Positions 1-56,975 of a DNA stretch of 56,975 bases are shown here, in pieces. The notes under the pieces were generated by a model. The model was not told where the DNA came from, searched no databases, and worked only from the letters and a program-made list of their open reading frames with translations. Numbering within the stretch: position 1 is the first letter of the stretch; every line of letters starts with the position of its first letter. The stretch comes from a virus: IMG/VR virus record IMGVR_UViG_3300035533_000009, positions 1 through 56,975 of that record. The stretch is one strand, 5' to 3'. The position numbers and the translations under genes were made by a program.

Positions 1-127
1 GCCCGCGACCCGGTAATGGCTGCCCACATATGGGAGGGCGAGTACCTTGAGTATGTGGATGGGGCCATTTATGCGCGAGAGCTGCAACAGGCGCGGGAGG
101 CGGGCAGGATAACCTCAATCCCCATCG
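1..127. repeat. 127-bp terminal direct repeat, identical to 56849..56975 (circular-assembly overlap)
   Basis: nt 1-127 (GCCCGCGACCCGGTAATGGC...CCTCAATCCCCATCG) recur base for base as the last 127 nt. The repeat lies inside the terL reading frame. Confidence 0.95.
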
Positions 128-681
128 AGACCCATGTGGGAGTAAACACGTTCTGGGATCTGGGAATGAATGACACGACCTGCATCTGGTTTATGCAGGC
201 GGTGGGGCTGGAGCATCGCTTTATCGACTATTACGAGAACAACGGCCTGCCGCTCAGCCACTACACGCGGGTGCTCAAGGACAAAGGGTACCAATACAAC
301 GAGCACTACCTGCCCCACGATGTGGAGGTGCGGGATCTGAGCACAGGCATGTCGAGGAGGCACATTCTTGAAGACCTGGGGCTGCAGGGAATAGTCACAG
401 TTGAGCGGGCGCAGGATCTGCTACACGCAATCGAGGTGACTCGTCAGAGCTTCCCGCGCTGCTGGTTTGACAAAGACCGGTGTGCTCAAGGACTCAAGGG
501 ATTGAAAAACTACCGGCGCGTATATGACGAAAAAAGGCTTACGTTCCGCCAGCAGCCATTACACAACTGGGCGAGCAACCCGGCAGATGCTTTTCGGCAA
601 TATGCGACAGGGTTCCGCAGTAAAATGCTAGGCGGTTACAACCCTCAAGACCTAGTGCCCGATTGGGCGGAGGATTTCTAA
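1..681 (+). CDS. terL: Terminase large subunit, C-terminal part (continues from 56237..56848 across the circular junction)
   Basis: Frame 1 from nt 1 (ARDPVMAAHIWEGEY...) continues in frame from the ORF starting at GTG 56237. The joined ORF is 430 aa and follows terS. Confidence 0.85.
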   Translation, partial: ARDPVMAAHIWEGEYLEYVDGAIYARELQQAREAGRITSIPIETHVGVNTFWDLGMNDTTCIWFMQAVGLEHRFIDYYENNGLPLSHYTRVLKDKGYQYNEHYLPHDVEVRDLSTGMSRRHILEDLGLQGIVTVERAQDLLHAIEVTRQSFPRCWFDKDRCAQGLKGLKNYRRVYDEKRLTFRQQPLHNWASNPADAFRQYATGFRSKMLGGYNPQDLVPDWAEDF

Positions 682-852
682 ATGGCGCCATCGACAAAAG
701 TAACTCGCAAAAGTATAGACGCCCGCACGCTCGCTATGCTTGCCGATCCCGAGATGTACTCGCGCCCTGAACCGGGGTATGAGTTCAGCAACGGGCGCAA
801 GTTCAGCAGCAGGCGCAAACCGCATTACGCACGGGAGGAATCAGGTGAGTAA
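682..852 (+). CDS. Hypothetical small protein (56 aa)
   Basis: The ATG sits directly after the terL stop. The ORF (MAPSTKVTRKSIDARTLAMLADPEMY...) ends in GTGAGTAA, overlapping the GTG start of the next ORF. It is below the ORF-track length cut-off. Confidence 0.3.
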   Translation: MAPSTKVTRKSIDARTLAMLADPEMYSRPEPGYEFSNGRKFSSRRKPHYAREESGE

Positions 853-1180
853 AGCCGATGTAAAGCGCGAATTGTACGAGAATCAGCTCTGCTCGTCTGT
901 AGGCGCGACCCTGCAGAACCTCTACCCTGGGTGGCGCTGGTGGGTGGACTGCACCCTGCCCTCCGGCATGATAGCAGTGCGGAACCTCGACCTGGACGGT
1001 GACTACGGCTTTTATGTCCCGGTGGCTAAATATGTACAAGCGGATCAGCCCGCAAAGATCATCATGCGTGCAGGTGGCGAGATACTGGAGCGCTACAAGC
1101 AGCACCGAGGGCGCAGGATAGCAAGCGACCAGGACATTGCCCGTGATTTCAAGGGCGTGGCGAAGGGAGACAAGAACTGA
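845..1180 (+). CDS. Hypothetical protein (ORF open from 740; GTG 845 is the better start)
   Basis: GGAGG at 834-838 lies 6 nt before GTG 845. The stop overlaps the portal ATG (ATGA-type overlap at 1178-1182). Confidence 0.5.
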   Translation: MSKADVKRELYENQLCSSVGATLQNLYPGWRWWVDCTLPSGMIAVRNLDLDGDYGFYVPVAKYVQADQPAKIIMRAGGEILERYKQHRGRRIASDQDIARDFKGVAKGDKN

Positions 1181-3402
1181 TGGCGGACACTTTCGAGCCG
1201 GTTGAAAACTACGGACTGGCCCCCGCAGAGTACGAAGAGATGCAGGCCGAGGAGCCGGAGCTGCTGATTGAAGACGAAGAGACCGACTGGCTCGGAGTGG
1301 CGCGAGATGCGTTCGATAACTCGGATGACTTTTTTGCGTCGTCGTTGCGAAATCAGATTGAGAAGAATATAGACGCTTTCAATAGCCGCCACTCTTCATC
1401 CTCTAAGTATCGCCAGCCTTCATATAAATACCGCTCGAAGATCTACCGCCCCAAGACCCGTTCGATGATTCGCAGACACGAGGCGGCTGCAGCAACGGCG
1501 TATTTCAACACCAAGGATGTCGTTACCTGTAATGCGGACGACCAGAGCGACGAGATGGCGGTGCTGGGCGCAGAGATAGCGGAAAACCTGGTCAACACCC
1601 GACTGCAGGAGCCGAGCCTGAAGTGGTTTGCGACCTGTATCGGCGCGTACCAGGATGCTATGGTGCAGGGCGCGGTGATCTCACGGCAAGAATGGGAGTA
1701 CAAAGAGGAGCGCAAACCGGCGGACCCGGAGCGTGTGGAACAAATGCTCGCCAGCGCGGTAGGTGCAGCGGACATTGCTAAGGCCATAACGTATGAGCAA
1801 CAGGGTGAGACTGAGGTGCTGGAAGACCGGCCCCGCATTGACCTTGTGCCGATTGAAAACTTCCGCTTCGACCCCGCAGCGGACTGGCGCGATCCTATCT
1901 CGTCTAGCCCATATCTGATAGAGATGATTCCCATGTATCGCCAGGATGTTGAAGAACGCATGCGCGTGTCTGATCCGAAGACCGGTCAGCCTCCGTGGAA
2001 CGAACTGAGCGAGGAAGAGCTGAGCAGCGGCAACCAGACCGGCAAGGACGATTCAACCCGCCAGCGGCGGAATGACGGGCGCGAAGACAGCAAGGATCAG
2101 CAGTACAGTACATCGGCTTTTGATATCATCTGGGTGCATCGTAATGTCGTCCGTATCGACGGCGAGGATTGGCTATTTTATACCCTGGGCACCACGGCTC
2201 TGCTGAGCGACCCTGTACCCCTTGAAGAGGTGTACCCGCACGGACGCCCGTACTGCATGGGGTTCGCCAACCTCGAAACACACAAGACTGTGCCCGCAGC
2301 AACGGCGGAGATGACATCCGGGCTACAGCAGGAGATAAACGACATCGTCAACCAGCGTCTCGATAATGTGAAGCTAGTGGTCAACCGGCGCAGCTTTGTG
2401 CGGCGTAATTCCAATGTCGATCCCCGCAGCCTGACTCAATCAGTGCCCGGCGGCGTGACCCTGGTGGATGATGTCGATAAGGATGTGCGCTATGACGCAC
2501 CCCCGGACGTTACATCGTCGAGCTACGCAGAGCAGGACCGGCTTAACAACGATTTTGACGAGCTGTCAGGCAGTTTCTCCGGCTCATCAGTGGCGAGCAA
2601 CCGCGCGATGAATGAGACTGTGGGTGGTATGCGGTTGATGACCGAGGATGCCAACAATATCACCGAATATCAGCTTAAAATCTTCAGTGAGACCTGGGTC
2701 AAGCCGGTACTGCGGCAGATGCTTGAGCTTGAGCGCTTCTATGAGTCCGACGAGCGGCGTCTGCAGTCAGCGGCCAATGGTGCAGACAGCAATACAGCGG
2801 TAAAGGCGCTGCGTCAGGATTTCTCCCTGAACCTGTCCATCGGCTTTGGCGCGACCAACCCGCAGAAGCAGATTGAAAAACTCGCGTTCGGCCTCTCGAC
2901 GGTCGGCAAGTTCGCGCCACAGCTCGCTACAAAGCTCGATGAGGAGGCGATCTTGTCCGAGGTTTTTGGAGCGCTCGGGTACCAGGATGGCAGCCGCTTC
3001 TTCAAGCTCGATGGTGTCGATCCGCAGGTGGCTGAGCTCCAGCAGCAACTCCAGCAGATGAAGCAGCAGCTTGAAAGCAAGCAGATGGAGCAGCAAACCA
3101 AGCTGCAGATTGAGCAGATGAAGCAGCAAGGGCAGACACAGCGCGAAGAGTCGAAGAACCGTCTGACGTGGGAAATTGAGCGTCTGAAGCAGGAGATTGA
3201 ATACATCGACCAGCAGATAGACGCGGAGCAGAACGACATCAAGCGCGGTGAGCTAATCGTGCAGCGGGATGCCTTCGAGTTCAGTCGCAAACAAAAGGAA
3301 CTGGAATACGCCATTGCGGAGCGAGACCGCATGAGTGATGTGCTGATGCGCGACAAGTACGGCATGGCTCCGGGTATTGATGATCAGCCGGGGAGAGGAT
3401 AG
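1180..3402 (+). CDS. Portal protein
   Basis: A 740-aa ORF directly downstream of the terminase, with size and position typical of a portal. It has a long Q/E/K-rich C-terminal coiled coil (QQQLQQMKQQLESKQMEQQTKLQIEQMKQQ). Confidence 0.75.
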   Translation: MADTFEPVENYGLAPAEYEEMQAEEPELLIEDEETDWLGVARDAFDNSDDFFASSLRNQIEKNIDAFNSRHSSSSKYRQPSYKYRSKIYRPKTRSMIRRHEAAAATAYFNTKDVVTCNADDQSDEMAVLGAEIAENLVNTRLQEPSLKWFATCIGAYQDAMVQGAVISRQEWEYKEERKPADPERVEQMLASAVGAADIAKAITYEQQGETEVLEDRPRIDLVPIENFRFDPAADWRDPISSSPYLIEMIPMYRQDVEERMRVSDPKTGQPPWNELSEEELSSGNQTGKDDSTRQRRNDGREDSKDQQYSTSAFDIIWVHRNVVRIDGEDWLFYTLGTTALLSDPVPLEEVYPHGRPYCMGFANLETHKTVPAATAEMTSGLQQEINDIVNQRLDNVKLVVNRRSFVRRNSNVDPRSLTQSVPGGVTLVDDVDKDVRYDAPPDVTSSSYAEQDRLNNDFDELSGSFSGSSVASNRAMNETVGGMRLMTEDANNITEYQLKIFSETWVKPVLRQMLELERFYESDERRLQSAANGADSNTAVKALRQDFSLNLSIGFGATNPQKQIEKLAFGLSTVGKFAPQLATKLDEEAILSEVFGALGYQDGSRFFKLDGVDPQVAELQQQLQQMKQQLESKQMEQQTKLQIEQMKQQGQTQREESKNRLTWEIERLKQEIEYIDQQIDAEQNDIKRGELIVQRDAFEFSRKQKELEYAIAERDRMSDVLMRDKYGMAPGIDDQPGRG

Positions 3403-3404
3403 GC

Positions 3405-3686
3405 ATGAGCGAGCAGGAGAACTCACGCAACGAGATGATTGCCCTCGGGCATGAAGCGGAGCAGTTCCGCAACACCCCGCTGGGGCAGTTCATGGCGGAT
3501 CGGGCGCAACTGGAGATCGACAACGCCAAAGGCGAGCTTGCCCGTGTAGACCCGGAAAACACAAGCGAGATCAAGCGATTGCAGAATATCATCGCCCGAC
3601 ACTCTGACTTCTGGCAGTGGATGCAGGACGTAATCCACGCCGGAACGGTGGCTTATGACGAATATCTGAACGATCCAGGTGACTAG
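3405..3686 (+). CDS. Hypothetical protein (93 aa)
   Basis: Tightly packed after the portal, with AGGA just upstream of the ATG. No motif recognised. Confidence 0.55.
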   Translation: MSEQENSRNEMIALGHEAEQFRNTPLGQFMADRAQLEIDNAKGELARVDPENTSEIKRLQNIIARHSDFWQWMQDVIHAGTVAYDEYLNDPGD

Positions 3687-3690
3687 CATG

Positions 3691-3719
3691 TTGCACAAGA
3701 AGTAAATTAACGGTACAAT
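3691..3719 (+). promoter_or_regulatory. sigma70-like promoter TTGCAC-17 nt-TACAAT
   Basis: TTGCAC at 3691-3696, an exact 17-nt spacer, and TACAAT at 3714-3719, in an AT-rich gap after ORF 3405..3686. Confidence 0.5.
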
Positions 3720-3725
3720 AGAAGT

Positions 3726-3827
3726 GTAAAATATAACATAATTTAGGATACTTAGTCGCTTTCCGGGTGCCGGAAACTCGACCAAAGCTCCGTTGACAGA
3801 ACAGTTCTGTCTTCGGGGCTTTTTTTG
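3726..3827 (+). ncRNA. Candidate ~100-nt small RNA or leader between the promoter and an intrinsic terminator
   Basis: The promoter at 3691-3719 is followed by a perfect 7-bp hairpin (TTTCCGG-GTG-CCGGAAA, 3760-3776). A terminator hairpin plus T7 run follows at 3787-3827. No ORF lies in between. Confidence 0.35.
3787..3827 (+). terminator. Rho-independent terminator
   Basis: A two-part GC-rich stem (GCTCCG..GACAGA / TCTGTC..CGGGGC) followed by TTTTTTTGTTT. Confidence 0.7.
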
Positions 3828-3874
3828 TTTCAAGCAGGTGCTATCCGCAAGGACGTGCCAAGAGGAGATGAACC

Positions 3875-4948
3875 ATGGAAAAAAAAGACGCTGCTATCCA
3901 GGAAGAGGACGTGGCACAGGACCAGGCCGTAGAGCAGGAAGCGGAGGGGCTTGATGAGAAGCCCCGTTTGCAGCGCGATGCCGCTATGGAGGAAATGGTG
4001 GCGAAGCGCAGAGAGCAGGCTAAGCGTGAAGCACAGGAATCAGCGCGGGAGTTTGGCGAGGCCGACACCGAAGAGCCTGGAGAGGATGATACGCCGGATG
4101 GTGAGCCCGCAGGCCAAACAGACACCGACCCAGAAATGGTTGATCTGAAGGTGGATGGCAAAATCATTCGTAAGCCAAAAGCTGAAGTAGAGGCCGAGGG
4201 TGGTGTGGCGGAAGTGCAGAAGAGGATTGCTGTAGAAACCCGCATGGCCCAGGCAGCAGAAGAGCGGCGCAGGCTTGAGCAGCTGCAGTACCAGCAGGCG
4301 CAAAGAGAGCGCGATTTGCAGCGCAAGGAGCAGGAACTCAACGCCAAGATGCAGGAGATGCAAGCCCTCGCGAACGATCCAAAGAGCGACGTGACGGATG
4401 ATGACGTGGCTATCGCTCAACAGTTCGTGGACGGGTTTTACTCTGGCGACGAGGAACAGGCAACTGAAGTGTTTGCAAAGATACTCAAGCAGATGCGCCA
4501 GCCGCAAGCTACAAAAAATCAGCCGCAGGTTGACCCGGATCAAATCGCAGAGCAGGTGCAGGAACGCCTGACGTACCGCAACTCCCTGTCGGAAGGCAAA
4601 CAGACTTTCGAGGAGAAATACGCGCACTTAAAGCAGGACCCGCAACTGTTCCGCATGACCGACGAGGCAACCGCACGACTGATGCAACAGCACCCGGATT
4701 GGGAGCCTAAGAAGGTGATACTCGAAGCGGCCAAGGAGGTCGATTCGTGGGTTAAGCGCTTCGCGGGCAACACGACAGACGACAACCCGGCGGGTCAGCA
4801 GAATCTGGTGTCTGAACAACAGCAACGCAAACGCAACATGGATCGGGTTCCGTCAGCAACAACGCGGAAACCCACACAACCATCATACAAACCAAAAACG
4901 CGCCAGGAGATCTTCGAGCAGATGCGGAAGAACCGGGCGCAAGGATAA
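3875..4948 (+). CDS. Scaffolding protein (putative)
   Basis: A 357-aa acidic, E/Q/K/R-rich, helix-prone ORF between the portal and the major capsid gene. GAGGAG RBS. Confidence 0.6.
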   Translation: MEKKDAAIQEEDVAQDQAVEQEAEGLDEKPRLQRDAAMEEMVAKRREQAKREAQESAREFGEADTEEPGEDDTPDGEPAGQTDTDPEMVDLKVDGKIIRKPKAEVEAEGGVAEVQKRIAVETRMAQAAEERRRLEQLQYQQAQRERDLQRKEQELNAKMQEMQALANDPKSDVTDDDVAIAQQFVDGFYSGDEEQATEVFAKILKQMRQPQATKNQPQVDPDQIAEQVQERLTYRNSLSEGKQTFEEKYAHLKQDPQLFRMTDEATARLMQQHPDWEPKKVILEAAKEVDSWVKRFAGNTTDDNPAGQQNLVSEQQQRKRNMDRVPSATTRKPTQPSYKPKTRQEIFEQMRKNRAQG

Positions 4949-4965
4949 CAACAGGAGACTGAAAA

Positions 4966-5916
4966 ATGGCAGGACAACTTTGGGGAACCAACTCGCTTGG
5001 CGGGTATATGTACTCGGACGAACTGTCCGATAAACTGCGCCACGAACTGCAGCCCATGATTCGCTTCCGTCAGCACTGTGATGCTAAGGATGCGATGGAC
5101 AAAGGGCTTGGCAAGGGCGACACATTCAACTGGAACGTGTACTCAGACGTTTCACAGCAGGGCGGACAGCTCTCTGAAACCGAAGAGATGCCCGAAAGCA
5201 ACTACACCATTACTCAGGGCAGTCTGACTGTATCTGAGTTCGGTAACTCCGTACCCTTCGGGCAGAAGCTCGACAATCTCTCCAAGCACAGAGTTGAAGA
5301 GGTTATCGACAAGGTACTCAAGAACGACGCATCCAAGACGCTGGATAAGGCAGCTAAGGATCAGTTCGACGATACTCCGCTAAGCGCGGTGGCTACTGCA
5401 GCCGGCACATCGTCCGCTTCCAACGTTGAGTTTACCACTGACGGCAGTGCGGACAGCAACAACAACGCGCCCATGGACAAGTACCATGTAAAGGCGATTG
5501 TGGACTACATGAAGGAGCGCGACATCCCGACATTTGCAGCCGGGGATTACTTCTGTATCGCCCGCCCTTCTACCTTCCGCACGCTGAAGAACGACATGGA
5601 GGAGCTGCACCAGTACACCGACTCCGGCTTCCGCATGATCATGAATGGCGAGATCGGGCGCTACGAGGGTGTGCGCTTCATTGAGCAGACCAACATCGCG
5701 TCGCAGAGCTGGACCAACAGCAAATCGGACGAGGCGTTTTTCTTCGGTGCCGACACCGTGGCTGAGGCCATCGTGGTTCCCGAAGAGCTGCGTGGCAAGA
5801 TTCCTACCGACTACGGTCGGAGCAAAGGTATTGCCTGGTACGCCCTGCTCGGCTTCGGCCTGGTACACAGCGACGCCAGCAACGCCCGCATCGTCAAGTG
5901 GGACAGCGCAGCGTAA
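4966..5916 (+). CDS. Major capsid protein
   Basis: A 316-aa ORF directly after the scaffold with an AGGAGA RBS, followed by a GC hairpin. Position and size fit an HK97-fold coat protein. Confidence 0.75.
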   Translation: MAGQLWGTNSLGGYMYSDELSDKLRHELQPMIRFRQHCDAKDAMDKGLGKGDTFNWNVYSDVSQQGGQLSETEEMPESNYTITQGSLTVSEFGNSVPFGQKLDNLSKHRVEEVIDKVLKNDASKTLDKAAKDQFDDTPLSAVATAAGTSSASNVEFTTDGSADSNNNAPMDKYHVKAIVDYMKERDIPTFAAGDYFCIARPSTFRTLKNDMEELHQYTDSGFRMIMNGEIGRYEGVRFIEQTNIASQSWTNSKSDEAFFFGADTVAEAIVVPEELRGKIPTDYGRSKGIAWYALLGFGLVHSDASNARIVKWDSAA

Positions 5917-5938
5917 GTTTTAACTGATACCGTGATTC

Positions 5939-5957
5939 GCGGGGCGTAATGCCCCGC
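5939..5957 (+). terminator. Stem-loop after the capsid gene (weak or partial terminator)
   Basis: GCGGGGC-GTAAT-GCCCCGC, a perfect 7-bp stem, followed only by TTATCC, so probably leaky. Confidence 0.4.
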
Positions 5958-5984
5958 TTATCCACAGCATAAGGAGCAAGAACC

Positions 5985-6356
5985 ATGGCTTATGATCGCC
6001 CGATTTACACTACCTACACCTTTCCGGCGGCTACACTGTCCACCGATGCGACTATCGGCAAATTTCAGGGGCCCGCAGGCCGCACCGGGCGTGTAGAGGA
6101 CATCTCGTACCGTGTGACTACCGGCGTTACCGTCGCCGCAGCAGAGCTCAATGTGGGCGCTACTGCCGACGACACGGACAACGCTGTGTGTTCGGTAGAG
6201 GTTGCATCCGCGGGGGCTACCGGCGCAGCTACGGCTGACGAGGTAGGCAAGAGCGATAGCAACCGCCTCCCCGCTGACACTACCATTAACGTGGCAACTG
6301 ACGGCGCATGTACCGCAGGCGCGGCAGACGTGTTTGTCACTGTGGCCTGGTACTAA
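5985..6356 (+). CDS. Hypothetical virion protein (possible head decoration)
   Basis: A 123-aa A/T/G/V-rich ORF with an AAGGAG RBS immediately after the capsid gene. Confidence 0.45.
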   Translation: MAYDRPIYTTYTFPAATLSTDATIGKFQGPAGRTGRVEDISYRVTTGVTVAAAELNVGATADDTDNAVCSVEVASAGATGAATADEVGKSDSNRLPADTTINVATDGACTAGAADVFVTVAWY

Positions 6357-6370
6357 GCCGGTAGGTACTG

Positions 6371-6583
6371 ATGATTATCCTAGACTTTGAAGAGGAGAAA
6401 CGAACCGTGAAGACTTCCGAAGGTAACGTGAAAACCGGTCTGTCCAAGCAATCCCAGATTCCGCGCGACTATAAGCCGCGTGGCGAGGGTGCCGGACAGC
6501 GCCCCACCGAAGGCGCTCGCAAAGGCGATGGTAAAGGCGGCGGCAAGGAAAAGGGCAAAGGTCGCGGCAAAGGGATGAAGTAA
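6371..6583 (+). CDS. Small highly basic Lys/Gly-rich protein
   Basis: The C-terminus reads GDGKGGGKEKGKGRGKGMK. An alternative GTG start lies at 6407, after GAGGAG. Confidence 0.4.
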   Translation: MIILDFEEEKRTVKTSEGNVKTGLSKQSQIPRDYKPRGEGAGQRPTEGARKGDGKGGGKEKGKGRGKGMK

Positions 6584-6642
6584 CCACACAACCTCAGATT
6601 GGGCGGGGCGGGGTAACTCGCCCCTGCTCATAAGGTGACGAC

Positions 6643-6978
6643 ATGCTTGATAAAAAGAGAAAATATGCAGAGCTGGGGTTCAACATCTATGGCATCCGCT
6701 ACAAGCAGGATGGCAAACTCTACAACGGTGGCGGCGTAGAGGTCAGTGCCCAGGGCGAGCCGATGAAGAATGACGCAGCCTCCGAGCCACAGGACTCACC
6801 CGCTACACTACAGGCTGCCCCTGTAGAACCAACGGATGATTTCGCTGAATCACCGCGTGATGGCGAGAAGGTCTACCAGAAAGAATCCGTGGCGAAGATG
6901 GCGCGGAGCAAATCCGGGCGCGATGACCACGACATTGTAGCGGTAGACGGCGGGTTTGTATTGCGAAAGGCTGACTGA
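6643..6978 (+). CDS. Hypothetical protein (111 aa)
   Basis: An ORF in the structural operon whose stop overlaps the next start (TGATG). Confidence 0.5.
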   Translation: MLDKKRKYAELGFNIYGIRYKQDGKLYNGGGVEVSAQGEPMKNDAASEPQDSPATLQAAPVEPTDDFAESPRDGEKVYQKESVAKMARSKSGRDDHDIVAVDGGFVLRKAD

Positions 6979-7652
6979 TGACATTTTTGGAGCTGTGCAA
7001 AGCGACGCGGCAGGAGTGCGGCATCCAGGGTAACGACCAGCCCGCTTCAGTGACCGGGCGCACTGGTCTGCTCAAGCGCGTGGTCGATTGGGTGCGGGAT
7101 GCGGATGAATACATCCAGCGCCTGCATCCCGATTGGGATTTCCTCTGGGCTGAGTACACCGAAGATACCATTACAGGACTCGCGGACCTTACAGCCCCGA
7201 CAGACATCGGGCACTGGGATCGTGAGTCTTTTGCTGTCGGGCATGGCACATCCGATGGCCGCCCTCTGGCGGTAATGTCGTTTCGCGAGTTACGCAGTAA
7301 CCACAGCGCCAAAGAGCAGAACACGCCTACGCGCATCTGTATCTTGCCTGATAAAAACCTGCGCCTGGAGTACCCGCCTGACGGCGAGTATGAGATATAC
7401 GCTAATTACTGGAAGGCACCGGTGCGGATGAGTGATAACACCGACACGCCGCTGTTTCCTGAAGAGTTCCAGCGCGCCATTATCGCCCGTGCAAAGATGT
7501 GGTTCTTCGAGGATACCGAGGCGCTGGAGCTGTACCAGGCGGCAGAGAAGGAGTTCCGCGAGACAATCAGGATGCTTGAAGCAGACCAGCTCGCAGATCA
7601 ATACCAGTTGAGCGAGATGCACCCCGAGCAGATAGTGATTCGCCCGGTATGA
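6978..7652 (+). CDS. Hypothetical virion protein (head-tail adaptor candidate)
   Basis: A 224-aa ORF translationally coupled on both sides within the structural block. No motif recognised. Confidence 0.5.
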   Translation: MTFLELCKATRQECGIQGNDQPASVTGRTGLLKRVVDWVRDADEYIQRLHPDWDFLWAEYTEDTITGLADLTAPTDIGHWDRESFAVGHGTSDGRPLAVMSFRELRSNHSAKEQNTPTRICILPDKNLRLEYPPDGEYEIYANYWKAPVRMSDNTDTPLFPEEFQRAIIARAKMWFFEDTEALELYQAAEKEFRETIRMLEADQLADQYQLSEMHPEQIVIRPV

Positions 7653-9463
7653 GACGCACAGAGTATTTCCCTTTCAAGGGCGGACTGAACACTGAAGAGC
7701 CAGCACTCTCGATAGAGGCCGGAGAACTTATCAACGCGCGAAACTACGAAGTGGCTGTATCAGGCGGGTACAGGCGTATTGACGGCTTCGAGCGTTTTGA
7801 CGGGCATCCCAAACCCAGCGACCTGAACCGCTACGAATATGACACCGAAAGCGCGTGGATCACCGCCCTGGAGGCAAGACGCAGCGCCATTGGTGCTGTA
7901 CCCGGCGAAGGGGATATCCTCGGGGTGTGGCACTACGACGACACGGTGTATGCATTCCGCAATAAAACCGGCGGCATGTCAGCCGGGATGTACAAAAGCA
8001 CCGCGAGCGGATGGGTGGAGGTAGACCTGGGGCGTATCCTGCTGTTCAAAGACGGGTCGAGTGAGTTCACCGAAGGCGATACTCTAACCGGCGGTACGTC
8101 CGGCGCAACCGGCACTGTCGGCGCGTCGGTTCTTGTCTCTGGCGACTGGTCGTCCAACGACGCTGCGGGGTACGTGATTCTCGCCTCCGTAACCGGCACC
8201 TTCGAGGATGGCGAGGTTATTAGCGATGGCCCCGGAGGATCTGCGAAGGCCGATGGTGCCGACAGCGCCCAGACCCTCAACCCGAATGGACAGTACGAAT
8301 TTATCAACTTCAACTTCGGTGGGCATAGCGATACGCGCAAGATGTACGGAGTAAGCGGGGTTGATAAAGCATTTGAGTATAACGGGGCCGTTTACGTACC
8401 CATAACCACGGGCATGGACGATGACACCCCTACCCACCTGGTTGAACATCGCAACTACCTGTGGCTATCATTCTCCGGCGGATCTGTGCAGTATTCACCC
8501 CTCGGCGCTCCGCGTGACAAGTGGACTGCTTTGTTGGGTGCGGGGGAGATCGCCATTGGGGCGGAGATCGTGGGTTTCAGCGACGTGCCGGGGGATTCTC
8601 TGGCGGTGTTCAGCCGCAACAGCATCGACCTGCTTGCCGGTGACCCGGCGGGTGAGTTCCAGCGCACCACCTACTCCGCAGAAGCCGGGGCGATAAGAGG
8701 TACTATACAGCGCCTGAACTTCCCCCTATTTACAAACGACAGCGGCCTGATGGAGTTCCGGGCGACTGAGGCATACGGTGACTTTCAGAGCGGCACCCTG
8801 AGCCAGAAGGTAAAGTCGGTCATGGACGCAAAGCGCGGCCTTGAGTCGGCCTCGATAGTTGCTAAGGGTAAAGATCAATACCGCATATTCTACTCAGACG
8901 GATCCGGGCTGGTGGTTACATTCAACGGCACTAAAGTCTCCGGGATTATGCCCATAGAATACCCCGTGCCTGTTTTGTGCGCGTGCAACGGTAAGACATC
9001 TACAGGCGAAGAGGTTATCTTTTTCGGCTCCGACACCGGCTACGTGTACCTGATGGATGCTGGCAGCAGTTTTGACGGCGCAGAGGTTGAGGCGTGGATC
9101 AGGCCGTCATTCTACCACTTCAAGCGCCCGGAGCAGCATAAGCGTTTTTACAAGATCGTGCTGGAGATAGATGCGCGGATCAACTCCGCCCTGACATTTC
9201 TGCCGGTGCTTGACTACGCCGAAGGAAGTTCCCCGGATGCGCTCGATTCCAGCATGTCCGTGTTCGGGTCCGGGGGTGCATGGGATGAAGCCCTGTGGGA
9301 TGAGTTTTTCTACGACTCCCCCCTGATAAGTTCGGCCTACGGATATTTTGACGCCATAGGTCGCAACCTGAGCCCGTTTATCCGCAGTAACCACACCTAT
9401 GAAGAACCCCACACCGTACAGGGTGCGATTATCCATTATTCCATACGAGGATTGAAGCGATGA
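7649..9463 (+). CDS. Hypothetical large virion protein (tail/nozzle candidate)
   Basis: A 604-aa ORF between the adaptor-like ORF and the tail fibre, with ATGA overlaps at both ends. Confidence 0.55.
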   Translation: MRRTEYFPFKGGLNTEEPALSIEAGELINARNYEVAVSGGYRRIDGFERFDGHPKPSDLNRYEYDTESAWITALEARRSAIGAVPGEGDILGVWHYDDTVYAFRNKTGGMSAGMYKSTASGWVEVDLGRILLFKDGSSEFTEGDTLTGGTSGATGTVGASVLVSGDWSSNDAAGYVILASVTGTFEDGEVISDGPGGSAKADGADSAQTLNPNGQYEFINFNFGGHSDTRKMYGVSGVDKAFEYNGAVYVPITTGMDDDTPTHLVEHRNYLWLSFSGGSVQYSPLGAPRDKWTALLGAGEIAIGAEIVGFSDVPGDSLAVFSRNSIDLLAGDPAGEFQRTTYSAEAGAIRGTIQRLNFPLFTNDSGLMEFRATEAYGDFQSGTLSQKVKSVMDAKRGLESASIVAKGKDQYRIFYSDGSGLVVTFNGTKVSGIMPIEYPVPVLCACNGKTSTGEEVIFFGSDTGYVYLMDAGSSFDGAEVEAWIRPSFYHFKRPEQHKRFYKIVLEIDARINSALTFLPVLDYAEGSSPDALDSSMSVFGSGGAWDEALWDEFFYDSPLISSAYGYFDAIGRNLSPFIRSNHTYEEPHTVQGAIIHYSIRGLKR

Positions 9464-12400
9464 GTGAATATTTTGACGCAAGCGCTAACCGGATCACAGC
9501 CAATACTCGGGCAAGGTCCTCCCATATAAACGATCTGCGCGATGAGCTGTCTTTGGGTTTTGAAAAACTCCCGACACCTGGTGATCTGCAAAAGGGCTCC
9601 GCCGTGTACGGCACCGATAGCGGCACCGCGAACACCTACGCCATTGCCATGCCGACCACCGCAACCAGCTATACGGCGGGTATGCATGTGCGCTTTCAGC
9701 CAAGCAACGAGAACACCGGCGCCTCTACCCTGAATGTTGACGGCCTCGGGGCTAAGGCGGTCAAGTTCCAGGACGGTACGGATCTGCAGGCCGGAGACCT
9801 GAAGACTTCCGGCGTGTATGACTTTGTGTATGACGGCACCCGGTTTGTGTTGGTGAGCATACCCGACACCTTCCTTGATGATGTGCAGGCCAGCGAGACC
9901 AACGCCGCAGCGAGTGAGACAGCAGCAGGGGTTAGTGAGACCAACGCCGCAGCGAGTGAGACAGCAGCAGCCACATCGGCAAGTAACGCCGCAGCGAGTG
10001 AATCCGCCGCTGCGACATCGGCAAGTAACGCAGCCAGTAGCGCGTCAGCAGCCGCAACCAGCGAGACCAACGCAGCAGCGAGTGAGACAGCAGCAGGGGT
10101 TAGTGAGACCAACGCAGCAGCGAGTGAGACAGCAGCAGGGGTTAGTGAGACCAACGCCGCAGCGAGTGAGACAGCAGCAGGGGTTAGTGAGACCAACGCC
10201 GCAGCGAGTGAGACAGCAGCAGGGGTTAGTGAGACCAACGCCGCAGCGAGTGAGACAGCAGCAGCCACGTCAGAGAGTAATGCAGCCGCGAGTGAGACAG
10301 CAGCAGCCACATCGGCAAGTAACGCCGCAGCGAGTGAATCCGCCGCTGCGACATCGGCAAGTAACGCAGCCTCCTACGAAGCTGACGCCCTAGGCTATAG
10401 CCAAAATGCAGCTTCCTCAGCTTCTTCCGCCTCAACTTCAGCAGACGAAGCTGCATCATCTGCTACTTCCGCAAGCCAATCAGAACAGGCAGCAGCTTCT
10501 TCTGCTAACTACGCAGGTATTTGGAGTAACCTAACAGGCTCTCTCTCAATCCCAGCATCCGTCTACCATAACGGTATAATGTGGACTTTATTAAATAACC
10601 TAACCGACGTAACAACTAGTGAACCCACAACATCATCTAGTGATTGGTTGGCTATATACGGGATGCTCGAATACCCAAGCATCCGCCCATCTCTCTTACT
10701 CGACTTCTACAGCAAAGAGATAGACCCACGCATCACCTTTAGTCGTGCATCTAATAAGTCTTACTACGACCACAAAGGTAGGCTCTGCTACGCCGATGTA
10801 GACGAACCCACTATCGACCACGACCCTGTGACAGGCGAGTGTAAAGGGCTGAGTATCTGGGGGAGCAGGACTAATTTACTTACTTATAGTGAGGATTTTG
10901 ATAATGCTGCTTGGGTTAAGTATAACGCTACGGTAGTACCCAACGCAATAACTGCTCCAGACGGAACAATGACTGCGGATAAGTTGGTTGAGGATACAGC
11001 GAATACAAACCACGGGTTAAGTATGAATTTTGGTACCCTGCTGGGGGGTACGGACTATACCATAAGTGTGCATGTACAAGCTGGTGAGCGTAGGTATATT
11101 AGAGTGCTGTTTAGCTCTGGCTTGACTGCCACATACCCATCCATAATTGTAGATTTACTTTCTGGGAGTGTGGTAGCTACTGCCAACATACAGGCAGGCA
11201 ACTATGGAGTTGAAGAGCTGAGTAGTGGGCACCGCGTTTGGTTCAGTGTTACGTCACAGCCTTCCCCGTCTTCTTGTTCGGTGTATGTACGCACACTACT
11301 TGATGCAGATACAGAGGTATACCAAGGAGACGGAACAAGCGGCATCTACATCTGGGGAGCCCAACTAGAAGAAGGCTCCTCCCCTTCACCCTATATACCT
11401 TCGGACATATCCTTCACCTCTCGTGCTTCTACAGCACTATATTATGATAGCAACGGGTATATACAAATAGCTGGTATAGACGAGCCGAGGTATAACTACA
11501 ACCCCGCTGATTTAACTGCTCCGCCTAAACTGTTGCTTGAGGATAGTTCGACTAATTTACTTGCTTACTCGGAAGAGTTTGATAATGCTGCTTGGAGTAA
11601 GAATAATTCTACGATAACGCCTGATGTAACAACAGCACCAGACGGGACATTGACTGCTGATAAACTCCAAGTAGGTAGTAGTACTTTTGCACAAATGACA
11701 CAAAATGCATCACTAGATTTGTCGGTCGCTAGTACGTTAACAGTACGCGCTAAGAAAGGTGAGATAACTTACTTGCAATTACGGGTTCGAGACAGTGCTA
11801 ACAACGCCACTTATTATAAAGTACTGGTAAATCTCACAACTTCCGTCATAACTGGTGGCTCGTTTGGGGATGGGGCTTATATCGATGGTTCTGTCAAAGA
11901 AACATACAACGGATTTATAGAAGTTAGTATGACTGGTATAGTCGACACTACAGGAGGTGCTGGAACTGCACAAGCCGTCCTTATTTTGATGAGGGATGAT
12001 GCTACTGCCGCATCTACATCTAATAGTTTAGCTACTGATGGACTATACGTATGGGGCGTACAACTAGAACAATCAGCCTACCCAACATCCTACATCCCAA
12101 CAACCTCAGCACCAGTAACCCGTGCAGCAGATATCAGCACCTCAACGGCTACGACTCGTGCAGCGGATGTGGCTTATATCGATGGGACGGATTTTACTGA
12201 GTTTTACAACCAGAGTGAGGGGACGGTTGTTGTTGGGGCGTTATACCCTGATGTTACTGATAATTACCACCGATTTGTAAGTATAACCGATGGTACAACA
12301 TTTTTAAATTCAATTCAAACAACTGGGTATGGTGAAGGAATTACAGTTTATAGTAGAAATGTAGAAAATACGGTTAATTTAGGCTTAACTACTGTCTCCT

Positions 12401-12648
12401 CAGGATTATCCACAGGAGATGAAATAATTGTTTCTGCCACATATTCTGCCGATAAAATATCCGCAACTACTAATGGTGATACTGTAATATCAAGTGCAAA
12501 CAGCCCACTGTTAGGCAAGAAAAAGGATATAAGAATTGGTTGTAGTTATAGTGGTAATTCACAGCTCAACGGCCACATCCGACACCTATCCTACTACCCA
12601 AAAGCACTTACTGATAACAACCTTATCGCCCTAACCACGGAGGAATAA
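9460..12648 (+). CDS. Tail fibre protein
   Basis: The N-terminal region is typical of phage fibres (GTANTYAI...LNVDGLGAKAVK...). About 12 tandem 14-aa SETNAAASETAAGV-type repeats follow, then two duplicated ~230-aa modules (TNLL[TA]YSE[DE]FDNAAW...APDGT[ML]TADKL...Y[IV]WG[AV]QLE). The C-terminus reads LNGHIRHLSYYPKAL. Confidence 0.85.
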   Translation: MSEYFDASANRITANTRARSSHINDLRDELSLGFEKLPTPGDLQKGSAVYGTDSGTANTYAIAMPTTATSYTAGMHVRFQPSNENTGASTLNVDGLGAKAVKFQDGTDLQAGDLKTSGVYDFVYDGTRFVLVSIPDTFLDDVQASETNAAASETAAGVSETNAAASETAAATSASNAAASESAAATSASNAASSASAAATSETNAAASETAAGVSETNAAASETAAGVSETNAAASETAAGVSETNAAASETAAGVSETNAAASETAAATSESNAAASETAAATSASNAAASESAAATSASNAASYEADALGYSQNAASSASSASTSADEAASSATSASQSEQAAASSANYAGIWSNLTGSLSIPASVYHNGIMWTLLNNLTDVTTSEPTTSSSDWLAIYGMLEYPSIRPSLLLDFYSKEIDPRITFSRASNKSYYDHKGRLCYADVDEPTIDHDPVTGECKGLSIWGSRTNLLTYSEDFDNAAWVKYNATVVPNAITAPDGTMTADKLVEDTANTNHGLSMNFGTLLGGTDYTISVHVQAGERRYIRVLFSSGLTATYPSIIVDLLSGSVVATANIQAGNYGVEELSSGHRVWFSVTSQPSPSSCSVYVRTLLDADTEVYQGDGTSGIYIWGAQLEEGSSPSPYIPSDISFTSRASTALYYDSNGYIQIAGIDEPRYNYNPADLTAPPKLLLEDSSTNLLAYSEEFDNAAWSKNNSTITPDVTTAPDGTLTADKLQVGSSTFAQMTQNASLDLSVASTLTVRAKKGEITYLQLRVRDSANNATYYKVLVNLTTSVITGGSFGDGAYIDGSVKETYNGFIEVSMTGIVDTTGGAGTAQAVLILMRDDATAASTSNSLATDGLYVWGVQLEQSAYPTSYIPTTSAPVTRAADISTSTATTRAADVAYIDGTDFTEFYNQSEGTVVVGALYPDVTDNYHRFVSITDGTTFLNSIQTTGYGEGITVYSRNVENTVNLGLTTVSSGLSTGDEIIVSATYSADKISATTNGDTVISSANSPLLGKKKDIRIGCSYSGNSQLNGHIRHLSYYPKALTDNNLIALTTEE
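9892..10374 (+). repeat. In-frame 42-bp tandem repeat array inside the tail fibre gene
   Basis: Unit GAGACCAACGCCGCAGCGAGTGAGACAGCAGCAGGGGTTAGT. Four consecutive SETNAAASETAAGV copies occupy 10060-10227 (three silent C/A differences at the DNA level). Diverged copies and a higher-order duplication (AAAT-SASNAAASESAAAT-SASNAAS) flank them. Confidence 0.95.
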
Positions 12649-13068
12649 ATGATTGACGCAATTATATACATACAGGACTTCCCAACTTTCGCAGGATACT
12701 TAGCTACAAACTACCCTAACCTATTAAAAAAGAACGAGGACGGCACTATTGCCCAACCTCTAGTAGTTACCGGAATAGCCCGCACACCAGCGGCAATCAA
12801 TGGTAACTCCATGTTGGCTTATCTTAGATTAACTGACGAAGAAGCAACTCAATGGCGTGGCATGGAAGGTGTAGAGGTATTGGCTGAAGCACCGTTCACA
12901 GGCAAGGGTACAGCAGATACTCTTTACTCCACTATCTTCAACGACACCGCTCTAAACGACAAGTACGAATCCGTCTACTCAACCGCTCCCTACATGACAG
13001 ACGACGGAGAAGGCAACCAAATACAAGTAACTCCCCCGCAACGCTTCGGCGTAATAGGAGGTGCGTAA
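12649..13068 (+). CDS. Hypothetical protein (139 aa)
   Basis: TAAATG junction with the tail fibre gene. Lies in the AT-richer block. Confidence 0.55.
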   Translation: MIDAIIYIQDFPTFAGYLATNYPNLLKKNEDGTIAQPLVVTGIARTPAAINGNSMLAYLRLTDEEATQWRGMEGVEVLAEAPFTGKGTADTLYSTIFNDTALNDKYESVYSTAPYMTDDGEGNQIQVTPPQRFGVIGGA

Positions 13069-14415
13069 ATGAGCAGTGTAGTTAAGGTAGGCCGCAAGCC
13101 TGAGCATGTACCGACTAATGGTATGCTGGGTACGATGGCTACGGAGGATAAGAAGAATTATGGACGTCTTGTAGATGTACCTGCATCTGCTACAGCATCA
13201 GGGCGCAAGGGTGATTATGCTGTTGAATCTGGCTGTGTTTACTTCTGCGTTGCTGCTGATACATGGGAACGTGTGGCTGTAGCTTCAGATATTGCAGCTA
13301 TACTCACCCCAGAGATAATCTCCCCACTAGACGGAGCAACAGGAGTCCTGCTAACTCCTACCATCAGGTTCAGTCCGTACTACTCGCTATACGGCAAGCC
13401 ACAGCAAGCTCTACAGGTGCAGATTGCAACTGACGATCAGTTCACTACGCCGATAGTAGATGTAACCCTGGGTGCGGTAAGTGAATACACCCCGTCAAGT
13501 AGCCTTAATACAAGCACACAGTATTACACACGAGGTAGATATCAAGACATTGATGGGATATGGTCGGCATGGACGCCTGTAATCGGCTTTACCACATCCG
13601 CGAGCTTCAACCCCATGCTCGGAATCGAGAGCGGCCCTGGCCCTACTACGGGGCAGTATGACGCAACTACCGACACCGGATATTACGGTCTTGTAACCTC
13701 TGCCGACTTGACAGACGGGCCAACCCTGGCAACAGACATCGGTCTGAGCGCGGGTATAGCGTTCAATAACGATGCGGGCTGGCTGAAGTTCTATGTCGGT
13801 GCAAGTGCGGATTGCAACAAAGACGGCGTTGCCAAGGTACTGTTCATCGCCAAGGAGACCATCCGCAACAACTTGTCATGGGATGATATCTACCTCGCTG
13901 GGGCGGTGTACGGTACGGGGGATAACGGCACGGCCAGCGCAAGCACAGGCATAACGGCAACACAGGATGCACAGGTAACATATGGCAGCACAACATACAA
14001 AGTGCGGCTCTTAACCGGTTCCGCAACCGACCCGGCAGCCGAAGCGTATAACAACCAATCATGTGCCGACGATGCGGGTGGCGGCTCCGAATGGAACGAC
14101 TTGCTGTATCGCGTGCATACAGCAGTGCCAACATGCACAGATGCAACAATAGGCATGGACGGTGGCTCCGGAACAACGCGCCACGGTGGGCCGCAGGATG
14201 GTGCTAATTGGGCAAGCTACACTAACGCCGAACTCCAGGTATTTTACACCGATGCTGGAGATGGAACATATTGCTGTTGTCAAGAGCAGGGCTTTGACAC
14301 GACAAGGCGTGTCACCCGCGGGTACTTCGGTGTCGCGTACTTCATCTCGGATCCCGCTGACAATGCGGCTGCCTATACCGGCTGGCGTCCCTGTTTGGAG
14401 GTAATCCAGTCATGA
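13069..14415 (+). CDS. Putative second receptor-binding/tail protein
   Basis: A 448-aa ORF with an FN3-like segment (LTPTIRFSPYYS...WSAWTPVIGFTT). Its position after the tail fibre fits a receptor-binding role. Confidence 0.5.
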   Translation: MSSVVKVGRKPEHVPTNGMLGTMATEDKKNYGRLVDVPASATASGRKGDYAVESGCVYFCVAADTWERVAVASDIAAILTPEIISPLDGATGVLLTPTIRFSPYYSLYGKPQQALQVQIATDDQFTTPIVDVTLGAVSEYTPSSSLNTSTQYYTRGRYQDIDGIWSAWTPVIGFTTSASFNPMLGIESGPGPTTGQYDATTDTGYYGLVTSADLTDGPTLATDIGLSAGIAFNNDAGWLKFYVGASADCNKDGVAKVLFIAKETIRNNLSWDDIYLAGAVYGTGDNGTASASTGITATQDAQVTYGSTTYKVRLLTGSATDPAAEAYNNQSCADDAGGGSEWNDLLYRVHTAVPTCTDATIGMDGGSGTTRHGGPQDGANWASYTNAELQVFYTDAGDGTYCCCQEQGFDTTRRVTRGYFGVAYFISDPADNAAAYTGWRPCLEVIQS

Positions 14416-14540
14416 GCATAAACTTTAAAGACAAGGATATGGTAGCCACATATAAAGGGTACTACGATACAGCAGAAGAAGCACGCAATGCTTACTTAGC
14501 TTTCAAGCAAGAAATAGACGTAGAAAAGGCGGTGATATAA
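14412..14540 (+). CDS. 42-aa ORF resembling the C-terminal half of an AP2 DNA-binding domain
   Basis: MSINFKDKDMVATYKGYYDTAEEARNAYLAFKQEIDVEKAVI. YKGYYDTAEEARNAY matches the [YF]xGxFxTxEEAxxAY core of AP2 domains fused to phage HNH endonucleases. ATGA overlap upstream and TAAATG junction downstream. Confidence 0.35.
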   Translation: MSINFKDKDMVATYKGYYDTAEEARNAYLAFKQEIDVEKAVI

Positions 14541-15137
14541 ATGGTTTTCTATCAAGACGACAAATGGCACATCTGCCCGAAGATTGCAGAATACCGCGCT
14601 TACGGCAAGCTCAAGCGTTCATACACAAACAACCCTAAGTGGTGGGAATCATTCGTAAACAAGTGGTGGCATCATGAGGGGCTTAGATTTATAGAAGTCA
14701 CTCCCACACAGGCACAGCTTGACCGCCTCGAACTCTGCAATGTTGCCGGAATCGCGGAAGGTTTTTACAGCGCGGTGGCTAACTACGTTGAGTCTGGCAT
14801 AACAAGCGAGGGGCTACCAGATAGTTTCGTGCAACAGATTGACCTAGGCAACAGCAATAAACTGTGGGAGTATGAGCAGCTAGTTGCTGAGCATATTCAG
14901 ACAGAGGTTGATGCTTACAATAGGGCAAACGGTACAGCCTTTCGCGATGTACACTCCTGCAAAAACTATGCAGATGATACCACCTATACCCACTACCAGT
15001 TCTGTAGTGATGTGTGGGCATGGAATGCGAGTGTGTGGGAATCGGCACGGCAGATTATGCATGATGTAGCAACAGGGGTGATTGAGCCGCCGGACGAAGA
15101 TGAGTTTGTTGGGATGTTGCCGGTGTTTAATGGGTAA
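14541..15137 (+). CDS. Hypothetical protein (198 aa)
   Basis: The last ORF of the AT-richer block. No motif recognised. Confidence 0.55.
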   Translation: MVFYQDDKWHICPKIAEYRAYGKLKRSYTNNPKWWESFVNKWWHHEGLRFIEVTPTQAQLDRLELCNVAGIAEGFYSAVANYVESGITSEGLPDSFVQQIDLGNSNKLWEYEQLVAEHIQTEVDAYNRANGTAFRDVHSCKNYADDTTYTHYQFCSDVWAWNASVWESARQIMHDVATGVIEPPDEDEFVGMLPVFNG

Positions 15138-15154
15138 ATTACCTACTCACTAAT

Positions 15155-15183
15155 TTGTCAAGTACCTGTTTTTGGTGTACACT
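15155..15183 (+). promoter_or_regulatory. Possible promoter TTGTCA-17 nt-TACACT
   Basis: Lies in the 97-nt gap before ORF 15235, with an AAAGGAG RBS downstream. Confidence 0.3.
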
Positions 15184-15234
15184 TGTATGAGTAATTGTGA
15201 TACACGGCAGGGCTGAAATAAAAAGGAGATCGCG

Positions 15235-16698
15235 ATGGCGACACAGGAAGAAGTTACACAGGGTTGGGCGGCTTTTCAGGCCGCGAACGATCCTACATAC
15301 ACTCCGGCAAATCCGGGAGTTTTAAGCAGTTCCCCTGACCCGAGCCCAGCGCCGTCACCGACACCTACGCCGACTTCAAGCTACAGCGCTCCGGCTTCCA
15401 CGTCTTCTGCGCCATCGTATACGCCTACGGATGCAGACATACAAAGTATTTACCGCGACACCTTTGGGCGTGACGCGGACACCGCGGGGTTAAACTACTG
15501 GAAAGAGGACGTAGCACGGCACAACCGCAGCGCCGATGATCTTCGTAATGCGATCCAGGCGGGGGCAATAGGGTACGATGTGGTGGCACGTGACGACCCC
15601 ACCGGCCCCGAATATGCGACTGCGTGGGACAGCTCTCTTGACCCCAACTCGGGCAATCTTGTCTATGACGCCAATCGTGATAGTTGGGTGCCGGAAAAGA
15701 AAAAGAAGCCTGCGCCGGTTCAGCCCAGCCTTTACAGCGTCAATCCAAGCACCATGACGGTGCAGGGGCAGATGCAGGGCCTATTGGCGAGCGACAGCCC
15801 CTACATCAACCTGGCGCGACAGCAGGCAGCAGAGCAGGCGAACTCACGCGGCTTACTCAGCAGCTCAATCGCGGCTTCGGCGGGGCAACGTGCAGCGATT
15901 GAGTCGGCCTTACCCATCGCGCAGCAGGACGCGCAGACCTACTTCAGCCAGAGCAACCTCAACCAGAACGCGGAAAACAATTTTAAGCTGTTCAATAAAG
16001 AGTTTGAGTACAACGACTACTTTGCCGATCAGGAGTATTTACAGCAACAGGGGCTCAATGCGCAGCAGAACTATGCGGCTATGGATCTGCAGCGCCTGCA
16101 GGACTCCGGTTCGATGGACAGGCTGGAAACCGAACTGGAGTATAAGCGTGACATCGCGGAGATGGAGAACGCTATCAACTGGGAGCAGATCGACGCGGAG
16201 AACCGCCAGATGTTCACCGAAGCAACCGGTAAGCTGGGGCAGCAGTACATCGACGCGGTGAAGGACATTCAGATCAGCCGCGATCTTGATGCTGATAGTA
16301 AGGATGTGGCAATCGCTAACCTCAAAGCACTGTACCGCGAGAACATGCAGTTTCAGGCAGACCTCTACGACGTCGAACTTGTGTGGGGTGATATTGTGGC
16401 TGAGCAACCCGCTGAGGGTGAAAACACTGAGGGTACGACAACCGAGCAGACTTATAACATGCCTGCAGCAGCGGATGTGCAGCCGTTGGGCGCTGAAGGC
16501 TACACCCTGCTGGAAGATGGGCGCTACATGAAAGAGAATAGCGGGGGTGGGTACTCGGTATTCTCCGGCGACCCGACTGAACTGTACGGCGACGTGTACT
16601 TTGATCAGGGCAACGGCTTCTATGTCGATCCCTCGACCGGTGGTCTTGTAACCAAGCGCGATATCCAGAACGCACAAGCGCCCATGAACCTTCCGTAA
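15235..16698 (+). CDS. DUF4214-domain protein (probable virion/internal protein)
   Basis: A Pro/Ser/Thr linker (SPDPSPAPSPTPTPTSS) is followed by IQSIYRDTFGRDADTAGLNYWKEDV, the DUF4214 signature as I recall it. Confidence 0.6.
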   Translation: MATQEEVTQGWAAFQAANDPTYTPANPGVLSSSPDPSPAPSPTPTPTSSYSAPASTSSAPSYTPTDADIQSIYRDTFGRDADTAGLNYWKEDVARHNRSADDLRNAIQAGAIGYDVVARDDPTGPEYATAWDSSLDPNSGNLVYDANRDSWVPEKKKKPAPVQPSLYSVNPSTMTVQGQMQGLLASDSPYINLARQQAAEQANSRGLLSSSIAASAGQRAAIESALPIAQQDAQTYFSQSNLNQNAENNFKLFNKEFEYNDYFADQEYLQQQGLNAQQNYAAMDLQRLQDSGSMDRLETELEYKRDIAEMENAINWEQIDAENRQMFTEATGKLGQQYIDAVKDIQISRDLDADSKDVAIANLKALYRENMQFQADLYDVELVWGDIVAEQPAEGENTEGTTTEQTYNMPAAADVQPLGAEGYTLLEDGRYMKENSGGGYSVFSGDPTELYGDVYFDQGNGFYVDPSTGGLVTKRDIQNAQAPMNLP

Positions 16699-16715
16699 AT
16701 TGAAAGGCTTAATCA

Positions 16716-17198
16716 ATGCAACTGACCAACTGCCCGGAGCATGTCCGCATTGTGGACGATATCGTACAAGAACCCGCCGTGTTCGACATGCTGGTGGATG
16801 ACCACAGCCAGGGGTTCAAGGGCCAGAGCGTGGGCGCAAGCTTTCTCTCCGGCCCTTATACTATGCTGAACCCGGCACCGGGCGTGCTCTTCATGCTCAG
16901 CCCGCGCACTCTGACGATGTTTGAGTTGCACACCATGATTAAGCAGGAGGCGCGCGGTAAGAGTGCGCTACAGGCGGCGCGGAAGGCGGCGAAGTGGCTA
17001 TTCAAAAACACTACATGCGAGAAGCTGATAACCAATGTCCCGACATTCAACAAACCCGCGCTGGCGTTTGCGCTGCGCTTCGGGTTTAAGCGTGAGGGGC
17101 TGTGTACTAAGAGTTTTCGCCGGGATGGGAAGCTGTACGATCAGCACCTACTCGGCCTCGAAAAAGGAGCATTTTTATGCCAGCAATACCAGCAGTAG
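16716..17198 (+). CDS. GNAT-family N-acetyltransferase (putative)
   Basis: Motif-A-like RGKSALQAARKAAKW followed by NVPTFNKPALAFALRFGFKREG, a RimJ/RimL-type pattern. Confidence 0.55.
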   Translation: MQLTNCPEHVRIVDDIVQEPAVFDMLVDDHSQGFKGQSVGASFLSGPYTMLNPAPGVLFMLSPRTLTMFELHTMIKQEARGKSALQAARKAAKWLFKNTTCEKLITNVPTFNKPALAFALRFGFKREGLCTKSFRRDGKLYDQHLLGLEKGAFLCQQYQQ

Positions 17199-18073
17199 CG
17201 GCGGCAGTCGCAACCGGAACCGGCATGGCGGCATCTATAGGCGGGGCAATCGGCCTTGGGTCTGGCCTTGCAGCGGCAACCGTCGGCGCGGGGATCGTGG
17301 GTGCTGTAGCCGGTGGAGTAGTTGCGGCGGTGCAGGGTGAGGACATTCTTGAAGGCGCTGTAAAAAGTGGTATTACCGGCGCGGCAGTCGGATTTGTCGG
17401 CTCCGGTGGTCTCGGTGAAGTGATGGGCGGTGCTGAAGGAGCCACCGGCGGCGAGATTATGGCCGGAACCGGTGACACGGCGACTGTTGCCGGTGAAAGC
17501 GCGTCTGTAGCTGGAGGCACAGCGGCTGAGAGCGGCAGTACCGTGGCAATTCAGGAGAGTTCGAGTATCGCCGCCCCAAAGATGGGCAGTGGCGGTAGCG
17601 GCTTTATGACAGAGACAGCAGGCTCCGGAGACGGCTTCAGTCTGACCGGAGACGCGGCTTCTACTCTCGGTGAAGGATCGAAGTTTGCGGCAACAACTGC
17701 CGGAGACAGCGCAACCTCCCTCGCCGCTAACTCTACCGTTAAAACCACCCTGGAGGCAGGGTCCATGGCCGACACCGGCGGGTTCCTGAGTGGCTTATCC
17801 TCGGGCGAGAAGATGATGGCGATGACCTCTCTCAGCGGCGCAGCGGAAGGCTGGATGGCCGGGGAGTCTGCCGAAGATGCAGCCAAGGCGCAGGAAGAGG
17901 CGTTCAACCGCATTCAGTTGAACTCTGACTCTGACGCAAGCACAGGACTGCTGATGTCTTCTGACACATCGTTCCAGCCGTCGACCTCAACACAGCTCAA
18001 CTCATCCAGCAAAGTGCAGAAGCCTACAATCCGCAGACCCACAGTGAAGGGATCTTCGTATGTTACAGCCTAA
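17177..18073 (+). CDS. Gly/Ala-rich (glycine-zipper) internal virion/ejection protein candidate
   Basis: A 298-aa ORF dominated by G/A/S/T hydrophobic runs (AAAVATGTGMAASIGGAIGLGSGLAAATVGAGIVGAVAGG). AAGGAG RBS. Confidence 0.55.
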   Translation: MPAIPAVAAAVATGTGMAASIGGAIGLGSGLAAATVGAGIVGAVAGGVVAAVQGEDILEGAVKSGITGAAVGFVGSGGLGEVMGGAEGATGGEIMAGTGDTATVAGESASVAGGTAAESGSTVAIQESSSIAAPKMGSGGSGFMTETAGSGDGFSLTGDAASTLGEGSKFAATTAGDSATSLAANSTVKTTLEAGSMADTGGFLSGLSSGEKMMAMTSLSGAAEGWMAGESAEDAAKAQEEAFNRIQLNSDSDASTGLLMSSDTSFQPSTSTQLNSSSKVQKPTIRRPTVKGSSYVTA

Positions 18074-18821
18074 AGGACTACTCCAGGAGCAGCCACAACA
18101 GGGGCAACCCCAGCAAGGTCAACCGCCCGTTCAGCAGGCACAGAGTCAGCGTCCCAAACAGAACCCGGCGCAGCGCGATTACGATATGGAACCGCTGGGT
18201 GAGCGCGATGAAAAGCAGCTGCGGGCGCTGCAAACCAACGCCGTAAAGCTGATCCACTCGGACAGGACTCGTGGGCAAATCTTGAAAATGTTTGAGAAAA
18301 CTGACGACCACCCCATCAATAAAATATCCCGGGTGTCTACCTCTATCCTCAACCGGATCGAGCAGGAGGCGCGCAAGGACGGCGACAGCATTGACAACCT
18401 GGTTAAAATCTACGGTGGCAACATGATCGTGGGTGAGGTGATCAACCTGGTGGAAGCAGCGGGGAAAATCCGCCCCATGAGCGAGGACGAAAAGACCGTG
18501 GCGCTCTCCAAGGCGGTACAGGATTACACCAACCAGATGATAAAGGACGGTGAGATCACGCGCGAGGAGCTCAAGCACTACACGAACCAGGGGCTGTCTA
18601 TCGCCGAGCAGAGCGGCCTGATTGACATGACCAAGATCAACCGGCGCAAGCAGGAGGCCGGGATGGCACCGAAGAAGCCGGAGATCAAGCGTCCCGCCCT
18701 ACCCGCTCAACAAGCGCAGCCGACACAACAGGCTCCGGCGTCCAACGTGAATGATCCGTTTAACCCGAGCACAACCATGTCGGAGCAACTGAACCGCAGA
18801 GGAGGCTTACTCAATGGCTGA
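18060..18821 (+). CDS. Hypothetical protein (253 aa), Gln/Pro-rich N-terminus
   Basis: Overlaps the previous ORF and lies within the ejection-protein run. Confidence 0.55.
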   Translation: MLQPKGLLQEQPQQGQPQQGQPPVQQAQSQRPKQNPAQRDYDMEPLGERDEKQLRALQTNAVKLIHSDRTRGQILKMFEKTDDHPINKISRVSTSILNRIEQEARKDGDSIDNLVKIYGGNMIVGEVINLVEAAGKIRPMSEDEKTVALSKAVQDYTNQMIKDGEITREELKHYTNQGLSIAEQSGLIDMTKINRRKQEAGMAPKKPEIKRPALPAQQAQPTQQAPASNVNDPFNPSTTMSEQLNRRGGLLNG

Positions 18822-19824
18822 TAAAGCGGCATACATCGGAGCCGGATTACTCAAAGGCTTCGCCCGAGGCGGTGAACATCTTGCCAAGCGCTCCCTCGAA
18901 CAGGAAGAGCGCGAAGCGGAGGCCCTGCGGCAGCGCAGCCTGGCTGAATTTCAGGCTGAACTTAACGACACCTACGCCCAGAAGCGCGAAGACCGCGCCT
19001 ACGAGCGCGACAAGGGCATGGTTGACTACCGCAACGAGGCCAAGAAGGGGCAGATCAGCCGCACAATCACCCGCGTGGATGATAAAACCGGCAAGAAGTA
19101 CCAACTAGAGGTGGATAGTTACGGCAACCCGGTTACGGATGAGCGCCTTTCCGGCGTGTCTGAGGGATTGCTTTCCGGAGGATCCGGATCAAAGAAAGAT
19201 ATTAAGCTGGGAGATATGCCCGACGATGTGCTGAATGATCCACTCCTCCAACGTGTAGTTAAAGACGAAGAAGGCAACCCCATACCCGACATGAAGACCG
19301 GTAAGCCCATGACCGAGACGAATTGGGGTGAAGTGTCGCAGATACGTGACATGATGACCCAATACGGAATCAGGGATTGGCGGCAAGGAGTGTTTCTTTA
19401 TAAGCAGAGCGTATTGCCCCAGCGTATCGAGCAGGAACGGCAGGAACGCATACAGGCGGTTGTTGAGGCAGGACCAGAAAAGGCCCGCAAGCTTATTGAG
19501 AAAATGAAGCCCGAAACCCGCGCCCAACTCGTAAGTGAGTTGCCGGATGACTTCCTGAGCCAGGTCGAGTCATCCGCGAATAAGCCTTCGGTAAATACGG
19601 ATTCGCGCGACCCCCAAGAGCGGTATTCGAATGCCACTCCCGAACAGATAGCGGAATCCCTGCGCGGGAAGGCCCCTTTTCTGATAGACAACCACCTAAG
19701 GCAACTCCCGGAAGAAACCGCAGCACAGGTTAAGGAGATACTTAACCAAAAGTCCCCCGTTGATCCCAACAGCCTGAAGGGCTCAATTATAAATGCCGGA
19801 CGCAATCTAGGGCTTCTGGAATAA
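18814..19824 (+). CDS. Hypothetical protein (336 aa)
   Basis: Overlaps the previous ORF by 8 nt. Charged and helix-prone. Confidence 0.55.
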   Translation: MADKAAYIGAGLLKGFARGGEHLAKRSLEQEEREAEALRQRSLAEFQAELNDTYAQKREDRAYERDKGMVDYRNEAKKGQISRTITRVDDKTGKKYQLEVDSYGNPVTDERLSGVSEGLLSGGSGSKKDIKLGDMPDDVLNDPLLQRVVKDEEGNPIPDMKTGKPMTETNWGEVSQIRDMMTQYGIRDWRQGVFLYKQSVLPQRIEQERQERIQAVVEAGPEKARKLIEKMKPETRAQLVSELPDDFLSQVESSANKPSVNTDSRDPQERYSNATPEQIAESLRGKAPFLIDNHLRQLPEETAAQVKEILNQKSPVDPNSLKGSIINAGRNLGLLE

Positions 19825-19836
19825 GGAGATAGCTTC

Positions 19837-22800
19837 TTGGATAGATTAGACAGTGACTTTATATCTGAGTTCGACCGCGCCTGGCAGGAAGTTGAAGCAG
19901 AAGAGGCTGAGGTCAAGAAGCGGCAGAACCTTCCAGACCCGGTGCGCGGACTTCTTGGCGGCATTGATACCACACAGGGCCTCGCGTATGGAACCGCTGC
20001 ATTGGCAGGGAAAGCGCTCGGCTCCGAATCGTTGCAGGATTGGGGGGTTGAGGGATATCAGCGCAACATGGAAGAGTCTGCGTCCTACGGCGAGTCACCA
20101 GAGTTTGGCGAAGATCCTCTGGGCTGGGCTGGCTACAATCTGGGCGCGGTCTTTCCTTCCATGGTTGAAGCTGCGGGTGGAGCGGCGATAGGAACCATGG
20201 CTGCTCCCGGTCCCGGAACCGCAGCCGGTGCAACAGCAGGGCGCACGATTCTCAAAAAAGCTATAGGCAAGCTGTCAAGTGATATGGTGGAGAGCTATGC
20301 CAAGAAGCACGGGCGCGAGGCTGTCACCAAGGAAATAATCGACCAGGCCACTGAACAGGCACAGAAAGCCACATTGAAGAAGCTGGGCGGTAGAGCGGGC
20401 GCTGTGGGCGCAACCCTCCAAATGGAGGCTGGGGGCAACTTCGGTGAAGCGGTAGACGTGGTGGGCGTAGATGACGCAAGCGTTACCTCAGCCATTGCTA
20501 CCGCCATTCCTTCGGCGCTGGTGGAAACAGCCGGTGGTAATATCCGCATATTGGATAAGGTGTTGGATAGCCGTTATGCACGCATGGCGAAAGAGGGTAT
20601 ACAGAAAAATAACCCCGGCATAATAGCCCGTGCCATAACAGAGGGTGCAAAACAGGCTCCTGCAGAGGCGGCACAAGAGTCGTTCCAGGAGTTAATGAGC
20701 CTGTCAAACCTGTATATGAATGACCCCACCAATGAAGGTTTGAGCGCGGAAAACGTGAAGTCTCGCCTGGGCGAGTCCGCAGGCGTTGGGGCTCTGGCTG
20801 GCGGCGTGTTTGGCGGTGTAACTGGAGCTGTGTCGCGCGGTGGCACAGCGCAAGAGAACATCTCGGCCAAAATAGCGCAAGCAAAGCAGTCAGTGCCCAA
20901 GACCGGCGATCCTATCACCGATATGACGAACGAGGTGCAGGCCGAGACTGCCGCACTGGAGCAGACAGCCACCGAGCGGTGGGAGGGAGCATGGCGTGGA
21001 GTAGCAGCGCAGGAAGATCAGCGCGCGAAACGCGCCCGCATAAGAGACAGTCAGTTCGGCGACACGATCCCCGGTGAATCTGTCATGCAGGTATCGCAGA
21101 GAAGAAACGCGGGAACGGGCCTGCTTACCACACCCGAAAGACTTCTCCCGTATCAGGAGCAGGTCGTTGCAGAGCAAGAGCCTACAGTCCTTCCGTCAGA
21201 CGCACCCCGGTCTGGATATATGTCGCCGGAGATGTTCGAGCAGACCGGGCGCATGTTGCCATACAGTTATCGCGACAACCTTTCCCCCGAACAGCAGACA
21301 GAGCGCACCAACATCGCCCTGCGCGAAAGAGACCGCCAACAGCAGAGCCTTACCCGCGAACAGTTCCAGGAAGCGCAGAAACGGGTAAATCAGGTGGACA
21401 ATTACGCGCAACTGCGTGAAAACACAATGCGCCAGATTCGCAACCTTGAGAGAAAGAAGGACCTTAACAAGCCACAGCGCAACAGACTGAAGAGGTTGCA
21501 GGCACGCTTCGACCGCCTGACCCGCGTAGCCCCGGAGAAGCGTACTAACGCCGACAGGGTGAGCAAAGAAGGAAGCAAAGAGTTTATTCCGGTAATGAAG
21601 CGCAAGGAATACCGCGATATACTCCCCGAATACGTGCGCCAGAATGTCCAGACGAAGGACGAGATGGGTATGGGTTCCGTAGTAAACGCCGACGAGCGCG
21701 GACACTTTGGGCAGCGCACCCCCTCAACCAATCCCGCATGGGCGCAGGATGCCATAGCCGTTGCCGGGTCGGTGCCTAAACTCCGTAATGCGGTAGAAAA
21801 AGCCGCAAACGGCGAACCCCTGGGCGAGAATCAGCGCATTGCGGTGGAGATAGTAGCCGACGCCTACCGTGATGAACGCAACCAGGGGCGCGTGGGCGAA
21901 GTATTGCAGCGCCGTACCGACACGCAGAACCTTGTACGCACCCGCCAGGCCACAAAGGATAAGCCCTCAAGCCAGTATCTTGAGATGGACGAACGCGAGC
22001 AGGCGGTATATGACGAACTGGACAGCGAAACAAAGACCCTGCACGAACTTACCATGCAGGCATACGATGTGGCCGACGAGAACAGCGTGGATGCGTTGCT
22101 CGAATCTGACTTGAGCGATGGTGAGATTGCCGCAGAACTGTACAATTTAATTGAAAGGAAATCCAATGGGCGACAAAGCGAAACAGGTGAAACAACTGAT
22201 CGACAAGCAGAGACAGCGCAAGGGCCTGAAGCGGGGACCACAGAACGGGACGGGACCGAAAGCGCAGAAGGGGATGTGCGACAAGAAGTAGACCCGGATC
22301 AATTTCCTGACGCCACGAAAATGATCGAAACGGAACAGGCAACCGAAGCGACTGCACAGCCCACGGCTGACGTAGCAATCGAGGCAGGGCAGGGTCAGCG
22401 TAGCGAATCTGCCGCACCCGACTTTGAGGAAATGGTAAAGGAAGCCGCTCGCTGGAGAGGGGCAGCTCTGAATCATGCCTCCAATCTTGACAAAAAAGGC
22501 AAGTTCAAGGTATCGCAGCGCACTACCAAGGGCGACCTGGACGAATACCTGATGCGCAGGTACGGCATTGACGAAACAGCCGCAAGGGACGTTTCCAATG
22601 CGCTTACACAGCGTAACGTAGAAGATGATAGAACCGCAGACCCGGCAGACTATGATGGTGAGGCGTGGCAGCAGGTTGGCAACCCCGTAGCGTCTGACGA
22701 AACAGCGACACAGCCAGACCTCCCCAAAGAGCGCATGAAGTTTGTCGAGCGCAAGGTGTTTGGTGAGAAAGAGGTTACGCAGCCGGACGAGAAGCCAGCG

Positions 22801-25800
22801 AAAGAGCCGCTTGCAGGCAACGGAGCGCAAGAACAAAAACCGAAACCTGAAGTTAGCAAGAACACAATATATACCGACGAGGCGGCAGAAAAGGCACGCG
22901 AGATAATCCGGGCGAGTTTGAGCAGGGTCAACGCAGGCATTGATCCAAAGCTGATGCAGGCGGGTATTACCCTTGCCGGATATCACATAGAGAAAGGCGC
23001 TCGCACGTTTGCAGCCTATGCCAAAGCCATGGTTGAGGATATGGGTGATATGGTCAGGCCGCACCTCAAGGCGTGGTACATGGCGGTGAAATATGAACCT
23101 TCTGCGGCAGAGATGCACGCAGATATGGATTCTGCTGCTACAGTTGAAAGTGCTGAAATTGACGATATACTGAAGGTAAATGGAGGTGAAGATGTCACTG
23201 ACGAGCGTACCCCAGGAAGTGTGGAACGAGATAGCCGAGACGCAGGAACTGGCGACGAAGTGGGCGCAAGAGGTGTTTCCCCTAACCGGGGAGTTCGCGA
23301 TAGCGCAACAGGAGGGCAAGGAGTACGAAGCTCTGCGGAACAAGGGGATAGCGCAGAAAATAGCGGCGGCGTACCTGGACGTGAAACCCCTGCTCCTGGA
23401 AAACGTGGCAATCAGCAGGCATATCCTGCAGACGGATCAGTTGCAGCTGCGCAGCGCACTCCCGGAGGTAACAACGGTGAGCGAGGCGGTGATGTTAGCT
23501 TCGTTGGATCGGCGGTTGACCCCGTTGCAACAGAAGCAGTTGGAGAAACTGCTACAAAAGGACGTGAGAAAGCTGAAACTGCGAAACAGCAGAAGCAAGC
23601 AGAGCACAAGCGCGTAAAACTCGCAGATCGCGAGAATATAGCCGAAACACTTCCCGCGTTGTATGAAGAACAGCAGGATGATGTGTACTTTGCCGAACAG
23701 CGATTCAGCAAGCCGAAAGGCACGGGGGTATTGTTTGCCAACGGTACAGGTACGGGTAAAACATTTACCGGCCTCGGTATTATCAAGCGCTTCTCTATGC
23801 GTGGCAAAGATAACGTCTTGATCGTGGTTCCGAACGCTAAACTTATAGATGACTGGATTGAATCCGGCAAAGCCCTCGGTCTTGATATAAAAAAACTCAA
23901 GGACACCAAGGACAGCGGCAACGGGATAGTTATTACCACGTATGCCAACATGGGCGCCAACAATTCACTAGCAGAGCGTGAATGGGATTTAGTGGTTCCC
24001 GACGAAGCAGACAACCTTATGAGCAACAAGGGTGGCAAGGAGACTTCCGCACTTGCAACCCTGAGAGCCATAACATCCAACCCGCGTGGCACCTATGACC
24101 GCTTCCGTATGCTGTATAGCGATAAGATAGCGGAACGGGATCAACTCAAAGAATCAATGCAGTCCAATCGTAGCCTCTATGCTCTGGACGATACCACGGA
24201 CATGCAACGGACCGACCTTGAAAAAGAGTACGCAGGGCTGAAAGAAGAGTACGATGCGCTGACAAAAGAACTCGACCAGGCTAACAACGAAATTGTTGAC
24301 CAGATAAAAAACATGCCCGACGAACAGCGCACCAGGGTTGCATTTCTGTCCGCCACCCCCATACCCTACGAAAAGAACGTGGACTATCTTGAGGGTTATC
24401 TGTTCGATTATCCCGAAGAGGGCTATATCGGCAACAGCCGCCAGGGTGGTTTTGAGAAGTTCATGGTTGAAAACTTCGGTTATCGTATCCGGTACCATAG
24501 GTTGAATGAGCCGGACAAGGAAGTAAACCGGGGGCTGATGCAGCGCATGTTCAACAAGCGCCTGCGTGAAGAAGGGGTTTTGTCTACGCGGATGCTCAGT
24601 GTAGATAAAGACTATGACCGCCGCTTTGTCCTCACCGAAAACGCCATTGGCAGCAAGATTGATGATGGCCTACAATTCTTGTGGGACAATGAGCAATACC
24701 GCCCGCTGGCTGACATTATCAATAAACGCTTTGACTATCTCTCCAGGCGATACCTACTTGAGGCTATCAAGGCGCGTGAATCTGTGCCCTTGATAAAAGA
24801 CCACTTGAGTAAGGGGCGCAAGGTTGTGGTTTTCCACGACTATAAAAAGGGCGGTGGTTTCAATCCATTTGACCTTGGGACTTTGCGCAACAGCAAAGAA
24901 GAAATAGCCAAGACTGATATGACCCTTGGCGACCTGGTGAAGCAGTTTGAGGCGGAGCGCCCGGACTTGCAGCAGATAGACTTTGAAGGGTTAAACTCTC
25001 CCGTGGCAACATTTAGCCAAGCGTTTGATGACGAACTCCTTATTGTGAACGGAGACTTCAAGGAGCGGGAAAATCTGGAATCGTTCAAGCGTTTCAACGA
25101 CGAGGATTCCGGGCCTATGGTAATGCTGGTGCAGTCTGCCAAAAACTCCGGCTGGAGTGGGCACGACACCACCGGCAAGTATCAGCGTGTAATGTTTAAC
25201 CTTGGCTTGCCGGAGCGCCCCACAATGGCAATCCAGCAAGAGGGCAGGATTTACCGCGTAGGGCAGGCGTCCAATGCGATATTCCGCTACTTGAATACGG
25301 GCACAAATTGGGAGCGCATTGCTTTTGCGCAAACCATAGCGCAGCGTTCATCAACAGCAGAAAACCTGGCAATGGGTGAAGAAGCCCGCGCCCTCATGGA
25401 TGGGTTCATTGAAGCGTTCGAGGAGTCCGACAGCTACCCGGCAGGACACCCTGGAGAGGGAACCGGCGGCAAGGAGCGCGACGCTGCGGCAAACGCGGCG
25501 CTGACCGAATGGGACCGCGCCATGTCGCTGTATTACTCCCAGCTCAAACGCAACAGTAAGAGCAAAGCACAAGAGGGCTTGGATTATTTCGCCACGCCAG
25601 AACCGCTCGGCCTGAAAATGGTTGAGTGGGCAGATGTTCGTGGCGGTGAAGATGTGCTTGAACCTTCAGCCGGACATGGCGCCATAGCCCGCTGGATACC
25701 CGAAAATGTAAACGCTACCATCGTTGAACCATCCCTTGAATTAAGCTCAAAGGTTCGCATGGTGGCCCAGGGCAAGCATATTACTGACACCTTTGAAAAT

Positions 25801-28800
25801 CTCCACAAGGTCAATAAGTACGACGCTATTGTTATGAACCCTCCATTTGGAAAAGGCGGAAAGACCGCAATAGAACATCTGGAGAAAGCAACCAACCATC
25901 TGCGCGACGGTGGCCGTGTTGTGGCAATTATCCCAACCGGTCCGGCAGCGGATAAGCGTTTTGACAACTGGTTCTATGCTGAAGATGAGAAGGGCAAGAG
26001 CCTTACACCAGACCTGAGTTTAAGGGCTGAAATAAGTCTGCCATCATCAACCTTTGAGCGTGCCGGAACATCGGTTAAGGCACGGATAGTTGTTATTGAC
26101 AAAGGTAGCGAATCAACCGAGACAGCTACCCGCGACTATTCAAGTGCCACTGGTGTTAAAGAGTTTTTCGAGCGCATAGAAGATTCCAGCATACCGGAAC
26201 GTACTAAGGCGGAACCAGCAGAAGAAGCTATCGCGCCCCAGGCGGAAGGGAGCGAAAGCGGTTTCAAACTCGCGCAAACCACTCACGCAAAAAAAGGCAT
26301 CGACCTCTATGTGGCAACAAACATTGAGCGTGTTCCGTATGAAGAATATAAACGACTCAACTCAATAGCGAAAAAGCACAACGGCTATTACTCCAAGTTT
26401 AGCCGCAACGGTGCAGTGCCGGGCTTCCAGTTTGAAAGCGAGCAGGACAGGGCAGAGTTTTTGAAAGAAGCCGGTCAAGAACAGTTGCAATCACGCTCGG
26501 CACAGAAAACCAACAACACCACCGCACAGGTAGAAAAAGAAGCTAAAGCCTTCCTCGGCAAAGGCTTCGAGCGCATGAAGAACGCGGGTAAACTGAAGGT
26601 GGTGCAGAGTGTGAAGGACTTGCCAAACGTGGCGCGTGGAATGTTTGCCGCTGCATGGCACGGGTCGCCCCACAGGTTTGATAAGTTCAGCACAGAAAAT
26701 ATCGGTACGGGTGAGGGAGCGCAGGCTTACGGGCATGGTCTTTATTTTGCGTCAAGCCGGAGGGTGGCGGAGTGGTATAAGGAAAAATTATCTGGGAAGC
26801 TTCCATACAAAACGCGAGTACGGTCTTACGAAGCGCCAGAAGGTGGGCGAGGCTGGCTGGTGGAAGTTTTTTCTAAGGATCGGCGCACTGGAGAGGATGA
26901 CAGGACTCCGTATTATTTAAAAAAAGACGCAGATTTGAAGGATTATTTATCTGACACTGACGCAAAGCGCCTGATTACTAGCGCGGAATCCCAAGGTGAC
27001 GTTGATGAAGTAATCCGCATCAGCAATGAAGGCAACCTCTACCAAGTCGAACTCGCACCAAAGGAAGATGAGTACCTTCTCTGGGACAGGCCGCTGAGTG
27101 AACAGAGCGAGAAGGTGAAGACGGCGCTGTCTGATGCTATGGGGCCGGGGATACTGAAAGACGGTTCAGGGCAAAATCTTTACAAACACCTTTCTGGCAA
27201 TATGTCGCTTGGGTCGCAACAAGCCGCCTCCGGATACCTCCACTCCCTCGGCATCCGTGGTATCAAGTATCTTGACGGGTCAAGCCGCAGCAAAGGTGAA
27301 GGCAACTACAACTATGTCATATTTAACGATGCTGATGTTGAAATTACCGCTCTCTACTCCAAGAACGGCGATATTGCCGGCGTCTACCAGGACGGCACTA
27401 TCTACCTCGTTGCAGATCAGATAGAGAAAGGTGAAACCGCCGGGCTGCTGAAACACGAAGGCTTGCACCTCCTGCTGCGTAACGACCCGGCCTTTAAGAA
27501 GCGCAAGGGCGAGATCATGCGCCAGTTTAAGAACCTCAAGAACACCCCCAAAGTGCGGGAAGCGTACAACTCCGTGCCGGAAGATACCGCTGCCAACGTG
27601 CGCGACGAGGAAGCACTGGCGTACCTGGTGCAGAACCACAAAGAGCACAGCCTGGTTAAGCGGATCATCTCAGCGGTGAAGGCATGGATGTTCCGCAACG
27701 GTATTCCGGTAACAAAGCTGACCGAAGGTGACTTGACCGCACTTGCGGCGCAGGGGATTAAGCGGTTCAGCAAGGCACAGACCATAGAGCAGGCTTTAGC
27801 GCAAGCAGACGCTATGGTAGGCAGCGAGCAACCCGTATTCTCCCGCAAGCGCACCAAGGGCACCGAAGCGCAGGAGAAAGCCCTGCGCGAGACACAGGCG
27901 GTCCCTAAAGATGAAATGTCCTGGCATGAGCGCGTGCAGGACTGGATGAAGGGGATCAGCGAAAACTTCAATAAAGAGAACATCCGCCAATCGGTATTTG
28001 ACGAATATGCCAGTGTAGAGAGAGCGGAAAAGCAGAAATACGGCAAACTTCTGGACGCTGACTTTTCCCCATCCAAGGCGTTACGTGCTACCAAGAACCT
28101 TGATTCCGTTATGGCGGCAATCTTCATGAAGGGCAAGATACGCCGGAACAAGAACGGCTGGGTTGAGCTTGTTGACCCAAAAAACGGCAAAGGGTTCCTG
28201 CAAATCTTTGAACCCTTGTTTCAGTACGAGGGCGGATCGCTTACGCGCCTGTGGGAAGGTTACGCCGGGGCGCGACGTGCCAAGGAGTTGAAAGCGCAGA
28301 ACCGCGAGAACAACTACAGTGACGAGCAGATAAAGGAACTGCTGAAACTCGAACGAGAATACGACGGTACAAACGGAAAGCCGGACTTCAAGGCGATATT
28401 TGACGAATATCAGGCGTTCAATAAATCCATCCTGGACTTTGCCGAATCAGCAGGAGTAATTGACCCGGAAAGCCGCAAGTTGTGGGAGAGCAACGACTAT
28501 ATCCCCATGTACCGTATCCTCGACGACATGGACGACGCCAAGGGGCCGATGAAAAAAGGCGGCGTAGCAAGCCAGACAAGCGGAATACGCAAGCTCAAGG
28601 GCGGTGTAAGTAAACACGGCGGCGTACTGGAAAACATGGTAATGAACATGACCAAGCTGGTGGACGCCAGTTATAAGAACATCGCTGCTGAACGCGCCAT
28701 TGACCTGGGGCTTGAAACTGGGCACGCGGAAGCGGTGGCAGGATCGGCTGCGAACATGGAAGAGGAGCAGATACGCGAGTACGTCAACGGTGTAGGCCTC

Positions 28801-30501
28801 GACTACGACGCTATGGACGAAGGACAGCAGGAAGCATGGCGCAAGACCCTGCGTAAATTCAGCCCTGAAGGCGGGGATATTGTTCATATTCTCAAAGATG
28901 GGAAGCGCAAATACTACCGCGTGAACGACCCCCTCTTCCTGCGCAGCTTGCAGAGCGTAGGCGGCACGGATAGCAACGTATTAAAGCTGTTCCGTATGTC
29001 TAAAAGCCTGCTGACCAACACCGTTACGGCTAACCCTTCGTTTATGTTGGCGAACTTTCTGCGTGACTCCATAAGCACGTGGATGGTTACAGGTACAAAA
29101 ATGATACCGGTACTCTCCGGGATAAAGCAGGGCATGAAGGCGTGGAACGAGGACACGATGCTCTGGCAGATGATGGCAGCCGGTGCCGGGGGTGGGCGCT
29201 TCTACAACACCCGCTCCAAAGATGTGCGCAAGATGGCGAACCAGATCGAAAAGAAAATGAAAGATAAAAACTTCTCCGAGACGGTGCTGGATTCCCCGGG
29301 TAAAATCTGGCAGTTCTGGCAGAAGATGGGCAACGCCTCCGAGAATGCAAACCGTCTGGCAGTCATGCAGGATTATCTCAACCGGGGATACACCCAGACA
29401 GAGGCCGCATATCAGGCAATGGACGTAATGAACTTCACCCGCCACGGTGACGGGGTGATAATGAAGTTTATGATGGATACCGTACCCTTCTTGAACGCAC
29501 GTATTCAGGGCCTGGACCGCTTATACCGTGGGGCAAAGGAGAACCCCGGCACATTTGCTATACGGGGTGCAATGTTGGGCATGGCTTCCCTGGCGCTGTA
29601 CATGGCGAACAAAGATCGGGAAGAGTACGACGATCTCCCGGAGTGGGATAAAGATATTTACTGGCACTTTTTTACCCCGTTCGGACACTATCGTTTCCCG
29701 AAACCGTTTGAAGTTGGCGCAATCTTTGGTATGCTTCCAGAACGTATTGCTGAAGCGGTAAGCAAGGGCGAAACAAGGTTTCTCGCAGACGCCACAAAGC
29801 GGATGGTAATGGACACGTTCGCCTTCGATCCCATGCCGCAGTTGGTAAGACCGGCATACGAAATAGCCATAGACCGCAACCGGTTCTTTGATTCGCCCAT
29901 TGTCGGGTTCGATAAATACCTCGACCCGGAAGCACAGTACAACACCCGCACGCCGGTGAGTTATGTGAAACTCGCAGAAGCTATGCCTGATATAGCGCCG
30001 GACTTCCTGAGAAGCCCGAAACAGCTTGAACACTTAGTGCGGGGATACACATCTTCTGTCGGTTCAATCATGTTCTGGATGGCTGACCGGATGATGGAGC
30101 AGGCGGGGATGATCGATAAGAAAGAAACCATGCAGCTTACGGAGATGCCGGTGATAAAGCGCTTCTTCCGTGAGTATGACCCCAGAAGTGTAAAGTATTC
30201 CAGCTACTTTTACGATATGGTCAACGAGGCGGATCAGATATACAAGACCGTTAACAAGTACATGAAGTACGGACGCCGGGATGATGCCCGCGAACTTATA
30301 GACGACAACCGCGAACTGTTGCAGAAACGCAAAGGCCTGAACCGCTACAAGCGGCAAATATCCGAAATCAATCGCACAATGGATAAGATAGCCCGCTCAA
30401 GCCTTGCACCGGCAATAAAAGACGCACGCAACCGTAAGCTACAGCAGCAGAAAAACCAGCTGCAAAAGAGAGCCGTAGAGATCTACGGGGAAGGATTCTG
30501 A
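19837..30501 (+). CDS. Giant polyvalent (DarB-like) protein: SNF2-type helicase + N6-adenine DNA methyltransferase + PARP-like ADP-ribosyltransferase + HExxH metallopeptidase
   Basis: 3,554 codons, with a TTG start 8 nt after AGGAG. Motifs in order: GTGTGKT (23743), VVPDEADN (24001), QQEGRIYRVGQ (25234), LEPSAGHG (25657), NPPF (25837), AAWHGSPHRF...YGHGLYFAS (26650-26751), KHEGLH (27451). Confidence 0.9.
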   Translation: MDRLDSDFISEFDRAWQEVEAEEAEVKKRQNLPDPVRGLLGGIDTTQGLAYGTAALAGKALGSESLQDWGVEGYQRNMEESASYGESPEFGEDPLGWAGYNLGAVFPSMVEAAGGAAIGTMAAPGPGTAAGATAGRTILKKAIGKLSSDMVESYAKKHGREAVTKEIIDQATEQAQKATLKKLGGRAGAVGATLQMEAGGNFGEAVDVVGVDDASVTSAIATAIPSALVETAGGNIRILDKVLDSRYARMAKEGIQKNNPGIIARAITEGAKQAPAEAAQESFQELMSLSNLYMNDPTNEGLSAENVKSRLGESAGVGALAGGVFGGVTGAVSRGGTAQENISAKIAQAKQSVPKTGDPITDMTNEVQAETAALEQTATERWEGAWRGVAAQEDQRAKRARIRDSQFGDTIPGESVMQVSQRRNAGTGLLTTPERLLPYQEQVVAEQEPTVLPSDAPRSGYMSPEMFEQTGRMLPYSYRDNLSPEQQTERTNIALRERDRQQQSLTREQFQEAQKRVNQVDNYAQLRENTMRQIRNLERKKDLNKPQRNRLKRLQARFDRLTRVAPEKRTNADRVSKEGSKEFIPVMKRKEYRDILPEYVRQNVQTKDEMGMGSVVNADERGHFGQRTPSTNPAWAQDAIAVAGSVPKLRNAVEKAANGEPLGENQRIAVEIVADAYRDERNQGRVGEVLQRRTDTQNLVRTRQATKDKPSSQYLEMDEREQAVYDELDSETKTLHELTMQAYDVADENSVDALLESDLSDGEIAAELYNLIERKSNGRQSETGETTDRQAETAQGPEAGTTERDGTESAEGDVRQEVDPDQFPDATKMIETEQATEATAQPTADVAIEAGQGQRSESAAPDFEEMVKEAARWRGAALNHASNLDKKGKFKVSQRTTKGDLDEYLMRRYGIDETAARDVSNALTQRNVEDDRTADPADYDGEAWQQVGNPVASDETATQPDLPKERMKFVERKVFGEKEVTQPDEKPAKEPLAGNGAQEQKPKPEVSKNTIYTDEAAEKAREIIRASLSRVNAGIDPKLMQAGITLAGYHIEKGARTFAAYAKAMVEDMGDMVRPHLKAWYMAVKYEPSAAEMHADMDSAATVESAEIDDILKVNGGEDVTDERTPGSVERDSRDAGTGDEVGARGVSPNRGVRDSATGGQGVRSSAEQGDSAENSGGVPGRETPAPGKRGNQQAYPADGSVAAAQRTPGGNNGERGGDVSFVGSAVDPVATEAVGETATKGREKAETAKQQKQAEHKRVKLADRENIAETLPALYEEQQDDVYFAEQRFSKPKGTGVLFANGTGTGKTFTGLGIIKRFSMRGKDNVLIVVPNAKLIDDWIESGKALGLDIKKLKDTKDSGNGIVITTYANMGANNSLAEREWDLVVPDEADNLMSNKGGKETSALATLRAITSNPRGTYDRFRMLYSDKIAERDQLKESMQSNRSLYALDDTTDMQRTDLEKEYAGLKEEYDALTKELDQANNEIVDQIKNMPDEQRTRVAFLSATPIPYEKNVDYLEGYLFDYPEEGYIGNSRQGGFEKFMVENFGYRIRYHRLNEPDKEVNRGLMQRMFNKRLREEGVLSTRMLSVDKDYDRRFVLTENAIGSKIDDGLQFLWDNEQYRPLADIINKRFDYLSRRYLLEAIKARESVPLIKDHLSKGRKVVVFHDYKKGGGFNPFDLGTLRNSKEEIAKTDMTLGDLVKQFEAERPDLQQIDFEGLNSPVATFSQAFDDELLIVNGDFKERENLESFKRFNDEDSGPMVMLVQSAKNSGWSGHDTTGKYQRVMFNLGLPERPTMAIQQEGRIYRVGQASNAIFRYLNTGTNWERIAFAQTIAQRSSTAENLAMGEEARALMDGFIEAFEESDSYPAGHPGEGTGGKERDAAANAALTEWDRAMSLYYSQLKRNSKSKAQEGLDYFATPEPLGLKMVEWADVRGGEDVLEPSAGHGAIARWIPENVNATIVEPSLELSSKVRMVAQGKHITDTFENLHKVNKYDAIVMNPPFGKGGKTAIEHLEKATNHLRDGGRVVAIIPTGPAADKRFDNWFYAEDEKGKSLTPDLSLRAEISLPSSTFERAGTSVKARIVVIDKGSESTETATRDYSSATGVKEFFERIEDSSIPERTKAEPAEEAIAPQAEGSESGFKLAQTTHAKKGIDLYVATNIERVPYEEYKRLNSIAKKHNGYYSKFSRNGAVPGFQFESEQDRAEFLKEAGQEQLQSRSAQKTNNTTAQVEKEAKAFLGKGFERMKNAGKLKVVQSVKDLPNVARGMFAAAWHGSPHRFDKFSTENIGTGEGAQAYGHGLYFASSRRVAEWYKEKLSGKLPYKTRVRSYEAPEGGRGWLVEVFSKDRRTGEDDRTPYYLKKDADLKDYLSDTDAKRLITSAESQGDVDEVIRISNEGNLYQVELAPKEDEYLLWDRPLSEQSEKVKTALSDAMGPGILKDGSGQNLYKHLSGNMSLGSQQAASGYLHSLGIRGIKYLDGSSRSKGEGNYNYVIFNDADVEITALYSKNGDIAGVYQDGTIYLVADQIEKGETAGLLKHEGLHLLLRNDPAFKKRKGEIMRQFKNLKNTPKVREAYNSVPEDTAANVRDEEALAYLVQNHKEHSLVKRIISAVKAWMFRNGIPVTKLTEGDLTALAAQGIKRFSKAQTIEQALAQADAMVGSEQPVFSRKRTKGTEAQEKALRETQAVPKDEMSWHERVQDWMKGISENFNKENIRQSVFDEYASVERAEKQKYGKLLDADFSPSKALRATKNLDSVMAAIFMKGKIRRNKNGWVELVDPKNGKGFLQIFEPLFQYEGGSLTRLWEGYAGARRAKELKAQNRENNYSDEQIKELLKLEREYDGTNGKPDFKAIFDEYQAFNKSILDFAESAGVIDPESRKLWESNDYIPMYRILDDMDDAKGPMKKGGVASQTSGIRKLKGGVSKHGGVLENMVMNMTKLVDASYKNIAAERAIDLGLETGHAEAVAGSAANMEEEQIREYVNGVGLDYDAMDEGQQEAWRKTLRKFSPEGGDIVHILKDGKRKYYRVNDPLFLRSLQSVGGTDSNVLKLFRMSKSLLTNTVTANPSFMLANFLRDSISTWMVTGTKMIPVLSGIKQGMKAWNEDTMLWQMMAAGAGGGRFYNTRSKDVRKMANQIEKKMKDKNFSETVLDSPGKIWQFWQKMGNASENANRLAVMQDYLNRGYTQTEAAYQAMDVMNFTRHGDGVIMKFMMDTVPFLNARIQGLDRLYRGAKENPGTFAIRGAMLGMASLALYMANKDREEYDDLPEWDKDIYWHFFTPFGHYRFPKPFEVGAIFGMLPERIAEAVSKGETRFLADATKRMVMDTFAFDPMPQLVRPAYEIAIDRNRFFDSPIVGFDKYLDPEAQYNTRTPVSYVKLAEAMPDIAPDFLRSPKQLEHLVRGYTSSVGSIMFWMADRMMEQAGMIDKKETMQLTEMPVIKRFFREYDPRSVKYSSYFYDMVNEADQIYKTVNKYMKYGRRDDARELIDDNRELLQKRKGLNRYKRQISEINRTMDKIARSSLAPAIKDARNRKLQQQKNQLQKRAVEIYGEGF

Positions 30502-30503
30502 TT

Positions 30504-30626
30504 ATGGCAAACCAGGGGTGGTTGTTAATGCTCACGGTGATAGGCGGGGTGTTCTTTGCCGGCAACTCACTCGCAATGATGCTCCTGGGTATCGTGTTGA
30601 TAATTATTCTTGCCACGATCTTCTGA
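30504..30626 (+). CDS. 40-aa hydrophobic membrane peptide (holin-like candidate)
   Basis: MANQGWLLMLTVIGGVFFAGNSLAMMLLGIVLIIILATIF. The ATG lies 3 nt after the giant ORF stop. Below the ORF-track cut-off. Confidence 0.4.
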   Translation: MANQGWLLMLTVIGGVFFAGNSLAMMLLGIVLIIILATIF

Positions 30627-30652
30627 TTTAACCACACATACAGCAAAACTAA

Positions 30653-30682
30653 GGGGTTGCCTTCACGGGCAGCCCCTTTTTT
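30653..30682 (+). terminator. Rho-independent terminator
   Basis: GGGGTTGCC-TTCACG-GGCAGCCCC followed by TTTTTT. Confidence 0.65.
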
Positions 30683-30694
30683 GTGTCTTGGCTA

Positions 30695-30724
30695 TTGAGT
30701 ACAATGGGTACACAGTGGTATACT
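30695..30724 (+). promoter_or_regulatory. Possible promoter TTGAGT-18 nt-TATACT upstream of the endolysin
   Basis: The hexamers are readable directly after the terminator. The 18-nt spacing is suboptimal. Confidence 0.3.
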
Positions 30725-30760
30725 CATAAGTATAACCTTTCAGTTTGTCACAGGGGACTT

Positions 30761-31351
30761 ATGGAAAACTACTGCGTTCTTATCGACCCCGGCCACGGAG
30801 GTATCTTCTCCGGTGCCGTAGCGGGCGGTGTGAAGGAAAAAGATATTACTCTTGGCGTGTCGTACCAGTTGTTCGAGAGATTGCGCGAGAAGGGCATACA
30901 CGCGCTTATGACGCGCATGGCAGACCACGAGCTAAAACCAGACCTTGGAGCGGACCTCCAGGAGCGGTGCAATATCGAGCACAAGATCAGACCCGCGCTT
31001 TTTATCTCACTCCACTGCAACGCTGCATCCAGCGAGCAAGCACACGGGTTTGAGGTTTTCACTTCTCCCGGAGAAACCCCATCAGACGCAACCGCCGCAA
31101 ACATCTACACCTACATGCAGGCTGATCATCCGGATATCACTTACCGCACCGACTACAGCGATGGAGACCCGGACAAGGAAGCAAACTTTGCGGTCCTCAC
31201 CGGCACGCGCGGCCCGGCGGTGTTGGTAGAGCTTGGCTTTCTGACCCACCCCGAAGAACGCAAGCGCCTGACCAGCCCCCACTATACAAGCGCAATCGCT
31301 GGAACAATCGCAGAAGCAATTATTGCATCGCCGTGGCTCTTCGGGAGGTGA
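30761..31351 (+). CDS. N-acetylmuramoyl-L-alanine amidase (Amidase_3) endolysin
   Basis: LIDPGHGG, EKDITL, LFISLHCNA and GFEVF appear in Amidase_3 order. Met27 of track ORF 30683 is used as the start. Confidence 0.85.
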   Translation: MENYCVLIDPGHGGIFSGAVAGGVKEKDITLGVSYQLFERLREKGIHALMTRMADHELKPDLGADLQERCNIEHKIRPALFISLHCNAASSEQAHGFEVFTSPGETPSDATAANIYTYMQADHPDITYRTDYSDGDPDKEANFAVLTGTRGPAVLVELGFLTHPEERKRLTSPHYTSAIAGTIAEAIIASPWLFGR

Positions 31352-31674
31352 AATTGTCGGAAACATGCCACGACATACACAACAAAGTTGGGAACCTGAA
31401 AGTAACCGTAACCCTGGTTCTGGCAGCGTTCGGAACCATCCTGGTGTTGACCGGATATAACATCAACCAGACGCTTCAGACGCGGCAGGAGATGATCCGC
31501 ACTATGGGAGAAATGCGCACCGAAATACGCGAAGATGTGGCCCGGATCGGCGGACAAATGAGCACCACGAGCCTACGCATAAAGCACTTGGATGACCGCA
31601 TATTTGAAAACCGGGAACTGCTCGTGGACCACGAAAAGCGGATACAGAGGCTAGAGAAGCATGAGGGAGAATAG
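31333..31674 (+). CDS. Membrane-anchored coiled-coil protein (i-spanin-like candidate)
   Basis: An N-terminal TM segment (VTVTLVLAAFGTILVLTGY) precedes a charged coiled coil. TTG 31354, after GGGAGG, is a plausible true start. Directly follows the endolysin. Confidence 0.45.
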   Translation: MALREVKLSETCHDIHNKVGNLKVTVTLVLAAFGTILVLTGYNINQTLQTRQEMIRTMGEMRTEIREDVARIGGQMSTTSLRIKHLDDRIFENRELLVDHEKRIQRLEKHEGE

Positions 31675-31834
31675 CGGGTGCATAGCAATCAAAGCCTACG
31701 GGGCCTGCCGCTCGAAAAGCTGCAAAACATGTCACGCACAACCTGGCAACGTTGCCCGTACTCATGCTGTGGAGTTTGCCCGTGCCGGACGGCTCGGCAG
31801 TGTAGCGGTTGGGATAGATGGCCCTGCAAGGTAG
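31661..31834 (+). CDS. Cys-rich mini-protein, paralog 1 (57 aa)
   Basis: MRENSGCIAIKAYGACRSKSCKTCHAQPGNVARTHAVEFARAGRLG... aligns with ORF 33759..33911 (shared C-x6-AYG-x-C-x4-C-x2-CH-x2-P...FAR-x-RLG). Overlaps the end of the previous ORF. Confidence 0.45.
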   Translation: MRENSGCIAIKAYGACRSKSCKTCHAQPGNVARTHAVEFARAGRLGSVAVGIDGPAR

Positions 31835-31974
31835 CGGAGGGATAATTGAAGAAACTCAGATACATATTACTGGCAATAAAGTTCTTACTCCAAGGCGACA
31901 ACCTTCAAGAAGCCCGAAAGTTCGCGGCTAAACTTGTGTACGGGTTTGAACGGCTGAGCAAGAAATAAAAACAA

Positions 31975-32058
31975 GGGCGCGTTGGGCAGGTGGTGAGCCC
32001 CACAGACTGTAAATCTGTCGCTAACGCTTTGGTAGTTCGATTCTACCCGCGCCCACCA
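31975..32058 (+). tRNA. tRNA-Tyr (anticodon GTA), class II with long variable region, CCA encoded
   Basis: GGGCGCG/CGCGCCC acceptor stem, GGGC..GCCC D arm, ACAGA-CTGTAAA-TCTGT anticodon arm, 12-nt variable region, GGTAG-TTCGATT-CTACC T arm, discriminator A plus CCA. Confidence 0.85.
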
Positions 32059-32201
32059 GTTAAGTTCCCGCTCTGCGTAAGCATCGGGCTCAAGTCCGCA
32101 ATAGCGGCACAGCTCACCTACCAGGATGTAGGCGGAGTAACGGGGTTTGTTGCAGCGGTGTAGCATCCCCAGCTGATAACTATTCAGATTCAGGAGGAAG
32201 C

Positions 32202-32699
32202 ATGGAACGGTACATCGGAGTAAAAATTATCAACGCAAAACCCATGAACCGCCAAGAGTACAACGATTTTCGTGGATGGGAACTGCCCGAAGATGAGAAC
32301 GGCGCAGATGAGGGCTATCTGGTCGAGTATGTAGACGGTGGACAGGCCAATACCGAGGCATACGAGGGTTATGTAAGCTGGTCGCCTAAGGATGTTTTCG
32401 AGCGCGCCTACCGCCAGACCGAAGGCATGACGTTCGGCATGGCAATCGAGGCGGCAAAGAAAGGCTGCAAGATCGCACGGAAGGGGTGGAACGGCAAAGG
32501 TATGTTTGTCGTGTACCAGAAGGGCTACCCCGAAGGTATCCCGGCAAACAAGAATACCGCTGAAGCCTTCGGCCTTGCAGAAGGGGAGCTGTTCAAGGTG
32601 CGCCCGTACCTGCAAATGCGCTGCGCTGATGGCACGCACCAGATGTGGCTTGCATCGCAGTCTGACATTCTCGAAGAAGATTGGGTTGTGGTGGGGTAA
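32202..32699 (+). CDS. DUF2829-domain protein (Tad2-family candidate)
   Basis: MTFGMAIEAAKKGCKIARKGWNGKG...WLASQSDILEEDWVVV matches my recollection of the DUF2829 signature. The N-terminal extension YIGVKIINAKPM...GYLVEY...SWSPKDVFERAY is also common in this family. Confidence 0.65.
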   Translation: MERYIGVKIINAKPMNRQEYNDFRGWELPEDENGADEGYLVEYVDGGQANTEAYEGYVSWSPKDVFERAYRQTEGMTFGMAIEAAKKGCKIARKGWNGKGMFVVYQKGYPEGIPANKNTAEAFGLAEGELFKVRPYLQMRCADGTHQMWLASQSDILEEDWVVVG

Positions 32700-32926
32700 T
32701 GGCAAAGATAGAGGTTTTGCCGGAGCAGAGATGGGGTGCGGATGCCGCGCTCCATTCCGCCCTGGAATCCATAGGCCCTGAAGATAAGGTGTTGGTGTTA
32801 GGCATCATCACCCTTGAAGACGGCTCTACACAGCGAGTAATGCGCTCTGCAAACATGACGCAATGTGAAGCACTGTTTGAGATGGAGCGCAGGAAGTTGG
32901 AATTACTAACTGAGGTGGAGGGTTAG
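32699..32926 (+). CDS. Hypothetical protein (75 aa)
   Basis: TAATG junction with the previous ORF. Met7 of the track ORF is used as the start. Confidence 0.5.
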   Translation: MAKIEVLPEQRWGADAALHSALESIGPEDKVLVLGIITLEDGSTQRVMRSANMTQCEALFEMERRKLELLTEVEG

Positions 32927-33085
32927 ATGGCAAACGGAAAATGCAACGCACCTACGGAAGTATACCAGCGCGTAACCGGGTTTTTCCGCCCGGTTCAAAC
33001 CTACAACAAAGGCAAGGCAGAGGAATACCGCGAACGCGTCAACTACAAACCGGAGACACGCTATCATCCTAATCATGGCGGTTGA
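32927..33085 (+). CDS. Stand-alone NrdD-like glycyl-radical mini-protein (52 aa)
   Basis: MANGKCNAPTEVYQRVTGFFRPVQTYNKGKAEEYRERVNYKPE... carries the class III RNR C-terminal signature RVxG[YF]...NxGKxxE..R. Below the ORF-track cut-off. Confidence 0.6.
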   Translation: MANGKCNAPTEVYQRVTGFFRPVQTYNKGKAEEYRERVNYKPETRYHPNHGG

Positions 33086-33096
33086 ATGGAGCAGAC

Positions 33097-33504
33097 ATGC
33101 CGTTAAAACCTGAGTTTTTTACCCAGCTAAATGCCGTCAAAATAGGCACGTATCAAGGTCGCGGGCTGTGGAAGCTCTTTGCCCCACTCGTGTACTCCAG
33201 CGCAATAGCTGGGCAGACGATAAGTGTACCCAGTGGATTTGTTACCGATTACGCAAGTGTGCCAAGGATACCGGGGATTTGGTGGGTTGCTGGCGGGTGT
33301 GCAGACGAAGCAGCGGTAGTGCATGACTGGATTTACAATCAACAGATTGTGAGCCGCGATTTAGCAGACAAGGTATTTCTTGAGGCGATGGAAGCGTCTG
33401 GGGTAAGCGCCTGGCGTAGGTATTTAATGTATGCCGCAGTCCGAGCGTTCGGTATGTGGCACTACGGGAAGGGCAAGGTGATTGTAGATGTGGGGAGCGA
33501 TTAA
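33097..33504 (+). CDS. DUF1353-family protein
   Basis: GFVTDYASVPR...HDWIY...R..AD..FLEAM matches the DUF1353 pattern as recalled. Confidence 0.6.
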   Translation: MPLKPEFFTQLNAVKIGTYQGRGLWKLFAPLVYSSAIAGQTISVPSGFVTDYASVPRIPGIWWVAGGCADEAAVVHDWIYNQQIVSRDLADKVFLEAMEASGVSAWRRYLMYAAVRAFGMWHYGKGKVIVDVGSD

Positions 33505-33769
33505 GAGTTTTTTCGTAAAGATTGTATGGCCTTCGACGGCAGCATTATTTAACCGCCTGACGCCCATCGTTGCGGAGACAGCGGTTAAATTGGCGTATAA
33601 CAAAGCAAGCGAAATCAAGGGCAAGGTCGGTAAGAGTGACCGCCGAAAGGTCGAAAAAGAACTGATAAATGACCTGAAGGCTCAAGGGTTGATGGTAGGT
33701 GTCGACTTTGCTTTAGGCGAAATAGAAGACGCGGCAAAATTAGCGGTAAAAAAGGCTGATGAAAGATAA
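33488..33769 (+). CDS. Hypothetical protein (93 aa)
   Basis: An ORF with a hydrophobic N-terminus and a Lys-rich remainder. Overlaps both neighbours. Confidence 0.45.
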   Translation: MWGAIKSFFVKIVWPSTAALFNRLTPIVAETAVKLAYNKASEIKGKVGKSDRRKVEKELINDLKAQGLMVGVDFALGEIEDAAKLAVKKADER

Positions 33770-33911
33770 ATGCCCGGTCGCAATAGCTTACGGATGCTGT
33801 CACTTATCCAGCTGCAAGGGATGCCACGGCAGACCAGAGCGTGACGCATTTGAGCGTGCTGCGAAGTTCGCTCGCAAAAGACTGGGGAAGCATTATCCGA
33901 CAAAAGAATGA
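33759..33911 (+). CDS. Cys-rich mini-protein, paralog 2 (50 aa)
   Basis: MKDKCPVAIAYGCCHLSSCKGCHGRPERDAFERAAKFARKRLGKHYPTKE is a paralog of ORF 31661..31834. It is the last ORF before the operon terminator. Confidence 0.45.
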   Translation: MKDKCPVAIAYGCCHLSSCKGCHGRPERDAFERAAKFARKRLGKHYPTKE

Positions 33912-33920
33912 TTGCCATTG

Positions 33921-33956
33921 CCCCCGGTAGCCCCTCCTTCTGCCGGGGGATTTTTT
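33921..33956 (+). terminator. Rho-independent terminator ending the rightward late/accessory operon
   Basis: CCCCCGG...CCGGGGG stem followed by ATTTTTT. Convergent with the minus-strand repressor gene. Confidence 0.6.
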
Positions 33957-33974
33957 AACACCTGAAAAACCACT

Positions 33975-34499
33975 TCAAAAACCACTTACAGCAGTATTCC
34001 CCGCGTGCAATCTTACGTCACAACATACCGTAATGATTGCAATTATCCCAAATGCCAAAAAATAAAGCGTCATCGTTAACGCAAGATCGCTAGGCTTGAC
34101 GCCCAACGCATGACGCACCCAATCCTCGCGGAAAGCCAGCCGGTCAATGACCTGTTCATCTGCAACGACGCTGCCCCCGCCCGCAGAGGCCTCGACGCTG
34201 TATCGAGGTATTAGCACGAAGCCAGAAGGCATTTTGCCCGAATCCTCACCTGCGACGCTGCCCCCGTCACGTATTGTTTCCGGGTAAACAGCTTCACCAT
34301 CCGTGCGCAACAGCTCGCTTACCGACACCCCTAGCGCACTTGAGATTTTCTTTAGCGTCTCCATCTGGGGGCTACCGGTTTTTCCGGTAACTATTTCGTT
34401 AAGAGTTGACTGCTTCAATTCATATTTTTTTGCCGCAGCGTTTACGGATAAACCCCTGTTATTCAATATCTTTTTTATATTCTCGCCTACAGTACCCAT
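33975..34499 (-). CDS. cI-like repressor (HTH_XRE) with truncated S24 peptidase domain
   Basis: The ORF starts MGTVGENIKKILNNRGLSVNAAAKKYELKQSTLNEIVTGKTG (XRE helix-turn-helix). The LexA/cI-type segment IPRYSVEASAGGGSV...LAFREDWVRHALGVKPSDLAL follows. The ORF then ends in a hydrophobic tail instead of the GDSM...K catalytic core. Confidence 0.8.
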   Translation of the reverse strand: MGTVGENIKKILNNRGLSVNAAAKKYELKQSTLNEIVTGKTGSPQMETLKKISSALGVSVSELLRTDGEAVYPETIRDGGSVAGEDSGKMPSGFVLIPRYSVEASAGGGSVVADEQVIDRLAFREDWVRHALGVKPSDLALTMTLYFLAFGIIAIITVCCDVRLHAGNTAVSGF

Positions 34500-34515
34500 G
34501 CTCCCACCTAAAAAA

Positions 34516-34559
34516 GTTGACGGAAAACCGTTGACAGTTAACGGAACTCCGTTTATTGT
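34516..34559. promoter_or_regulatory. Immunity-region operators and rightward promoter
   Basis: Two 17-bp direct copies (GTTGACGGAAAACCGTT 34516-32; GTTAACGGAACTCCGTT 34537-53), each an ACGG-N4-CCGT palindrome. They overlap TTGACA (34531-36)-17 nt-TATTGT (34554-59). Confidence 0.5.
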
Positions 34560-34641
34560 CTTACTGCAAACAACGACACAGAACAGGTCAGAACGAATCA
34601 GAATGAAACCTTTTACCACACAGCGAGGAGGTGAGCAAAGC

Positions 34642-34833
34642 ATGAATGACAGCCGACTACTTTCACACGCCGGGGCAGCCAGATACTTAGGCGTATCCCC
34701 TACCACTCTGCGCGACAAACTGCGCAACAAGGTGTGGAACATCCCCACCACACATCTTGAGGGGCAGGAGCGGTTGCGCTACGACCGGCGCGATCTAGAC
34801 GAATTTATCCAGAGCCGCAAGGTCGCAAATTAA
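34642..34833 (+). CDS. Small HTH DNA-binding protein (Cro/excisionase-like, MerR-type HTH)
   Basis: LLSHAGAARYLGVSPTTLRDKLR...YDRRDLDEFI, divergent from the repressor. GGAGG lies 10 nt upstream of the ATG. Confidence 0.6.
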   Translation: MNDSRLLSHAGAARYLGVSPTTLRDKLRNKVWNIPTTHLEGQERLRYDRRDLDEFIQSRKVAN

Positions 34834-34878
34834 GCGTACCCGACAGAGAGGGTTTTGCAAGGAAGGGAATCATTAAAA

Positions 34879-35694
34879 ATGAGCGTACTCAGTTTTATGA
34901 ACAAGTCAGAGCAGACAATGACCAGCCTCGAAATAGCGGAGCTGACCGGGAAGCAGCACAAGCATGTCATGACAGACATTCGTAACATGCTTGAAGCACT
35001 GGAAATTCACTCAGCCGAGTTTTCGGCTCAGTACAAAGATTCCACAGGGAGAAGCCTCCCGTGCTTTGAACTCAACCGCTACTACACAGAAGTGCTTGTT
35101 ACGGGGTATGACGTCAAGAGAAGGGCGGCGGTGATCAAGCGGTGGCACGATCTTGAGACTGGAGCCGTTAGGCCTCGCCACGGCATCCCTCGCATGGTTA
35201 TGGCAGACGCCGTAGAAGGTGTGGCGGCAATCGCAAAACACCTTAACTACAGCAACAGCGGCAAGGCTGAAGCCTTTTACCATCTTACCGAACACTACGG
35301 CATTCCGGGCGATGTCCTGAAGATTGAGTATGCCGTGGATGAAGGTCTTACCACTACCGGCAGCAGCCGAGTCACCAAGAACATCACCGACCTGTTAAGT
35401 GAGCACGGCGCACGAATTACCGCACGGAAGGCAAACAGCGCCCTGCTTGAAATGGGCTACCTGGAAGAGCACAGCAGACGCAGCAACAGCGGCAAAGAAA
35501 AGAAGTTCAAGGCTGTCTCTGACGCGGGGCAAAAGTACGGCAAGAATATCACCCACCGCGCAAGCCAGGGAGAAACGCAGCCTCATTGGTTTGTCGATAG
35601 CTTTAGTGGACTTCTTGAAGAGATTAGCAATTATGCCAAGGAAAACAGCAAGTCCAATGTTGTGAATTACCGCACCAAGGGCAAGGAAGGTTAA
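34879..35694 (+). CDS. Rha-family phage regulatory protein
   Basis: TSLEIAELTGKQHKHVMTDIRNMLE matches the Phage_pRha N-terminal signature. Confidence 0.7.
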   Translation: MSVLSFMNKSEQTMTSLEIAELTGKQHKHVMTDIRNMLEALEIHSAEFSAQYKDSTGRSLPCFELNRYYTEVLVTGYDVKRRAAVIKRWHDLETGAVRPRHGIPRMVMADAVEGVAAIAKHLNYSNSGKAEAFYHLTEHYGIPGDVLKIEYAVDEGLTTTGSSRVTKNITDLLSEHGARITARKANSALLEMGYLEEHSRRSNSGKEKKFKAVSDAGQKYGKNITHRASQGETQPHWFVDSFSGLLEEISNYAKENSKSNVVNYRTKGKEG

Positions 35695-35761
35695 TTATCC
35701 GAAAAACGGACATTACATGTGGGATTTCCCCGCATGTAAGAATAAGCAGGGAGATTGCGGC

Positions 35762-35950
35762 ATGAAAGAGGAAATCGTACCGATGGAGGAAATCAGGAAG
35801 GATGTCTTTTTCGGCATATCAAGGCGACGCCTATGGGAGTTGAGGCAGCATCCGAAGTTCCCCCGCTCTATAGGGTTACGGCCTGTGCGGTATGAGAAGG
35901 GCGAGGTCATCCGCTGGAGAAATAAATACTGGAACCGGAGGGCGATGTGA
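35762..35950 (+). CDS. AlpA-like small HTH regulator
   Basis: VFFGISRRRLWELRQHPKFPRSIGLRPVRYEKGEVIRW resembles the AlpA/prophage regulatory family. Confidence 0.5.
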   Translation: MKEEIVPMEEIRKDVFFGISRRRLWELRQHPKFPRSIGLRPVRYEKGEVIRWRNKYWNRRAM

Positions 35951-36065
35951 AGAGGCTGGAGAACGCGATATTAACCATCGTAATGCTCACCCTTCTGGCA
36001 ACGTGTTTTTACCTGACCTTCAAGGAAGGTGGAGCATGGGATTACAACATGGAGCAGGTGTTGAA

Positions 36066-36239
36066 ATGAGCGAAGGACTGAAGTGGTTTTTGGAGACCTT
36101 GCACGCAGCGCGTAGGCAGACCCGCCAAGACCTGCAACGCGCACGGGCAAGGGTGGATGAGCTGGCGGAAAAGGAAGTGGAACTTACCGCCAAAATCGAA
36201 AGTGTGGAGGAGACTATCAGGAAAAGGAGCGCGGCATGA
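36066..36239 (+). CDS. Hypothetical coiled-coil protein (57 aa)
   Basis: An internal Met of track ORF 35892, with an RBS-like GGAGCAGG upstream. Confidence 0.45.
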   Translation: MSEGLKWFLETLHAARRQTRQDLQRARARVDELAEKEVELTAKIESVEETIRKRSAA

Positions 36240-36433
36240 ACTGGGATGCTTTTAGGCAAGGGCTGGACACCAGCAGCGTTGACGATTTGAACAACTACAT
36301 AAAGGAATTGCGTGGGGCCAGGGCGCACGTGACCCAGGCAATCGAGCATCTGCGGGAGGAAGACGCAGAGATCGACATCGAGATACAGCGAATGTATCAG
36401 CGAATTAAAAGACTGAAGGAGGTTGCAGCATGA
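36236..36433 (+). CDS. Hypothetical protein (65 aa)
   Basis: ATGA overlap with the previous ORF. Confidence 0.5.
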   Translation: MNWDAFRQGLDTSSVDDLNNYIKELRGARAHVTQAIEHLREEDAEIDIEIQRMYQRIKRLKEVAA

Positions 36434-36600
36434 GGGAATCACACGATGACTGGGGTATCTGCCCATATTGCGGGCAACTGGACGAAGCAGGCAACCGTTG
36501 TGGATGCGACGCGCAAAGCCTGTATGACTTTGAAGAGGAGCGCGGGGATTATCTATACCACCGCATGAAGGACATGGAAGCGGAGGAGATGACGATATGA
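36430..36600 (+). CDS. Small zinc-ribbon-like protein (56 aa)
   Basis: MRESHDDWGICPYCGQLDEAGNRCGCD..., with ATGA overlaps on both sides. Below the track cut-off. Confidence 0.4.
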   Translation: MRESHDDWGICPYCGQLDEAGNRCGCDAQSLYDFEEERGDYLYHRMKDMEAEEMTI

Positions 36601-37337
36601 GCAAGATTGACTTTAAAAGGTTCGCTGAACCGTTCCCTGCTGATGATGTGGAATGGCGCATTGCTCAGAAGGGTGTTGGCAGGAACGACAAACCGTGGGC
36701 AAAGGTTCTTGCTTACATAACCAACCGCGCGATTATGCAGCGTTTAGACGATGTAGCAGGCCCGGAAAACTGGAAGAACGAGTTTGTGCATATTGAAGGT
36801 GCATTCTTGTGCGGTTTGTCTATCAAGATAGATGGTGAGTGGGTTACGAAATGGGACGGTGCCCAGGAAAGCCAGATCGAAGCAACCAAAGGCGGATTAT
36901 CTGGGGCGATGAAGCGGGCCGCTGTCCAATGGGGGATAGGCCGTTATCTGTATGGCCTGGATGAAGGGTTTGCAGAAGTTTGCGACAACGGGCGCTTTTA
37001 CAGTGGCAGGGATCAGCGCAACAATATCCCTGCATTTAAGTGGAACCCCCCGAAGCTCCCAGCCTGGGCGTTGCCGCAAACAACAGACAGGCGGAAAGAG
37101 GAGAAACGGGGGACCACAGGTGTAAATAATCACGATCATAATACCCAAAACAAACCACCGCGTCAAAGAAGTAACGGCGCTTCCGTCCTTTCGCAAGAGC
37201 AGTTCGAGCAATATCTTCCGGCTTGGAAGGTGCAAGTCAAGGAAGGTAAGCGCACCGTACAGGACATTGTGAACGCGGCAAGGGACAAGGGCATCAACCT
37301 TACAAACACACAAATAAAGCAACTGGAGGCAGCATGA
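36597..37337 (+). CDS. Rad52/Sak-type single-strand annealing protein
   Basis: YITNRAIMQRLDDVAGPENW...GLSGAMKRAAVQWGIGRYLYGL is the Rad52_Rad22 family signature. Confidence 0.8.
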   Translation: MSKIDFKRFAEPFPADDVEWRIAQKGVGRNDKPWAKVLAYITNRAIMQRLDDVAGPENWKNEFVHIEGAFLCGLSIKIDGEWVTKWDGAQESQIEATKGGLSGAMKRAAVQWGIGRYLYGLDEGFAEVCDNGRFYSGRDQRNNIPAFKWNPPKLPAWALPQTTDRRKEEKRGTTGVNNHDHNTQNKPPRQRSNGASVLSQEQFEQYLPAWKVQVKEGKRTVQDIVNAARDKGINLTNTQIKQLEAA

Positions 37338-38989
37338 ACACACACGACAACATAGAGCAGGGAACCCCGGAATGGCACGCACTACGCGCTGAACACTTCA
37401 CCGCGTCCGAGGCATCCGCAATGATGGGGGAGAGTAAATACAAAAGCCGGAATCAACTCCTGGAAGAGAAGGCTACCGGCAGAACCCCGGAAGTATCAGA
37501 AGCAAAGCAGCGGATATTTGACCGTGGGCATGAGGCGGAAGCTGCGGCACGCGACATCCTGGAGATGGAGACGCTTGAAAGTTACCCACCGCTCGTGGCC
37601 ACTCGCGAGATTGAAGGTCTGCCACTGTTGGCTTCGTTCGATGGGTGTAACTTGGAAACATCAGAGTTGTGGGAGCACAAACTGTGGAATGAAACCCTGG
37701 CGGAGAATGTGCGCAACAAAACCCTTGAACCTGCTTATTACTGGCAACTGGAACACCAACTCTTAGTTGCCGGGGATGAAGCGCAGCACGTGATTTTCAC
37801 CGTCTCAGACGGAACCATGGAAAAGCGCGAAACCATGGTTTATGAATCTGTGCCTGAACGGCGCGAAAAGCTCATTGCCGGGTGGCACCAGTTCGCAGCG
37901 GACCTTGCCAACTACAAGCCCAAAGCCAAACAGGAGCAGGTAGAGGGCGCGGACGCTGACGGTTTCCCCCTGGTGGAATACGAAGTACACGGCACCGCCA
38001 TTTATTCCAACCTGCGCGATATTCTCCCGATTGTGAAGGAACGCGCAAAGGAAGAAATGGCCCGCCCGCTGGAAACGGATCAGGACTTTGCGGATAAGGA
38101 AAAGCAGGTAAAGGCGGTCAAGGCAGCGCGTAAGCACCTGAAGGAAACAACGGAAGATGTAAAGGGTGAGTTTGTGTCCTTCGCTGAGTTTTCTTCCTTG
38201 GCGGCGGAAATGGACAGTGTGCTGCAGAAGCTTCAGAGCCACGGCGAGAAGGCCGTTAAAGATGCCAAGGCGCAGAAAAAGCGCGAGATTGAGCAGAGTG
38301 CAGACGAGGCCCTGCGCGAGCATATCGCAAGCGTGAACGAAAAGATTGCCCCCCTGCACATTGAAAACATCATCGACATTATCCCGGACTGGGGCACAGC
38401 GATGAAGAACAAGCGCACCCTGGAATCATTGCAGAACGCCGTGGATGAAGAGTTGAGCCGGGTGCAGATCGAGATTGCGCAGGCGGTAAAGATCATCCAG
38501 AACAACCTTGAATTTTTCAACAGTCAGAAAGACTACCACTTTCTGTTCAACGATTTGGAGCGGATCATCAACCAGCAGTCCGAAGGCTTTAAGGCCCTGG
38601 TGCAGCAGCGTATCGCGGACTACGAAGCGGAGCAGAAGGAAAAGCGCGAACGTGAGGAGAGGGAGCGCAAGGAGCGCGAAGCGGCAGAGGTAAAGCGCAG
38701 GGAAGAGGCTGAAGCGCGGCGCAAGGAACGGGAAGAAGCGGATGCCAAGTGCAGGGAAGAAGATCGTGCGCAGGAGGTTAAGACCGAACCGGAGGAGGCC
38801 CATGAAGCATCGGCAACGAATGCACAAACGCCTGCTGAAGTGCCAATACCTGAGAAGGCAACTACGGGCGAAGCGTACACGCTTATCGATGAAATAGAAG
38901 CGTGGGCGCAGCGACACCAGTTAGAACCATCATCCTTGCGGGAGCTGTTCCAGATTATCCGCAGGCATTATGCGAAGGAGGCAGCTTAA
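37334..38989 (+). CDS. YqaJ-type recombination exonuclease with long C-terminal coiled-coil extension
   Basis: The N-terminus GTPEWHALRAEHFTASEASAMMG...SRNQLLEEK is the YqaJ/lambda-Exo-like signature. About 330 aa of E/R/K-rich C-terminus follow (REREERERKEREAAEVKRREEAEARRKEREE). Confidence 0.7.
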   Translation: MNTHDNIEQGTPEWHALRAEHFTASEASAMMGESKYKSRNQLLEEKATGRTPEVSEAKQRIFDRGHEAEAAARDILEMETLESYPPLVATREIEGLPLLASFDGCNLETSELWEHKLWNETLAENVRNKTLEPAYYWQLEHQLLVAGDEAQHVIFTVSDGTMEKRETMVYESVPERREKLIAGWHQFAADLANYKPKAKQEQVEGADADGFPLVEYEVHGTAIYSNLRDILPIVKERAKEEMARPLETDQDFADKEKQVKAVKAARKHLKETTEDVKGEFVSFAEFSSLAAEMDSVLQKLQSHGEKAVKDAKAQKKREIEQSADEALREHIASVNEKIAPLHIENIIDIIPDWGTAMKNKRTLESLQNAVDEELSRVQIEIAQAVKIIQNNLEFFNSQKDYHFLFNDLERIINQQSEGFKALVQQRIADYEAEQKEKREREERERKEREAAEVKRREEAEARRKEREEADAKCREEDRAQEVKTEPEEAHEASATNAQTPAEVPIPEKATTGEAYTLIDEIEAWAQRHQLEPSSLRELFQIIRRHYAKEAA

Positions 38990-39450
38990 TGGAAAAACGC
39001 TGCACGAAATGCGGGGAGGCTAGGCCGCTGGAGGAGTTTTGTGTCGATAAAACAATAAAGAGCGGACGCTCCTCTCGGTGTAAAGAGTGTCGCAGGGAAT
39101 ATCTCCGGAAATGGAGGGAGAAAAATCGCGGTAAATTGTTAGAACGTTCGCGCCAATGGGTAGCGGAAAACCCTGAAAAAAGGCGGGAGACCGTCCGAAA
39201 ATCGGACGCGAAAAACGCTAAAAAAAGGCGGGAAAAGGCCCGCGAAAGGTATGCGGAAAACCGGGAAAGACTGAACTTGGACACTTTGAAGAGAGGAGCC
39301 AGGAACTGTAAAAACCTATCTGACGTATATGTGCGCCAAGTAATGACAAGAAGGTCCCCACTGCTACATGCAGATATCCCCCAGGAACTTGTGGAAGCTA
39401 AACGGGTTGAACTTAAAATCAAACGCTATCTAAGGGAGCAAAGCAAATGA
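38989..39450 (+). CDS. Zinc-ribbon, Arg/Lys-rich protein (153 aa)
   Basis: CTKCG...CKEC, then a basic helical region. TAATG junction. Confidence 0.5.
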   Translation: MEKRCTKCGEARPLEEFCVDKTIKSGRSSRCKECRREYLRKWREKNRGKLLERSRQWVAENPEKRRETVRKSDAKNAKKRREKARERYAENRERLNLDTLKRGARNCKNLSDVYVRQVMTRRSPLLHADIPQELVEAKRVELKIKRYLREQSK

Positions 39451-39692
39451 CCACAATCACAGACATTCGGAACGACCTTATCAATGTATTTGAAGGACTC
39501 CAGAACGGCACTGTGGAGCGCAAAGACGCTGTTGAAATCAACAACACTGCGGGGAAAATCATCTCTTCTGCCAAAACTCAGCTTGCGTATGCCGCATTAC
39601 GCCAGGAAAAGCCGGACATCCCTTTTCTTGACACCTCCACCAAGGAACAGATCGAGCACGAGGAGCCCCACAAGATCGAGGGGGCAGCATGA
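39447..39692 (+). CDS. Hypothetical protein (81 aa)
   Basis: ATGA overlap with the previous ORF. Confidence 0.5.
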   Translation: MTTITDIRNDLINVFEGLQNGTVERKDAVEINNTAGKIISSAKTQLAYAALRQEKPDIPFLDTSTKEQIEHEEPHKIEGAA

Positions 39693-39994
39693 CCTACTAC
39701 AACACCACCAATCTAAAAGGGGAGGAACTGGCAGCCGCACAAGCCCAAGCCCGCACTCAGGAGCAGGACGTTTTTGAAATCCTGTTCCTGGCGAACCGGC
39801 CCCTGGGTGCGAGTGAGGTAATGGAGAGGCTGAACCACTTTAACAAACGCCCGCCCATAACATCGGTGCGGCGGGCAATATCGAACCTCAAGAAAAGCGG
39901 GCAAGTAGAGCGGGCAGATCATCAGACGATTGGTCCGTATGGCAGACGCGAATATGCGTGGACACTCAAACGTAAGGAGCAAGTGAATGTTTAA
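39689..39994 (+). CDS. Winged-helix-like small protein (101 aa)
   Basis: QDVFEILFLANRPLGASEVMERL...TSVRRAISNLKKSGQVE looks like a MarR/wHTH fold. Confidence 0.45.
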   Translation: MTYYNTTNLKGEELAAAQAQARTQEQDVFEILFLANRPLGASEVMERLNHFNKRPPITSVRRAISNLKKSGQVERADHQTIGPYGRREYAWTLKRKEQVNV

Positions 39995-40538
39995 TCAATG
40001 CAACTTTATAGGCCGGTTAGGGCAGGAACCTACACTCAGACATACCCCCTCGGGTGTGCCGGTAGCGAACTTCTCCATAGCCACATCGGAGAAATTCAAG
40101 GATCAAAGCGGGCAGATTCAGGAGCGCACAGAGTGGATTGACATAGTGGCCTGGAAGCAGCTTGCGGAAATCTGTGCGTCCTACTTGACTAAAGGGAAAT
40201 TGGTGTTTATTTCCGGCAAGTTCCAGACGCGTAAGTGGCAGGACAAGAGCGGGCAGGATCGTTACAGCACCGAGATTGTGGCGCAGACCATGAAGATGCT
40301 GGATAGCCCCGGACAGAGCAGCGGACAAGGTGCCGGACAGCCCCAACAGCAGAATAACGCCCAACCTCCCGCAAACACTGGCGGTTATGCCGGACAAAAC
40401 CCCGGACAACCCCAGCCACAAAACGGCCCCTCTGGATACAGCCAGCAAAGCGGCCCATCCGGATACGGCCAGCCGCAGAATAACGGACAGCCTGGAGGGG
40501 TGCCGGGGTTTAACCCTGATGATTCTATCCCCTTCTAG
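39987..40538 (+). CDS. ssb: Single-stranded DNA-binding protein
   Basis: OB-fold N-terminus (NFIGRLGQEPTLRHTPSGVPVANFSIA...TEWIDIVAW), a G/Q/P-rich linker and the acidic tip DDSIPF. Confidence 0.9.
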   Translation: MFNQCNFIGRLGQEPTLRHTPSGVPVANFSIATSEKFKDQSGQIQERTEWIDIVAWKQLAEICASYLTKGKLVFISGKFQTRKWQDKSGQDRYSTEIVAQTMKMLDSPGQSSGQGAGQPQQQNNAQPPANTGGYAGQNPGQPQPQNGPSGYSQQSGPSGYGQPQNNGQPGGVPGFNPDDSIPF

Positions 40539-40545
40539 ATACCAC

Positions 40546-40581
40546 GGGGGCGACAGTACGCCAGAGTCGTCCCCCCTTTTT
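40546..40581 (+). terminator. Rho-independent terminator after ssb
   Basis: GGGGGCGAC-11 nt-GTCGTCCCC followed by TTTTT. Confidence 0.6.
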
Positions 40582-40624
40582 GGACAAAATGAGCCATCAT
40601 TATAAATGGAACGGAGGTAATAAA

Positions 40625-41146
40625 ATGCCAATACAACAGTTAGACTCACCGCAAGTATGCCTGTTATTCGCCAGCACCACCCTTGGATTGCTTGACAGCC
40701 TGAAAAAGCGCCGTGTGGATATGCTCGGCGGGTGGGACAAAGCCGTAACCGGGCAGGGAGTTGTGAAGAAAACCGATCCCGCTGTTGAGTATATCCGCGA
40801 GATGGAGGAAAGATTTTTTGCAGTGACATCTGACCTTGAGAAATTGTGCGGAAAGATGACCTTAGCCGTTGTAATGCGCAACGGTAAGAAGCCTGCGACC
40901 CTGATTGATAACGAGCGTTACGACTATATCCACCATATTGCGGCACGCATGATTGACGAGCTGCAGCACTTTGTAGACACCGCCGCCAATGGCTATGAAC
41001 CAGGCGTTACCTACCTGGACGGATACAACGATGCCCTGGACGAAGCAGAACACCTGATGTTTAAGCACAATATGTCACGCCAGAAAGCAATCGACACCTT
41101 GCGCAGCGCCCACCAGCGCCGTGAAGAACTGGAGGCTGCTGCATGA
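40625..41146 (+). CDS. Hypothetical protein (173 aa)
   Basis: GGAGG lies 7 nt before ATG 40625 (Met16 of the track ORF). Confidence 0.5.
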   Translation: MPIQQLDSPQVCLLFASTTLGLLDSLKKRRVDMLGGWDKAVTGQGVVKKTDPAVEYIREMEERFFAVTSDLEKLCGKMTLAVVMRNGKKPATLIDNERYDYIHHIAARMIDELQHFVDTAANGYEPGVTYLDGYNDALDEAEHLMFKHNMSRQKAIDTLRSAHQRREELEAAA

Positions 41147-41643
41147 ACTCCGTAAAAAATTTCAACACCAACACTGCAAACCACGATGAATGGCTCACTC
41201 CGCCAGAAATTATAGAGGCGCTGGGGCAATTTGACCTTGACCCATGTGCGCCCACACAAGCAACGCGCCCGTGGAGCATGGCACATAGGCACTACTCTGT
41301 CGAAGATAACGGCCTGATGATGCCTTGGTATGGCCGGATATGGTGTAACCCGCCCTACGGCAGAGAAACTTTTGTCTGGCTCAACAAGCTGGCTGAACAC
41401 GGGGATGGAATTGCTTTGATTTTTGCCAGGACAGAGACGCGCGGATTCCATACAGAAATATGGGATAAGGCGGATGCTGTCTTCTTCTTCAAGGGGCGGC
41501 TGAAATTCCACAAGGTAACCGGTGAGCAGGGAAACACCGCAAATGCCCCCAGTTGTCTTGTAGCTTACGGTCAGAACAATGTCAGGGCGCTGAGGCATAG
41601 CGGATTGAAGGGAAAGCTTGTGGAACTTAGGGAGGCTGCGTAA
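41143..41643 (+). CDS. Phage-type DNA N6-adenine methyltransferase (Dam family)
   Basis: DEWLTPPEIIEALGQFDLDPCA...WCNPPYG...GRLKFH matches the phage Dam (N6-adenine MTase) family with its NPPY motif. Confidence 0.8.
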   Translation: MNSVKNFNTNTANHDEWLTPPEIIEALGQFDLDPCAPTQATRPWSMAHRHYSVEDNGLMMPWYGRIWCNPPYGRETFVWLNKLAEHGDGIALIFARTETRGFHTEIWDKADAVFFFKGRLKFHKVTGEQGNTANAPSCLVAYGQNNVRALRHSGLKGKLVELREAA

Positions 41644-42050
41644 TGACACTGCTACAGCTTATCGAACAATCAGCGGTTAATGCCCTGGATCACGGCTTTG
41701 ACGTAACCCAGCACGAAACCCAGCTGTTACTCATCGGCACTGAAATTGCCGAGGCCCTGGAGCATGTTGAGCCTGGTAACAATCAGGCAATTCTGGAAAT
41801 ACGCGAGACCTTTGAGCACACGATGTTCTGCCTTGAAGACTTTCGCCGACAAGCAAAAGACTATACCGACACATCCGCAATACCCACAGCACAGCACCGC
41901 TCAGAATACGTGGAAGAGCTGGCGGACATAATCATCCGCGTGTGCAGTTACGCCGGTGGAAACGGCATGGCGCTGGATTTGGTGCTGATGCTTGAAGAAA
42001 AAACCAGCAAAAATAAGGCTCGTCCGTATCGGCACGGCAAAGGATTTTAG
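41643..42050 (+). CDS. MazG-like nucleotide pyrophosphohydrolase
   Basis: LIGTEIAEALE...EELADIIIRV is the paired acidic-helix pattern of MazG/all-alpha NTP-PPases. Confidence 0.65.
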   Translation: MTLLQLIEQSAVNALDHGFDVTQHETQLLLIGTEIAEALEHVEPGNNQAILEIRETFEHTMFCLEDFRRQAKDYTDTSAIPTAQHRSEYVEELADIIIRVCSYAGGNGMALDLVLMLEEKTSKNKARPYRHGKGF

Positions 42051-42058
42051 GGGGACAT

Positions 42059-42619
42059 ATGCCACGCAAAAAGCCTTTGACGAAAATGGTGTTGGAGCAT
42101 CTGCAAAAGTACGGCCGCATTGATTATGCGCAGATGTCAGAACTCGCGTGGTCATCTAAACAGCCATGCCAGGTGATTTATTACCTGCGCCGCGCCGGAC
42201 ACGACATACGCGGGAATGGTCGCCCGGCCACAGAATGGACATACCACGGTGAAATTACAATAGATGAGCGCAATTCTACGGCCAGAATGCAGAGCTTGGG
42301 GCCAAAGCTGGAAGAGGCAGAGGTTAAGTGTATGGTGTGCGGATATGTGTTTCGTGTGCAGGTCTGGCCGGGAGAAAAACCAGATAGCCGGAGAGTGTGC
42401 CACCGTTGCCGTCAGCGGCAAACAGACATAGGTACTGATGAGGTGATGAGCATACCCGCGCCCAGCGCACAGGTGAAATCAGAACTCCCCGAATGCAAGG
42501 TGTACCGCCCCGGCGACAGAGGGTTTGAAGAACGAGCGCGGGAGGTCACACACATAAAGAAGATTAAAAGCCGTGCTACAGACCTGGCGCCGAGCGTGAG
42601 GTTTAGCTTTAAGTATTGA
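42059..42619 (+). CDS. Hypothetical protein with wHTH-like N-terminus and zinc ribbon (186 aa)
   Basis: CMVCG...CHRC. No family recognised. Confidence 0.5.
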   Translation: MPRKKPLTKMVLEHLQKYGRIDYAQMSELAWSSKQPCQVIYYLRRAGHDIRGNGRPATEWTYHGEITIDERNSTARMQSLGPKLEEAEVKCMVCGYVFRVQVWPGEKPDSRRVCHRCRQRQTDIGTDEVMSIPAPSAQVKSELPECKVYRPGDRGFEERAREVTHIKKIKSRATDLAPSVRFSFKY

Positions 42620-42628
42620 GGGGTAAAT

Positions 42629-42799
42629 ATGTGCGAGGAAAAGATAAAAATAGAGCTGCCAGTTAAGGAGATCAACAAACGCGGCACCGGCTGGATAACC
42701 AAGCAGATGGAGAACGCAGGCATGAAGCGATACCCGTACACCTGGAGGATCAAAGGGCTGGATACGGTAATCGTAGAGGGGGTGAAATGCAGCGAATAA
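42629..42799 (+). CDS. Hypothetical small protein (56 aa)
   Basis: An ATG ORF filling the gap between neighbours. Overlaps the next ORF by 13 nt. Confidence 0.3.
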   Translation: MCEEKIKIELPVKEINKRGTGWITKQMENAGMKRYPYTWRIKGLDTVIVEGVKCSE

Positions 42800-43188
42800 T
42801 TATCAGAAACGCGGCACTCCGGGAGCGAGCATTGGAGTGCGTAAGAAAAGCTCCCGAAGGCCACGAGGTAGTTATCAAGAAGTATAAACCACCAAAGACC
42901 ATCCCGCAACTATCGTACTGCTTTGGGGTGATTTACAAGACGATCATCCAGTTTGTTGAAGAGAGTTACGGGGAAACATTCACGCCCGAGGAAATCCATA
43001 AGTGGATGAAAAAGCAGATCATCGGCGTGGATTACAAAGAGTTTGACGGTGAGGTGATAGAGACCGAGCGCGAACTTAAAAAGTCAGACCGGGAGGAATG
43101 GAGCAGGTACATAGACTGCGTGATCCGGTACTGCTGGAATAGGTGGGGGCTGATGATACCGGCCCCGGAGTGGAGGGAAGAACATTGA
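42787..43188 (+). CDS. NinB-like recombination protein (tentative)
   Basis: Size, position in a nin-like region and the pattern I.RNAALRERALECV...VVIKKYKPPKTIPQ resemble lambda NinB. This rests on recollection only. Confidence 0.4.
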   Translation: MQRIIIRNAALRERALECVRKAPEGHEVVIKKYKPPKTIPQLSYCFGVIYKTIIQFVEESYGETFTPEEIHKWMKKQIIGVDYKEFDGEVIETERELKKSDREEWSRYIDCVIRYCWNRWGLMIPAPEWREEH

Positions 43189-43189
43189 C

Positions 43190-44293
43190 ATGGATAGTGC
43201 CGAAGAATTTACAACACTTGAATGGTGCGCAGGGTACGGAGGAATACAGCTTGGACTTAGAAGAGCTATCCCGAATATGCGAACAATCGCTTATAGCGAG
43301 ATCGAAGCCTTCGCTTGCGCGAACTTGGTTGCGAAGATGGAAGCGAGAAAGTTGGATGCAGCACCTATATGGCCGGATCTTAAAACCTTCCCAAGCGCAG
43401 AGTTTCACGGAAAAGTGGACTTGCTTGTTGCCGGATACCCGTGCCAGCCATTCAGCAGCGCAGGAAAACGCGGAGGAGCAAACGACCCCCGCCACCTATG
43501 GCCGTACATACGAGACGCAATTAGGCTTATTCAGCCCCGATACTGCTTCTTTGAAAACGTCGATGGACACATATCGCTTGGACTCTCCACAGTCCTCAGC
43601 GATTTGGAAGAAGATGGTTACCGAGCAACGTTTGGAATATTCAGCGCGGAAGAATGCGGCGCTCCACACCGCAGAAAGCGGGTGTTTATCCTCGCAAAAA
43701 GGATGGGCAACCCCTCAAGCGTTCGATTGTGTGGACATGGTACGGACGGAGGAGAAGTTACGCCAGACACGGATAGAGAAAAACGCAGGGTGCATGAACC
43801 TGCGGGAGCAAGTGCATTACCCGAACATGAACCACAGCCGGAAGCAATGGCCGACAATCAGTGTAAACGAATCGAAAAACTCGGTAGGGAAGTCACAGCT
43901 AAACCGGAACAGTATACCTCTAGGAACTATGGCAGCAATGCTTGGCCCGCAAGACCGGGAGAACCGCAATATGAGTGGGAGCCACCAAGAGTTGTGGAGA
44001 ACCCCGTCAACGTGCGAAAATGTTGGGGGGCAAATGTCGGAAGTGGAGGCGCGCGAAAACAACAGGACTGTCAAGTTGAGGTATCAGGTGGAACAGGCAA
44101 AGATAGGAAGCCAATCGAGTGCCAGACTCAACCCACGATGGGTGGAAACCCTAATGGGCTTACCCGTGGGATGGACTATGCCGAGTTGTGCCGAACCTGT
44201 GACAATCGTACCGACGAACTGCGATTGTTGGGAAACGGTATCGTGCCTGCAACAGCAGAGCGGGCATGGCGGGTGTTGTATGGGAGGCTGTGA
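43190..44293 (+). CDS. DNA (cytosine-5)-methyltransferase
   Basis: Motif I LEWCAGYGG, motif IV GYPCQPFS, motif VI FFENV and motif X LLGNGIVP, in canonical order. Confidence 0.9.
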   Translation: MDSAEEFTTLEWCAGYGGIQLGLRRAIPNMRTIAYSEIEAFACANLVAKMEARKLDAAPIWPDLKTFPSAEFHGKVDLLVAGYPCQPFSSAGKRGGANDPRHLWPYIRDAIRLIQPRYCFFENVDGHISLGLSTVLSDLEEDGYRATFGIFSAEECGAPHRRKRVFILAKRMGNPSSVRLCGHGTDGGEVTPDTDREKRRVHEPAGASALPEHEPQPEAMADNQCKRIEKLGREVTAKPEQYTSRNYGSNAWPARPGEPQYEWEPPRVVENPVNVRKCWGANVGSGGARKQQDCQVEVSGGTGKDRKPIECQTQPTMGGNPNGLTRGMDYAELCRTCDNRTDELRLLGNGIVPATAERAWRVLYGRL

Positions 44294-44580
44294 TGAACTT
44301 CAAGCAAAAAAAATGGCGCAATAAAAAATACCTGGCTTACGTGCGCTCCCAGCCCTGCGCAATCTGCGGCAGACCGTCCGACCACGCGCATCACATCATA
44401 GGTATAGGTGGCATGGGCGGCATGGGCACCAAGGCCCCGGATCACATGACAATGCCCCTTTGTGCAGCTCACCACCTTGCCATGCACAACAGTGATTACC
44501 CCTGGAGCGACCAGTGGGAGTATATAGCCCGAACCCTGGGCAGGGCGATAGATGAGGGGGTGCTGGATGTTAAAAACTGA
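44293..44580 (+). CDS. YbcO/DUF968-like putative zinc-binding nuclease
   Basis: PCAICG...HAHHI...GMGTKAPDHMTMPLCAAHH..MH. ATGA-type overlap with the Dcm stop. Confidence 0.5.
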   Translation: MNFKQKKWRNKKYLAYVRSQPCAICGRPSDHAHHIIGIGGMGGMGTKAPDHMTMPLCAAHHLAMHNSDYPWSDQWEYIARTLGRAIDEGVLDVKN

Positions 44581-44696
44581 GGTAGACCCCAAATATTGCA
44601 AAGAATTTTGCAGCGCCGGGCGGTTTATTGAGAAACGCGGATGTGCGGCAAGCGGAGGTGAGGAATGTCCGAACAAGAGTGCAAGGAGGAAAAGGC

Positions 44697-44975
44697 ATGG
44701 CGGATAAAGCATGGAAGAAGTTTGAAAGACTAGCAGCGTCGTATTTCGGCGGTAAGCGTTGCCCCGTCCTGGGTGATGATACCAAAGCCGATGTCAACCA
44801 CGAGACGCTATATATAGAGTGCAAGAAGCGCAAAAAGCACAGCGTTGTCACATTGTGGGATTCGGTCAAGGTACGTGCCAAGAAGGAAAACAAGACGCCG
44901 GTGGTGTGTCTGTCGGAGAATGGCAGGCCGGGTTTCTGGATTGTGGTTCATTCAGATGATTTAACAAAACTGTGA
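44697..44975 (+). CDS. Small PD-(D/E)xK nuclease (Holliday-junction-resolvase-like)
   Basis: D-x7-ECK arrangement (GDDTKADVNHETLYIECKKRK). AAGGAGG RBS before ATG 44697. Confidence 0.45.
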   Translation: MADKAWKKFERLAASYFGGKRCPVLGDDTKADVNHETLYIECKKRKKHSVVTLWDSVKVRAKKENKTPVVCLSENGRPGFWIVVHSDDLTKL

Positions 44976-45958
44976 ATGATTGCAAGGAAAACAGAGGTGC
45001 GACATTGATACAGATAAATAATTGGTCGTCATTTCAATCATACAAAGACAGGAAGCCGCCCTGGATCAGATTCCATAAGTCTCTGCTGGATAATTTCGAG
45101 TACCAGTGTATGAGCGCAGAGGCGAGGGCGCTACTTCCGATGCTGTGGTTGCTTGCAAGCGAAGATGAAGATCCTACATCCGGTTTGATCCGTGACGGAT
45201 TGGACAAAATAGCCTTCAGGCTTAGGTTGTCGCGACAAGTTGTCGAGGATGGGGTCGCCGAATGTGAGGCAAACGGATTTATTGAGCAAAAACAGTCATG
45301 TAACGAATCCGTAACGGGAGCGTTACAAAACCGTATCTCAACCGTAACCCCAGAGACAGAGACAGAGACAGAGACAGAGACAGAGACAGAGAAGAACACT
45401 CCCGACAACTCTGCCGAGAAGTCGGCCCCGCCATGGCGAGAGGAGTTTGCACCCGAGGTCGTGGAGTTTGTCGAGCAGTTCCAGGGATACGTTGCGCAGA
45501 CGCAAGGAGCGAAGGCCCCGAAGGTCAATGACACCCTGCTGAAAACCTGTGCAGACACGGTGGAGAAGCTGACCCGGATTGACAGCCACAGCTTGACAAC
45601 GGTGGTGGACGTGATGCGCTGGGCGGTGGCAGACGAGTTCTGGTCGAGCAACGTGCTGTCACTCGCAAGCCTGCGGAAAAAGAAAGAGGCGGGTGGACAG
45701 ACGAAATTTCAAAAGATTTTAGCAGCTTATGAGCGTACATCGGTTACATCGTCGGACGTGCTGAACGAAATGGTAAGGAGGGTTGAAGGTGGAAAACGAA
45801 ATGAGACAGAAGGCGTTTGCGCTGATATTAAAACGATTGCTCCGCATAGCGGAACTGGCCCCACACGGTACGCCGGGGCCGAAGCAGATACAGGCAACTG
45901 CGGAGCGCTGGCTGGAGGTTGTGGAGCGCAAGCAGGGGGGGACCTGGATCGCTGGTGA
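44972..45958 (+). CDS. Replication organiser/initiator-like protein
   Basis: The N-terminus PPWIRFHKSLLDNFEYQCMSAEARALLPMLWLLAS is followed by an (ET)n linker. The C-terminus EFWSSNVLSLASLRKKKEAGGQTKFQKIL is typical of phage replication-organiser proteins. The last ~55 codons overlap the next gene. Confidence 0.5.
   Translation: MNDCKENRGATLIQINNWSSFQSYKDRKPPWIRFHKSLLDNFEYQCMSAEARALLPMLWLLASEDEDPTSGLIRDGLDKIAFRLRLSRQVVEDGVAECEANGFIEQKQSCNESVTGALQNRISTVTPETETETETETETEKNTPDNSAEKSAPPWREEFAPEVVEFVEQFQGYVAQTQGAKAPKVNDTLLKTCADTVEKLTRIDSHSLTTVVDVMRWAVADEFWSSNVLSLASLRKKKEAGGQTKFQKILAAYERTSVTSSDVLNEMVRRVEGGKRNETEGVCADIKTIAPHSGTGPTRYAGAEADTGNCGALAGGCGAQAGGDLDRW
45351..45392 (+). repeat. (CAGAGA)7 hexanucleotide microsatellite, in frame (encodes ETETETETETETE)
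   Basis: Seven perfect tandem units read directly from the sequence. Confidence 0.95.
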
Positions 45959-46166
45959 TGGACAGCGGATTTCTGAGGCGTTCGACGAGCTGGAAGTGCA
46001 GGTAGTTCACTGGCCGATGCCCTCGCACCTGCTGAAACTGATGCCGCCGCGCAAGTCGGGCGGAGTGCTGCCGTTCCCGGAGCGCACCGAGGAGGAATGT
46101 CAGGAAGGGTTCGAAAAAATCCGCGCGATCCGGAAGAAGATCAGCGAAGGTATGACAATCCACTGA
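45801..46166 (+). CDS. Hypothetical protein (121 aa), possible replication accessory protein
   Basis: ATG 45801 follows GAAGGTGGA. It lies in the +1 frame relative to, and overlapping, the 3' end of ORF 44972..45958. Confidence 0.5.
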   Translation: MRQKAFALILKRLLRIAELAPHGTPGPKQIQATAERWLEVVERKQGGTWIAGDGQRISEAFDELEVQVVHWPMPSHLLKLMPPRKSGGVLPFPERTEEECQEGFEKIRAIRKKISEGMTIH

Positions 46167-46256
46167 CTGACAGCATGACGGAATAGCGGAAAAAAGAGCA
46201 AAACACCGCCCAGAATCGAAGAACTAAGTCCTGGATATACGTTGGCATAGGTAAGC

Positions 46257-46607
46257 ATGAGAAAGTGGCTCAGAATGGAAATCAGGATGTGGAAAAGAAC
46301 TCAGGCCGGGATCGTGCCGGTGGAGGTTGAGGATATGCGAGACTTGGAAACGCTGGTCGAGATGATGCGCGACTCTGACGGGATCGTGCAAGTAAAGCGC
46401 GGCGAGCATGTAGCGTACCGGGTGTTTTCGCAACGTGGATACCATGAAGCAATGCGCAAGGGTGACGGCGGCGTGAGCATCATAGACGAACGAAAGTTTG
46501 AAGCATTTTTATCAGATTATCTTAACGAGGAACACGCGCAAGCGATGGAAATGTTGGCGAGAGAATTGCCGGAATTTAATATTTCAACAGGACTGGAGGT
46601 TGAGTGA
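46257..46607 (+). CDS. Hypothetical protein (116 aa)
   Basis: ORF only. Confidence 0.45.
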   Translation: MRKWLRMEIRMWKRTQAGIVPVEVEDMRDLETLVEMMRDSDGIVQVKRGEHVAYRVFSQRGYHEAMRKGDGGVSIIDERKFEAFLSDYLNEEHAQAMEMLARELPEFNISTGLEVE

Positions 46608-46853
46608 TGCGGATAGCAGATAAGTGTACTAAGTTGAGTTGCGGTAAGCCGCCGAAGGCGGCGTAAGGCAAAGGAGAAAATAATGGCAAAATCAAAGTAT
46701 GCGTACAGATGCCCGCTACATCCTTCCCAACGCCGCATGTACAAACATCACGATAACAGTCAACGCCGCCGAGCTCCGGCACATGATGCGGCAACGTCTC
46801 TGTAATCGGGCGCAATGTAAAACCCGAAACCGAAAAGATAAGGATAGCAGACC

Positions 46854-47378
46854 ATGATCCTCTCAGACATAGACATCGAACAGCAATTAAACGAGCAGCG
46901 TATTGGAATAGAACCATACACCATCGCCCGTCTCAATCCCAATTCCTATAATTTAACCCTGGCACCCAGGCTTCTGATGTATACCGCGCCGATACTTGAT
47001 TCGCGCACGGCAAACCCCACCGTAGAGATCAGCATTCCAGATTCCGGCATGGTGCTGGAACCCGGGCGCCTGTACCTTGGCTCCACCAATGAGACCACCA
47101 ATACACCGTATCATGTGCCCCTGGTGGAAGGGCGGTCATCGCTGGGACGTCTCGGTCTTTTTGTCCATGTTTCCGCAGGCTTCGGCGATGTCGGCTTCAA
47201 CGGACGCTGGACCCTGGAGCTTGCCGCCCTTCACCCTATCAAAATCTATCCCGGTATGGAGATATGCCAGATATATTTCAACGAGGTGCGCACCCACCCC
47301 CGCCAGGAATACAAGGGCAAATATCAGCACGCGGTAGAAGCGGTGGCTAGTAAATTGTATGAAGATTTCAGGGAATAA
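46854..47378 (+). CDS. dcd: dCTP deaminase
   Basis: MILSDIDI...NSYNLTL...[31 protein letters not shown] is the Dcd/dUTPase-superfamily signature. Confidence 0.85.
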
Positions 47379-47390
47379 GGAGGTTTAGTT

Positions 47391-47576
47391 ATGGCACTGT
47401 CACCCGAAAAAGCATTACAACTGTTGGCAGCAGGAGAAAAACTAAGGAGGAGCGATTGGGACGATTTTAGGTACGTTTACTGCTCTCCTTGTACGGATTG
47501 GCATATTACGGATGAAAACGGTAATGATCATCACATTGCTGATTTCAATGATTTTGAAGTTTACGAAGAAGGATAA
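47391..47576 (+). CDS. Hypothetical small protein (possibly a short DUF2829-like domain)
   Basis: EKALQLLAAGEKLRRSDW resembles the start of DUF2829. Weak. Confidence 0.4.
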   Translation: MALSPEKALQLLAAGEKLRRSDWDDFRYVYCSPCTDWHITDENGNDHHIADFNDFEVYEEG

Positions 47577-47582
47577 AATTAT

Positions 47583-47855
47583 ATGAAAAGGAATAAACCT
47601 GTTGGAGTCATCTTGCAATGCAAATCGTACACAATTGTCGATGATTGCATGACATGGCCCAGCTATGACCAAAGTGAATTAGAATGGCAATTACGCTATG
47701 GCTCTGAGCAATATTTAATAGCTGCCAGACTGAAATTAGCATCAATAGTGAGTGCTTACAAAGAACTGATTGGGATGCCGCAAAACAGCCGGGATGATAT
47801 TTGTTACGCAATACGCGAAGCAAAAGAGATGGAAGCACAGATAGTGGAAAAATAG
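47583..47855 (+). CDS. Hypothetical protein (90 aa)
   Basis: ORF in the AT-richer accessory block. Confidence 0.45.
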   Translation: MKRNKPVGVILQCKSYTIVDDCMTWPSYDQSELEWQLRYGSEQYLIAARLKLASIVSAYKELIGMPQNSRDDICYAIREAKEMEAQIVEK

Positions 47856-47868
47856 AAAGGACAAATAG

Positions 47869-48186
47869 ATGTTAATACACGACACTAAAGAAGTTTACCG
47901 GCGTAAAGTAGAGACAGCAGTCGGCGAAGATGCCAGCGCAGAAGATGTATTAGATTATCTCTTTGGCAAATATGGTGAGCGAAGAGAAGCTAATTTTGTA
48001 ATACGAGAATGGATTAAGCCGACACAAAACAGAGTACAACGCATAAATACAGTGTGGGTATGCCTGCTAACCATATTTTTAGCCCCTGTTCGCTATATAA
48101 TTTACGGACAAGTCCGGTGGTCAGACAAGACTAGATTCGGAAAATGGTTACTGAAAATTACCGGAAACATGAAGGAGATAAACTAA
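47869..48186 (+). CDS. Hypothetical protein with one TM segment (105 aa)
   Basis: Hydrophobic stretch VWVCLLTIFLAPVRYIIY. Confidence 0.45.
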   Translation: MLIHDTKEVYRRKVETAVGEDASAEDVLDYLFGKYGERREANFVIREWIKPTQNRVQRINTVWVCLLTIFLAPVRYIIYGQVRWSDKTRFGKWLLKITGNMKEIN

Positions 48187-48432
48187 TGAGTTACAAACAA
48201 TGCCCATTTTGTGGTGAAAAGAATATACAAAGAGGCTATGGAATAGACCTTGGATCGGTTGCCCAAATTGCCAATATTGGATCAGAGGAAATTCTTGCGT
48301 CAAGCAATGGAATACAAGATTTTATGAAAAAAAATAAACGAATTACAAGCAAAAGCAGACGCCGAAGTGCTGCGGTGTGCTGAAAAAATATATCAAGAAT
48401 ACTTTTATGACAATGACGATGAAAAGCAATGA
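48186..48432 (+). pseudogene. Lar-like restriction-alleviation zinc-ribbon gene spread over three reading frames
   Basis: Frame 0 reads MSYKQCPFCGEKNIQRGYGI. The -1 frame reads PWIGCPNCQYWIRGNSCVKQWNTRFYEKK-stop. A further -1 frame after the A8 run (48327-34) reads INELQAKADAEVLRCAEKIYQEYFYDNDDEKQ and ends in an ATGA overlap with the next gene. CPFCG...C..C...WNxR is the Lar-family pattern as recalled. Confidence 0.45.
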
Positions 48433-48656
48433 GACATAACAGACTACTTGTCCGGTTTGGCGACCGGGAAGAAACGATTTATAGCGCAGAATTGTATCTG
48501 TTACGCAAGATCGCAGAGACGAGCAGCGACATGGTGAAAGCCCGTGATTGGGAAGAATTTCGTGTTGCGTGTGGCGGACAGGAAAAGCTGGACAAAGCCC
48601 ACGCGGATGCGCTGCGCGAATACGAACAATGGCTGGCTGAAAGAGGCGAAGAGTGA
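48429..48656 (+). CDS. Hypothetical protein (75 aa)
   Basis: ORF with ATGA coupling upstream and a GTGA overlap downstream. Confidence 0.5.
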   Translation: MRHNRLLVRFGDREETIYSAELYLLRKIAETSSDMVKARDWEEFRVACGGQEKLDKAHADALREYEQWLAERGEE

Positions 48657-48907
48657 TACGCAGATGGTATGAAATAACTTGTGATTATTGCGGTTGTGCA
48701 TCTCATTATAAGGGCGCCGCAGCTGCGGCAAGCCTTGGAAAGGATAACCGATGCAATGCCCTCAATGTGAAAAAGAGACAGAGCATAGACACGTACACGA
48801 CTGCATACATGGTCTACCCTACTGTCACATGGCGGATAGCGAGCGGTATGAGTGTCTTGTATGTGGTTATGCAGTTTATAAACACGTGGGAGAGCAGCAA
48901 GGATTAA
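48653..48907 (+). CDS. Hypothetical ORF; only the first ~33 codons look coding (RWYEITCDYCGCASHY)
   Basis: GTG start overlapping the previous stop. Its 3' two-thirds overlap a better zinc-ribbon ORF in another frame. Confidence 0.3.
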   Translation: MIRRWYEITCDYCGCASHYKGAAAAASLGKDNRCNALNVKKRQSIDTYTTAYMVYPTVTWRIASGMSVLYVVMQFINTWESSKD

Positions 48908-48924
48908 AATACATCTTGGATTAA
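48751..48924 (+). CDS. Zinc-ribbon protein (57 aa)
   Basis: MQCPQCEKETEHRHVHDCIHGLPYCHMADSERYECLVCGYAVYKH..., with paired CxxC motifs. Below the track cut-off. Confidence 0.45.
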   Translation: MQCPQCEKETEHRHVHDCIHGLPYCHMADSERYECLVCGYAVYKHVGEQQGLKYILD

Positions 48925-48951
48925 CTGGAAAATACATTTGGAGGACTGTAA

Positions 48952-49194
48952 ATGAATCAAATACGATTGAATGGCCCGGAAACACTACCGACAAACGGTC
49001 AGCAGATATTGTTGTTTTTGCATGACGGAACAGTTTGTAGTGCGTGGTTTTCTAATGTTGCTCCGGAGAACGACGCGAAAGACGACGGCGAGTATGATTG
49101 GATATGTTGTGAAGATAGGTTCTTGATAGATGGTCACGACACGCACCTTATTCGGGGTTGGCTGCCGTTATGCTATTTTGAGGGGTTTGTATGA
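48952..49194 (+). CDS. DUF551-like protein
   Basis: ETLPTNGQQILLFLHDGTV...HLIRGWLPL resembles the DUF551 pattern (..P....vlv....W.PLP). Confidence 0.45.
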   Translation: MNQIRLNGPETLPTNGQQILLFLHDGTVCSAWFSNVAPENDAKDDGEYDWICCEDRFLIDGHDTHLIRGWLPLCYFEGFV

Positions 49195-49451
49195 TAACGT
49201 CCTGTAACCACAGCGAGAATATTATTTGCGGTTCTTGCCTGATGAAAAATCACCAAGAGAAGCAGGTTGTTGAAAATTTGTTGCGAGGCGAACTACTAAG
49301 ACGGACGTTGCCGTATCTGGAAGCGTCGTTGCTCGGGAGGTTATACTCGGAAATGCAAGGGGCGCACAATAATAAAGCACTGCATAAAGCACTTGAGCAA
49401 GAATGTTCAGACCTTGAAACACTCATTGAGGAAATAAAGGAGACAACATGA
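49191..49451 (+). CDS. Hypothetical protein (86 aa)
   Basis: ATGA overlap with the previous ORF. Confidence 0.5.
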   Translation: MITSCNHSENIICGSCLMKNHQEKQVVENLLRGELLRRTLPYLEASLLGRLYSEMQGAHNNKALHKALEQECSDLETLIEEIKETT

Positions 49452-49615
49452 ATTGTCCAAAATGCGGGTCAAAGATTATTGAGAACGACAGAAACCCAAA
49501 TGTGCATTACTCGTCTCCGCAAGAAATTTGCTGGCGGTGCAAAGCAGAAGAAAAAGCCCCGATAGGGGCGTGGTTGCAAAGAAAAGACGGATCATATTAT
49601 CAAAAGTGGAAATGA
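49448..49615 (+). CDS. Zinc-ribbon protein (55 aa)
   Basis: MNCPKCGSKII...ICWRCKAEE, with ATGA overlap upstream. Below the track cut-off. Confidence 0.45.
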   Translation: MNCPKCGSKIIENDRNPNVHYSSPQEICWRCKAEEKAPIGAWLQRKDGSYYQKWK

Positions 49616-49690
49616 GCACAAGCAAACTAACGATTGAGTTAAAGCGCCGAAGGAGGGGTGAGAAAATAGCTTGATTTAGCCTGAACAATC

Positions 49691-49719
49691 TTGCACAAAT
49701 GCCTGAAATTTGGTAGTAT
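49691..49719 (+). promoter_or_regulatory. sigma70-like promoter TTGCAC-17 nt-TAGTAT abutting the left end of IS element 1
   Basis: Hexamers and a 17-nt spacer read directly. The predicted start site falls at about 49726, the IS boundary. Confidence 0.45.
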
Positions 49720-49726
49720 TATTGAT

Positions 49727-51100
49727 CCAATGCGCGTCAAACCTCGCCCTTCAGGGCGAGGAAGGATAGCGCGAACCGCGAAGGGTTTTTGTTTGACAGG
49801 GTATAAATAAGGTGTTAAACTATGTGGCATGAATACCGTACAGCGTGCCTACAAATACCGCTTCTATCCGACGCCCGAGCAGGCCGAACAGCTTGCGCGG
49901 ACGTTTGGCTGTACGCGCTTCGTCTACAACCACTTCCTGCGGGTACGCATCGACGCCTGGTACGAGCACCAGCAGCGGGTCGGATACAACGACACTGCCA
50001 AGCAGCTTACCGAACTGAAAAAGCAGCCGGAAACGTTGTGGCTTCAGGATGTGTCGAACGTCTGCCTTCAGCAGTCGCTGCGCAACCTCGACGCGGCGTT
50101 CAGGAACTTCTTTCAGGGTCGTGCCAAGTACCCGACCTTCAAGAAGAAGCATGCGCGTCAGTCGGTCCGCTACACGACCAACGGTTTTTCGTACCGCGAC
50201 GGGCAGATCAAGCTGGCCAAGCACAAGGAACCGCTGAACATTCGCTGGAGCCGTCGTTTCACCGGGACGCCATCCAATGTCACTGTGAGCAAGGACAGCG
50301 CAGGCCGCTATCACATATCTATCCTCGTCGAGGAAGCAATAGAGGCGCTGCCGATCAGCCGGAAGGAGTGCGGCATCGACCTTGGCCTCACGCACGCGGT
50401 CATTACAAGCAACGGACGCAAGGTCAACAATCACCAATATATCAAGCAATCCGAGAAAAAACTGGCTCGCGCCCAGCGCCGCCTGTCACGCAAGAAGAAG
50501 GGGTCAGCCAACCGCGCCAAGGCAAAACTCAAGGTTGCACGTATCCACGCCAGGATCGCCGACCAGCGTCGAGACTTCGCGCACAAGCTAACCACGCAGC
50601 TAATTCGCGAGAACCAAGTAGTGGCTGCGGAAAGCCTGCAAGTGAAGAATATGCTCAAGAATCGCTCGCTGGCGAAAGCCATCAGCAACGTGGGGTGGCA
50701 TCAGCTCACCACTATGCTTGCGTACAAGGCGCAATGGTACGGGCGAGACTTTATTCAGATCGACAAGTTCTACCCGTCGAGCAAGCGTTGCCATGTCTGC
50801 GGTCACATTTCCGACGCGATGCCACTATCGGTCAGACATTGGGACTGCCCAGCCTGCGGCTCCCATCACGACCGCGACGTCAACGCTGCGAAGAACATCC
50901 TCGAGGCAGGCAAGGCCATCATGGCCGGTGCCGACAAGCTGCGAGAGCACGAGAAAACTACCGTGGGGCGCACGGGAGGTTAAGCCTGTGGAGTCTGTGT
51001 CAGCCTCTGAGGGCAATCCCAAGGAGCAACGGACTATGAAGCAGGAACCTGGAAGGCGACAACCAGGAATCCCCTTCCTTCAGGGAGGGGAGGACGTCAA
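49727..51100 (+). mobile_element. TnpB-only IS200/IS605-family element 1 (no tnpA)
   Basis: The LE hairpin CCTCGCCC-TTCA-GGGCGAGG (49742-61) lies 15 nt after TTGAT (49722-26). The RE hairpin CCCCTTCC-TTCA-GGGAGGGG (51071-90) is followed by 10 nt ending in TCAA. The last 36 nt are identical to element 2. Confidence 0.8.
49829..50983 (+). CDS. tnpB: TnpB RNA-guided nuclease (IS605 OrfB family)
   Basis: YKYRFYPTPEQ N-terminus; RuvC residues in GIDLGLTH, VAAESLQVKNM and HDRDVNAAKNI; zinc ribbon CHVCGH...CPACG. Confidence 0.9.
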   Translation: MNTVQRAYKYRFYPTPEQAEQLARTFGCTRFVYNHFLRVRIDAWYEHQQRVGYNDTAKQLTELKKQPETLWLQDVSNVCLQQSLRNLDAAFRNFFQGRAKYPTFKKKHARQSVRYTTNGFSYRDGQIKLAKHKEPLNIRWSRRFTGTPSNVTVSKDSAGRYHISILVEEAIEALPISRKECGIDLGLTHAVITSNGRKVNNHQYIKQSEKKLARAQRRLSRKKKGSANRAKAKLKVARIHARIADQRRDFAHKLTTQLIRENQVVAAESLQVKNMLKNRSLAKAISNVGWHQLTTMLAYKAQWYGRDFIQIDKFYPSSKRCHVCGHISDAMPLSVRHWDCPACGSHHDRDVNAAKNILEAGKAIMAGADKLREHEKTTVGRTGG

Positions 51101-51140
51101 GTGTGGCCCTTCTTCTCTTGGACATACACCTCCTTTCTTG

Positions 51141-51165
51141 CCCCCTCGAAAGAGGGGGACTTTTT
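51141..51165. terminator. Intrinsic terminator (+ strand T-run) between IS element 1 and the end of the minus-strand operon
   Basis: CCCCCTC-GAAA-GAGGGGG followed by ACTTTTT. Confidence 0.6.
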
Positions 51166-51170
51166 AAGGA

Positions 51171-51593
51171 CTATTCGGAGAGGCGGGCACCGCATGTTTC
51201 CAACACCTCGCGGTATTCGGTGACGATCCCGTGGGGCTGCCAGAAGCGGTAAGCGACGTCCTGGATCGCGATTTTACTCGCAAGGGGGAGCGCATCTATG
51301 CTCCTTGCGAATGACTTGCTATAAACCCCCCACTTTTCGGCCAGCCCATCTTTTGTGCCGCACTCAGCGACATCGGCTTCCAGGTTATGGGCGTGGAGCC
51401 CTTCAAGTTCAACGCCATTGAGCATGTCCATCAAAAAGAGCCATTCGTTTTCCGTGAACTCAGGCATGGCATCCTTTATCATGCAGTCCCAATCCCGGAC
51501 GATGCCGGTCAGACGCCGGGAGAACGCTCCGGGTTCGTCGCACCCGATTATGGGCATGATTTCGTCGGATAAATAGATAGTTTTTCTGGGCAT
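51171..51593 (-). CDS. Hypothetical protein F of the minus-strand operon (140 aa)
   Basis: MPRKTIYLSDEIMPIIG... (possibly an RHH-like start). GGAG RBS directly after the upstream terminator. Met36 of the track ORF is used. Confidence 0.55.
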   Translation of the reverse strand: MPRKTIYLSDEIMPIIGCDEPGAFSRRLTGIVRDWDCMIKDAMPEFTENEWLFLMDMLNGVELEGLHAHNLEADVAECGTKDGLAEKWGVYSKSFARSIDALPLASKIAIQDVAYRFWQPHGIVTEYREVLETCGARLSE

Positions 51594-51605
51594 GTTATTT
51601 CTCCT

Positions 51606-51630
51606 ATAAAAAGCCCCTCCGAAGAGGGGC
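51606..51630 (-). terminator. Intra-operon intrinsic terminator/attenuator (minus strand)
   Basis: On the minus strand, GCCCCTC-TTCG-GAGGGGC followed by TTTTTAT. Confidence 0.55.
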
Positions 51631-51636
51631 GGGTAG

Positions 51637-51819
51637 CTATTCTTCGACTTCGACCGGACGAATTGTCCAGCCGTCACCCTCCGGGAAAACCGTGTCAACC
51701 GGCTTCCCGGCCTCCCCTTTGCGGGGAGATTCGGTTACTGTAACCCCTTCGTCAGATGAGAAAAACACGAGGCCCAGCGGCCCCGCTGCAACTTCAATAA
51801 ACGCTTCAAACTTTTCCAT
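51637..51819 (-). CDS. Hypothetical protein E (60 aa)
   Basis: MEKFEAFIEVAAGPLGLVFFSSDEG.... GGAG lies 7 nt before ATG 51819. Confidence 0.5.
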   Translation of the reverse strand: MEKFEAFIEVAAGPLGLVFFSSDEGVTVTESPRKGEAGKPVDTVFPEGDGWTIRPVEVEE

Positions 51820-51872
51820 GGTCATTCTCCTTTCTGTTTATTGCCCCGACCGGAGCCGGGGCGGTGAATGGT

Positions 51873-52646
51873 TTATAACGCAGCGGCTACAACTTCTACC
51901 GGCTTCATCCTGGTGGCGCAGCGTTTGCCGGAAGCGCAGATTTGATATTCACAACCGCTGACCTCGACCTTGACTATCATCAGGTTGGTGTGTTCCCGCG
52001 CTGGGCCAAAGATGTTGTTTGCGCGGGCTGCCTCCAGTACTTCATCCATTGAGCGGTAGTAGTAGAATCCGCCGGTGTGGTCATCAGTGGCTTTTTCTAC
52101 GCGGGTTTTGCCAAGCGGCCATTCTGATCCATCCCAGCAGCTGACCAGGTTGCCGGATTCGTCGATGGTGAGGGCTTTGTATCCCTCGCGTTTTACCTGG
52201 GCTTTTGTTCTGAGCTGTTCTTTGCCTGTTACTACTGCAATGGCGTACCCGAGGAGGTTCCCGCCGGCCTTGGCAGCTTTGGCGGCTACCGATTTTTTGG
52301 CAGGCTCCACGATAGTGCCGTTGCCGTGCTTTTTAATCAGATAGTAGTCTTTTTTTACTGTTTTGATTCCGTAGCGCGTTCCCTCTGCTTCGCGGCAGCA
52401 GACCAGAACAGCTTTGCCGTTGGGGGCTATGTCGTAGATTTCGTGATGGATGGCGGTACCGATCCGCTTGTTGCCGATGCGAGAGTTTACGCGCTCCCAT
52501 GTCATGTTGTCGTAGGCCTGGGGGATTCTCTTTTTGCTGGCCGCTTTTGATACCAGTTCGCGAGCCTGCTCAAGCAGGTTTGATTCTGTGTTCAGGTTGA
52601 TGATTTCGCCATACTCGCTGCGGGTCATAGTTGCTACGGTCATCAT
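51873..52646 (-). CDS. Hypothetical protein D (257 aa)
   Basis: AAAGGAG RBS 7 nt before the ATG. No motif recognised. Confidence 0.6.
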   Translation of the reverse strand: MMTVATMTRSEYGEIINLNTESNLLEQARELVSKAASKKRIPQAYDNMTWERVNSRIGNKRIGTAIHHEIYDIAPNGKAVLVCCREAEGTRYGIKTVKKDYYLIKKHGNGTIVEPAKKSVAAKAAKAGGNLLGYAIAVVTGKEQLRTKAQVKREGYKALTIDESGNLVSCWDGSEWPLGKTRVEKATDDHTGGFYYYRSMDEVLEAARANNIFGPAREHTNLMIVKVEVSGCEYQICASGKRCATRMKPVEVVAAAL

Positions 52647-52652
52647 GATATT

Positions 52653-52730
52653 TCTCCTTTCGCCTCATCCGGCGTTTCAGGTAGAGGTTATCCTTCTTTC
52701 ACTTCATCCGATGGTTCAGGTAGAGGTTAT
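52653..52730 (-). repeat. Tandem ~39-bp leader repeat (two copies), with a third copy at 53707-53746
   Basis: On the minus strand: GATAACCTCTACCTGAA(A/C)C(G/A)(C/T)CGGATGA(G/A)G(C/T)GAAAG(G/A)AG. The proximal copy supplies the SD of gene D. The third copy supplies the SD of gene A. Confidence 0.8.
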
Positions 52731-52741
52731 TTTTATATTCA

Positions 52742-52924
52742 TTATTCTGCAGATAGTTTTTCGGCAAGAGCTATAGCCCAGTCCTCTGCCTCTGCCTTAC
52801 AAGGAAACCAATCGTGGTCTTCGTAATATTTGGGATCATTTACGCCAGTGCAGCATCCGATATTAGATACTGTTGCAAACCATGTGTTTTTGTCAGATTT
52901 GTATACGGTATAGTTAAATTTCAT
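52742..52924 (-). CDS. Hypothetical protein C (60 aa)
   Basis: MKFNYTVYKSDKNTWFATVSNIGCCTGVNDPKYYEDHDWFPCK.... ORF only. Confidence 0.45.
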   Translation of the reverse strand: MKFNYTVYKSDKNTWFATVSNIGCCTGVNDPKYYEDHDWFPCKAEAEDWAIALAEKLSAE

Positions 52925-52942
52925 GATTTTTCCTTTGGTTGT

Positions 52943-53004
52943 GCCCCTCCGGAGAGGGGCTGCATGTTCCCCTTTGGTTATGCCCCGACTATTTAAGCCG
53001 GGGC
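52943..53004 (-). repeat. Two tandem hairpin + A-rich + SD-like intercistronic units
   Basis: Hairpins GCCCCTC-CGGA-GAGGGGC (52943-60) and GCCCCG-11 nt-CGGGGC (52982-53004). On the minus strand each is followed by A(C/T)AACCAAAGG. A similar unit lies at 51843-62. Confidence 0.7.
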
Positions 53005-53022
53005 GAGATGTCCCATATCTTT

Positions 53023-53409
53023 TTAGGTCGTTCCTTCGACAAAGCCGATATGACGGAATACAGCCTTTTTTACTGTTTTCCCTTCAACAATCTCCTCAAC
53101 ACTCTCCCGCCGTGAAAAGGCGTAGAGCGGAGTGATTTTACTCTGAGCCAGTGCTCTTTCGAGCACCGGCATGAAGAACGGCGCGCCGCCGATCATGGCG
53201 CACCACTGGGCGTGATCCCCGCAGATGTGACAGTCAATCTCTCGATGGACTATCTCAACCAATTTCAAGGCGCGAGACTCCATCTCTTGATGAGATGGGA
53301 TTTCGTCAAAGGTGAGCAAGTTTTGCGCCTGCTTTTTCCCTTCCGGTTCCAGAACGCCCTGCTCAGGTGTTCCAGTATGTTGGGTCAGATTTACTATTAT
53401 TCTTTCCAT
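53023..53409 (-). CDS. Hypothetical protein B (128 aa)
   Basis: MERIIVNLTQHTGTPEQGV...CHICGDHAQWCAMIGGAPFFMP.... GGAG RBS. Looks like an alpha/beta fold family that I cannot name. Confidence 0.55.
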   Translation of the reverse strand: MERIIVNLTQHTGTPEQGVLEPEGKKQAQNLLTFDEIPSHQEMESRALKLVEIVHREIDCHICGDHAQWCAMIGGAPFFMPVLERALAQSKITPLYAFSRRESVEEIVEGKTVKKAVFRHIGFVEGTT

Positions 53410-53467
53410 GTTGTTCTCCTTCTGTTTAATAGATATGCTAATCAAAGCATACATATGCCCTTCAAGG

Positions 53468-53701
53468 TCAGATTATGGTCACTCTGGGACGGAACGCTCC
53501 GTCCTCCATACTAACTATGTTTTCCCAGTAGCCGAGAAGGTCGCCCTTGCGGGCTTGGAAGCTTTTCCCCAGAAGCTTAGGGAAGGTCGAGGCGGGGGCA
53601 TCCGCCTCTATTTTATAAAGGTCGTGAGCCGGGGTGTACAAGTACACCCCCAACTCAACTTCTTCAGTCCTTGCTTTCCTGAATCCTTTGTATACCAACA
53701 T
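53468..53701 (-). CDS. Hypothetical protein A (77 aa), first gene of the minus-strand operon
   Basis: GGAGG lies 5 nt before ATG 53701 (Met8 of the track ORF). Confidence 0.5.
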   Translation of the reverse strand: MLVYKGFRKARTEEVELGVYLYTPAHDLYKIEADAPASTFPKLLGKSFQARKGDLLGYWENIVSMEDGAFRPRVTII

Positions 53702-53775
53702 AACATCCTCCTTTCGCCCCATTCGGCGTTTCAGGTTGTGGGGATCGGCTTATCCGTTCCCCTGACTTGTGTGTA

Positions 53776-53803
53776 ATACTATCATACCATCATACATCGT
53801 CAA
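53776..53803 (-). promoter_or_regulatory. sigma70-like promoter TTGACG-16 nt-TAGTAT for the minus-strand operon
   Basis: The reverse complement of 53776-53803 reads TTGACGATGTATGATGGTATGATAGTAT, about 70 nt upstream of gene A. Confidence 0.5.
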
Positions 53804-53875
53804 GCCCTAAAAATGCTACTCAGTGCTTTTTCTTCGCAAGTGCCCGTAAATCTGAAAGAAAAAAATGTAAAAATA

Positions 53876-53904
53876 TTGATTGAGTTTCCACTGTGTAGTA
53901 AACT
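53876..53904 (+). promoter_or_regulatory. sigma70-like promoter TTGATT-17 nt-TAAACT, divergent from the minus-strand operon and reading into IS element 2 and terS
   Basis: Hexamers and a 17-nt spacer read directly. Confidence 0.4.
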
Positions 53905-53985
53905 GTGTATATGGGGTACTCAATATGCAAAGGCAGTTCAGGGCGTGTGCCGGGCTTTAGATAGCGCGTGCAGCGTAGGACTGAC

Positions 53986-55364
53986 CTTTTGCGCGGCAAG
54001 CCCCGTCGTTCACGGCGGGGAAGGATAGCGCGGACGGCGTAGCCGGCTTGTAAATTTGGGCTATTGCTTTTTTGTAAAGCTGTGAGAGCATCGAGACATG
54101 AAACGACTTCAAGCCTTTAAATACGCATTGGTTTCAGACGGTCAGCAAGAGCGGCAAATGCGCCGCTTTGCTGGATCGTGCCGGTTCGTATTTAACCGGG
54201 CACTGGCGTTGCAGAAGTCGCTTCATGAGCAGGGAGAGAAGAAGGTCGGCTACGCTGGGCTATGCAAACAACTCACCGAGTGGCGCAATAGCCCGGATAC
54301 CGCTTGGTTGGCGGAAGCGCCGGTTCATCCGCTCCAGCAATCACTCAAGGACCTGGAGCGGGCTTACGCCAACTTCTTCGCGGGTCGGGCGGCGTTCCCC
54401 CGGCGAAAAAAGAAAGGCCAGTGCGACAGATTTCGCTATCCCGACCCGAAACAGATCAAGCTCGACCAGGGCAACAGCCGTATCTTTCTTCCCAAGCTCG
54501 GTTGGCTGCGCTATCGCAATAGCCGCGAGGTCCTTGGGGACGTAAAGAACGTCACCGTCTCACAAAGAGCCGGTCGGTGGTTTGTCAGTATCCAGACCGA
54601 ACGGGAGGTTGCCGCTCCTATTCATCCGTCCGGCTCCACGGTCGGAATCGACATGGGAGTGGCCCGGTTCGCCACACTGTCGGACGGAACGGTAGTCGCC
54701 CCATTGAACAGCTTTAAAAAGCACCAACGGGCGCTTCGCAAAGCCCAGCAATCGCTTGCACGCAAAGTCAAACGCTCGAACAACTGGAAAAAGCAGAAAC
54801 GCAAAATTGCAAAGCTCCACGCCCGGATCGCCGATGTGCGTAACGACTTTCTTCACAAAACCAGCACCGCAATCAGCAAAAACCACGCGGTTGTCGTGCT
54901 GGAAGACTTGATCGTGAAGAATATGTCCGCATCAGCGAAAGGCACCGTGGAGCAGCCAGGCCGCAACGTCCGGCAAAAATCGGGACTCAACCGCTCCATT
55001 CTCGACCAGGGATGGTGCGAGTTTCGCCGGCAACTGGAGTACAAGCTGGCATGGGCGGGTGGATTGGTTATTGCCATACCGCCACGCAACACCAGCCGCA
55101 CCTGCCCGTGTTGCGGTCACATTTGCGCAGACAACCGCAAGACGCAGGCTGATTTCCTCTGCGTCCATTGCGGACACGCAGGAAATGCCGACCTGGTTGC
55201 GGCAATCAACATAAAAAGGGCAGGACATGCCCGGTTCGCCTGTGAAGTGAGTGGTGCAACAATGCCGCCAGCAGCAGGAACCCACCGAAGCGACTTCGGG
55301 TCAGCTCAATGCTGCGCCTTAGCGCCGTAGGAATCCCCTTCCTTCAGGGAGGGGAGGACGTCAA
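53986..55364 (+). mobile_element. TnpB-only IS200/IS605-family element 2 (no tnpA)
   Basis: The LE hairpin CCCCGTCG-TTCA-CGGCGGGG (54001-20) lies 15 nt after CTGAC (53981-85) and is followed by AAGGATAGCGCG, as in element 1. The 36-nt RE (55329-64) is identical to 51065-51100. Confidence 0.8.
54098..55330 (+). CDS. tnpB: TnpB RNA-guided nuclease (IS605 OrfB family), divergent second copy
   Basis: RuvC residues in VGIDMGVARF, VVLEDLIVKNM and GNADLVAAINI. Zinc ribbon CPCCGH...CVHCGH. Confidence 0.9.
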   Translation: MKRLQAFKYALVSDGQQERQMRRFAGSCRFVFNRALALQKSLHEQGEKKVGYAGLCKQLTEWRNSPDTAWLAEAPVHPLQQSLKDLERAYANFFAGRAAFPRRKKKGQCDRFRYPDPKQIKLDQGNSRIFLPKLGWLRYRNSREVLGDVKNVTVSQRAGRWFVSIQTEREVAAPIHPSGSTVGIDMGVARFATLSDGTVVAPLNSFKKHQRALRKAQQSLARKVKRSNNWKKQKRKIAKLHARIADVRNDFLHKTSTAISKNHAVVVLEDLIVKNMSASAKGTVEQPGRNVRQKSGLNRSILDQGWCEFRRQLEYKLAWAGGLVIAIPPRNTSRTCPCCGHICADNRKTQADFLCVHCGHAGNADLVAAINIKRAGHARFACEVSGATMPPAAGTHRSDFGSAQCCALAP

Positions 55365-55504
55365 TGAGCCGAGAATCCCGCGCGGCTTTGATATGCGCTG
55401 TCCGGAGATGGGCGGCAAGGGGAATAACTATTTAAAACTATTGTGTCTGAGCAGGCAGCGGAACGGGTGTTTGTGTGCTGTGGGTCGGGCAGTAAGGGGT
55501 GGGC

Positions 55505-55708
55505 ATGGCAGATACCGTGGTGCGAAAATCTGATCTAGGGGGCAAAGTGGCGCGCAAGCTGGAGCCGCTGGTACGTGAAGCGCTGGCTCTCTGTCCGCCT
55601 GATTACGCGGGTGAGATATCCCTGACAGCCACAGTACAGGTGAGCCAAGGCGGCGCGACATGCGTGACATTGGAGACGCTGGGGGCAAAGCAGCGTAGCA
55701 GGAGGTAA
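55505..55708 (+). CDS. Hypothetical protein (67 aa) upstream of terS
   Basis: ATG after AAGGGG. The stop lies 4 nt before the terS ATG. Confidence 0.45.
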   Translation: MADTVVRKSDLGGKVARKLEPLVREALALCPPDYAGEISLTATVQVSQGGATCVTLETLGAKQRSRR

Positions 55709-55712
55709 GCAA

Positions 55713-56240
55713 ATGGCAAGGCAGGTAAAGCTCACAGCAAAGCAGGAGGCATTTGTGCGCGAATACCTGGTTGATCTTAATGCAACGCAGGCGGCGATAC
55801 GGGCGGGGTATAAGGCGGTTAATGCGCATACAGTGGCTTCGCAAAACTTGGCAAAGCCATATGTAGCTGAGCGTATTCAGGAACTTATGGATGAGCGCTC
55901 AAAGAAAACCGAGATAACCGCTGAAAGGGTCTTGGAGGAGTTAGCCAAGATGGCTTTCGCGAACATTGCAAATATCTACGATGACCAGGGTAGGCTGCTC
56001 CCGGTGAAGGAGATGCCAGAAGATGTGGCGGCGTGTCTCCAGGAAGTAACCGAGGGTGTGGATCGGAACGGCGATGTGCAGCGCAAGTACAAGATGGCAG
56101 ACAAAAAATCCACGCTGGAGTTGCTGGGCAAACACCTGAAACTCTTTACCGATAAAACCGAGGTAACAGGCAAGGACGGGGAACAGCTCATGCCGACGAC
56201 AGTACAGCTTGTGGCACCGAAGGGGTCTGGCAGCAAGTGA
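55713..56240 (+). CDS. terS: Terminase small subunit (Terminase_2 / P27-type)
   Basis: LTAKQEAFVREYLVDLNATQAAIRAGY...AKPYVAERI is the typical small-terminase HTH N-terminus. Overlaps the terL start. Confidence 0.85.
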   Translation: MARQVKLTAKQEAFVREYLVDLNATQAAIRAGYKAVNAHTVASQNLAKPYVAERIQELMDERSKKTEITAERVLEELAKMAFANIANIYDDQGRLLPVKEMPEDVAACLQEVTEGVDRNGDVQRKYKMADKKSTLELLGKHLKLFTDKTEVTGKDGEQLMPTTVQLVAPKGSGSK

Positions 56241-56975
56241 GCGAGGTCGCGAATATAGAGCTGCCGCCTAAGCTGATCCCGGTGTTTACGGGGGAGGCAA
56301 GCTACAGGGGTGCATACGGAGGCCGGGGCAGTGCCAAAACAAGATCGTTTGCGCTTATGTCCGCCGTAAAGGGCTATGCGCTGGCAGAAGCAGGGCGCAC
56401 AGGCGTCATCCTGGCAGGGCGTGAGCTGATGAACTCGCTCGATGACTCGTCGATGGAAGAGATCAAGCAGGCCATAAGGTCTGTGCCCTGGCTTGAGGCG
56501 TACTATGAAATCGGCGAAAAGTATATACGCACGAAGAACCGGCGCATTAAATACGTATTTAGCGGTCTGCGGCACAACCTCGACAGTGTGAAGTCCAAGG
56601 CGCGGATACTGTTGGCATGGATTGATGAGGCGGAGCAGGTAACGGATGAGGCGTGGCGCAAGTTAATCCCAACTGTTCGCGAAGATGGCTCCGAGATATG
56701 GGTGACGTGGAACCCTGAGACTGATGGTAGCCCGACAGACCAGCGTTTTCTGAAGCATCCGCCGAAAAATGCCAAGATCGTCGAGATGAACCACCGGGAC
56801 AACCCGTGGTTCACTGCACGTCTGGAAGAGGAGCGGCAAAACGATATAGCCCGCGACCCGGTAATGGCTGCCCACATATGGGAGGGCGAGTACCTTGAGT
56901 ATGTGGATGGGGCCATTTATGCGCGAGAGCTGCAACAGGCGCGGGAGGCGGGCAGGATAACCTCAATCCCCATCG
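56237..56975 (+). CDS. terL: Terminase large subunit, N-terminal (ATPase) part; runs off the window end and continues at nt 128
   Basis: GTG 56237 (GTGA overlap with terS). Walker A YGGRGSAKT and Walker B LLAWIDEAE. In frame with ORF 16..681 through the 127-bp repeat. Confidence 0.85.
   Translation, partial: MSEVANIELPPKLIPVFTGEASYRGAYGGRGSAKTRSFALMSAVKGYALAEAGRTGVILAGRELMNSLDDSSMEEIKQAIRSVPWLEAYYEIGEKYIRTKNRRIKYVFSGLRHNLDSVKSKARILLAWIDEAEQVTDEAWRKLIPTVREDGSEIWVTWNPETDGSPTDQRFLKHPPKNAKIVEMNHRDNPWFTARLEEERQNDIARDPVMAAHIWEGEYLEYVDGAIYARELQQAREAGRITSIPI
56849..56975. repeat. Second copy of the 127-bp terminal repeat
   Basis: Identical to nt 1-127. Confidence 0.95.

Follow-up and report, generated by a model that had tools for sequence, protein, structure and literature searches.

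A giant open reading frame at the end of the virion genes

We analysed a 56,975-nt stretch of DNA (hereafter the window) from an uncultured short-tailed phage; all features described below lie on its + strand. A single open reading frame (ORF) of 3,554 aa at 19837..30501 accounts for 10,665 of the 56,975 nt, or 18.7%. It starts at a TTG codon, with an AAGGAG Shine-Dalgarno sequence 8 nt upstream that overlaps the stop of the preceding gene. Similarity to other proteins sets in at residue 20, and no alternative in-frame start precedes that point. A preliminary description of this DNA had reported one uninterrupted frame of 10,665 nt and about 19% of the genome, which agrees with our analysis, and every motif that it listed is present in the translation, with only the start position of VVPDEADN in need of adjustment. 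A near-identity DNA search with the ORF against 50,697 phage records gave no match, and NCBIfam and PADLOC searches of the protein returned nothing beyond generic helicase and methylase matches.

A frame of this size could in principle result from errors in assembly or sequencing that join neighbouring genes, and some relatives are indeed split; for example, L020 has overlapping ORFs of 2,684 and 1,262 aa. However, two independent IMG/VR contigs, L005 and L006, carry uninterrupted counterparts of 3,480 and 3,301 aa that run across the same junctions and show 77-95% identity to the window in the parts they have in common. Moreover, an ORF of at least 1,500 aa is present in 74 of the 80 relatives, isolate phages encode equivalents of 2,197-3,912 aa, and an open frame of 3,554 codons cannot have arisen by chance. 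Given the unbroken frames in L005 and L006 and the length of the ORF in the 74 relatives, a hidden frameshift is very unlikely, and we regard an artefactual fusion as scarcely credible.

The gene occupies the podovirus position of the last internal-protein gene, with portal, capsid, tail and fibre genes upstream and an endolysin gene downstream. By portal, the nearest isolates belong to the Vibrio/Xuquatrovirus lineage, which also contains isolates whose giant proteins are compared below. As had been noted before, the gene stands just ahead of the lysis genes (30683..31674), which comprise an endolysin at 30683-31351 (phrog_435, E 2e-34) and a membrane-helix protein at 31333-31674 (hydropathy 2.08). 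On the other side, composition points to four candidate genes for internal or ejection proteins within 15235..19824 (15235-16698, 17177-18073, 18060-18821 and 18814-19824), a run that is interrupted by an acetyltransferase-like ORF at 16716-17198. These had been characterized as Gly-rich, probable ejection proteins; Gly-rich fits only the G/A-rich, hydrophobic product of 17177-18073 (18% G), as the other three contain 6-7% G. A PHROG search with the four candidates gave no informative match.

A helicase-methyltransferase block

The protein is laid out as a conserved G/A-rich leader, a variable cargo and a conserved C-terminal module of ~850 aa that contains an LPD38 domain. In the window the predicted cargo begins with an SF2/SNF2-like translocase, to which a gamma-class N6-adenine methyltransferase is fused, and continues with an ART-PolyVal ADP-ribosyltransferase (ART) and a zincin-like peptidase. 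Judged from sequence, none of the four enzymes has lost its catalytic residues.

The SNF2/Strawberry-notch-like SF2 helicase or translocase (23668..25356) has motif I (GTGTGKT) at aa 1303 (nt 23743), motif II (VVPDEADN) at aa 1386 and motif VI (QQEGRIYRVGQ) at aa 1800 (nt 25234), together with a helical insert of ~340 aa. Motif II begins at nt 23992, the previously given 24001 being the position of its DEAD part. The Pfam profiles ResIII (43.8 bits) and DEAD (28.1 bits) score above their cut-offs, and SNF2-rel_dom (22.1 versus 24.9), Helicase_C_4 (25.5 versus 30.5) and AAA_34 (18.3 versus 27) score below; the closest PDB sequence is the SNF2/Rad54 helicase 1z63 (E 1e-4). Membership of SF2 is secure, and assignment to the SNF2/Sno subfamily is likely. 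In the adjoining methyltransferase (25579..26151), a TP motif within YFATPEPL is followed by motif I (LEPSAGHG) at aa 1941 (nt 25657) and motif IV (NPPF) at aa 2001 (nt 25837). The N6_Mtase (26.3 bits; cut-off 20.4) and MTS (28; cut-off 23) profiles exceed their thresholds, and PADLOC methylase models match the same region. The order of the motifs, the TP motif and the profile matches are those of a gamma-class N6-adenine enzyme (EcoKI/TaqI-like), which is our predicted assignment. The earlier reading of this block as a helicase with an N6-adenine methyltransferase is thus upheld by both motifs and above-threshold profiles, its SNF2 label being likely.

Three further regions precede the helicase. 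A charged linker (aa 361-829; 20917..22323) of low conservation and few homologues is partly coiled-coil or disordered by composition. It is followed by a small conserved domain (aa ~830-975; 22324..22761), to which 43 of 150 representative matches map and whose place varies among the many large phage proteins that contain it (76% identity in P0146). Finally, a conserved region at aa 985-1250 (22789..23586) matches phrog_938 (aa 994-1105) and phrog_10691 (aa 984-2226), whereas no Pfam family matched aa 981-1260 when the threshold was relaxed to E<=10.

An ADP-ribosyltransferase and a zincin-like peptidase

Downstream of the methyltransferase lies an ART cassette (aa 2260-2505; 26614..27351), with AAWHGSPHRF at aa 2272 (nt 26650) and YGHGLYFAS at aa 2298 (nt 26728-26754). 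We identified 4,932 homologues, the majority of which carry the Pfam domain PF18760. Across this family H2275, Y2303 and D2417 are invariant and D2480 is invariant or at least 90% conserved. An invariant Glu of the H-Y-E type is missing after the Tyr, where conservation of acidic residues is confined to Asp, and either D2417 or D2480 is a candidate for the strand-5 Asp that would complete the triad. Iyer et al. (2017) place ARTs of the ART-PolyVal type in the H-Y-D group (PMC5512222). The preliminary assignment to the H-Y-E (PARP/diphtheria-toxin) clade was therefore right about the ART and its His and Tyr elements and wrong about the Glu.

The native domain scores 20.9-23.6 bits against PF18760, below the cut-off of 31.2, and matches profile positions 4-51 only. 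A variable insert is present at aa ~2320-2400, and in-silico removal of this insert (76 aa) raises the score to 31.8 bits. The AlphaFold2 (AF2) model of the ART core is confident (pLDDT 90-98). A Foldseek search of the PDB returned diphtheria toxin as the top match, though a weak one (E 0.018, probability 0.28); the query was a two-domain ART and peptidase model with its inserts, which probably hurt the search. Taken together, these results support the prediction of a complete ART-PolyVal domain (PF18760; Tox-ART-HYD2 clade) with an H-Y-D rather than an H-Y-E triad.

The putative peptidase (aa 2506-2660; 27352..27816) contains KHEGLH at aa 2539 (nt 27451). In an alignment of 123 relatives, the HEGLH residues (2540-2544) H2540, E2541 and H2544 are 93%, ~100% and 97% conserved and E2592 is 100% conserved; most of the relatives have the HEXXXH form, as described by Iyer et al. 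The region thus carries the signature expected of an MPTase, an HEXXH or HEXXXH helix with a downstream Glu ligand. No Pfam family matches the region even at E<=10, a profile built from 17 diverse peptidase-domain sequences found no zincin among PDB sequences (an M32 carboxypeptidase appeared at E 1.5), Foldseek of the two-domain model against the PDB found no zincin either, and the AF2 confidence (pLDDT) is low for this domain. The zincin proposed earlier consequently fails the Pfam search suggested for it and keeps its support from the HExx(x)H...E signature in 123 relatives. The motif [FY]S[RKQ] occurs nine times in the protein against 2.6 expected, a count reached in 4 of 2,000 shuffles. 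We considered it as a cleavage motif at domain borders and did not build on it, as the observation is post hoc and the motif belongs to the first strand of the peptidase at the ART/peptidase border.

Independent modules at the two ends of the protein

The G/A-rich "glycine-zipper" domain at the N-terminus (aa ~20-360; 19894..20916) had been recognized from its composition, and motif counts agree: aa 1-420 contain 23 small-xxx-small-xxx-small motifs, and each other 420-aa block contains 1-8. Its most hydrophobic segment is aa 314-333. Neither Pfam nor a tblastn search of the N-terminal 983 aa against phages gave a match, and homologues were found only by a full HMMER scan, in which 390 representative proteins passed E<=1e-3, of which 215 also passed E<=1e-10; the match starts at residue 48 in the median. 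Proteins with this domain also carry ART-PolyVal, LPD1, LPD38, InPase, ddrB-ParB and other domains. From this homologue scan, we identify the G/A-rich N-terminus as a conserved leader near the N-terminus of giant polyvalent proteins.

The preliminary description recognized nothing in about 1,000 C-terminal residues. We find here a mostly helical module of ~850 aa (27934..30498) with a Pfam LPD38 domain (PF18857) at its core (aa 3262-3440; 29620..30156), which scores 124.5 bits against a cut-off of 27 and covers profile positions 2-189 of 189. A hydrophobic helix (aa 3238-3257) and a terminal coiled coil are further features. IMG/VR contains 538 relatives of the module, almost all of them placed at the C-terminal end of giant ORFs, and standalone versions of 800-900 aa exist; in other phages it is joined to a lytic transglycosylase or a glycoside hydrolase, an arrangement like that of T7 gp16. 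Its AF2 model (pLDDT 75.8, pTM 0.68) matches structures in BFVD at TM 0.75-0.83, and Foldseek against the PDB finds nothing (E>=0.6, TM<=0.1). We also considered that it might correspond to the encapsidation domain of the N4 virion RNA polymerase (vRNAP), an idea that we dropped when hhalign detected no relation between the C-terminal profile and the C-terminal 1,400 aa of N4 gp50 (probability 0.2%). Because there is no detectable relation to the encapsidation region of N4 vRNAP or to a solved structure, the role of the module is inferred from its position and its relatives. The leader and the C-terminal module do not form a fixed pair, since just 7 of 66 long leader-bearing proteins carry the C-terminal module; the two are thus independent modules.

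Cargo exchange and absence of cysteine

Comparison with the closest relatives suggests that the cargo is exchanged between these modules. A linker (26152..26613) runs from the methyltransferase to a conserved left junction (...AGKLKVVQSVKDLP) that is kept in L005, L006 and P0002, and a 127-nt island of homology with L006 lies at 26501-26627. The position that follows, nt 26614-27351, has a conserved junction peptide on either side (...LKVVQSxxDLP and ...[LF][YF]S[KQR]xGDI) and holds the ART in the window. In L005 and L006, whose flanks are ~90% identical to the window at the nucleotide level, it holds different cassettes, so that these three phages have three unrelated cassettes at one site. 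The L005 cassette is ParB-like ("GTHRLAAA"), and Pfam finds nothing in the alternative cassettes of L005 and L006. In a second, larger swap, LPD5-MPTase-LPD1-RadC takes the place of the helicase-methylase block. We infer that the ART position is probably an exchangeable effector slot, which forms part of the explanation that we favour.

The protein and its relatives are also nearly devoid of cysteine. None occurs among the 3,554 residues or in the four upstream ORFs, and 74 relatives of the giant protein have 14 cysteines in 204,798 residues. N4 vRNAP and T7 gp15 and gp16 also have none, against 0.69% in the other structural genes of the window. Cysteine is not mentioned in the paper of Iyer et al. 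on polyvalent proteins (PMC5512222), and both the slot and the cysteine content go beyond the published description of these proteins. We tentatively combine the two features, at somewhat less than even odds, in a reading where the ART slot would be a hot-swappable effector bay and ejected podovirus proteins, cargo included, would be under near-absolute selection against cysteine, the likely reason being that they would pass the portal and periplasm in unfolded form.

Relation to known phage proteins

The class of polyvalent proteins and its logic were set out by Iyer, Burroughs, Anand, de Souza and Aravind (2017, J Bacteriol; PMC5512222). Its members, for example WP_004096050 from a prophage of Acetonema longum, likewise string many unrelated enzymatic domains along a giant polypeptide encoded among virion genes, and the set of SWI2/SNF2 ATPase, adenine methylase, zincin-like MPTase (HEXXH/HEXXXH) and H-Y-D ART matches that predicted for the window protein. 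LPD38 is listed there as a phage-only domain of ~190 aa, whereas in the window it is the core of a ~850-aa module. The window protein differs in having no GGDEF domain and in its own domain order and leader. We assign it to this class as a new member. Its five-part combination had been singled out as notable, whereas a prophage protein that unites SWI2/SNF2, adenine methylase, MPTase and ART domains already appears in Iyer et al.; both the kind of protein and the combination of domains are therefore already in the literature.

Characterized phages provide several points of comparison. In Stx phage phi24B, gp47 (2,807-2,811 aa; LPD5, LPD1, MPTase and LPD38) is also a giant protein whose gene ends a podovirus structural module, it has 2 cysteines in 2,807 aa, and its C-terminal ~520 residues are homologous to the window protein (hhalign 99.3%, E 2.6e-20). 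Its cargo is LPD5-MPTase-LPD1, without helicase-methylase or ART, and the same cargo is found in L006, a close relative of the window. Mass spectrometry shows gp47 to be abundant in purified virions, although the cryo-EM map does not contain it, and it has been proposed to be an ejection protein. Vibrio phage 1.232.O gp28 (3,292 aa), Ruegeria phage 45A6 (3,912 aa) and E. coli phage PTXU04 gp25 (2,197 aa) have giant genes at the same position, with matching synteny for 1.232.O and PTXU04, and C-terminal modules 31-34% identical to that of the window. The Vibrio and Ruegeria proteins also have the helicase-methylase block (~39-41% identity), with a GNAT acetyltransferase in place of the ART and peptidase. 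PTXU04 gp25 lacks both helicase-methylase and ART, has a peptidase motif of the HEXXXH form (HEIIVH) and is essential by CRISPRi-ART.

The likeness to P1 DarB, a 2,255-aa antirestriction protein, is one of concept, namely a packaged N6-adenine methylase and SF2 helicase. We reject orthology: only the methylases are weakly similar (aa 1918-2089 to DarB 91-274, 25% identity, E 8e-6), no similarity is detected outside them, and the domain order is reversed, DarB having LPD36, then methylase, then helicase. DarB also lacks an ART, peptidase and LPD38, has 9 cysteines and comes from a myovirus. Thus, of the two likenesses suggested previously, that to polyvalent proteins holds and that to DarB does not extend to orthology. 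N4 gp50, the 3,500-aa virion RNA polymerase, is packaged and injected; its N-terminal part serves injection, its centre holds the enzyme, and encapsidation requires a C-terminal region that contains an MPTase (PMC5512222). It resembles the window protein as a giant podovirus protein with zero cysteines, and differs in its enzyme, as no RNA polymerase family matches the window protein. T7 gp14-gp15-gp16 are likewise encoded by the last genes of the virion module, the largest last, and gp15 and gp16 are free of cysteine. In gp16 an enzymatic domain is fused to an ejection protein, although this enzyme is a transglycosylase and not a set of cytoplasmic effectors; the T7 proteins are also much smaller and show no detectable match in fold or sequence.

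A proposed role in host takeover and its alternatives

The protein combines at least two unrelated activities (helicase, methyltransferase, ART, peptidase, LPD38) and is encoded among late/virion genes, which are two of the marks of a polyvalent protein. Based on these data, we propose, with a probability of about 0.7, that the gene encodes a phage-type polyvalent protein, a component of the virion interior by which a set of unrelated enzymes would enter the host along with the DNA. The Pfam and PHROG matches, the ART homologues, the catalytic residues, the gene context and the homology of the C-terminal module to a protein detected in virions all agree with the initial view of a polyvalent virion-module protein with helicase, methyltransferase, ART and metallopeptidase domains that is probably packaged and injected. 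Under our proposal, the protein would be made late, along with the structural proteins, and built into the capsid interior by one or both end modules. At infection it would pass in unfolded form through the portal and the short tail, either following the smaller cysteine-free products of the upstream genes or together with them. The envelope would be engaged by the glycine-zipper leader and, in the C-terminal module, by the hydrophobic helix. The peptidase might then cut the polyprotein into working pieces. The translocase-methylase pair may act in cis on the entering DNA and blunt restriction, a role suggested by analogy to DarB, and the ART may modify one or more host proteins in the phage's favour, as in the T4 Alt paradigm.

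An alternative emphasis is that the protein is mainly an essential component of DNA delivery (an ejectosome or pilot protein), in which the C-terminal module, and perhaps the leader, would build or extend a trans-envelope conduit, and the enzymes would ride along as dispensable cargo that contributes little to takeover or anti-restriction. PTXU04 gp25 is essential with a peptidase and LPD38 module and without the helicase-methylase or ART, and the authors of the phi24B work proposed a conduit role for gp47. The standalone versions of the module and its fusions to peptidoglycan hydrolases in some phages point the same way, as does the Xuquatrovirus relative HelliStehle, which is very sensitive to restriction systems. 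However, all four enzyme domains have retained intact and strongly conserved catalytic residues, and among close relatives the cargo is swapped for other intact domains of effector type and is not decaying. We think it unlikely that delivery is the whole account; a delivery function is in any case compatible with the effector function and not exclusive of it.

It is more doubtful still that the protein is not injected and acts late in the producing cell, for instance by methylating progeny DNA ahead of its packaging and modifying host proteins, with the location of the gene reflecting late timing only. Many phage methyltransferases are active in the producer cell, and gp25 is not among the four bands of the PTXU04 peptide fingerprint. 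On the other hand, the homologous module of phi24B gp47 is found in purified virions, and the near-total lack of cysteine throughout the family is common to the ejected T7 gp15/gp16 and N4 vRNAP and not to other genes of the window. The conserved end modules, which have no enzymatic signature, and the location of the gene at the last internal-protein position also speak against action in the producing cell.

Giant polyvalent proteins form an extensive store of phage enzymes for counter-defence and host takeover, hardly any of which has been put to the test. The locus is a clearly bounded case, in which four enzymes that look active are predicted between two delivery-type modules. The C-terminal module is found in hundreds of phages, including Stx phages, is essential in PTXU04 and has no solved structural relative. 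Individual cargo domains have been replaced naturally among near-isogenic phages, and these allelic variants are ideal material for determining what each cargo does. If our tentative joint reading is true, the slot would be an arms-race "cargo bay" of an ejected protein that evolves on the scale of strains, and the absence of cysteine would be a simple, sequence-only predictor of injected proteins, for example in metagenomic phage genomes.

An intact gene for a giant polyvalent protein

The giant ORF comprises 3,554 codons in a single frame at 19837..30501 (+) and starts with TTG; 8 nt before it lies an AAGGAG Shine-Dalgarno sequence that shares bases with the stop codon of the gene in front. 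No other in-frame start occurs before residue 20 (numbering from the TTG), and similarity to other proteins already begins there. The close relatives L005 and L006, on independent IMG/VR contigs, carry uninterrupted versions of 3,480 and 3,301 aa, with 77-95% identity in the regions they have in common with it, and the ORF is at least 1,500 aa long in 74 of 80 more distant relatives. Therefore, the giant ORF is not a frameshift artefact. All motifs quoted in a preliminary description made from the sequence alone are present, bar two small changes of coordinate: VVPDEADN starts at nt 23992 and YGHGLYFAS spans 26728-26754.

The product belongs to the phage-type polyvalent proteins as defined by Iyer et al. 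2017 (PMC5512222). The preliminary description had proposed a helicase, a methyltransferase, a PARP-like ADP-ribosyltransferase (ART) and a metallopeptidase, and this overall interpretation is supported with corrections to the ART class, the C-terminus, the upstream genes and the novelty of the combination. The combination itself is not unique: Iyer et al. 2017 (PMC5512222) had already shown an Acetonema prophage protein with the same set of SWI2/SNF2, adenine methylase, MPTase and ART.

Two compositional features of the ORF were also observed. GC content is mildly mosaic: aa 1-975 (the N-terminal third) and the peptidase stand at 0.56-0.58, the stretch between the start of the helicase and the end of the ART at 0.50-0.51, and the C-terminal module at 0.52. 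There are 9 copies of the tripeptide [FY]S[RKQ] where 2.6 would be expected, a number attained in 4 of 2,000 shuffles, and several of them lie near domain borders (aa 1290, 1900, 2185-2190, 2507 and 2668); this test was post hoc, and the enrichment could reflect linkers or cleavage sites.

Enzymatic domains

The helicase (aa 1278-1840) passes the Pfam thresholds for ResIII and DEAD and narrowly misses those for SNF2-rel_dom, Helicase_C_4 (Strawberry notch C-terminus) and AAA_34; its best PDB sequence match is a SNF2/Rad54 helicase. Assignment to SF2 is secure and an affinity to SNF2/Sno is likely. The methyltransferase (aa 1915-2105) exceeds the cut-offs for N6_Mtase and MTS, and its TP motif, motif I and NPPF are arranged in the gamma-class order.

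The native ART (aa 2260-2505) reaches only 20.9-23.6 bits against ART-PolyVal (PF18760; cut-off 31.2), over the first 50 profile positions only, and 31.8 bits once a variable insert of ~80 residues after the Tyr strand is deleted in silico. A search of 5.8 billion proteins recovered 4,932 homologues, most of them already carrying PF18760; in the alignments H2275 and Y2303 are invariant and D2417 and D2480 conserved. The ART core is modeled by AF2 at pLDDT 90-98, and Foldseek ranks diphtheria toxin first, as a weak match (E 0.018). The homologues and conserved residues thus bear out the ART call; its assignment to the H-Y-E class was slightly off, because Iyer et al. 2017 (PMC5512222) define exactly this ART as H-Y-D and as the protein-modifying domain that polyvalent proteins carry most often.

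The putative metallopeptidase (aa 2506-2660) matched no Pfam family even at E<=10, and fold and profile searches of the PDB returned no zincin for this region, where the AF2 model is poor. An iterative search among the relatives' collected sequences gave 202 matches, and in an alignment of 123 sequences H2540 (93%), E2541 (~100%), H2544 (97%) and E2592 (100%) are conserved. Most family members have HEXXXH, a variant described for polyvalent MPTases (Iyer et al. 2017, PMC5512222), and the window's lineage has HEGLH. The metallopeptidase call, unsupported by the profile check, is therefore well supported at the level of this signature, and unproven for the fold.

Conserved ends and exchangeable cargo

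The G/A-rich N-terminus contains 23 small-xxx-small-xxx-small motifs in its first 420 residues, compared with 1-8 in every other 420-residue block. When 1.84 billion representatives were scanned in full with HMMER, this leader (aa ~20-360) matched 390 proteins at E<=1e-3, 215 of them at E<=1e-10. Many are 2,000-5,400 aa long, and the match almost always lies near the homologue's own N-terminus (median start, residue 48). Fourteen leader-bearing proteins carry ART-PolyVal, LPD1, LPD38, InPase, ddrB-ParB, PBECR3, Kinase-PolyVal, GGDEF and RelA_SpoT domains. Based on the homologues, their position and these partner domains, the N-terminus is a genuine conserved leader of polyvalent proteins rather than mere low complexity.

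Nothing had been recognized in the C-terminus; it contains Pfam LPD38 (PF18857) at aa 3262-3440 with 124.5 bits. The conserved unit extends far beyond LPD38, to aa ~2700-3550, and has 538 relatives in the IMG/VR scan. Its AF2 model is mostly helical (pLDDT 75.8, pTM 0.68); no PDB counterpart was found, and in BFVD dozens of phage "LPD-containing" proteins have C-terminal pieces onto which it can be superposed (TM 0.75-0.83, ~870-900 columns). In 80 of 80 kept loci the module forms the end of the ORF, which ranges from 794 aa (standalone) to >4,200 aa. Leader and C-terminal module occur together in only 7 of 66 long proteins and are independent of each other. As side observations, one relative (L020) has a split module, with a 2,684-aa ORF (826-8880) overlapping a 1,262-aa ORF (8804-12592), and in L038 and L045 (10013-12421) the module stands alone as an 802-aa gene that no giant gene precedes.

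Comparison with L005 and L006 reveals an exchanged cassette. Nucleotide identity between these relatives and the window is 89-94% in both flanks of nt 26614/26628-27351/27365, a stretch that coincides exactly with the ART domain. At the ART position, L005 encodes 133 aa with a ParB-like GTHRLAAA motif (9050-9448) and L006 an unrelated ~198 aa (8869-9462), both in-frame. The junction peptides are conserved (left, ...AGKLKVVQSVKDLP; right, LYSKNGDIAGVY), and an unrelated metagenomic protein likewise has AGKLKVVQSVKDLP ahead of its ART. Further giant proteins contain the ART-peptidase pair too; in the giant proteins of the Vibrio and Ruegeria phages, a GNAT acetyltransferase lies in the corresponding slot. 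A second replacement affects the helicase-methylase block (window 22759-26500), in place of which L006 (5561-8741) encodes LPD5, a HEWFH peptidase, LPD1 and a RadC/JAB domain, homologous to aa 888-1464 of gp47 from Stx phage phi24B. The giant protein's N-terminal ~260-380 aa and the upstream genes have no DNA similarity to L005 or L006. Extensive mosaicism of polyvalent proteins was already noted (Iyer et al. 2017, PMC5512222); the present comparison adds a defined slot for which near-identical phages carry three alleles.

Gene neighborhood and probable packaging

PHROG scans place the portal at 1180-3402, the major capsid protein at 4966-5916, tail proteins at 6978-9463 and the tail fibre at 9460-12648, together with further virion proteins; an endolysin (30683-31351) and then a small membrane-helix protein follow the giant gene. 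Among cultured phages, marine podoviruses of Vibrio (38% identity) and the Xuquatrovirus group of E. coli have the closest portals. A giant gene occupies the same position in Vibrio phage 1.232.O (gp28, 3,292 aa), the Xuquatrovirus type phage PTXU04 (gp25, 2,197 aa) and Ruegeria phage 45A6 (3,912 aa).

The supposed run of Gly-rich ejection proteins upstream reduces to one G/A-rich ORF with strong hydrophobicity, 17177-18073 (+); the remaining candidates (15235-16698, 18060-18821 and 18814-19824) are not Gly-rich. The 298-aa product of 17177-18073 (18% Gly, 36% Gly+Ala; hydropathy 1.99 at aa 34-52, in a very hydrophobic N-terminus) has no family match, resembles the giant protein's leader in composition and is likely a membrane-active internal virion protein. 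Amid these cysteine-free ORFs lies a 160-aa ORF with 4 Cys (16716-17198, +) that matches 'head morphogenesis' and acetyltransferase PHROGs; in Vibrio 1.232.O and Ruegeria 45A6 the giant protein itself contains a GNAT acetyltransferase domain instead. In the tail region, a 604-aa ORF (7649-9463, +) matches an 'amidase' (lysis) PHROG over its full length (E 7e-15) and may encode a tail-associated cell-wall hydrolase or nozzle protein. GC content falls to 0.48-0.49 over the tail-fibre region (10001-14000) and to 0.45-0.48 at 46001-50000, and AT skew turns negative at 52001-54000, possibly signalling a strand switch or the edge of a module.

Homology and composition both bear on packaging. In a 2026 preprint, mass spectrometry showed phi24B gp47 (2,811 aa; LPD5, LPD1, LPD38 and a metallopeptidase) to be abundant in purified virions, whose cryo-EM map did not reveal it, and the authors propose an encapsidated ejection protein. 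Aligned to the C-terminus of gp47, the window's C-terminal profile reaches a probability of 99.3% (E 2.6e-20) over 505 columns. A CRISPRi-ART screen scored PTXU04 gp25, which has both the peptidase and the C-terminal module, as essential; the original PTXU04 fingerprint identified four bands, none of them gp25.

Cysteine is absent from the giant protein (0/3,554 residues) and the four unassigned upstream ORFs (0/1,374), compared with 31/4,491 residues (0.69%) in the window's other structural genes. Across 74 giant relatives there are 14 cysteines in 204,798 residues, with 63 proteins lacking any, and across 92 giant proteins with the leader there are 100 in 277,979. The experimentally ejected N4 vRNAP (3,500 aa) and T7 gp15 and gp16 likewise have none, while the portal, tail and fibre proteins of these phages do. 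Cysteine is not mentioned in Iyer et al. 2017 (PMC5512222) or in a 2022 review of ejection proteins. We infer that cysteine is selected against in proteins that cross the portal and tail in an unfolded state and encounter the oxidising periplasm. On packaging, this compositional signature agrees with the gp47 homology. The rule may be podovirus-specific, since DarB of the myovirus P1 has 9 Cys.

A proposed role in infection

The giant protein is not a DarB orthologue: in a direct alignment only the methylase is similar, and the domains run in the opposite order. Identity as an N4-type vRNAP was rejected as well.

We observe a polyvalent architecture with intact catalytic signatures in a structural-module context, homologous to one virion-detected and one essential protein. 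In our model, the protein would be made late, incorporated into the capsid interior and ejected unfolded, after or together with the small upstream proteins. It would contact the envelope through its glycine-zipper leader, whose most hydrophobic stretch is aa 314-333, and a hydrophobic helix at aa 3238-3257. The peptidase may autoprocess the protein, the ART may ADP-ribosylate one or more host proteins, and the translocase-methylase pair, following the DarB paradigm only, might act on the entering DNA against restriction. Very high sensitivity to restriction is reported for HelliStehle, a Xuquatrovirus relative, and the PTXU04 giant protein has no helicase-methylase block; this may be an indirect hint at an anti-restriction role.

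Among the points worth keeping are the cysteine-free signature, the exchangeable effector slot, the structurally orphan C-terminal module of ~850 aa and the conserved N-terminal leader of polyvalent proteins.

Follow-up and report, generated by a model that had tools for sequence, protein, structure and literature searches.

The window analysed here, a viral sequence of 56,975 nt taken at its full length, represents the circular genome of a ~56.8-kb phage, recovered as a contig with a terminal overlap of 127 nt. Two elements of the IS200/IS605 family occupy insertion sites among the few intergenic stretches of this genome, one just after a conserved promoter and the other within the packaging operon's leader, with a minus-strand cassette between them (Table 1). 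From left to right each consists of a left-end (LE) hairpin, an intact tnpB gene, a structured 3′ region into which the end of tnpB extends, and a right-end (RE) hairpin ending in TCAA.

Table 1. Features of the locus, with positions in the window
Feature	Position	Strand	Remarks
Sigma70-like promoter upstream of insertion site 1	49691-49719	+	TTGCAC-17-TAGTAT; 100% identical in relatives, site occupied or empty
TTGAT target/TAM of element 1	49722-49726	+	Element 1 starts directly 3′; same TAM for the L011 and L083 copies
Element 1 (LE, tnpB-1, omega-RNA region, RE)	49727-51100	+	Bounds from empty sites, the L011 copy and the 91-93% copies
LE-1 hairpin	49742-49761	+	CCTCGCCC-TTCA-GGGCGAGG; CAAA on the 5′ side as TnpA guide tetranucleotide; AAGGATAGCGCG at 49762-49773
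Promoter-like site within LE-1	49793-49821	+	TTGACA-17-TAAACT with TG; directly 5′ of tnpB-1; motif conserved in L028
tnpB-1	49829-50983	+	384 aa; RuvC D/E/D and zinc ribbon intact; ISDra2 TnpB structure 8h1j, E = 6e-86
Putative omega-RNA scaffold, element 1	50921-51100	+	Overlaps the tnpB-1 3′ end and RE
RE-1 36-mer	51065-51100	+	GAAT guide, 8-bp hairpin 51071-51090, then 10 nt ending TCAA
Predicted omega-RNA guide/target, element 1	51101-51120	+	GTGTGGCCCTTCTTCTCTTG; by analogy with ISDra2 reRNA (PMC8612924); identical in empty sites; no second match in window
Minus-strand accessory cassette	51171-53722	-	Six ORFs: 141, 62, 257, 60, 129 and 84 aa
Promoter-like site for minus-strand cassette	53776-53803	-	TTGACG-16-TAGTAT; region conserved in L007, L070, L086 and L087
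Packaging-operon promoter	53876-53904	+	TTGATT-17-TAAACT; TTGACT-17-TAAAAT in L007/L070; 96-97% in L086-L088
CTGAC target/TAM of element 2	53981-53985	+	Empty sites L086, L087, L088; plasmid-like copy L089 also after CTGAC
Element 2, non-autonomous IS605-type	53986-55364	+	Empty sites; 92% copy with same ends; autonomous relative L084 (candidate)
LE-2 hairpin	54001-54020	+	CCCCGTCG-TTCA-CGGCGGGG; guide CAAG on the 5′ side; AAGGATAGCGCG at 54021-54032
tnpB-2	54098-55330	+	410 aa; catalytic residues and zinc ribbon intact; ISDra2 TnpB, E = 1.5e-53
Putative omega-RNA scaffold, element 2	55165-55364	+	Includes the RE-2 36-mer, 55329-55364
Predicted guide/target, element 2	55365-55384	+	TGAGCCGAGAATCCCGCGCG; identical in empty sites; no second match in window
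Terminase small subunit (terS)	55713-56240	+	Pfam Terminase_2, 5.9e-43; first clear gene of the operon with element 2 in its leader

Both TnpB proteins match the Pfam families HTH_OrfB_IS605, OrfB_IS605 and Cas12f1-like_TNB above the curated cut-offs, and their matches to ISDra2 TnpB run over the full length. The RuvC positions lie in GIDLG, AAESL and HDRDVNAA of TnpB-1 and in GIDMG, VLEDL and GNADLVAA of TnpB-2, and two CxxC pairs are present in each. An earlier annotation made from the letters alone (the sequence-only reading) had described the D/E/D residues and the zinc ribbon as kept and the two proteins as about one-third identical; both statements were borne out, the ORFs being full length and the identity 36% by BLASTP (1e-58). 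Its assignment of both to the TnpB-only elements of the IS200/IS605 family is likewise supported, leaving aside the compound status discussed below. Such elements are an already known kind, represented here by two from different TnpB clades.

The two REs share an identical 36-mer, AGGAATCCCCTTCCTTCAGGGAGGGGAGGACGTCAA, which occurs at these two positions only within the window; an exact repeat of this length would be expected by chance about 1e-13 times in 57 kb. Its geometry, with an 8-bp stem, a TTCA loop and then 10 nt ending in TCAA, is the one previously noted. The 36-mer recurs in L010, L011 and L075-L082, which are independent assemblies, as well as in unrelated MAGs, and other genomes carry it exactly or at 34-35 of the 36 positions in several TnpB clades and taxa. 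Judged by this distribution, it is a family-wide conserved right end and not a local duplication or an assembly artefact. Since it is common to several TnpB clades elsewhere, the identity of the two REs is no sign that the copies are specially related.

The left ends are ~75-81% alike. As the sequence-only reading had claimed, both carry hairpins followed by the shared AAGGATAGCGCG, with the pentamers TTGAT and CTGAC situated 15 nt 5′ of the hairpins. Among independent insertions we have observed covariation between the guide base adjoining the hairpin foot on its 5′ side and the final base of the TAM: CAAA is associated with TGAT, CAAG with TGAC and, in one locus, AAAG with TTAC. This covariation makes the left ends resemble genuine substrates of TnpA.

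The structured 3′ region of each element can be modelled as a putative omega-RNA scaffold. RNAalifold detected compensatory changes in 23 of 30 pairs for element 1 (17 relatives) and in 22 of 34 for element 2 (24 relatives). Sub-threshold matches to the Rfam family HgcC, an archaeal RNA of the tnpB 3′ end, are found on the correct strand at both right ends (50991-51112 and 55216-55377).

Related phage contigs carry exact empty sites, TATTATTGAT/GTGTGGCCC and GGACTGAC/TGAGCCGAG, the slash marking the point of insertion. Site 1 is empty in L085 and L086 (TATTATTGAT/GTGTGG) and site 2 in L086, L087 and L088 (GTAGGACTGAC/TGAGCCGAG); the junctions that had been predicted, TTGAT/GTGTGG and CTGAC/TGAGCC, occur verbatim in L085-L088. 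These empty sites fix the boundaries given in Table 1 and imply seamless insertion with no target duplication. Both insertions lie directly 3′ of an nTGAY motif.

Copies of both elements exist elsewhere. Element 1 is present in L011 at 99.9% identity with different flanks but the same boundaries, in L083 at 99.8% identity in an unchanged position, where the adjoining 141-aa gene is only 76% identical, and at 91-93% identity with the same ends in other phage contexts. A copy of element 2, 92% identical and again with the same ends, resides on plasmid-like contigs encoding Rep3/RepB-primase. A candidate autonomous relative, L084, comprises an LE, a divergent Y1_Tnp tnpA between LE and tnpB, a tnpB whose product is 87% identical in amino acids to TnpB-2, and an RE matching at 34 of 36 positions. 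The tnpA gene is kept in many viral loci of the TnpB-2 clade, including L043 from a related phage, and we infer that element 2 arose from such an autonomous IS605-type element by deletion of tnpA. A search of all six frames of the circular contig with three probes (two Y1 TnpA from related loci and an IS608 sequence), which might miss a very divergent or different transposase, gave nothing better than E ~0.1, in agreement with the earlier statement that the genome has no tnpA. In a genome without tnpA, mobilisation would have to occur in trans.

We therefore consider it highly probable that the locus contains two independent non-autonomous IS200/IS605-family insertion sequences, each with a gene for an RNA-guided TnpB nuclease, which insert seamlessly by means of TnpA provided in trans, with a possible contribution of TnpB to their maintenance or spread. 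Mobilisation in trans of both is the most likely mechanism and the one we favour; the TnpA for excision and insertion would come from an autonomous relative residing in the host, on a plasmid or in a co-infecting phage. The upstream phage promoters are co-oriented with both elements and would probably allow read-through transcription. By extension from ISDra2 and related work, TnpB with its omega-RNA would recognize the TAM and ~16-20 nt of the right flank, which together constitute the empty site, and cut there, after which recombination with an occupied copy might restore or spread the element. Such cutting possibly serves the upkeep or spread of both elements. The occupied/empty polymorphism could result from precise excision by TnpA, from homing or, alternatively, from ordinary recombination.

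It is possible, though on balance unlikely, that the elements are primarily RNA-guided homing cassettes, whose spread depends less on TnpA than on the cutting of a co-infecting relative's empty site by TnpB and omega-RNA, followed by recombinational copying; they flank a variable cassette and might drag it along. This reading resembles free-standing homing endonucleases. Occupied and empty alleles indeed occur at identical sites in related phages, the empty allele offering TAM and exact guide match, and the 99.8% identity of element 1 in two backbones with the adjacent gene at 76% would fit as well, as would its absence from a backbone with 97.6% identity. The phage also encodes a YqaJ-type recombination exonuclease, and non-restorative homing into co-infecting phages has been proposed (PMC13565253). 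Also in keeping with homing, the empty alleles of L087 and L088 have TTGGT in place of TTGAT at the site 1 TAM, but this variant comes from a single lineage. Similarly, conserved arms flank site 1, but ~36-88 nt on the left and ~150 nt on the right are 100% identical in all relatives, occupied or empty, and no co-conversion gradient is seen there. Moreover, the L011 and plasmid copies have truly moved to new sites while keeping exact LE/RE boundaries, and such movement needs TnpA.

That the elements are inert passengers, no longer mobile or functional and each derived from one old insertion reshuffled by ordinary mosaic phage recombination, seems improbable. The lack of tnpA and the clearly mosaic nature of the region would be compatible with decay, as would an 83-nt solo RE remaining upstream of terS in L004 and the RE without recognisable LE in Ralstonia phage Dimitile. 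However, neither tnpB ORF is truncated and each retains its catalytic residues, both ends are intact, copies 99.8-99.9% identical exist in different flanks and backbones, and the empty sites are nucleotide-exact, an outcome that recombination alone would rarely produce.

The sequence-only reading had proposed a compound peel-and-paste element, in which TnpA acting on LE-1 and RE-2 moves, as a single transposon, a block of ~5.6 kb to which the six-gene minus-strand operon belongs. LE-1 and RE-2 do share a strand and follow each other in the order required, and with identical REs and similar LEs the outer ends could in principle be used by a single TnpA. We nevertheless regard this as very improbable. 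Relatives with empty sites carry a cassette of different gene content at the same place, together with both promoters and free of IS605 ends, which is what that reading had itself named as an argument against its model. L007 and L070 keep the 257-aa and 141-aa genes beside terS, without element 2, and the differences in gene content among relatives are bounded by ~51647 and ~53699 rather than by the IS ends. Either element occurs by itself elsewhere, whereas the viral, genome and metagenome scans made gave no copy of the block (49727-55364) at other loci; the block also holds the packaging-operon promoter, so that its excision would cripple the phage. The two plus-strand promoters named earlier proved to be conserved in relatives but scored below the threshold of the consensus scanner. 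Family searches on the six cassette ORFs gave no informative family. By these comparisons the cassette is native phage backbone and not transposon cargo, and the 2.9 kb separating the elements is ordinary variable phage backbone.

An assembly artefact, in which mis-joined repeats of this metagenome-derived contig created the identical 36-mers or the elements, can practically be discounted: short-read unitigs do break within the 36-mer (L010), but element 1 with its window flanks is reproduced in independent assemblies (L010 at 100%, L083), as is the cassette (L008 at 100%), unique sequence continuous with an intact ORF lies on both sides of each 36-mer, for each element both junctions agree with the empty sites of relatives, and the occurrence of the 36-mer in independent assemblies and unrelated MAGs settles this concern, which had been raised from the outset.

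The elements resemble ISDra2 of Deinococcus radiodurans, whose TnpB works with a reRNA/omega-RNA, in their insertion 3′ of a TTGAT-type pentamer without duplication (PMC8612924). A further likeness is the structured RNA region, which overlaps both the RE and the 3′ end of tnpB and is continued by a guide taken from the flank. In contrast to the present elements, which reside in a phage genome, are known from sequence and are without tnpA, ISDra2 carries an overlapping co-directional tnpA; element 2 also uses CTGAC and not TTGAT.

The subterminal hairpins recall IS608/IS605 of Helicobacter pylori, the peel-and-paste paradigm. The RE of IS608 reportedly has its TCAA cleavage site 10 nt 3′ of the hairpin and GAAT 5′ of the foot, as found here, and the pairing of guide tetranucleotide and cleavage site in IS608 is mirrored by the covariation at the LEs. 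The divergent tnpA and tnpB of L084 are likewise IS605-like. On the other hand, the LE target of IS608 is TTAC at 19 nt from the hairpin, compared with TGAY at 15 nt here, and the window copies are without the tnpA of IS608/IS605.

Also comparable are IS1341-type or tnpB-only elements and the ISAba30-like elements of isolated phages, among them Ralstonia phages Dimitile and Cimandef and cyanophage A-1(L), for which a tnpB is reported (bioRxiv 10.64898/2026.02.14.705889); shared features are a stand-alone tnpB, IS605-type ends and residence in a phage genome. The Dimitile gene, annotated as 'IS200/IS605 family transposase ISAba30', is 73.5% identical in DNA to tnpB-2, and its RE matches at 30 of 36 positions. 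Compared with these, the present genome has two elements of different TnpB clades, with both ends intact and matching empty sites in relatives.

Finally, the Seg and Mob genes of T-even phages, which encode free-standing homing endonucleases, and the proposed 'transposon non-restorative homing' (PMC13565253) offer a parallel in that a nuclease gene occupies an intergenic site between conserved phage sequences, is polymorphic among relatives and has the allele lacking the element as predicted target. For the elements described here homing is a hypothesis, and recognition would be RNA-guided, through TAM and guide; in contrast to Seg and Mob genes, they also possess transposon ends, and copies of them have moved to unrelated sites.

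Both TnpB proteins encoded in the window have the hallmarks of the IS200/IS605 family. TnpB-1 and TnpB-2 are 36% identical, match PF12323, PF01385 and PF07282 above the curated Pfam cut-offs, and align over their full length with the solved ISDra2 TnpB structures (E = 6e-86 and 1.5e-53, respectively). Each has the N-terminal HTH, the split RuvC domain and the zinc ribbon typical of the family. The RuvC D/E/D residues and both CxxC pairs are intact, and GIDLG/GIDMG, AAESL/VLEDL and DRDVNAA/NADLVAA line up with the motifs of a solved TnpB-like nuclease. As judged from sequence the catalytic residues of both proteins are complete, nuclease activity being a prediction. The sequence-only reading had noted the lack of a tnpA gene, and indeed we found no Y1_Tnp-like ORF in any frame of the circular genome; elements 1 and 2 are therefore non-autonomous, IS1341-like members of IS200/IS605. 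Its description of two TnpB-only IS605-family elements is thus borne out by the Pfam and ISDra2 TnpB matches, the catalytic residues and the element ends.

Features of the two elements, their surroundings and the empty alleles in related contigs (a slash marks the insertion point)
Feature	Position or contig	Strand	Remarks
Element 1	49727-51100	+	carries tnpB-1; follows TTGAT
Element 2	53986-55364	+	carries tnpB-2; follows CTGAC
tnpB-1	49829-50983	+	384 aa; three Pfam TnpB domains
tnpB-2	54098-55330	+	410 aa; three Pfam TnpB domains
Subterminal hairpins, left and right ends	49742-61, 51071-90, 54001-20, 55335-54	+	8-bp stems, TTCA loops
Identical 36-nt right ends	51065-51100, 55329-55364		AGGAATCCCCTTCCTTCAGGGAGGGGAGGACGTCAA
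Promoter-like site inside left end of element 1	49793-49821		
Cassette	51171-53722	-	six ORFs (141, 62, 257, 60, 129, 84 aa)
39-nt repeat	52654-52692, 52693-52731, 53708-53746		CTCCTTTCGCC.CAT.CGGCGTTTCAGGT...
Island around site 1	49691-49726, 51101-51170		contiguous in L085/L086 (L086 904-1010)
Island terminator	51141-51158	+	strong, plus T run
3,554-aa ORF	19837-30501		
Empty site 1	L085, L086		...GGTAGTATTATTGAT/GTGTGGCCCTTCTTC...
Empty site 1	L087, L088		as L085/L086 but TTGGT replacing TTGAT
Empty site 2	L086, L087, L088		...GTAGGACTGAC/TGAGCCGAGAATCCCGCGCGG...

The ends are, as expected for this family, subterminal imperfect hairpins rather than terminal inverted repeats, and their stems covary among relatives. 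The 36-nt right ends, previously noted as identical, are exact at both positions with no other copy in the window, and the left-end hairpins, the common AAGGATAGCGCG and the pentamers 15 nt upstream were all found as first described. Across ~45 related loci the right end follows the consensus AGGAATC-stem-TTYA-stem-GAGGAnGTCAA, with compensatory changes in the stems. Several viral contigs, a Burkholderiaceae MAG and a Eubacteriales MAG also carry the exact 36-mer, which in the last of these adjoins a tnpA-like ORF, and the nearest relatives of element 2 carry the same right-end stem (L084, with a TnpB 87% identical to TnpB-2, and L089, 92% identical at the nucleotide level; 34-35 of the 36 positions match). 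The identity of the two right ends therefore reflects a strongly conserved end module common to several TnpB lineages and not a local event or an artefact, which is consistent with reliance on a single type of TnpA. We had suspected that gene conversion made the two right ends alike, since TnpB-2 relatives in IMG/VR (75% amino acid identity) differ in the stem, and dropped this idea as unnecessary given that L084 and L089 already possess the stem of the window.

At the left ends, the base directly preceding the hairpin foot on its 5′ side covaries with the final target base, CAAA going with TGAT and CAAG with TGAC. In L050 (~2484-2523) AAAG is paired with TTAC, the same pair as in IS608. The guide tetranucleotide of IS608 pairs with the cleavage site, and the covariation at the left ends is what this rule predicts; the family trait of a guide tetranucleotide matching the target site is thus seen across loci, and the covariation implies that elements 1 and 2 differ in target specificity. 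The right-end tetranucleotide GAAT occurs with TCAA in every locus compared. The left ends compared form a natural series of re-targeted ends inside one element family.

Searching IMG/VR with the predicted empty junction ATTATTGAT/GTGTGGCCCTT and the right flank of element 1 yielded four related phage contigs. The empty sites anticipated from the window itself, TTGAT/GTGTGG and CTGAC/TGAGCC, have exact matches in L085-L088, and because of these both elements are seamless insertions without target duplication, 3′ of TTGAT and CTGAC, respectively. Insertion 3′ of a set pentanucleotide with no duplication is again characteristic of IS200/IS605, and independent insertions give the TAM consensus nTGAY. 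Downstream of TCAA the sequence differs in every other locus with the same right end, which confirms the right boundary. The window, L010 and L083 carry element 1 at site 1, which in L085-L088 is empty. At site 2, element 2 is present in the window, and L086-L088 have the empty form. The TTGGT that replaces TTGAT at the element-1 TAM (L087 ~5050-5056, L088 ~2345-2351; separate assemblies of a single lineage) is a possible insertion- or cleavage-resistant variant. Upstream of element 2, the stretch 53957-53980 (TAGATAGCGCGTGCAGCGTAGGAC) resembles an internal left-end sequence (GGATAGCGCGGACGGCGTAGCC, 54023-54044). We considered it as a left-end remnant (53960-79 against 54024-43) and rejected this since it is unchanged in the empty sites; it is native, predates element 2, and may be the relic of an older element or a coincidence.

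The two elements are separate units. Element 1 has relocated recently as a near-identical copy, being found at 99.9% identity in other flanks in another sample (L011: ...GGTCATACTATTGAT/...TCAA/AGAATTAATAATG). It also lies, 99.8% identical, at the same site in L083, where the adjoining 141-aa gene is only 76% identical. Further copies, 91-93% identical, follow ATGAT, TTGAT or GTGAT in different phage-like surroundings. Element 2 recurs at 92% with the same left and right boundaries and the TAM CTGAC on contigs encoding Rep3 and RepB primase. An autonomous relative is L084, in which a divergent 121-aa Y1_Tnp gene lies between the left end and tnpB, with ends close to those of element 2 (left end 94.6% identical, right end 34/36); element 2 is therefore a tnpA-deleted derivative of an IS605-type element. 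The tnpA gene is retained in many viral loci of the TnpB-2 clade, including L043 from a phage related to that of the window. A TnpA supplied in trans would mobilise both elements, read-through from the conserved upstream promoters would transcribe them, and the promoter-like site inside the left end of element 1 may add to this transcription.

Further traces of such elements were seen in related phages. A third TnpB type (L087 6921-8137, also in L085, L086 and L088; 377 aa, 57% identical to TnpB-1 and 35% to TnpB-2) has a right end matching at 35/36 and sits at a different site in relatives without elements 1 and 2, so that no fewer than three TnpB lineages with a single end type occur in the phage group. 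The L004/L005 phages (terL ~60% amino acid identity) have an element-1-type right end directly upstream of terS, the same kind of position as that of element 2. In L004 (2023-2105) this is an 83-nt solo remnant without tnpB, the other locus being L005 1-116, and the ~30 nt directly 3′ of the right end (the guide/target region) are in inverted orientation between the two. The terS leader of L070 (reverse complement) carries a ~58-nt insertion relative to L007, at the leader position held by element 2 in the window, with GATTCCCCTGGCGGGGAGAAGTGTTGG loosely resembling a degraded right-end hairpin. An element-1-like copy, P0004 (L078 versus L075-L082), has one right flank and two left flanks (…CTACATTTTGAT/ versus …CACAGAGATGAT/), so that among those phages the element lies at a mosaic junction.

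In both element clades the final ~180-200 nt are predicted to adopt a conserved fold, with compensatory changes in 22/34 pairs (24 sequences) and 23/30 pairs (17 sequences), and homology among copies ends exactly at TCAA. No Rfam family matched at gathering thresholds. With E-value reporting HgcC was the sole family matching both right ends (22.9 and 20.3 bits; cut-off 50 bits), and these sub-threshold matches are on the + strand and extend ~12 nt past TCAA. The predicted guides (16-20 nt after TCAA) exactly match the empty sites of the relatives, and no self-targets with two or fewer mismatches were found for them in the window. We propose a putative structured RNA covering the tnpB 3′ end and the right end, followed by a guide derived from the flank; by analogy with ISDra2 (PMC8612924) it would be expressed and active, and TnpB together with this omega-RNA would cut the empty sites.

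How the elements came to be present in some relatives and absent from others can be read in several ways. Homing between co-infecting phages has been proposed conceptually (PMC13565253). TnpB and its omega-RNA would cut sites with a TAM and a guide match in co-infecting relatives, and phage recombination would copy the element into the cut site. Occupied and empty alleles coexist here, and the empty ones hold the TAM and an exact guide match, with the exception of TTGGT-bearing site 1 in L087/L088. TAM variants such as TTGGT, found in two empty alleles, could be resistance alleles, and the occurrence of at least three TnpB clades with the same TnpA-type ends would also fit. The distribution of element 1 cuts across backbone similarity: two backbones sharing 76% identity in the adjacent gene both have it, and one with 97.6% identity lacks it. 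Homing, precise excision and ordinary recombination fit this pattern equally well. Since the flanks immediately adjoining site 1 are 100% identical in all alleles (~36-88 nt left, ~150 nt right), no co-conversion gradient is visible; a co-conversion signature at element 1 of L083 (99.8% against 76% in the neighbouring gene) was discarded, as the empty alleles show the same flanks. On balance we regard it as unlikely that TnpB-only IS605 elements act as RNA-guided homing cassettes in this phage group.

The sequence-only reading had also suggested that the left end of element 1 and the right end of element 2 mobilise a compound element of ~5.6 kb (49727-55364) including the cassette between them. 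This is refuted by L086-L088, in which both sites are empty and the 141-aa gene, other small genes and the cassette and packaging promoters are all kept without IS ends, an outcome which that reading had itself named as contrary. Genomes lacking a composite transposon should have lost its cargo at the outer ends; these three retain genes and promoters. The 141-aa gene is 97.6% (L087/L088) or 81.6% (L086) identical to that of the window at the nucleotide level, with a near-identical protein in L087, and 169- and 75-aa genes stand where the window has those of 62, 257, 60, 129 and 84 aa. In the more distant L007 and L070, the genes of 257 and 141 aa are present together with terS and the same divergent promoter region, and element 2 is missing. 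Cassette content changes at about 51647 and 53699, away from the IS ends. As relatives without the elements carry cassette genes and promoters, the cassette is a variable part of the phage backbone. Viral, genome and metagenome scans revealed only single elements elsewhere and no copy of the whole block at other loci. TnpA might in principle use the outer ends, and nothing suggests that it has done so. With right ends that are the same in both elements, a read across GACGTCAA/CCAATGCGCG would fit an element-1 circle or a compound circle alike; the two are separable only more than 36 nt upstream, by sequence specific to tnpB-1 (…GGAAGGCGACAACC) or tnpB-2 (…GCCTTAGCGCCGT).

PHROGs and Pfam gave nothing informative for the six cassette proteins, and a metagenome scan with the 257-aa protein returned short contigs only, L070 among them being informative. 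The 39-nt repeat lies just upstream of minus-strand cassette genes and is conserved at the equivalent place in L007, L070 and L009. A common 5′-UTR/SD box is one possible role for it, a recombination boundary for the swapping of cassette genes another. Since the elements bracket this hypervariable cassette, they could bias its inheritance, via recombination and not transposition. If true, this would be a functional analogue of the compound element.

The ends of the record overlap exactly over 127 nt (1-127 = 56849-56975), so the assembly is circular, about 56,848 bp long, with the large terminase gene split over the ends. Gene products of the phage include an SU10-type portal, a small terminase, a recombination exonuclease of the YqaJ type and a polyvalent protein of 3,554 aa with domains of ResIII helicase, methyltransferase, Sno-type helicase C and LPD38. 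The latter looks like a DarB-like polyvalent protein and is probably injected; in L043 its homologue is directly followed by an IS605 element with tnpA and tnpB. Where site 1 is intact it forms a short island, which all relatives share at 100% identity and which comprises a promoter (TTGCAC-17-TAGTAT), about 65 nt and a terminator. Within the 65 nt lies CACCTCCTTTCTT, a sequence similar to the 16S anti-Shine–Dalgarno and complementary to the SD regions (AAAGGAG) of cassette genes. One possibility is that the island encodes a small regulatory RNA and that element 1 has split the promoter from the RNA body. Its minus strand has an SD and a 10-codon ORF.

Movement of a phage operon by a compound single-strand transposon would have been a novelty, but the evidence argues against it. 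What we describe is a well-resolved natural case of non-autonomous TnpB elements in a phage lineage, with nucleotide-exact boundaries, and its value lies in the complete series of occupied, empty and TAM-variant alleles, an autonomous tnpA-bearing relative and a plasmid near-copy. One genome holds two TnpB clades with differing predicted TAMs (TGAT, TGAC) and near-identical ends. It offers a test bed for whether TnpB drives homing between co-infecting phages, so far a mostly conceptual idea, and for the co-evolution of TAM specificity and the TnpA guide tetranucleotide. The two TnpB proteins are also candidate compact nucleases for which omega-RNA regions, TAMs and natural targets are defined. 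Among GenBank phages, megablast detected nothing matching the phage backbone; only tnpB-2 matched, to Ralstonia phages. TnpB-only IS605-family elements in phages are already known, with those of the Ralstonia phages Dimitile and Cimandef annotated as ISAba30-like and another on record in cyanophage A-1(L) (bioRxiv 10.64898/2026.02.14.705889).

Follow-up and report, generated by a model that had tools for sequence, protein, structure and literature searches.

We find that the six-gene minus-strand block (genes A to F) within the window, by which we mean the whole 56,975-nt stretch of viral DNA analysed, is most likely a counter-defence locus, because the product of its last gene, F, resembles AcrIE10 and that of its second gene, B, resembles an enzyme that destroys a CRISPR alarm signal. 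In more specific terms we favor, with moderate confidence, an Aca-type operon for counter-defence that represses itself and is organized as an array of exchangeable cassettes. A sequence-only reading of the same DNA had suggested a defence or anti-defence module; counter-defence is the best-supported function, whereas a known defence system was not recovered, as a PADLOC screen of the six proteins returned only Csx20 accessory models, for B, and nothing for A, C, D, E or F. The features are collected in Table 1.

Table 1. Features in and around the six-gene block (window positions)
Feature	Position	Strand	Remarks
sigma70-like promoter, TTGACG-16-TAGTAT, TG before -10	53776..53803	-	from scan and relatives
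Three tandem 8-bp repeats, GTATGATG GTATGATA GTATTACA	53772..53795	-	fill the spacer and overlap the -10; unique in window
Structured 5' leader	53702..53762	-	HP1 53762-53740; HP2 53739-53703
Gene A, 77 aa, ORFan	53468..53701	-	SD AAGGAGG
Gene B, 128 aa	53023..53409	-	Csx20/MJ1673-family, CARF-like; predicted cyclic-oligoadenylate ring nuclease
Gene C, 60 aa, Cys-rich ORFan	52742..52924	-	weak SD (AAGGAA)
39-nt HP2/SD portion of the leader, present as two tandem copies	52654..52731	-	repeat family D1; heads second cassette
Gene D, 257 aa, basic (pI 9.2), two-domain	51873..52646	-	habitual partner of F
Gene E, 60 aa, very acidic ORFan, pI 4.3	51637..51819	-	SD AAGGAG
GC-rich hairpin and T-run between E and F	51606..51630	-	terminator scan; inside block 51647-51101, conserved with relatives
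Gene F, 140 aa	51171..51593	-	AcrIE10-like; N-terminal ribbon-helix-helix and helical C-terminal domain
Terminal hairpin	51141..51158		scan; belongs to phage backbone common to L081
TnpB (IS200/IS605-type) element	49725..51100	+	Pfam OrfB_IS605/Cas12f1-like_TNB; just downstream of operon, outside module
Second TnpB element	53986..55364 (right boundary approximate)	+	Pfam; ~180 bp upstream of promoter, outside module

The six ORFs have the sizes originally read from the sequence and lie downstream of the sigma70-like promoter, and the description of the block as an accessory, moron-like operon that is autonomous and self-promoted is supported, as is its location in a variable slot with the early genes on one side and terS on the other; terS adjoins the operon in the window (Pfam). 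Canonical Shine-Dalgarno (SD) sites precede A, B, D, E and F (AAGGAG or TAGGAG, 5–7 nt before the ATG), but C has AAGGAA only, so that the claim of six GGAG-type sites was slightly overstated. B, D and F are genes, backed by their conservation as protein families (1344 matches, 64 matches and 808 cluster representatives, respectively), and A, C and E are putative coding ORFs, a reading for which only SD sites and tight spacing provide the basis. That nothing else besides the repressor runs against the genome holds for the two minus-strand ORFs looked at, of which 33975–34751 is HTH_3 (Pfam) and 48479–48994 is a shadow of plus-strand genes, going by the genes called in the relative L081. The internal hairpin and T-run are placed at 51630–51613 (minus strand) by a terminator scan, as expected, and possibly act as an attenuator that would reduce F expression relative to the cargo. 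The terminal hairpin is likewise present, but its T-run is on the plus strand, and it is a bidirectional terminator at best. Neither a megablast of the region nor a tblastn of A, C, D and F gave a match among 50,697 GenBank phages.

The block is not conserved as a six-gene unit, its fixed parts being the promoter, the leader and F only, and the search for shared six-gene synteny found none of A, C, D and E in any of the 80 B loci examined. Window positions 53985–53699 (promoter and leader) and 51641–51101 (F and terminator) are both ~97% identical to L081, and F is ~98% identical in relatives whose cargo differs. Three or four cargo variants lie between the identical promoter/leader and F: in L081 and L090–L092 the alternative cargo consists of proteins of 169 aa (acidic, net charge -24) and 75 aa, and in L128 of 106 aa, B', 76 aa, 294 aa, 59 aa and 48 aa. 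As promoter, leader and F are kept with differing genes between them, we regard the block as a cassette array and not as a fixed six-gene system. None of the cargo proteins matches any Pfam family, and such absence of matches is usual for anti-defence genes.

TnpB genes do occur on both sides (49829–50983 and 54098–55330; Pfam), but as a hallmark of the module they do not hold up, since both elements are missing from relatives that keep the locus and are thus later insertions. L081 joins window position 51101 straight to 49724, without the downstream element, and L081, L090, L091 and L127 join 53985 to about 55355. The two elements have an identical 35-nt 3' end and carry different genes (384 and 410 aa). 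A composite transposon bounded by them was considered and rejected, because relatives keep the locus without either.

A scan recovers the promoter of the operon, but in 8 kb it finds four promoter-like sites where chance would give 5.5; the match by itself thus proves nothing, and the reality of the promoter rests on comparison with relatives. Promoter and leader together are ~97% identical in three relatives carrying other cargo, relatives that carry other genes as cargo keep the promoter itself at 100%, and in diverged phages TTGACA and -10 boxes are found upstream of D homologues at the same distance as in the window. The tandem 8-bp repeats are a candidate operator for F; repetition of GTATGAT at 8-nt spacing was matched in 13 of 1000 shuffles. 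Most lineages have repeats within the promoter: the 8-bp periodicity is kept with a changed sequence in L093, L132 and L133, and other lineages have, at the equivalent position, 9-nt direct repeats or perfect 7–12 bp inverted repeats (the latter in L095–L097, L101, L104, L105 and L112). In the window promoter we found direct repeats and no inverted repeat, which speaks against counter-defence, as AcrIE10 and Aca14 use an inverted repeat.

The leader folds at -25.9 kcal/mol (z = -3.5), and in HP2 a CCU box pairs with the AGG of the SD site around a CGCC/GGCG stem. In a comparison of leaders 92.9% of cells are paired, compared with 35–47% in slid controls, with compensatory changes at three pairs; the structure was also examined with RNAalifold on 17 leaders, and no Rfam family matches. 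Of the internal copies, one has the exact motif (52654–52682) and the other is degenerate, its stem retained through a G-C to A-U change, and the same internal copy is carried by L127 and L128. Scans of viral contigs and metagenomes for the leader motif retrieved only already-known relatives plus L132 and L133. We suggest that the leader may serve in translational control.

The description of the block as made up of entirely unrecognised proteins no longer applies to B, which belongs to the Csx20/MJ1673 family, or to F; A, C, D and E are still unplaced. The guess that F starts like a ribbon-helix-helix (RHH) protein was right, as F is a remote homologue of AcrIE10, an RHH protein and anti-CRISPR that is encoded last in its own acr operon and is a proven autorepressor of it (PMC13530269). 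Searched against the PDB, the F family profile matched AcrIE10 nearly over its full length (chain residues 6–112 of 116; E 4e-6 to 8e-6), and a narrow F profile again ranked AcrIE10 first (E 0.02). hhalign of F and AcrIE10 gave 95% (E 3.8e-8; 96 columns, 15% identity), and the N-termini have in common a (K/R)(K/R)(T/S)IYL strand and an SGR helix cap. We therefore predict from these sequence similarities that F is an autorepressor (Aca), and possibly it is itself an inhibitor.

For B, weak C-terminal Csx20 matches are found in PADLOC and NCBIfam, and in one PADLOC match residues 6–123 align with the Csx20 part of a CARF-HEPN-Csx20 fusion. Pfam PF27247 (MJ1673; precomputed) is recorded for B and for 120 of 120 relatives among the matches listed, and 52 of 54 relatives match NCBIfam Csx20, below its cut-off (best E 6.4e-11). 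The AF2 model (pLDDT 95.5) has alternating strands and helices, and its top Foldseek PDB matches are the CARF proteins Cam1, Can2, Cad1 and Sis0455, all weak (E 0.02–0.5, TM <= 0.40). Two observations on B run against counter-defence: the match to NCBIfam NF040559 (Csx20) covers only the C-terminal 38 residues and, at 24.9 bits (E 2e-5), misses the 70-bit cut-off, and the CARF fold match is weak (E 0.02, TM 0.40). The MJ1673 protein (~130 aa) has been linked to type III-A systems (PMC3973734), and canonical Csx20 is a proven ring nuclease that degrades cA4 and, at higher concentration, cA3 (PMC12409355). In the B-family alignment H11, S99, R101, E102, K114 and H120 are invariant, which is compatible with an active site. 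B lies in a phage accessory operon with no type III CRISPR-cas locus beside it. It has relatives at 181 loci in IMG/VR. B-family genes have very mixed early-region neighbourhoods with helicase-, nuclease- and ParB-like ORFs, labels that were assigned by sequence inspection; given such heterogeneous neighbours, a fixed partner gene was rejected. Phage csx20 homologues have been reported from acr-type operons with an RHH Aca (PMC13551039), and in Pasteurella phage Pm86 a B-family fragment is followed by a 71-aa ORF with RHH-like sequence, the arrangement described for the P. multocida csx20-aca14 operon in that report.

Searches of Pfam, PHROGs, PADLOC and NCBIfam with A, C, D, E and F gave nothing beyond two weak PHROGs of unknown function, one of them PHROG 11562 for C (E 8.5e-4). 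A had no match in these, in the PDB or among phages, E had none in these or in further searches, and A, C and E are confined to this phage. C also matched plant Pot-II protease inhibitors (E 0.0035), which was judged a coincidence of cysteine pattern. Among A to E there is no solved Acr and no named family except Csx20 for B, and among the operon products as a whole no validated Acr or other anti-defence protein. D has 64 homologues, none with a Pfam domain (Pfam across 52 of them gave noise only); its AF2 model is confident (pLDDT 94.3) and matches nothing in the PDB by fold or by profile. One domain is similar to DUF7666 proteins of viruses (E about 1e-4, with roughly 100–160 columns aligned); a literature search for DUF7666 and PF27247 found nothing. 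In its large size and basic character D departs from typical Acrs, which is a point against counter-defence.

D and F form the only conserved gene pair, F coming after D at 23 of 30 viral loci. In most cases the pair comes with a TTGACA promoter of its own, in which the inverted or direct repeats are lineage-specific; it also has a structured, conserved leader, and the CCU box of this leader pairs with the ribosome-binding site. It could be argued that the promoter, operator, leader, D and F make up a new, widespread, self-regulated mobile cassette system of phages, a reading that we put forward only tentatively. It would include an anti-SD leader that acts in translational control (perhaps bound by F or D) and as a recombination "head" for cargo capture, integron-like but without an integrase, with D as a new anti-defence effector family and F as a bifunctional inhibitor-regulator.

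The tightness of the D-F pair also bears on readings outside counter-defence. With its own promoter and palindromic candidate operators it has the classical layout of an autoregulated type II toxin-antitoxin (TA) system, D is basic with a fold that has no solved relative, and the F profile has faint RHH matches to the ParD2 antitoxin (E 0.64) and CdbA (E 0.34). D-F could thus be a phage-borne TA or abortive-infection defence in which F, as an RHH antitoxin, both neutralises D and acts as repressor of the promoter, with the remaining genes as unrelated passengers. We find this improbable, as close relatives without D keep F at ~98% identity, the best full-length homologue of F is an anti-CRISPR/Aca and no antitoxin, neither protein has a PADLOC family (E <= 1) or a Pfam family at the curated cut-off, and the putative toxin would come first, which is the rarer gene order. 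The position of the pair might instead point to DNA packaging or head assembly, since it adjoins terminase and portal genes in unrelated phage types: in 15–18 of 32 D loci the pair lies between a ~640-aa ORF (terL-sized, conserved ~1.6 kb upstream of D-F) and an 80-aa gpW-sized ORF with a lambda-type portal gene (Pfam Phage_portal_2), and in the window D-F is beside terS. Such a role is very hard to credit, because close relatives of this phage do without D entirely, the pair has its own sigma70-type promoter and candidate operator even inside late operons, and D-F has no similarity to structural or packaging families (Pfam, PHROGs, PDB). Its place in the head-gene block of lambda-like phages is in turn atypical for early anti-defence genes, and so is an observation against counter-defence.

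The block could also be an ordinary hyperplastic or moron region with cargo for host takeover or lysogenic conversion, in which F is a plain phage transcription factor and B a nucleotide-binding, CARF-like protein with a different ligand. Four of the six products lack informative homology, the neighbourhoods of B-family genes are mixed with no fixed partner, and F relatives outside D loci (two sampled) stand among small unknown ORFs, all of which would fit. We nevertheless hold this to be unlikely, as a Csx20-family gene, an AcrIE10-like terminal regulator and a strong repeat-bearing promoter together are the reported acr-aca signature, and the turnover of cargo between near-identical phages points to arms-race selection. 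The generic acr-aca layout is found here, with a conserved 3' regulator, variable small genes upstream of it and a strong repeat-bearing promoter, all carried on a mobile element.

The anatomy of the block, its homologies and mosaic structure, the linkage of D with F and the conservation of promoter and leader are observations. If the block is a self-repressed counter-defence operon, we infer the following operator use, role of the leader and biochemical activities. The host-type promoter would fire upon entry, giving a transcript that opens with the structured leader, in which the CCU box would mask the ribosome-binding site. Cassette 1 (A, B, C) would then be followed by the repeated leader and cassette 2 (D, E), and the hairpin and T-run would reduce read-through into F. 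B could cut or sequester the cyclic oligoadenylates of type III CRISPR (or CBASS), so that host effector nucleases stay off, and D, together with the small A, C and E, may be further inhibitors. Once product has built up sufficiently, F would bind the tandem 8-bp repeats overlapping the -10 and turn the promoter off. Related phages could swap cassettes by recombination at the conserved leader and hairpin junctions.

B is thus a candidate phage ring nuclease directed against cyclic-oligoadenylate signalling, and F a candidate founder of a large AcrIE10-like regulator family. Aca1 and Aca2 have served as guilt-by-association markers for counter-defence genes, and the AcrIE10-like family could mark new ones in the same way. 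D, the 169-aa acidic protein and the small ORFans are candidate new inhibitors, and the recurrence of the putatively SD-masking leader suggests a way in which phages control genes of this kind and exchange them.

Aca2 is known to control acr operons at both the DNA and the RNA level, and PeSL regulatory cassettes are known from T4-type phages. As in these, a structured element at the ribosome-binding site recurs at gene heads in the window, and variable ORFs lie between conserved regulatory repeats, through which modules could be shuffled; unlike PeSLs, the leader repeats contain no promoter, and the leader is without an Rfam family. Csx20 and the AcrIII-1/Crn2 ring nucleases are small stand-alone proteins that degrade cA4, and AcrIII-1 provides the viral example of how type III CRISPR signalling can be defeated by this route (PMC12409355). 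B has family, size and a CARF-like predicted fold in common with Csx20 but falls under the curated threshold, has no adjoining CRISPR locus, and bears no relation to AcrIII-1 with its DUF1874 fold.

In the acrIE9.2-acrIE10 locus of Klebsiella plasmids the last gene encodes AcrIE10, the RHH and helical-domain homologue of F; AcrIE10 represses its own promoter via repeats overlapping the -35 and -10, and an unrelated inhibitor gene lies upstream (PMC13530269, PMC11317147). AcrIE10 also inhibits interference, its binding partner being Cas7 of type I-E Cascade. F is only a remote homologue (140 aa vs 116 aa), the operon of the window is on a phage and not a plasmid, its repeats are direct where those of AcrIE10 are inverted, and its upstream partner D is unrelated to AcrIE9. 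The csx20-aca14 operon of Pasteurella multocida prophages (PMC13551039) differs in that Aca14 is a 71-aa RHH protein without the AcrIE10-like domain, and the operon of the window has four genes more and also repeats its leader internally. Both are phage-borne, however, with a gene of the Csx20 family, and both are small operons with promoter repeats, closed by an RHH autorepressor, a role that for F is predicted.

We read the minus-strand block of six genes (A to F, in that order) as a self-repressed counter-defence operon, because its layout by analogy matches that of acr-aca loci (a repeat-bearing conserved promoter, variable and mostly unannotatable upstream genes, and a conserved DNA-binding protein last), and because two of its products are, as judged by homology, members of families with proven counter-CRISPR relatives. 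We place this reading, in which the activities are predicted ones, just on the probable side.

The window is a complete JGI contig (56,975 bp) of a phage of the SU10-portal type, with one 3554-aa ORF in its structural region (19837-30501, + strand). All six ORFs listed by the sequence-only reading were found, with sizes that agree. Its canonical Shine-Dalgarno (SD) sequences are present for five (AAGGAG/TAGGAG, 5-7 nt 5′ of the ATG) and not for C, which has the weaker AAGGAA. A consensus scan recovered the proposed promoter, TTGACG-16-TAGTAT, at 53803-53776, and found 4 promoter-like sites in 8 kb vs 5.5 expected, so that the promoter call depends on comparative evidence. Scanning also located the internal hairpin with its T-run at 51630-51613; of the terminal hairpin, the hairpin itself is present at 51141-51158, its T-run lying on the + strand. 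The JGI calls begin A and B at upstream ATGs (53722 and 53454), giving 84 and 143 aa, and the former ATG falls within the leader hairpin; SD positions and the B family alignment support the shorter forms of 77 and 128 aa. Elsewhere, the early region encodes a C-5 cytosine DNA methylase (43190-44293, Pfam E 2e-34), which would likely be a second counter-restriction function of the same phage.

Coordinates of the operon genes, the leader and other features of the window
Feature	Position	Strand	Remark
Gene A	53468-53701	-	ORF, 77 aa
Gene B	53023-53409	-	ORF, 128 aa
Gene C	52742-52924	-	ORF, 60 aa
Gene D	51873-52646	-	ORF, 257 aa
Gene E	51637-51819	-	ORF, 60 aa
Gene F	51171-51593	-	ORF, 140 aa
Leader	53702-53762	-	structured 5′ RNA element
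TnpB gene	49829-50983		ORF flanking operon
TnpB gene	54098-55330		ORF flanking operon
Terminase_2 small subunit	55713-56240		
HTH_3 protein	33975-34751	-	
SU10-type portal	1180-3402		

A word-index search gave 12 close relatives of F, and their profile, used in a full HMMER search, extended the family to 808 cluster representatives. When a diverse 76-member profile was compared with the PDB it matched AcrIE10 (9m7t, 9uer, 9m71, 8ji9; E 4e-6 to 8e-6) over chain residues 6-112 of 116; AcrIE10 again ranked first with a narrow profile (E 0.02), and hhalign aligned the two over 96 columns (95% probability, E 3.8e-8). With its N-terminal ribbon-helix-helix, AcrIE10 occupies an inverted repeat across the -35/-10 of the operon that encodes it, and represses that operon about 80-fold; its C-terminal helical domain binds Cas7 (PMC13530269). 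The suggestion that F begins like a ribbon-helix-helix protein was right, given this match and the N-termini common to the family, a (K/R)(K/R)(T/S)IYL strand with an SGR helix cap. F would be the autorepressor of the operon and might double as an inhibitor, AcrIE10-like.

The products had been described as entirely unrecognised, which fails for B. It gives weak Csx20 matches in PADLOC and NCBIfam (E about 1e-5), one PADLOC match pairing residues 6-123 with the Csx20 portion of a CARF-HEPN-Csx20 fusion, and among its relatives listed (1344 were found) every one carries a precomputed Pfam PF27247. This family bears the name MJ1673, and the MJ1673 protein (~130 aa) is linked to type III-A CRISPR loci in Methanococcales (PMC3973734). 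The Csx20 model was matched by 52 of 54 aligned relatives (best E 6e-11), and N7, T9, Q10, H11, G74-G75-A76 and K114 are among the invariant positions of the alignment. The AlphaFold model of B is confident (pLDDT 95.5); its best PDB matches, the CARF proteins Cam1, Can2, Cad1 and Sis0455, are weak (E 0.02, TM 0.40). Csx20 degrades cA4, and cA3 too at higher enzyme concentration, and is present in four phage genomes (PMC12409355). In the operon as we read it, B would remove cyclic-oligoadenylate signals. B relatives are common on viral contigs (181 loci), among which no fixed neighbours were found.

D has 64 relatives, for which no domain annotation was found. Its model is confident (pLDDT 94.3), and no solved structural relative was found in the PDB; one domain is similar to viral DUF7666 proteins (E about 1e-4). 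Of 30 viral loci with a D homologue, 23 have an F-family gene 3′ of it on the same strand (median distance, 54 nt), and no B homologue occurs at the viral D-homologue loci; by gene order, D and F are thus a conserved pair. Genomic D homologues come from Desulfuromonadales, Geobacter, Syntrophaceae and Burkholderiales, and only the closer ones have F downstream; as to the host of the phage, the D homologues suggest Desulfuromonadales/Geobacter. In lambda-like phages (loci L087, L094-L105, L123) the pair is usually flanked on one side by a conserved ~640-aa ORF (terL-sized) and on the other by an 80-aa gpW-sized ORF with a lambda-type portal gene. D-F carries its own promoter at this site, and in the window it adjoins terS; the module seems to favor the border of the packaging genes. 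In a Desulfuromonadales prophage (L123 3723-4939, = L101/L134), the leader also heads a cassette that stands immediately ahead of D-F and encodes a DUF6908 protein and a radical-SAM protein of 241 aa. Residues 23-47 of protein C (CCTGVNDPKYYEDHDWFPC...) gave a weak phmmer match (E 0.0035) to Pot-II proteinase inhibitors of plants, probably a coincidence of cysteine pattern.

Comparison with close relatives of the phage (contigs L081-L086, L090-L092, L127-L131) does not support a conserved six-gene unit. In these relatives the segment 53985-53699, with the promoter and with the leader as far as the SD, is 96-98% identical, and likewise the block of hairpin, F and terminal hairpin (51641-51101), whereas the genes in between vary, homology ending exactly 3′ of the SD. 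The cargo is a 169-aa protein (net charge -24) with a 75-aa protein in L081 and L090-L092; in L128 it is 106 aa, B′ (81% identical to B), 76 aa, a second leader and 294/59/48 aa before F; and in L127 it is the first L128 cassette, then leader and 169-aa gene. No Pfam family was found for any of these proteins. From such alignments the locus is best described as a cassette array. The 169-aa protein (L081 3717-4226; also in L090, L091, L092, L127, L130 and L131) has a pI of 4.3 and is without family; in composition it recalls anti-restriction proteins of the DNA-mimic kind. GC-rich hairpins (GCCCCTCCGRAGAGGGGC, CCCCGGC..GTCGGGG) lie at the junctions before C, E and F (52928-53004, 51835-51870, 51606-51630), followed by CA(A/T)AACCAAAGG-type ribosome sites, and short pieces of these junctions reappear in L128 at other gene boundaries, as if they were linkers common to several boundaries.

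The leader, downstream of the promoter, combines a hairpin that varies between copies with an ACCU(G/A)A box that does not; a short helix immediately precedes the SD, and AAAGGAG follows. In the window the leader folds with -25.9 kcal/mol (z = -3.5), CCU pairing with AGG of the SD. Across 8 copies 92.9% of cells are paired vs 35-47% in slid controls, with compensatory changes in 3 pairs, and RNAalifold on 17 leaders recovered the CCU/AGG and CGC/GCG helices, again with compensatory changes in 3 pairs; no Rfam family matches. Since the leader stands before A, D (where two partial copies lie in tandem) and the 169-aa, 294-aa, DUF6908 and 101-aa genes, it marks the head of each cassette.

Both TnpB elements, which had been taken as a hallmark of the module, are absent from the close relatives and are therefore later insertions outside it. 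The elements (49725-51100 and 53986-55364) differ (384 and 410 aa) but have identical 35-nt 3′ ends (51066-51100 = 55330-55364), where Rfam HgcC matches weakly (E 0.04 and 0.21) in the place expected for an omega-RNA. A third copy with the same 3′ end lies at another site in relatives (L081 6921-8137), and active movement of these elements seems to be under way in the lineage of this phage.

Most D loci have a TTGACA -35 box and a -10 box upstream of D, with lineage-specific repeats inside the promoter: perfect inverted repeats of 7-12 bp in L095-L097, L101, L104, L105 and L112 (reached by ≤16 of 500 shuffles), and 9-nt direct repeats in L107 and L119 (0 of 1000). No inverted repeat was found in the window promoter, which has GTATGAT twice at 8-nt spacing, then GTATTAC (13 of 1000 shuffles); in L093, L132 and L133, whose promoters have diverged, the bases differ and the 8-bp periodicity is retained.

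With the homologies of B and F in view, we regard it as unlikely that the block is just a generic moron region whose regulator is an ordinary one. The conserved pairing could mean that D-F is a toxin-antitoxin or defence pair, which we think quite improbable, and we give very little credence to a packaging-linked role, for all the position of the pair in lambda-like phages. In the self-repressed counter-defence operon that we favor, the other four products (A, C, D and E) would act as inhibitors.

Four things we have not found in earlier descriptions: an F family that forms a large group of AcrIE10-like proteins on phages, the pairing of D with F, an SD-masking leader in repeated copies, and the exchange of cassettes at this leader. 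Loci of the general kind, in which an Aca controls an anti-defence operon that includes a Csx20 homologue from a phage, are already described: phage csx20 homologues have been reported in acr-type operons ending with the ribbon-helix-helix regulator Aca14 (PMC13551039), and in Pasteurella phage Pm86 we find a B-family fragment followed by a 71-aa ORF with ribbon-helix-helix-like sequence, the same arrangement as that described for the P. multocida csx20-aca14 operon (PMC13551039).
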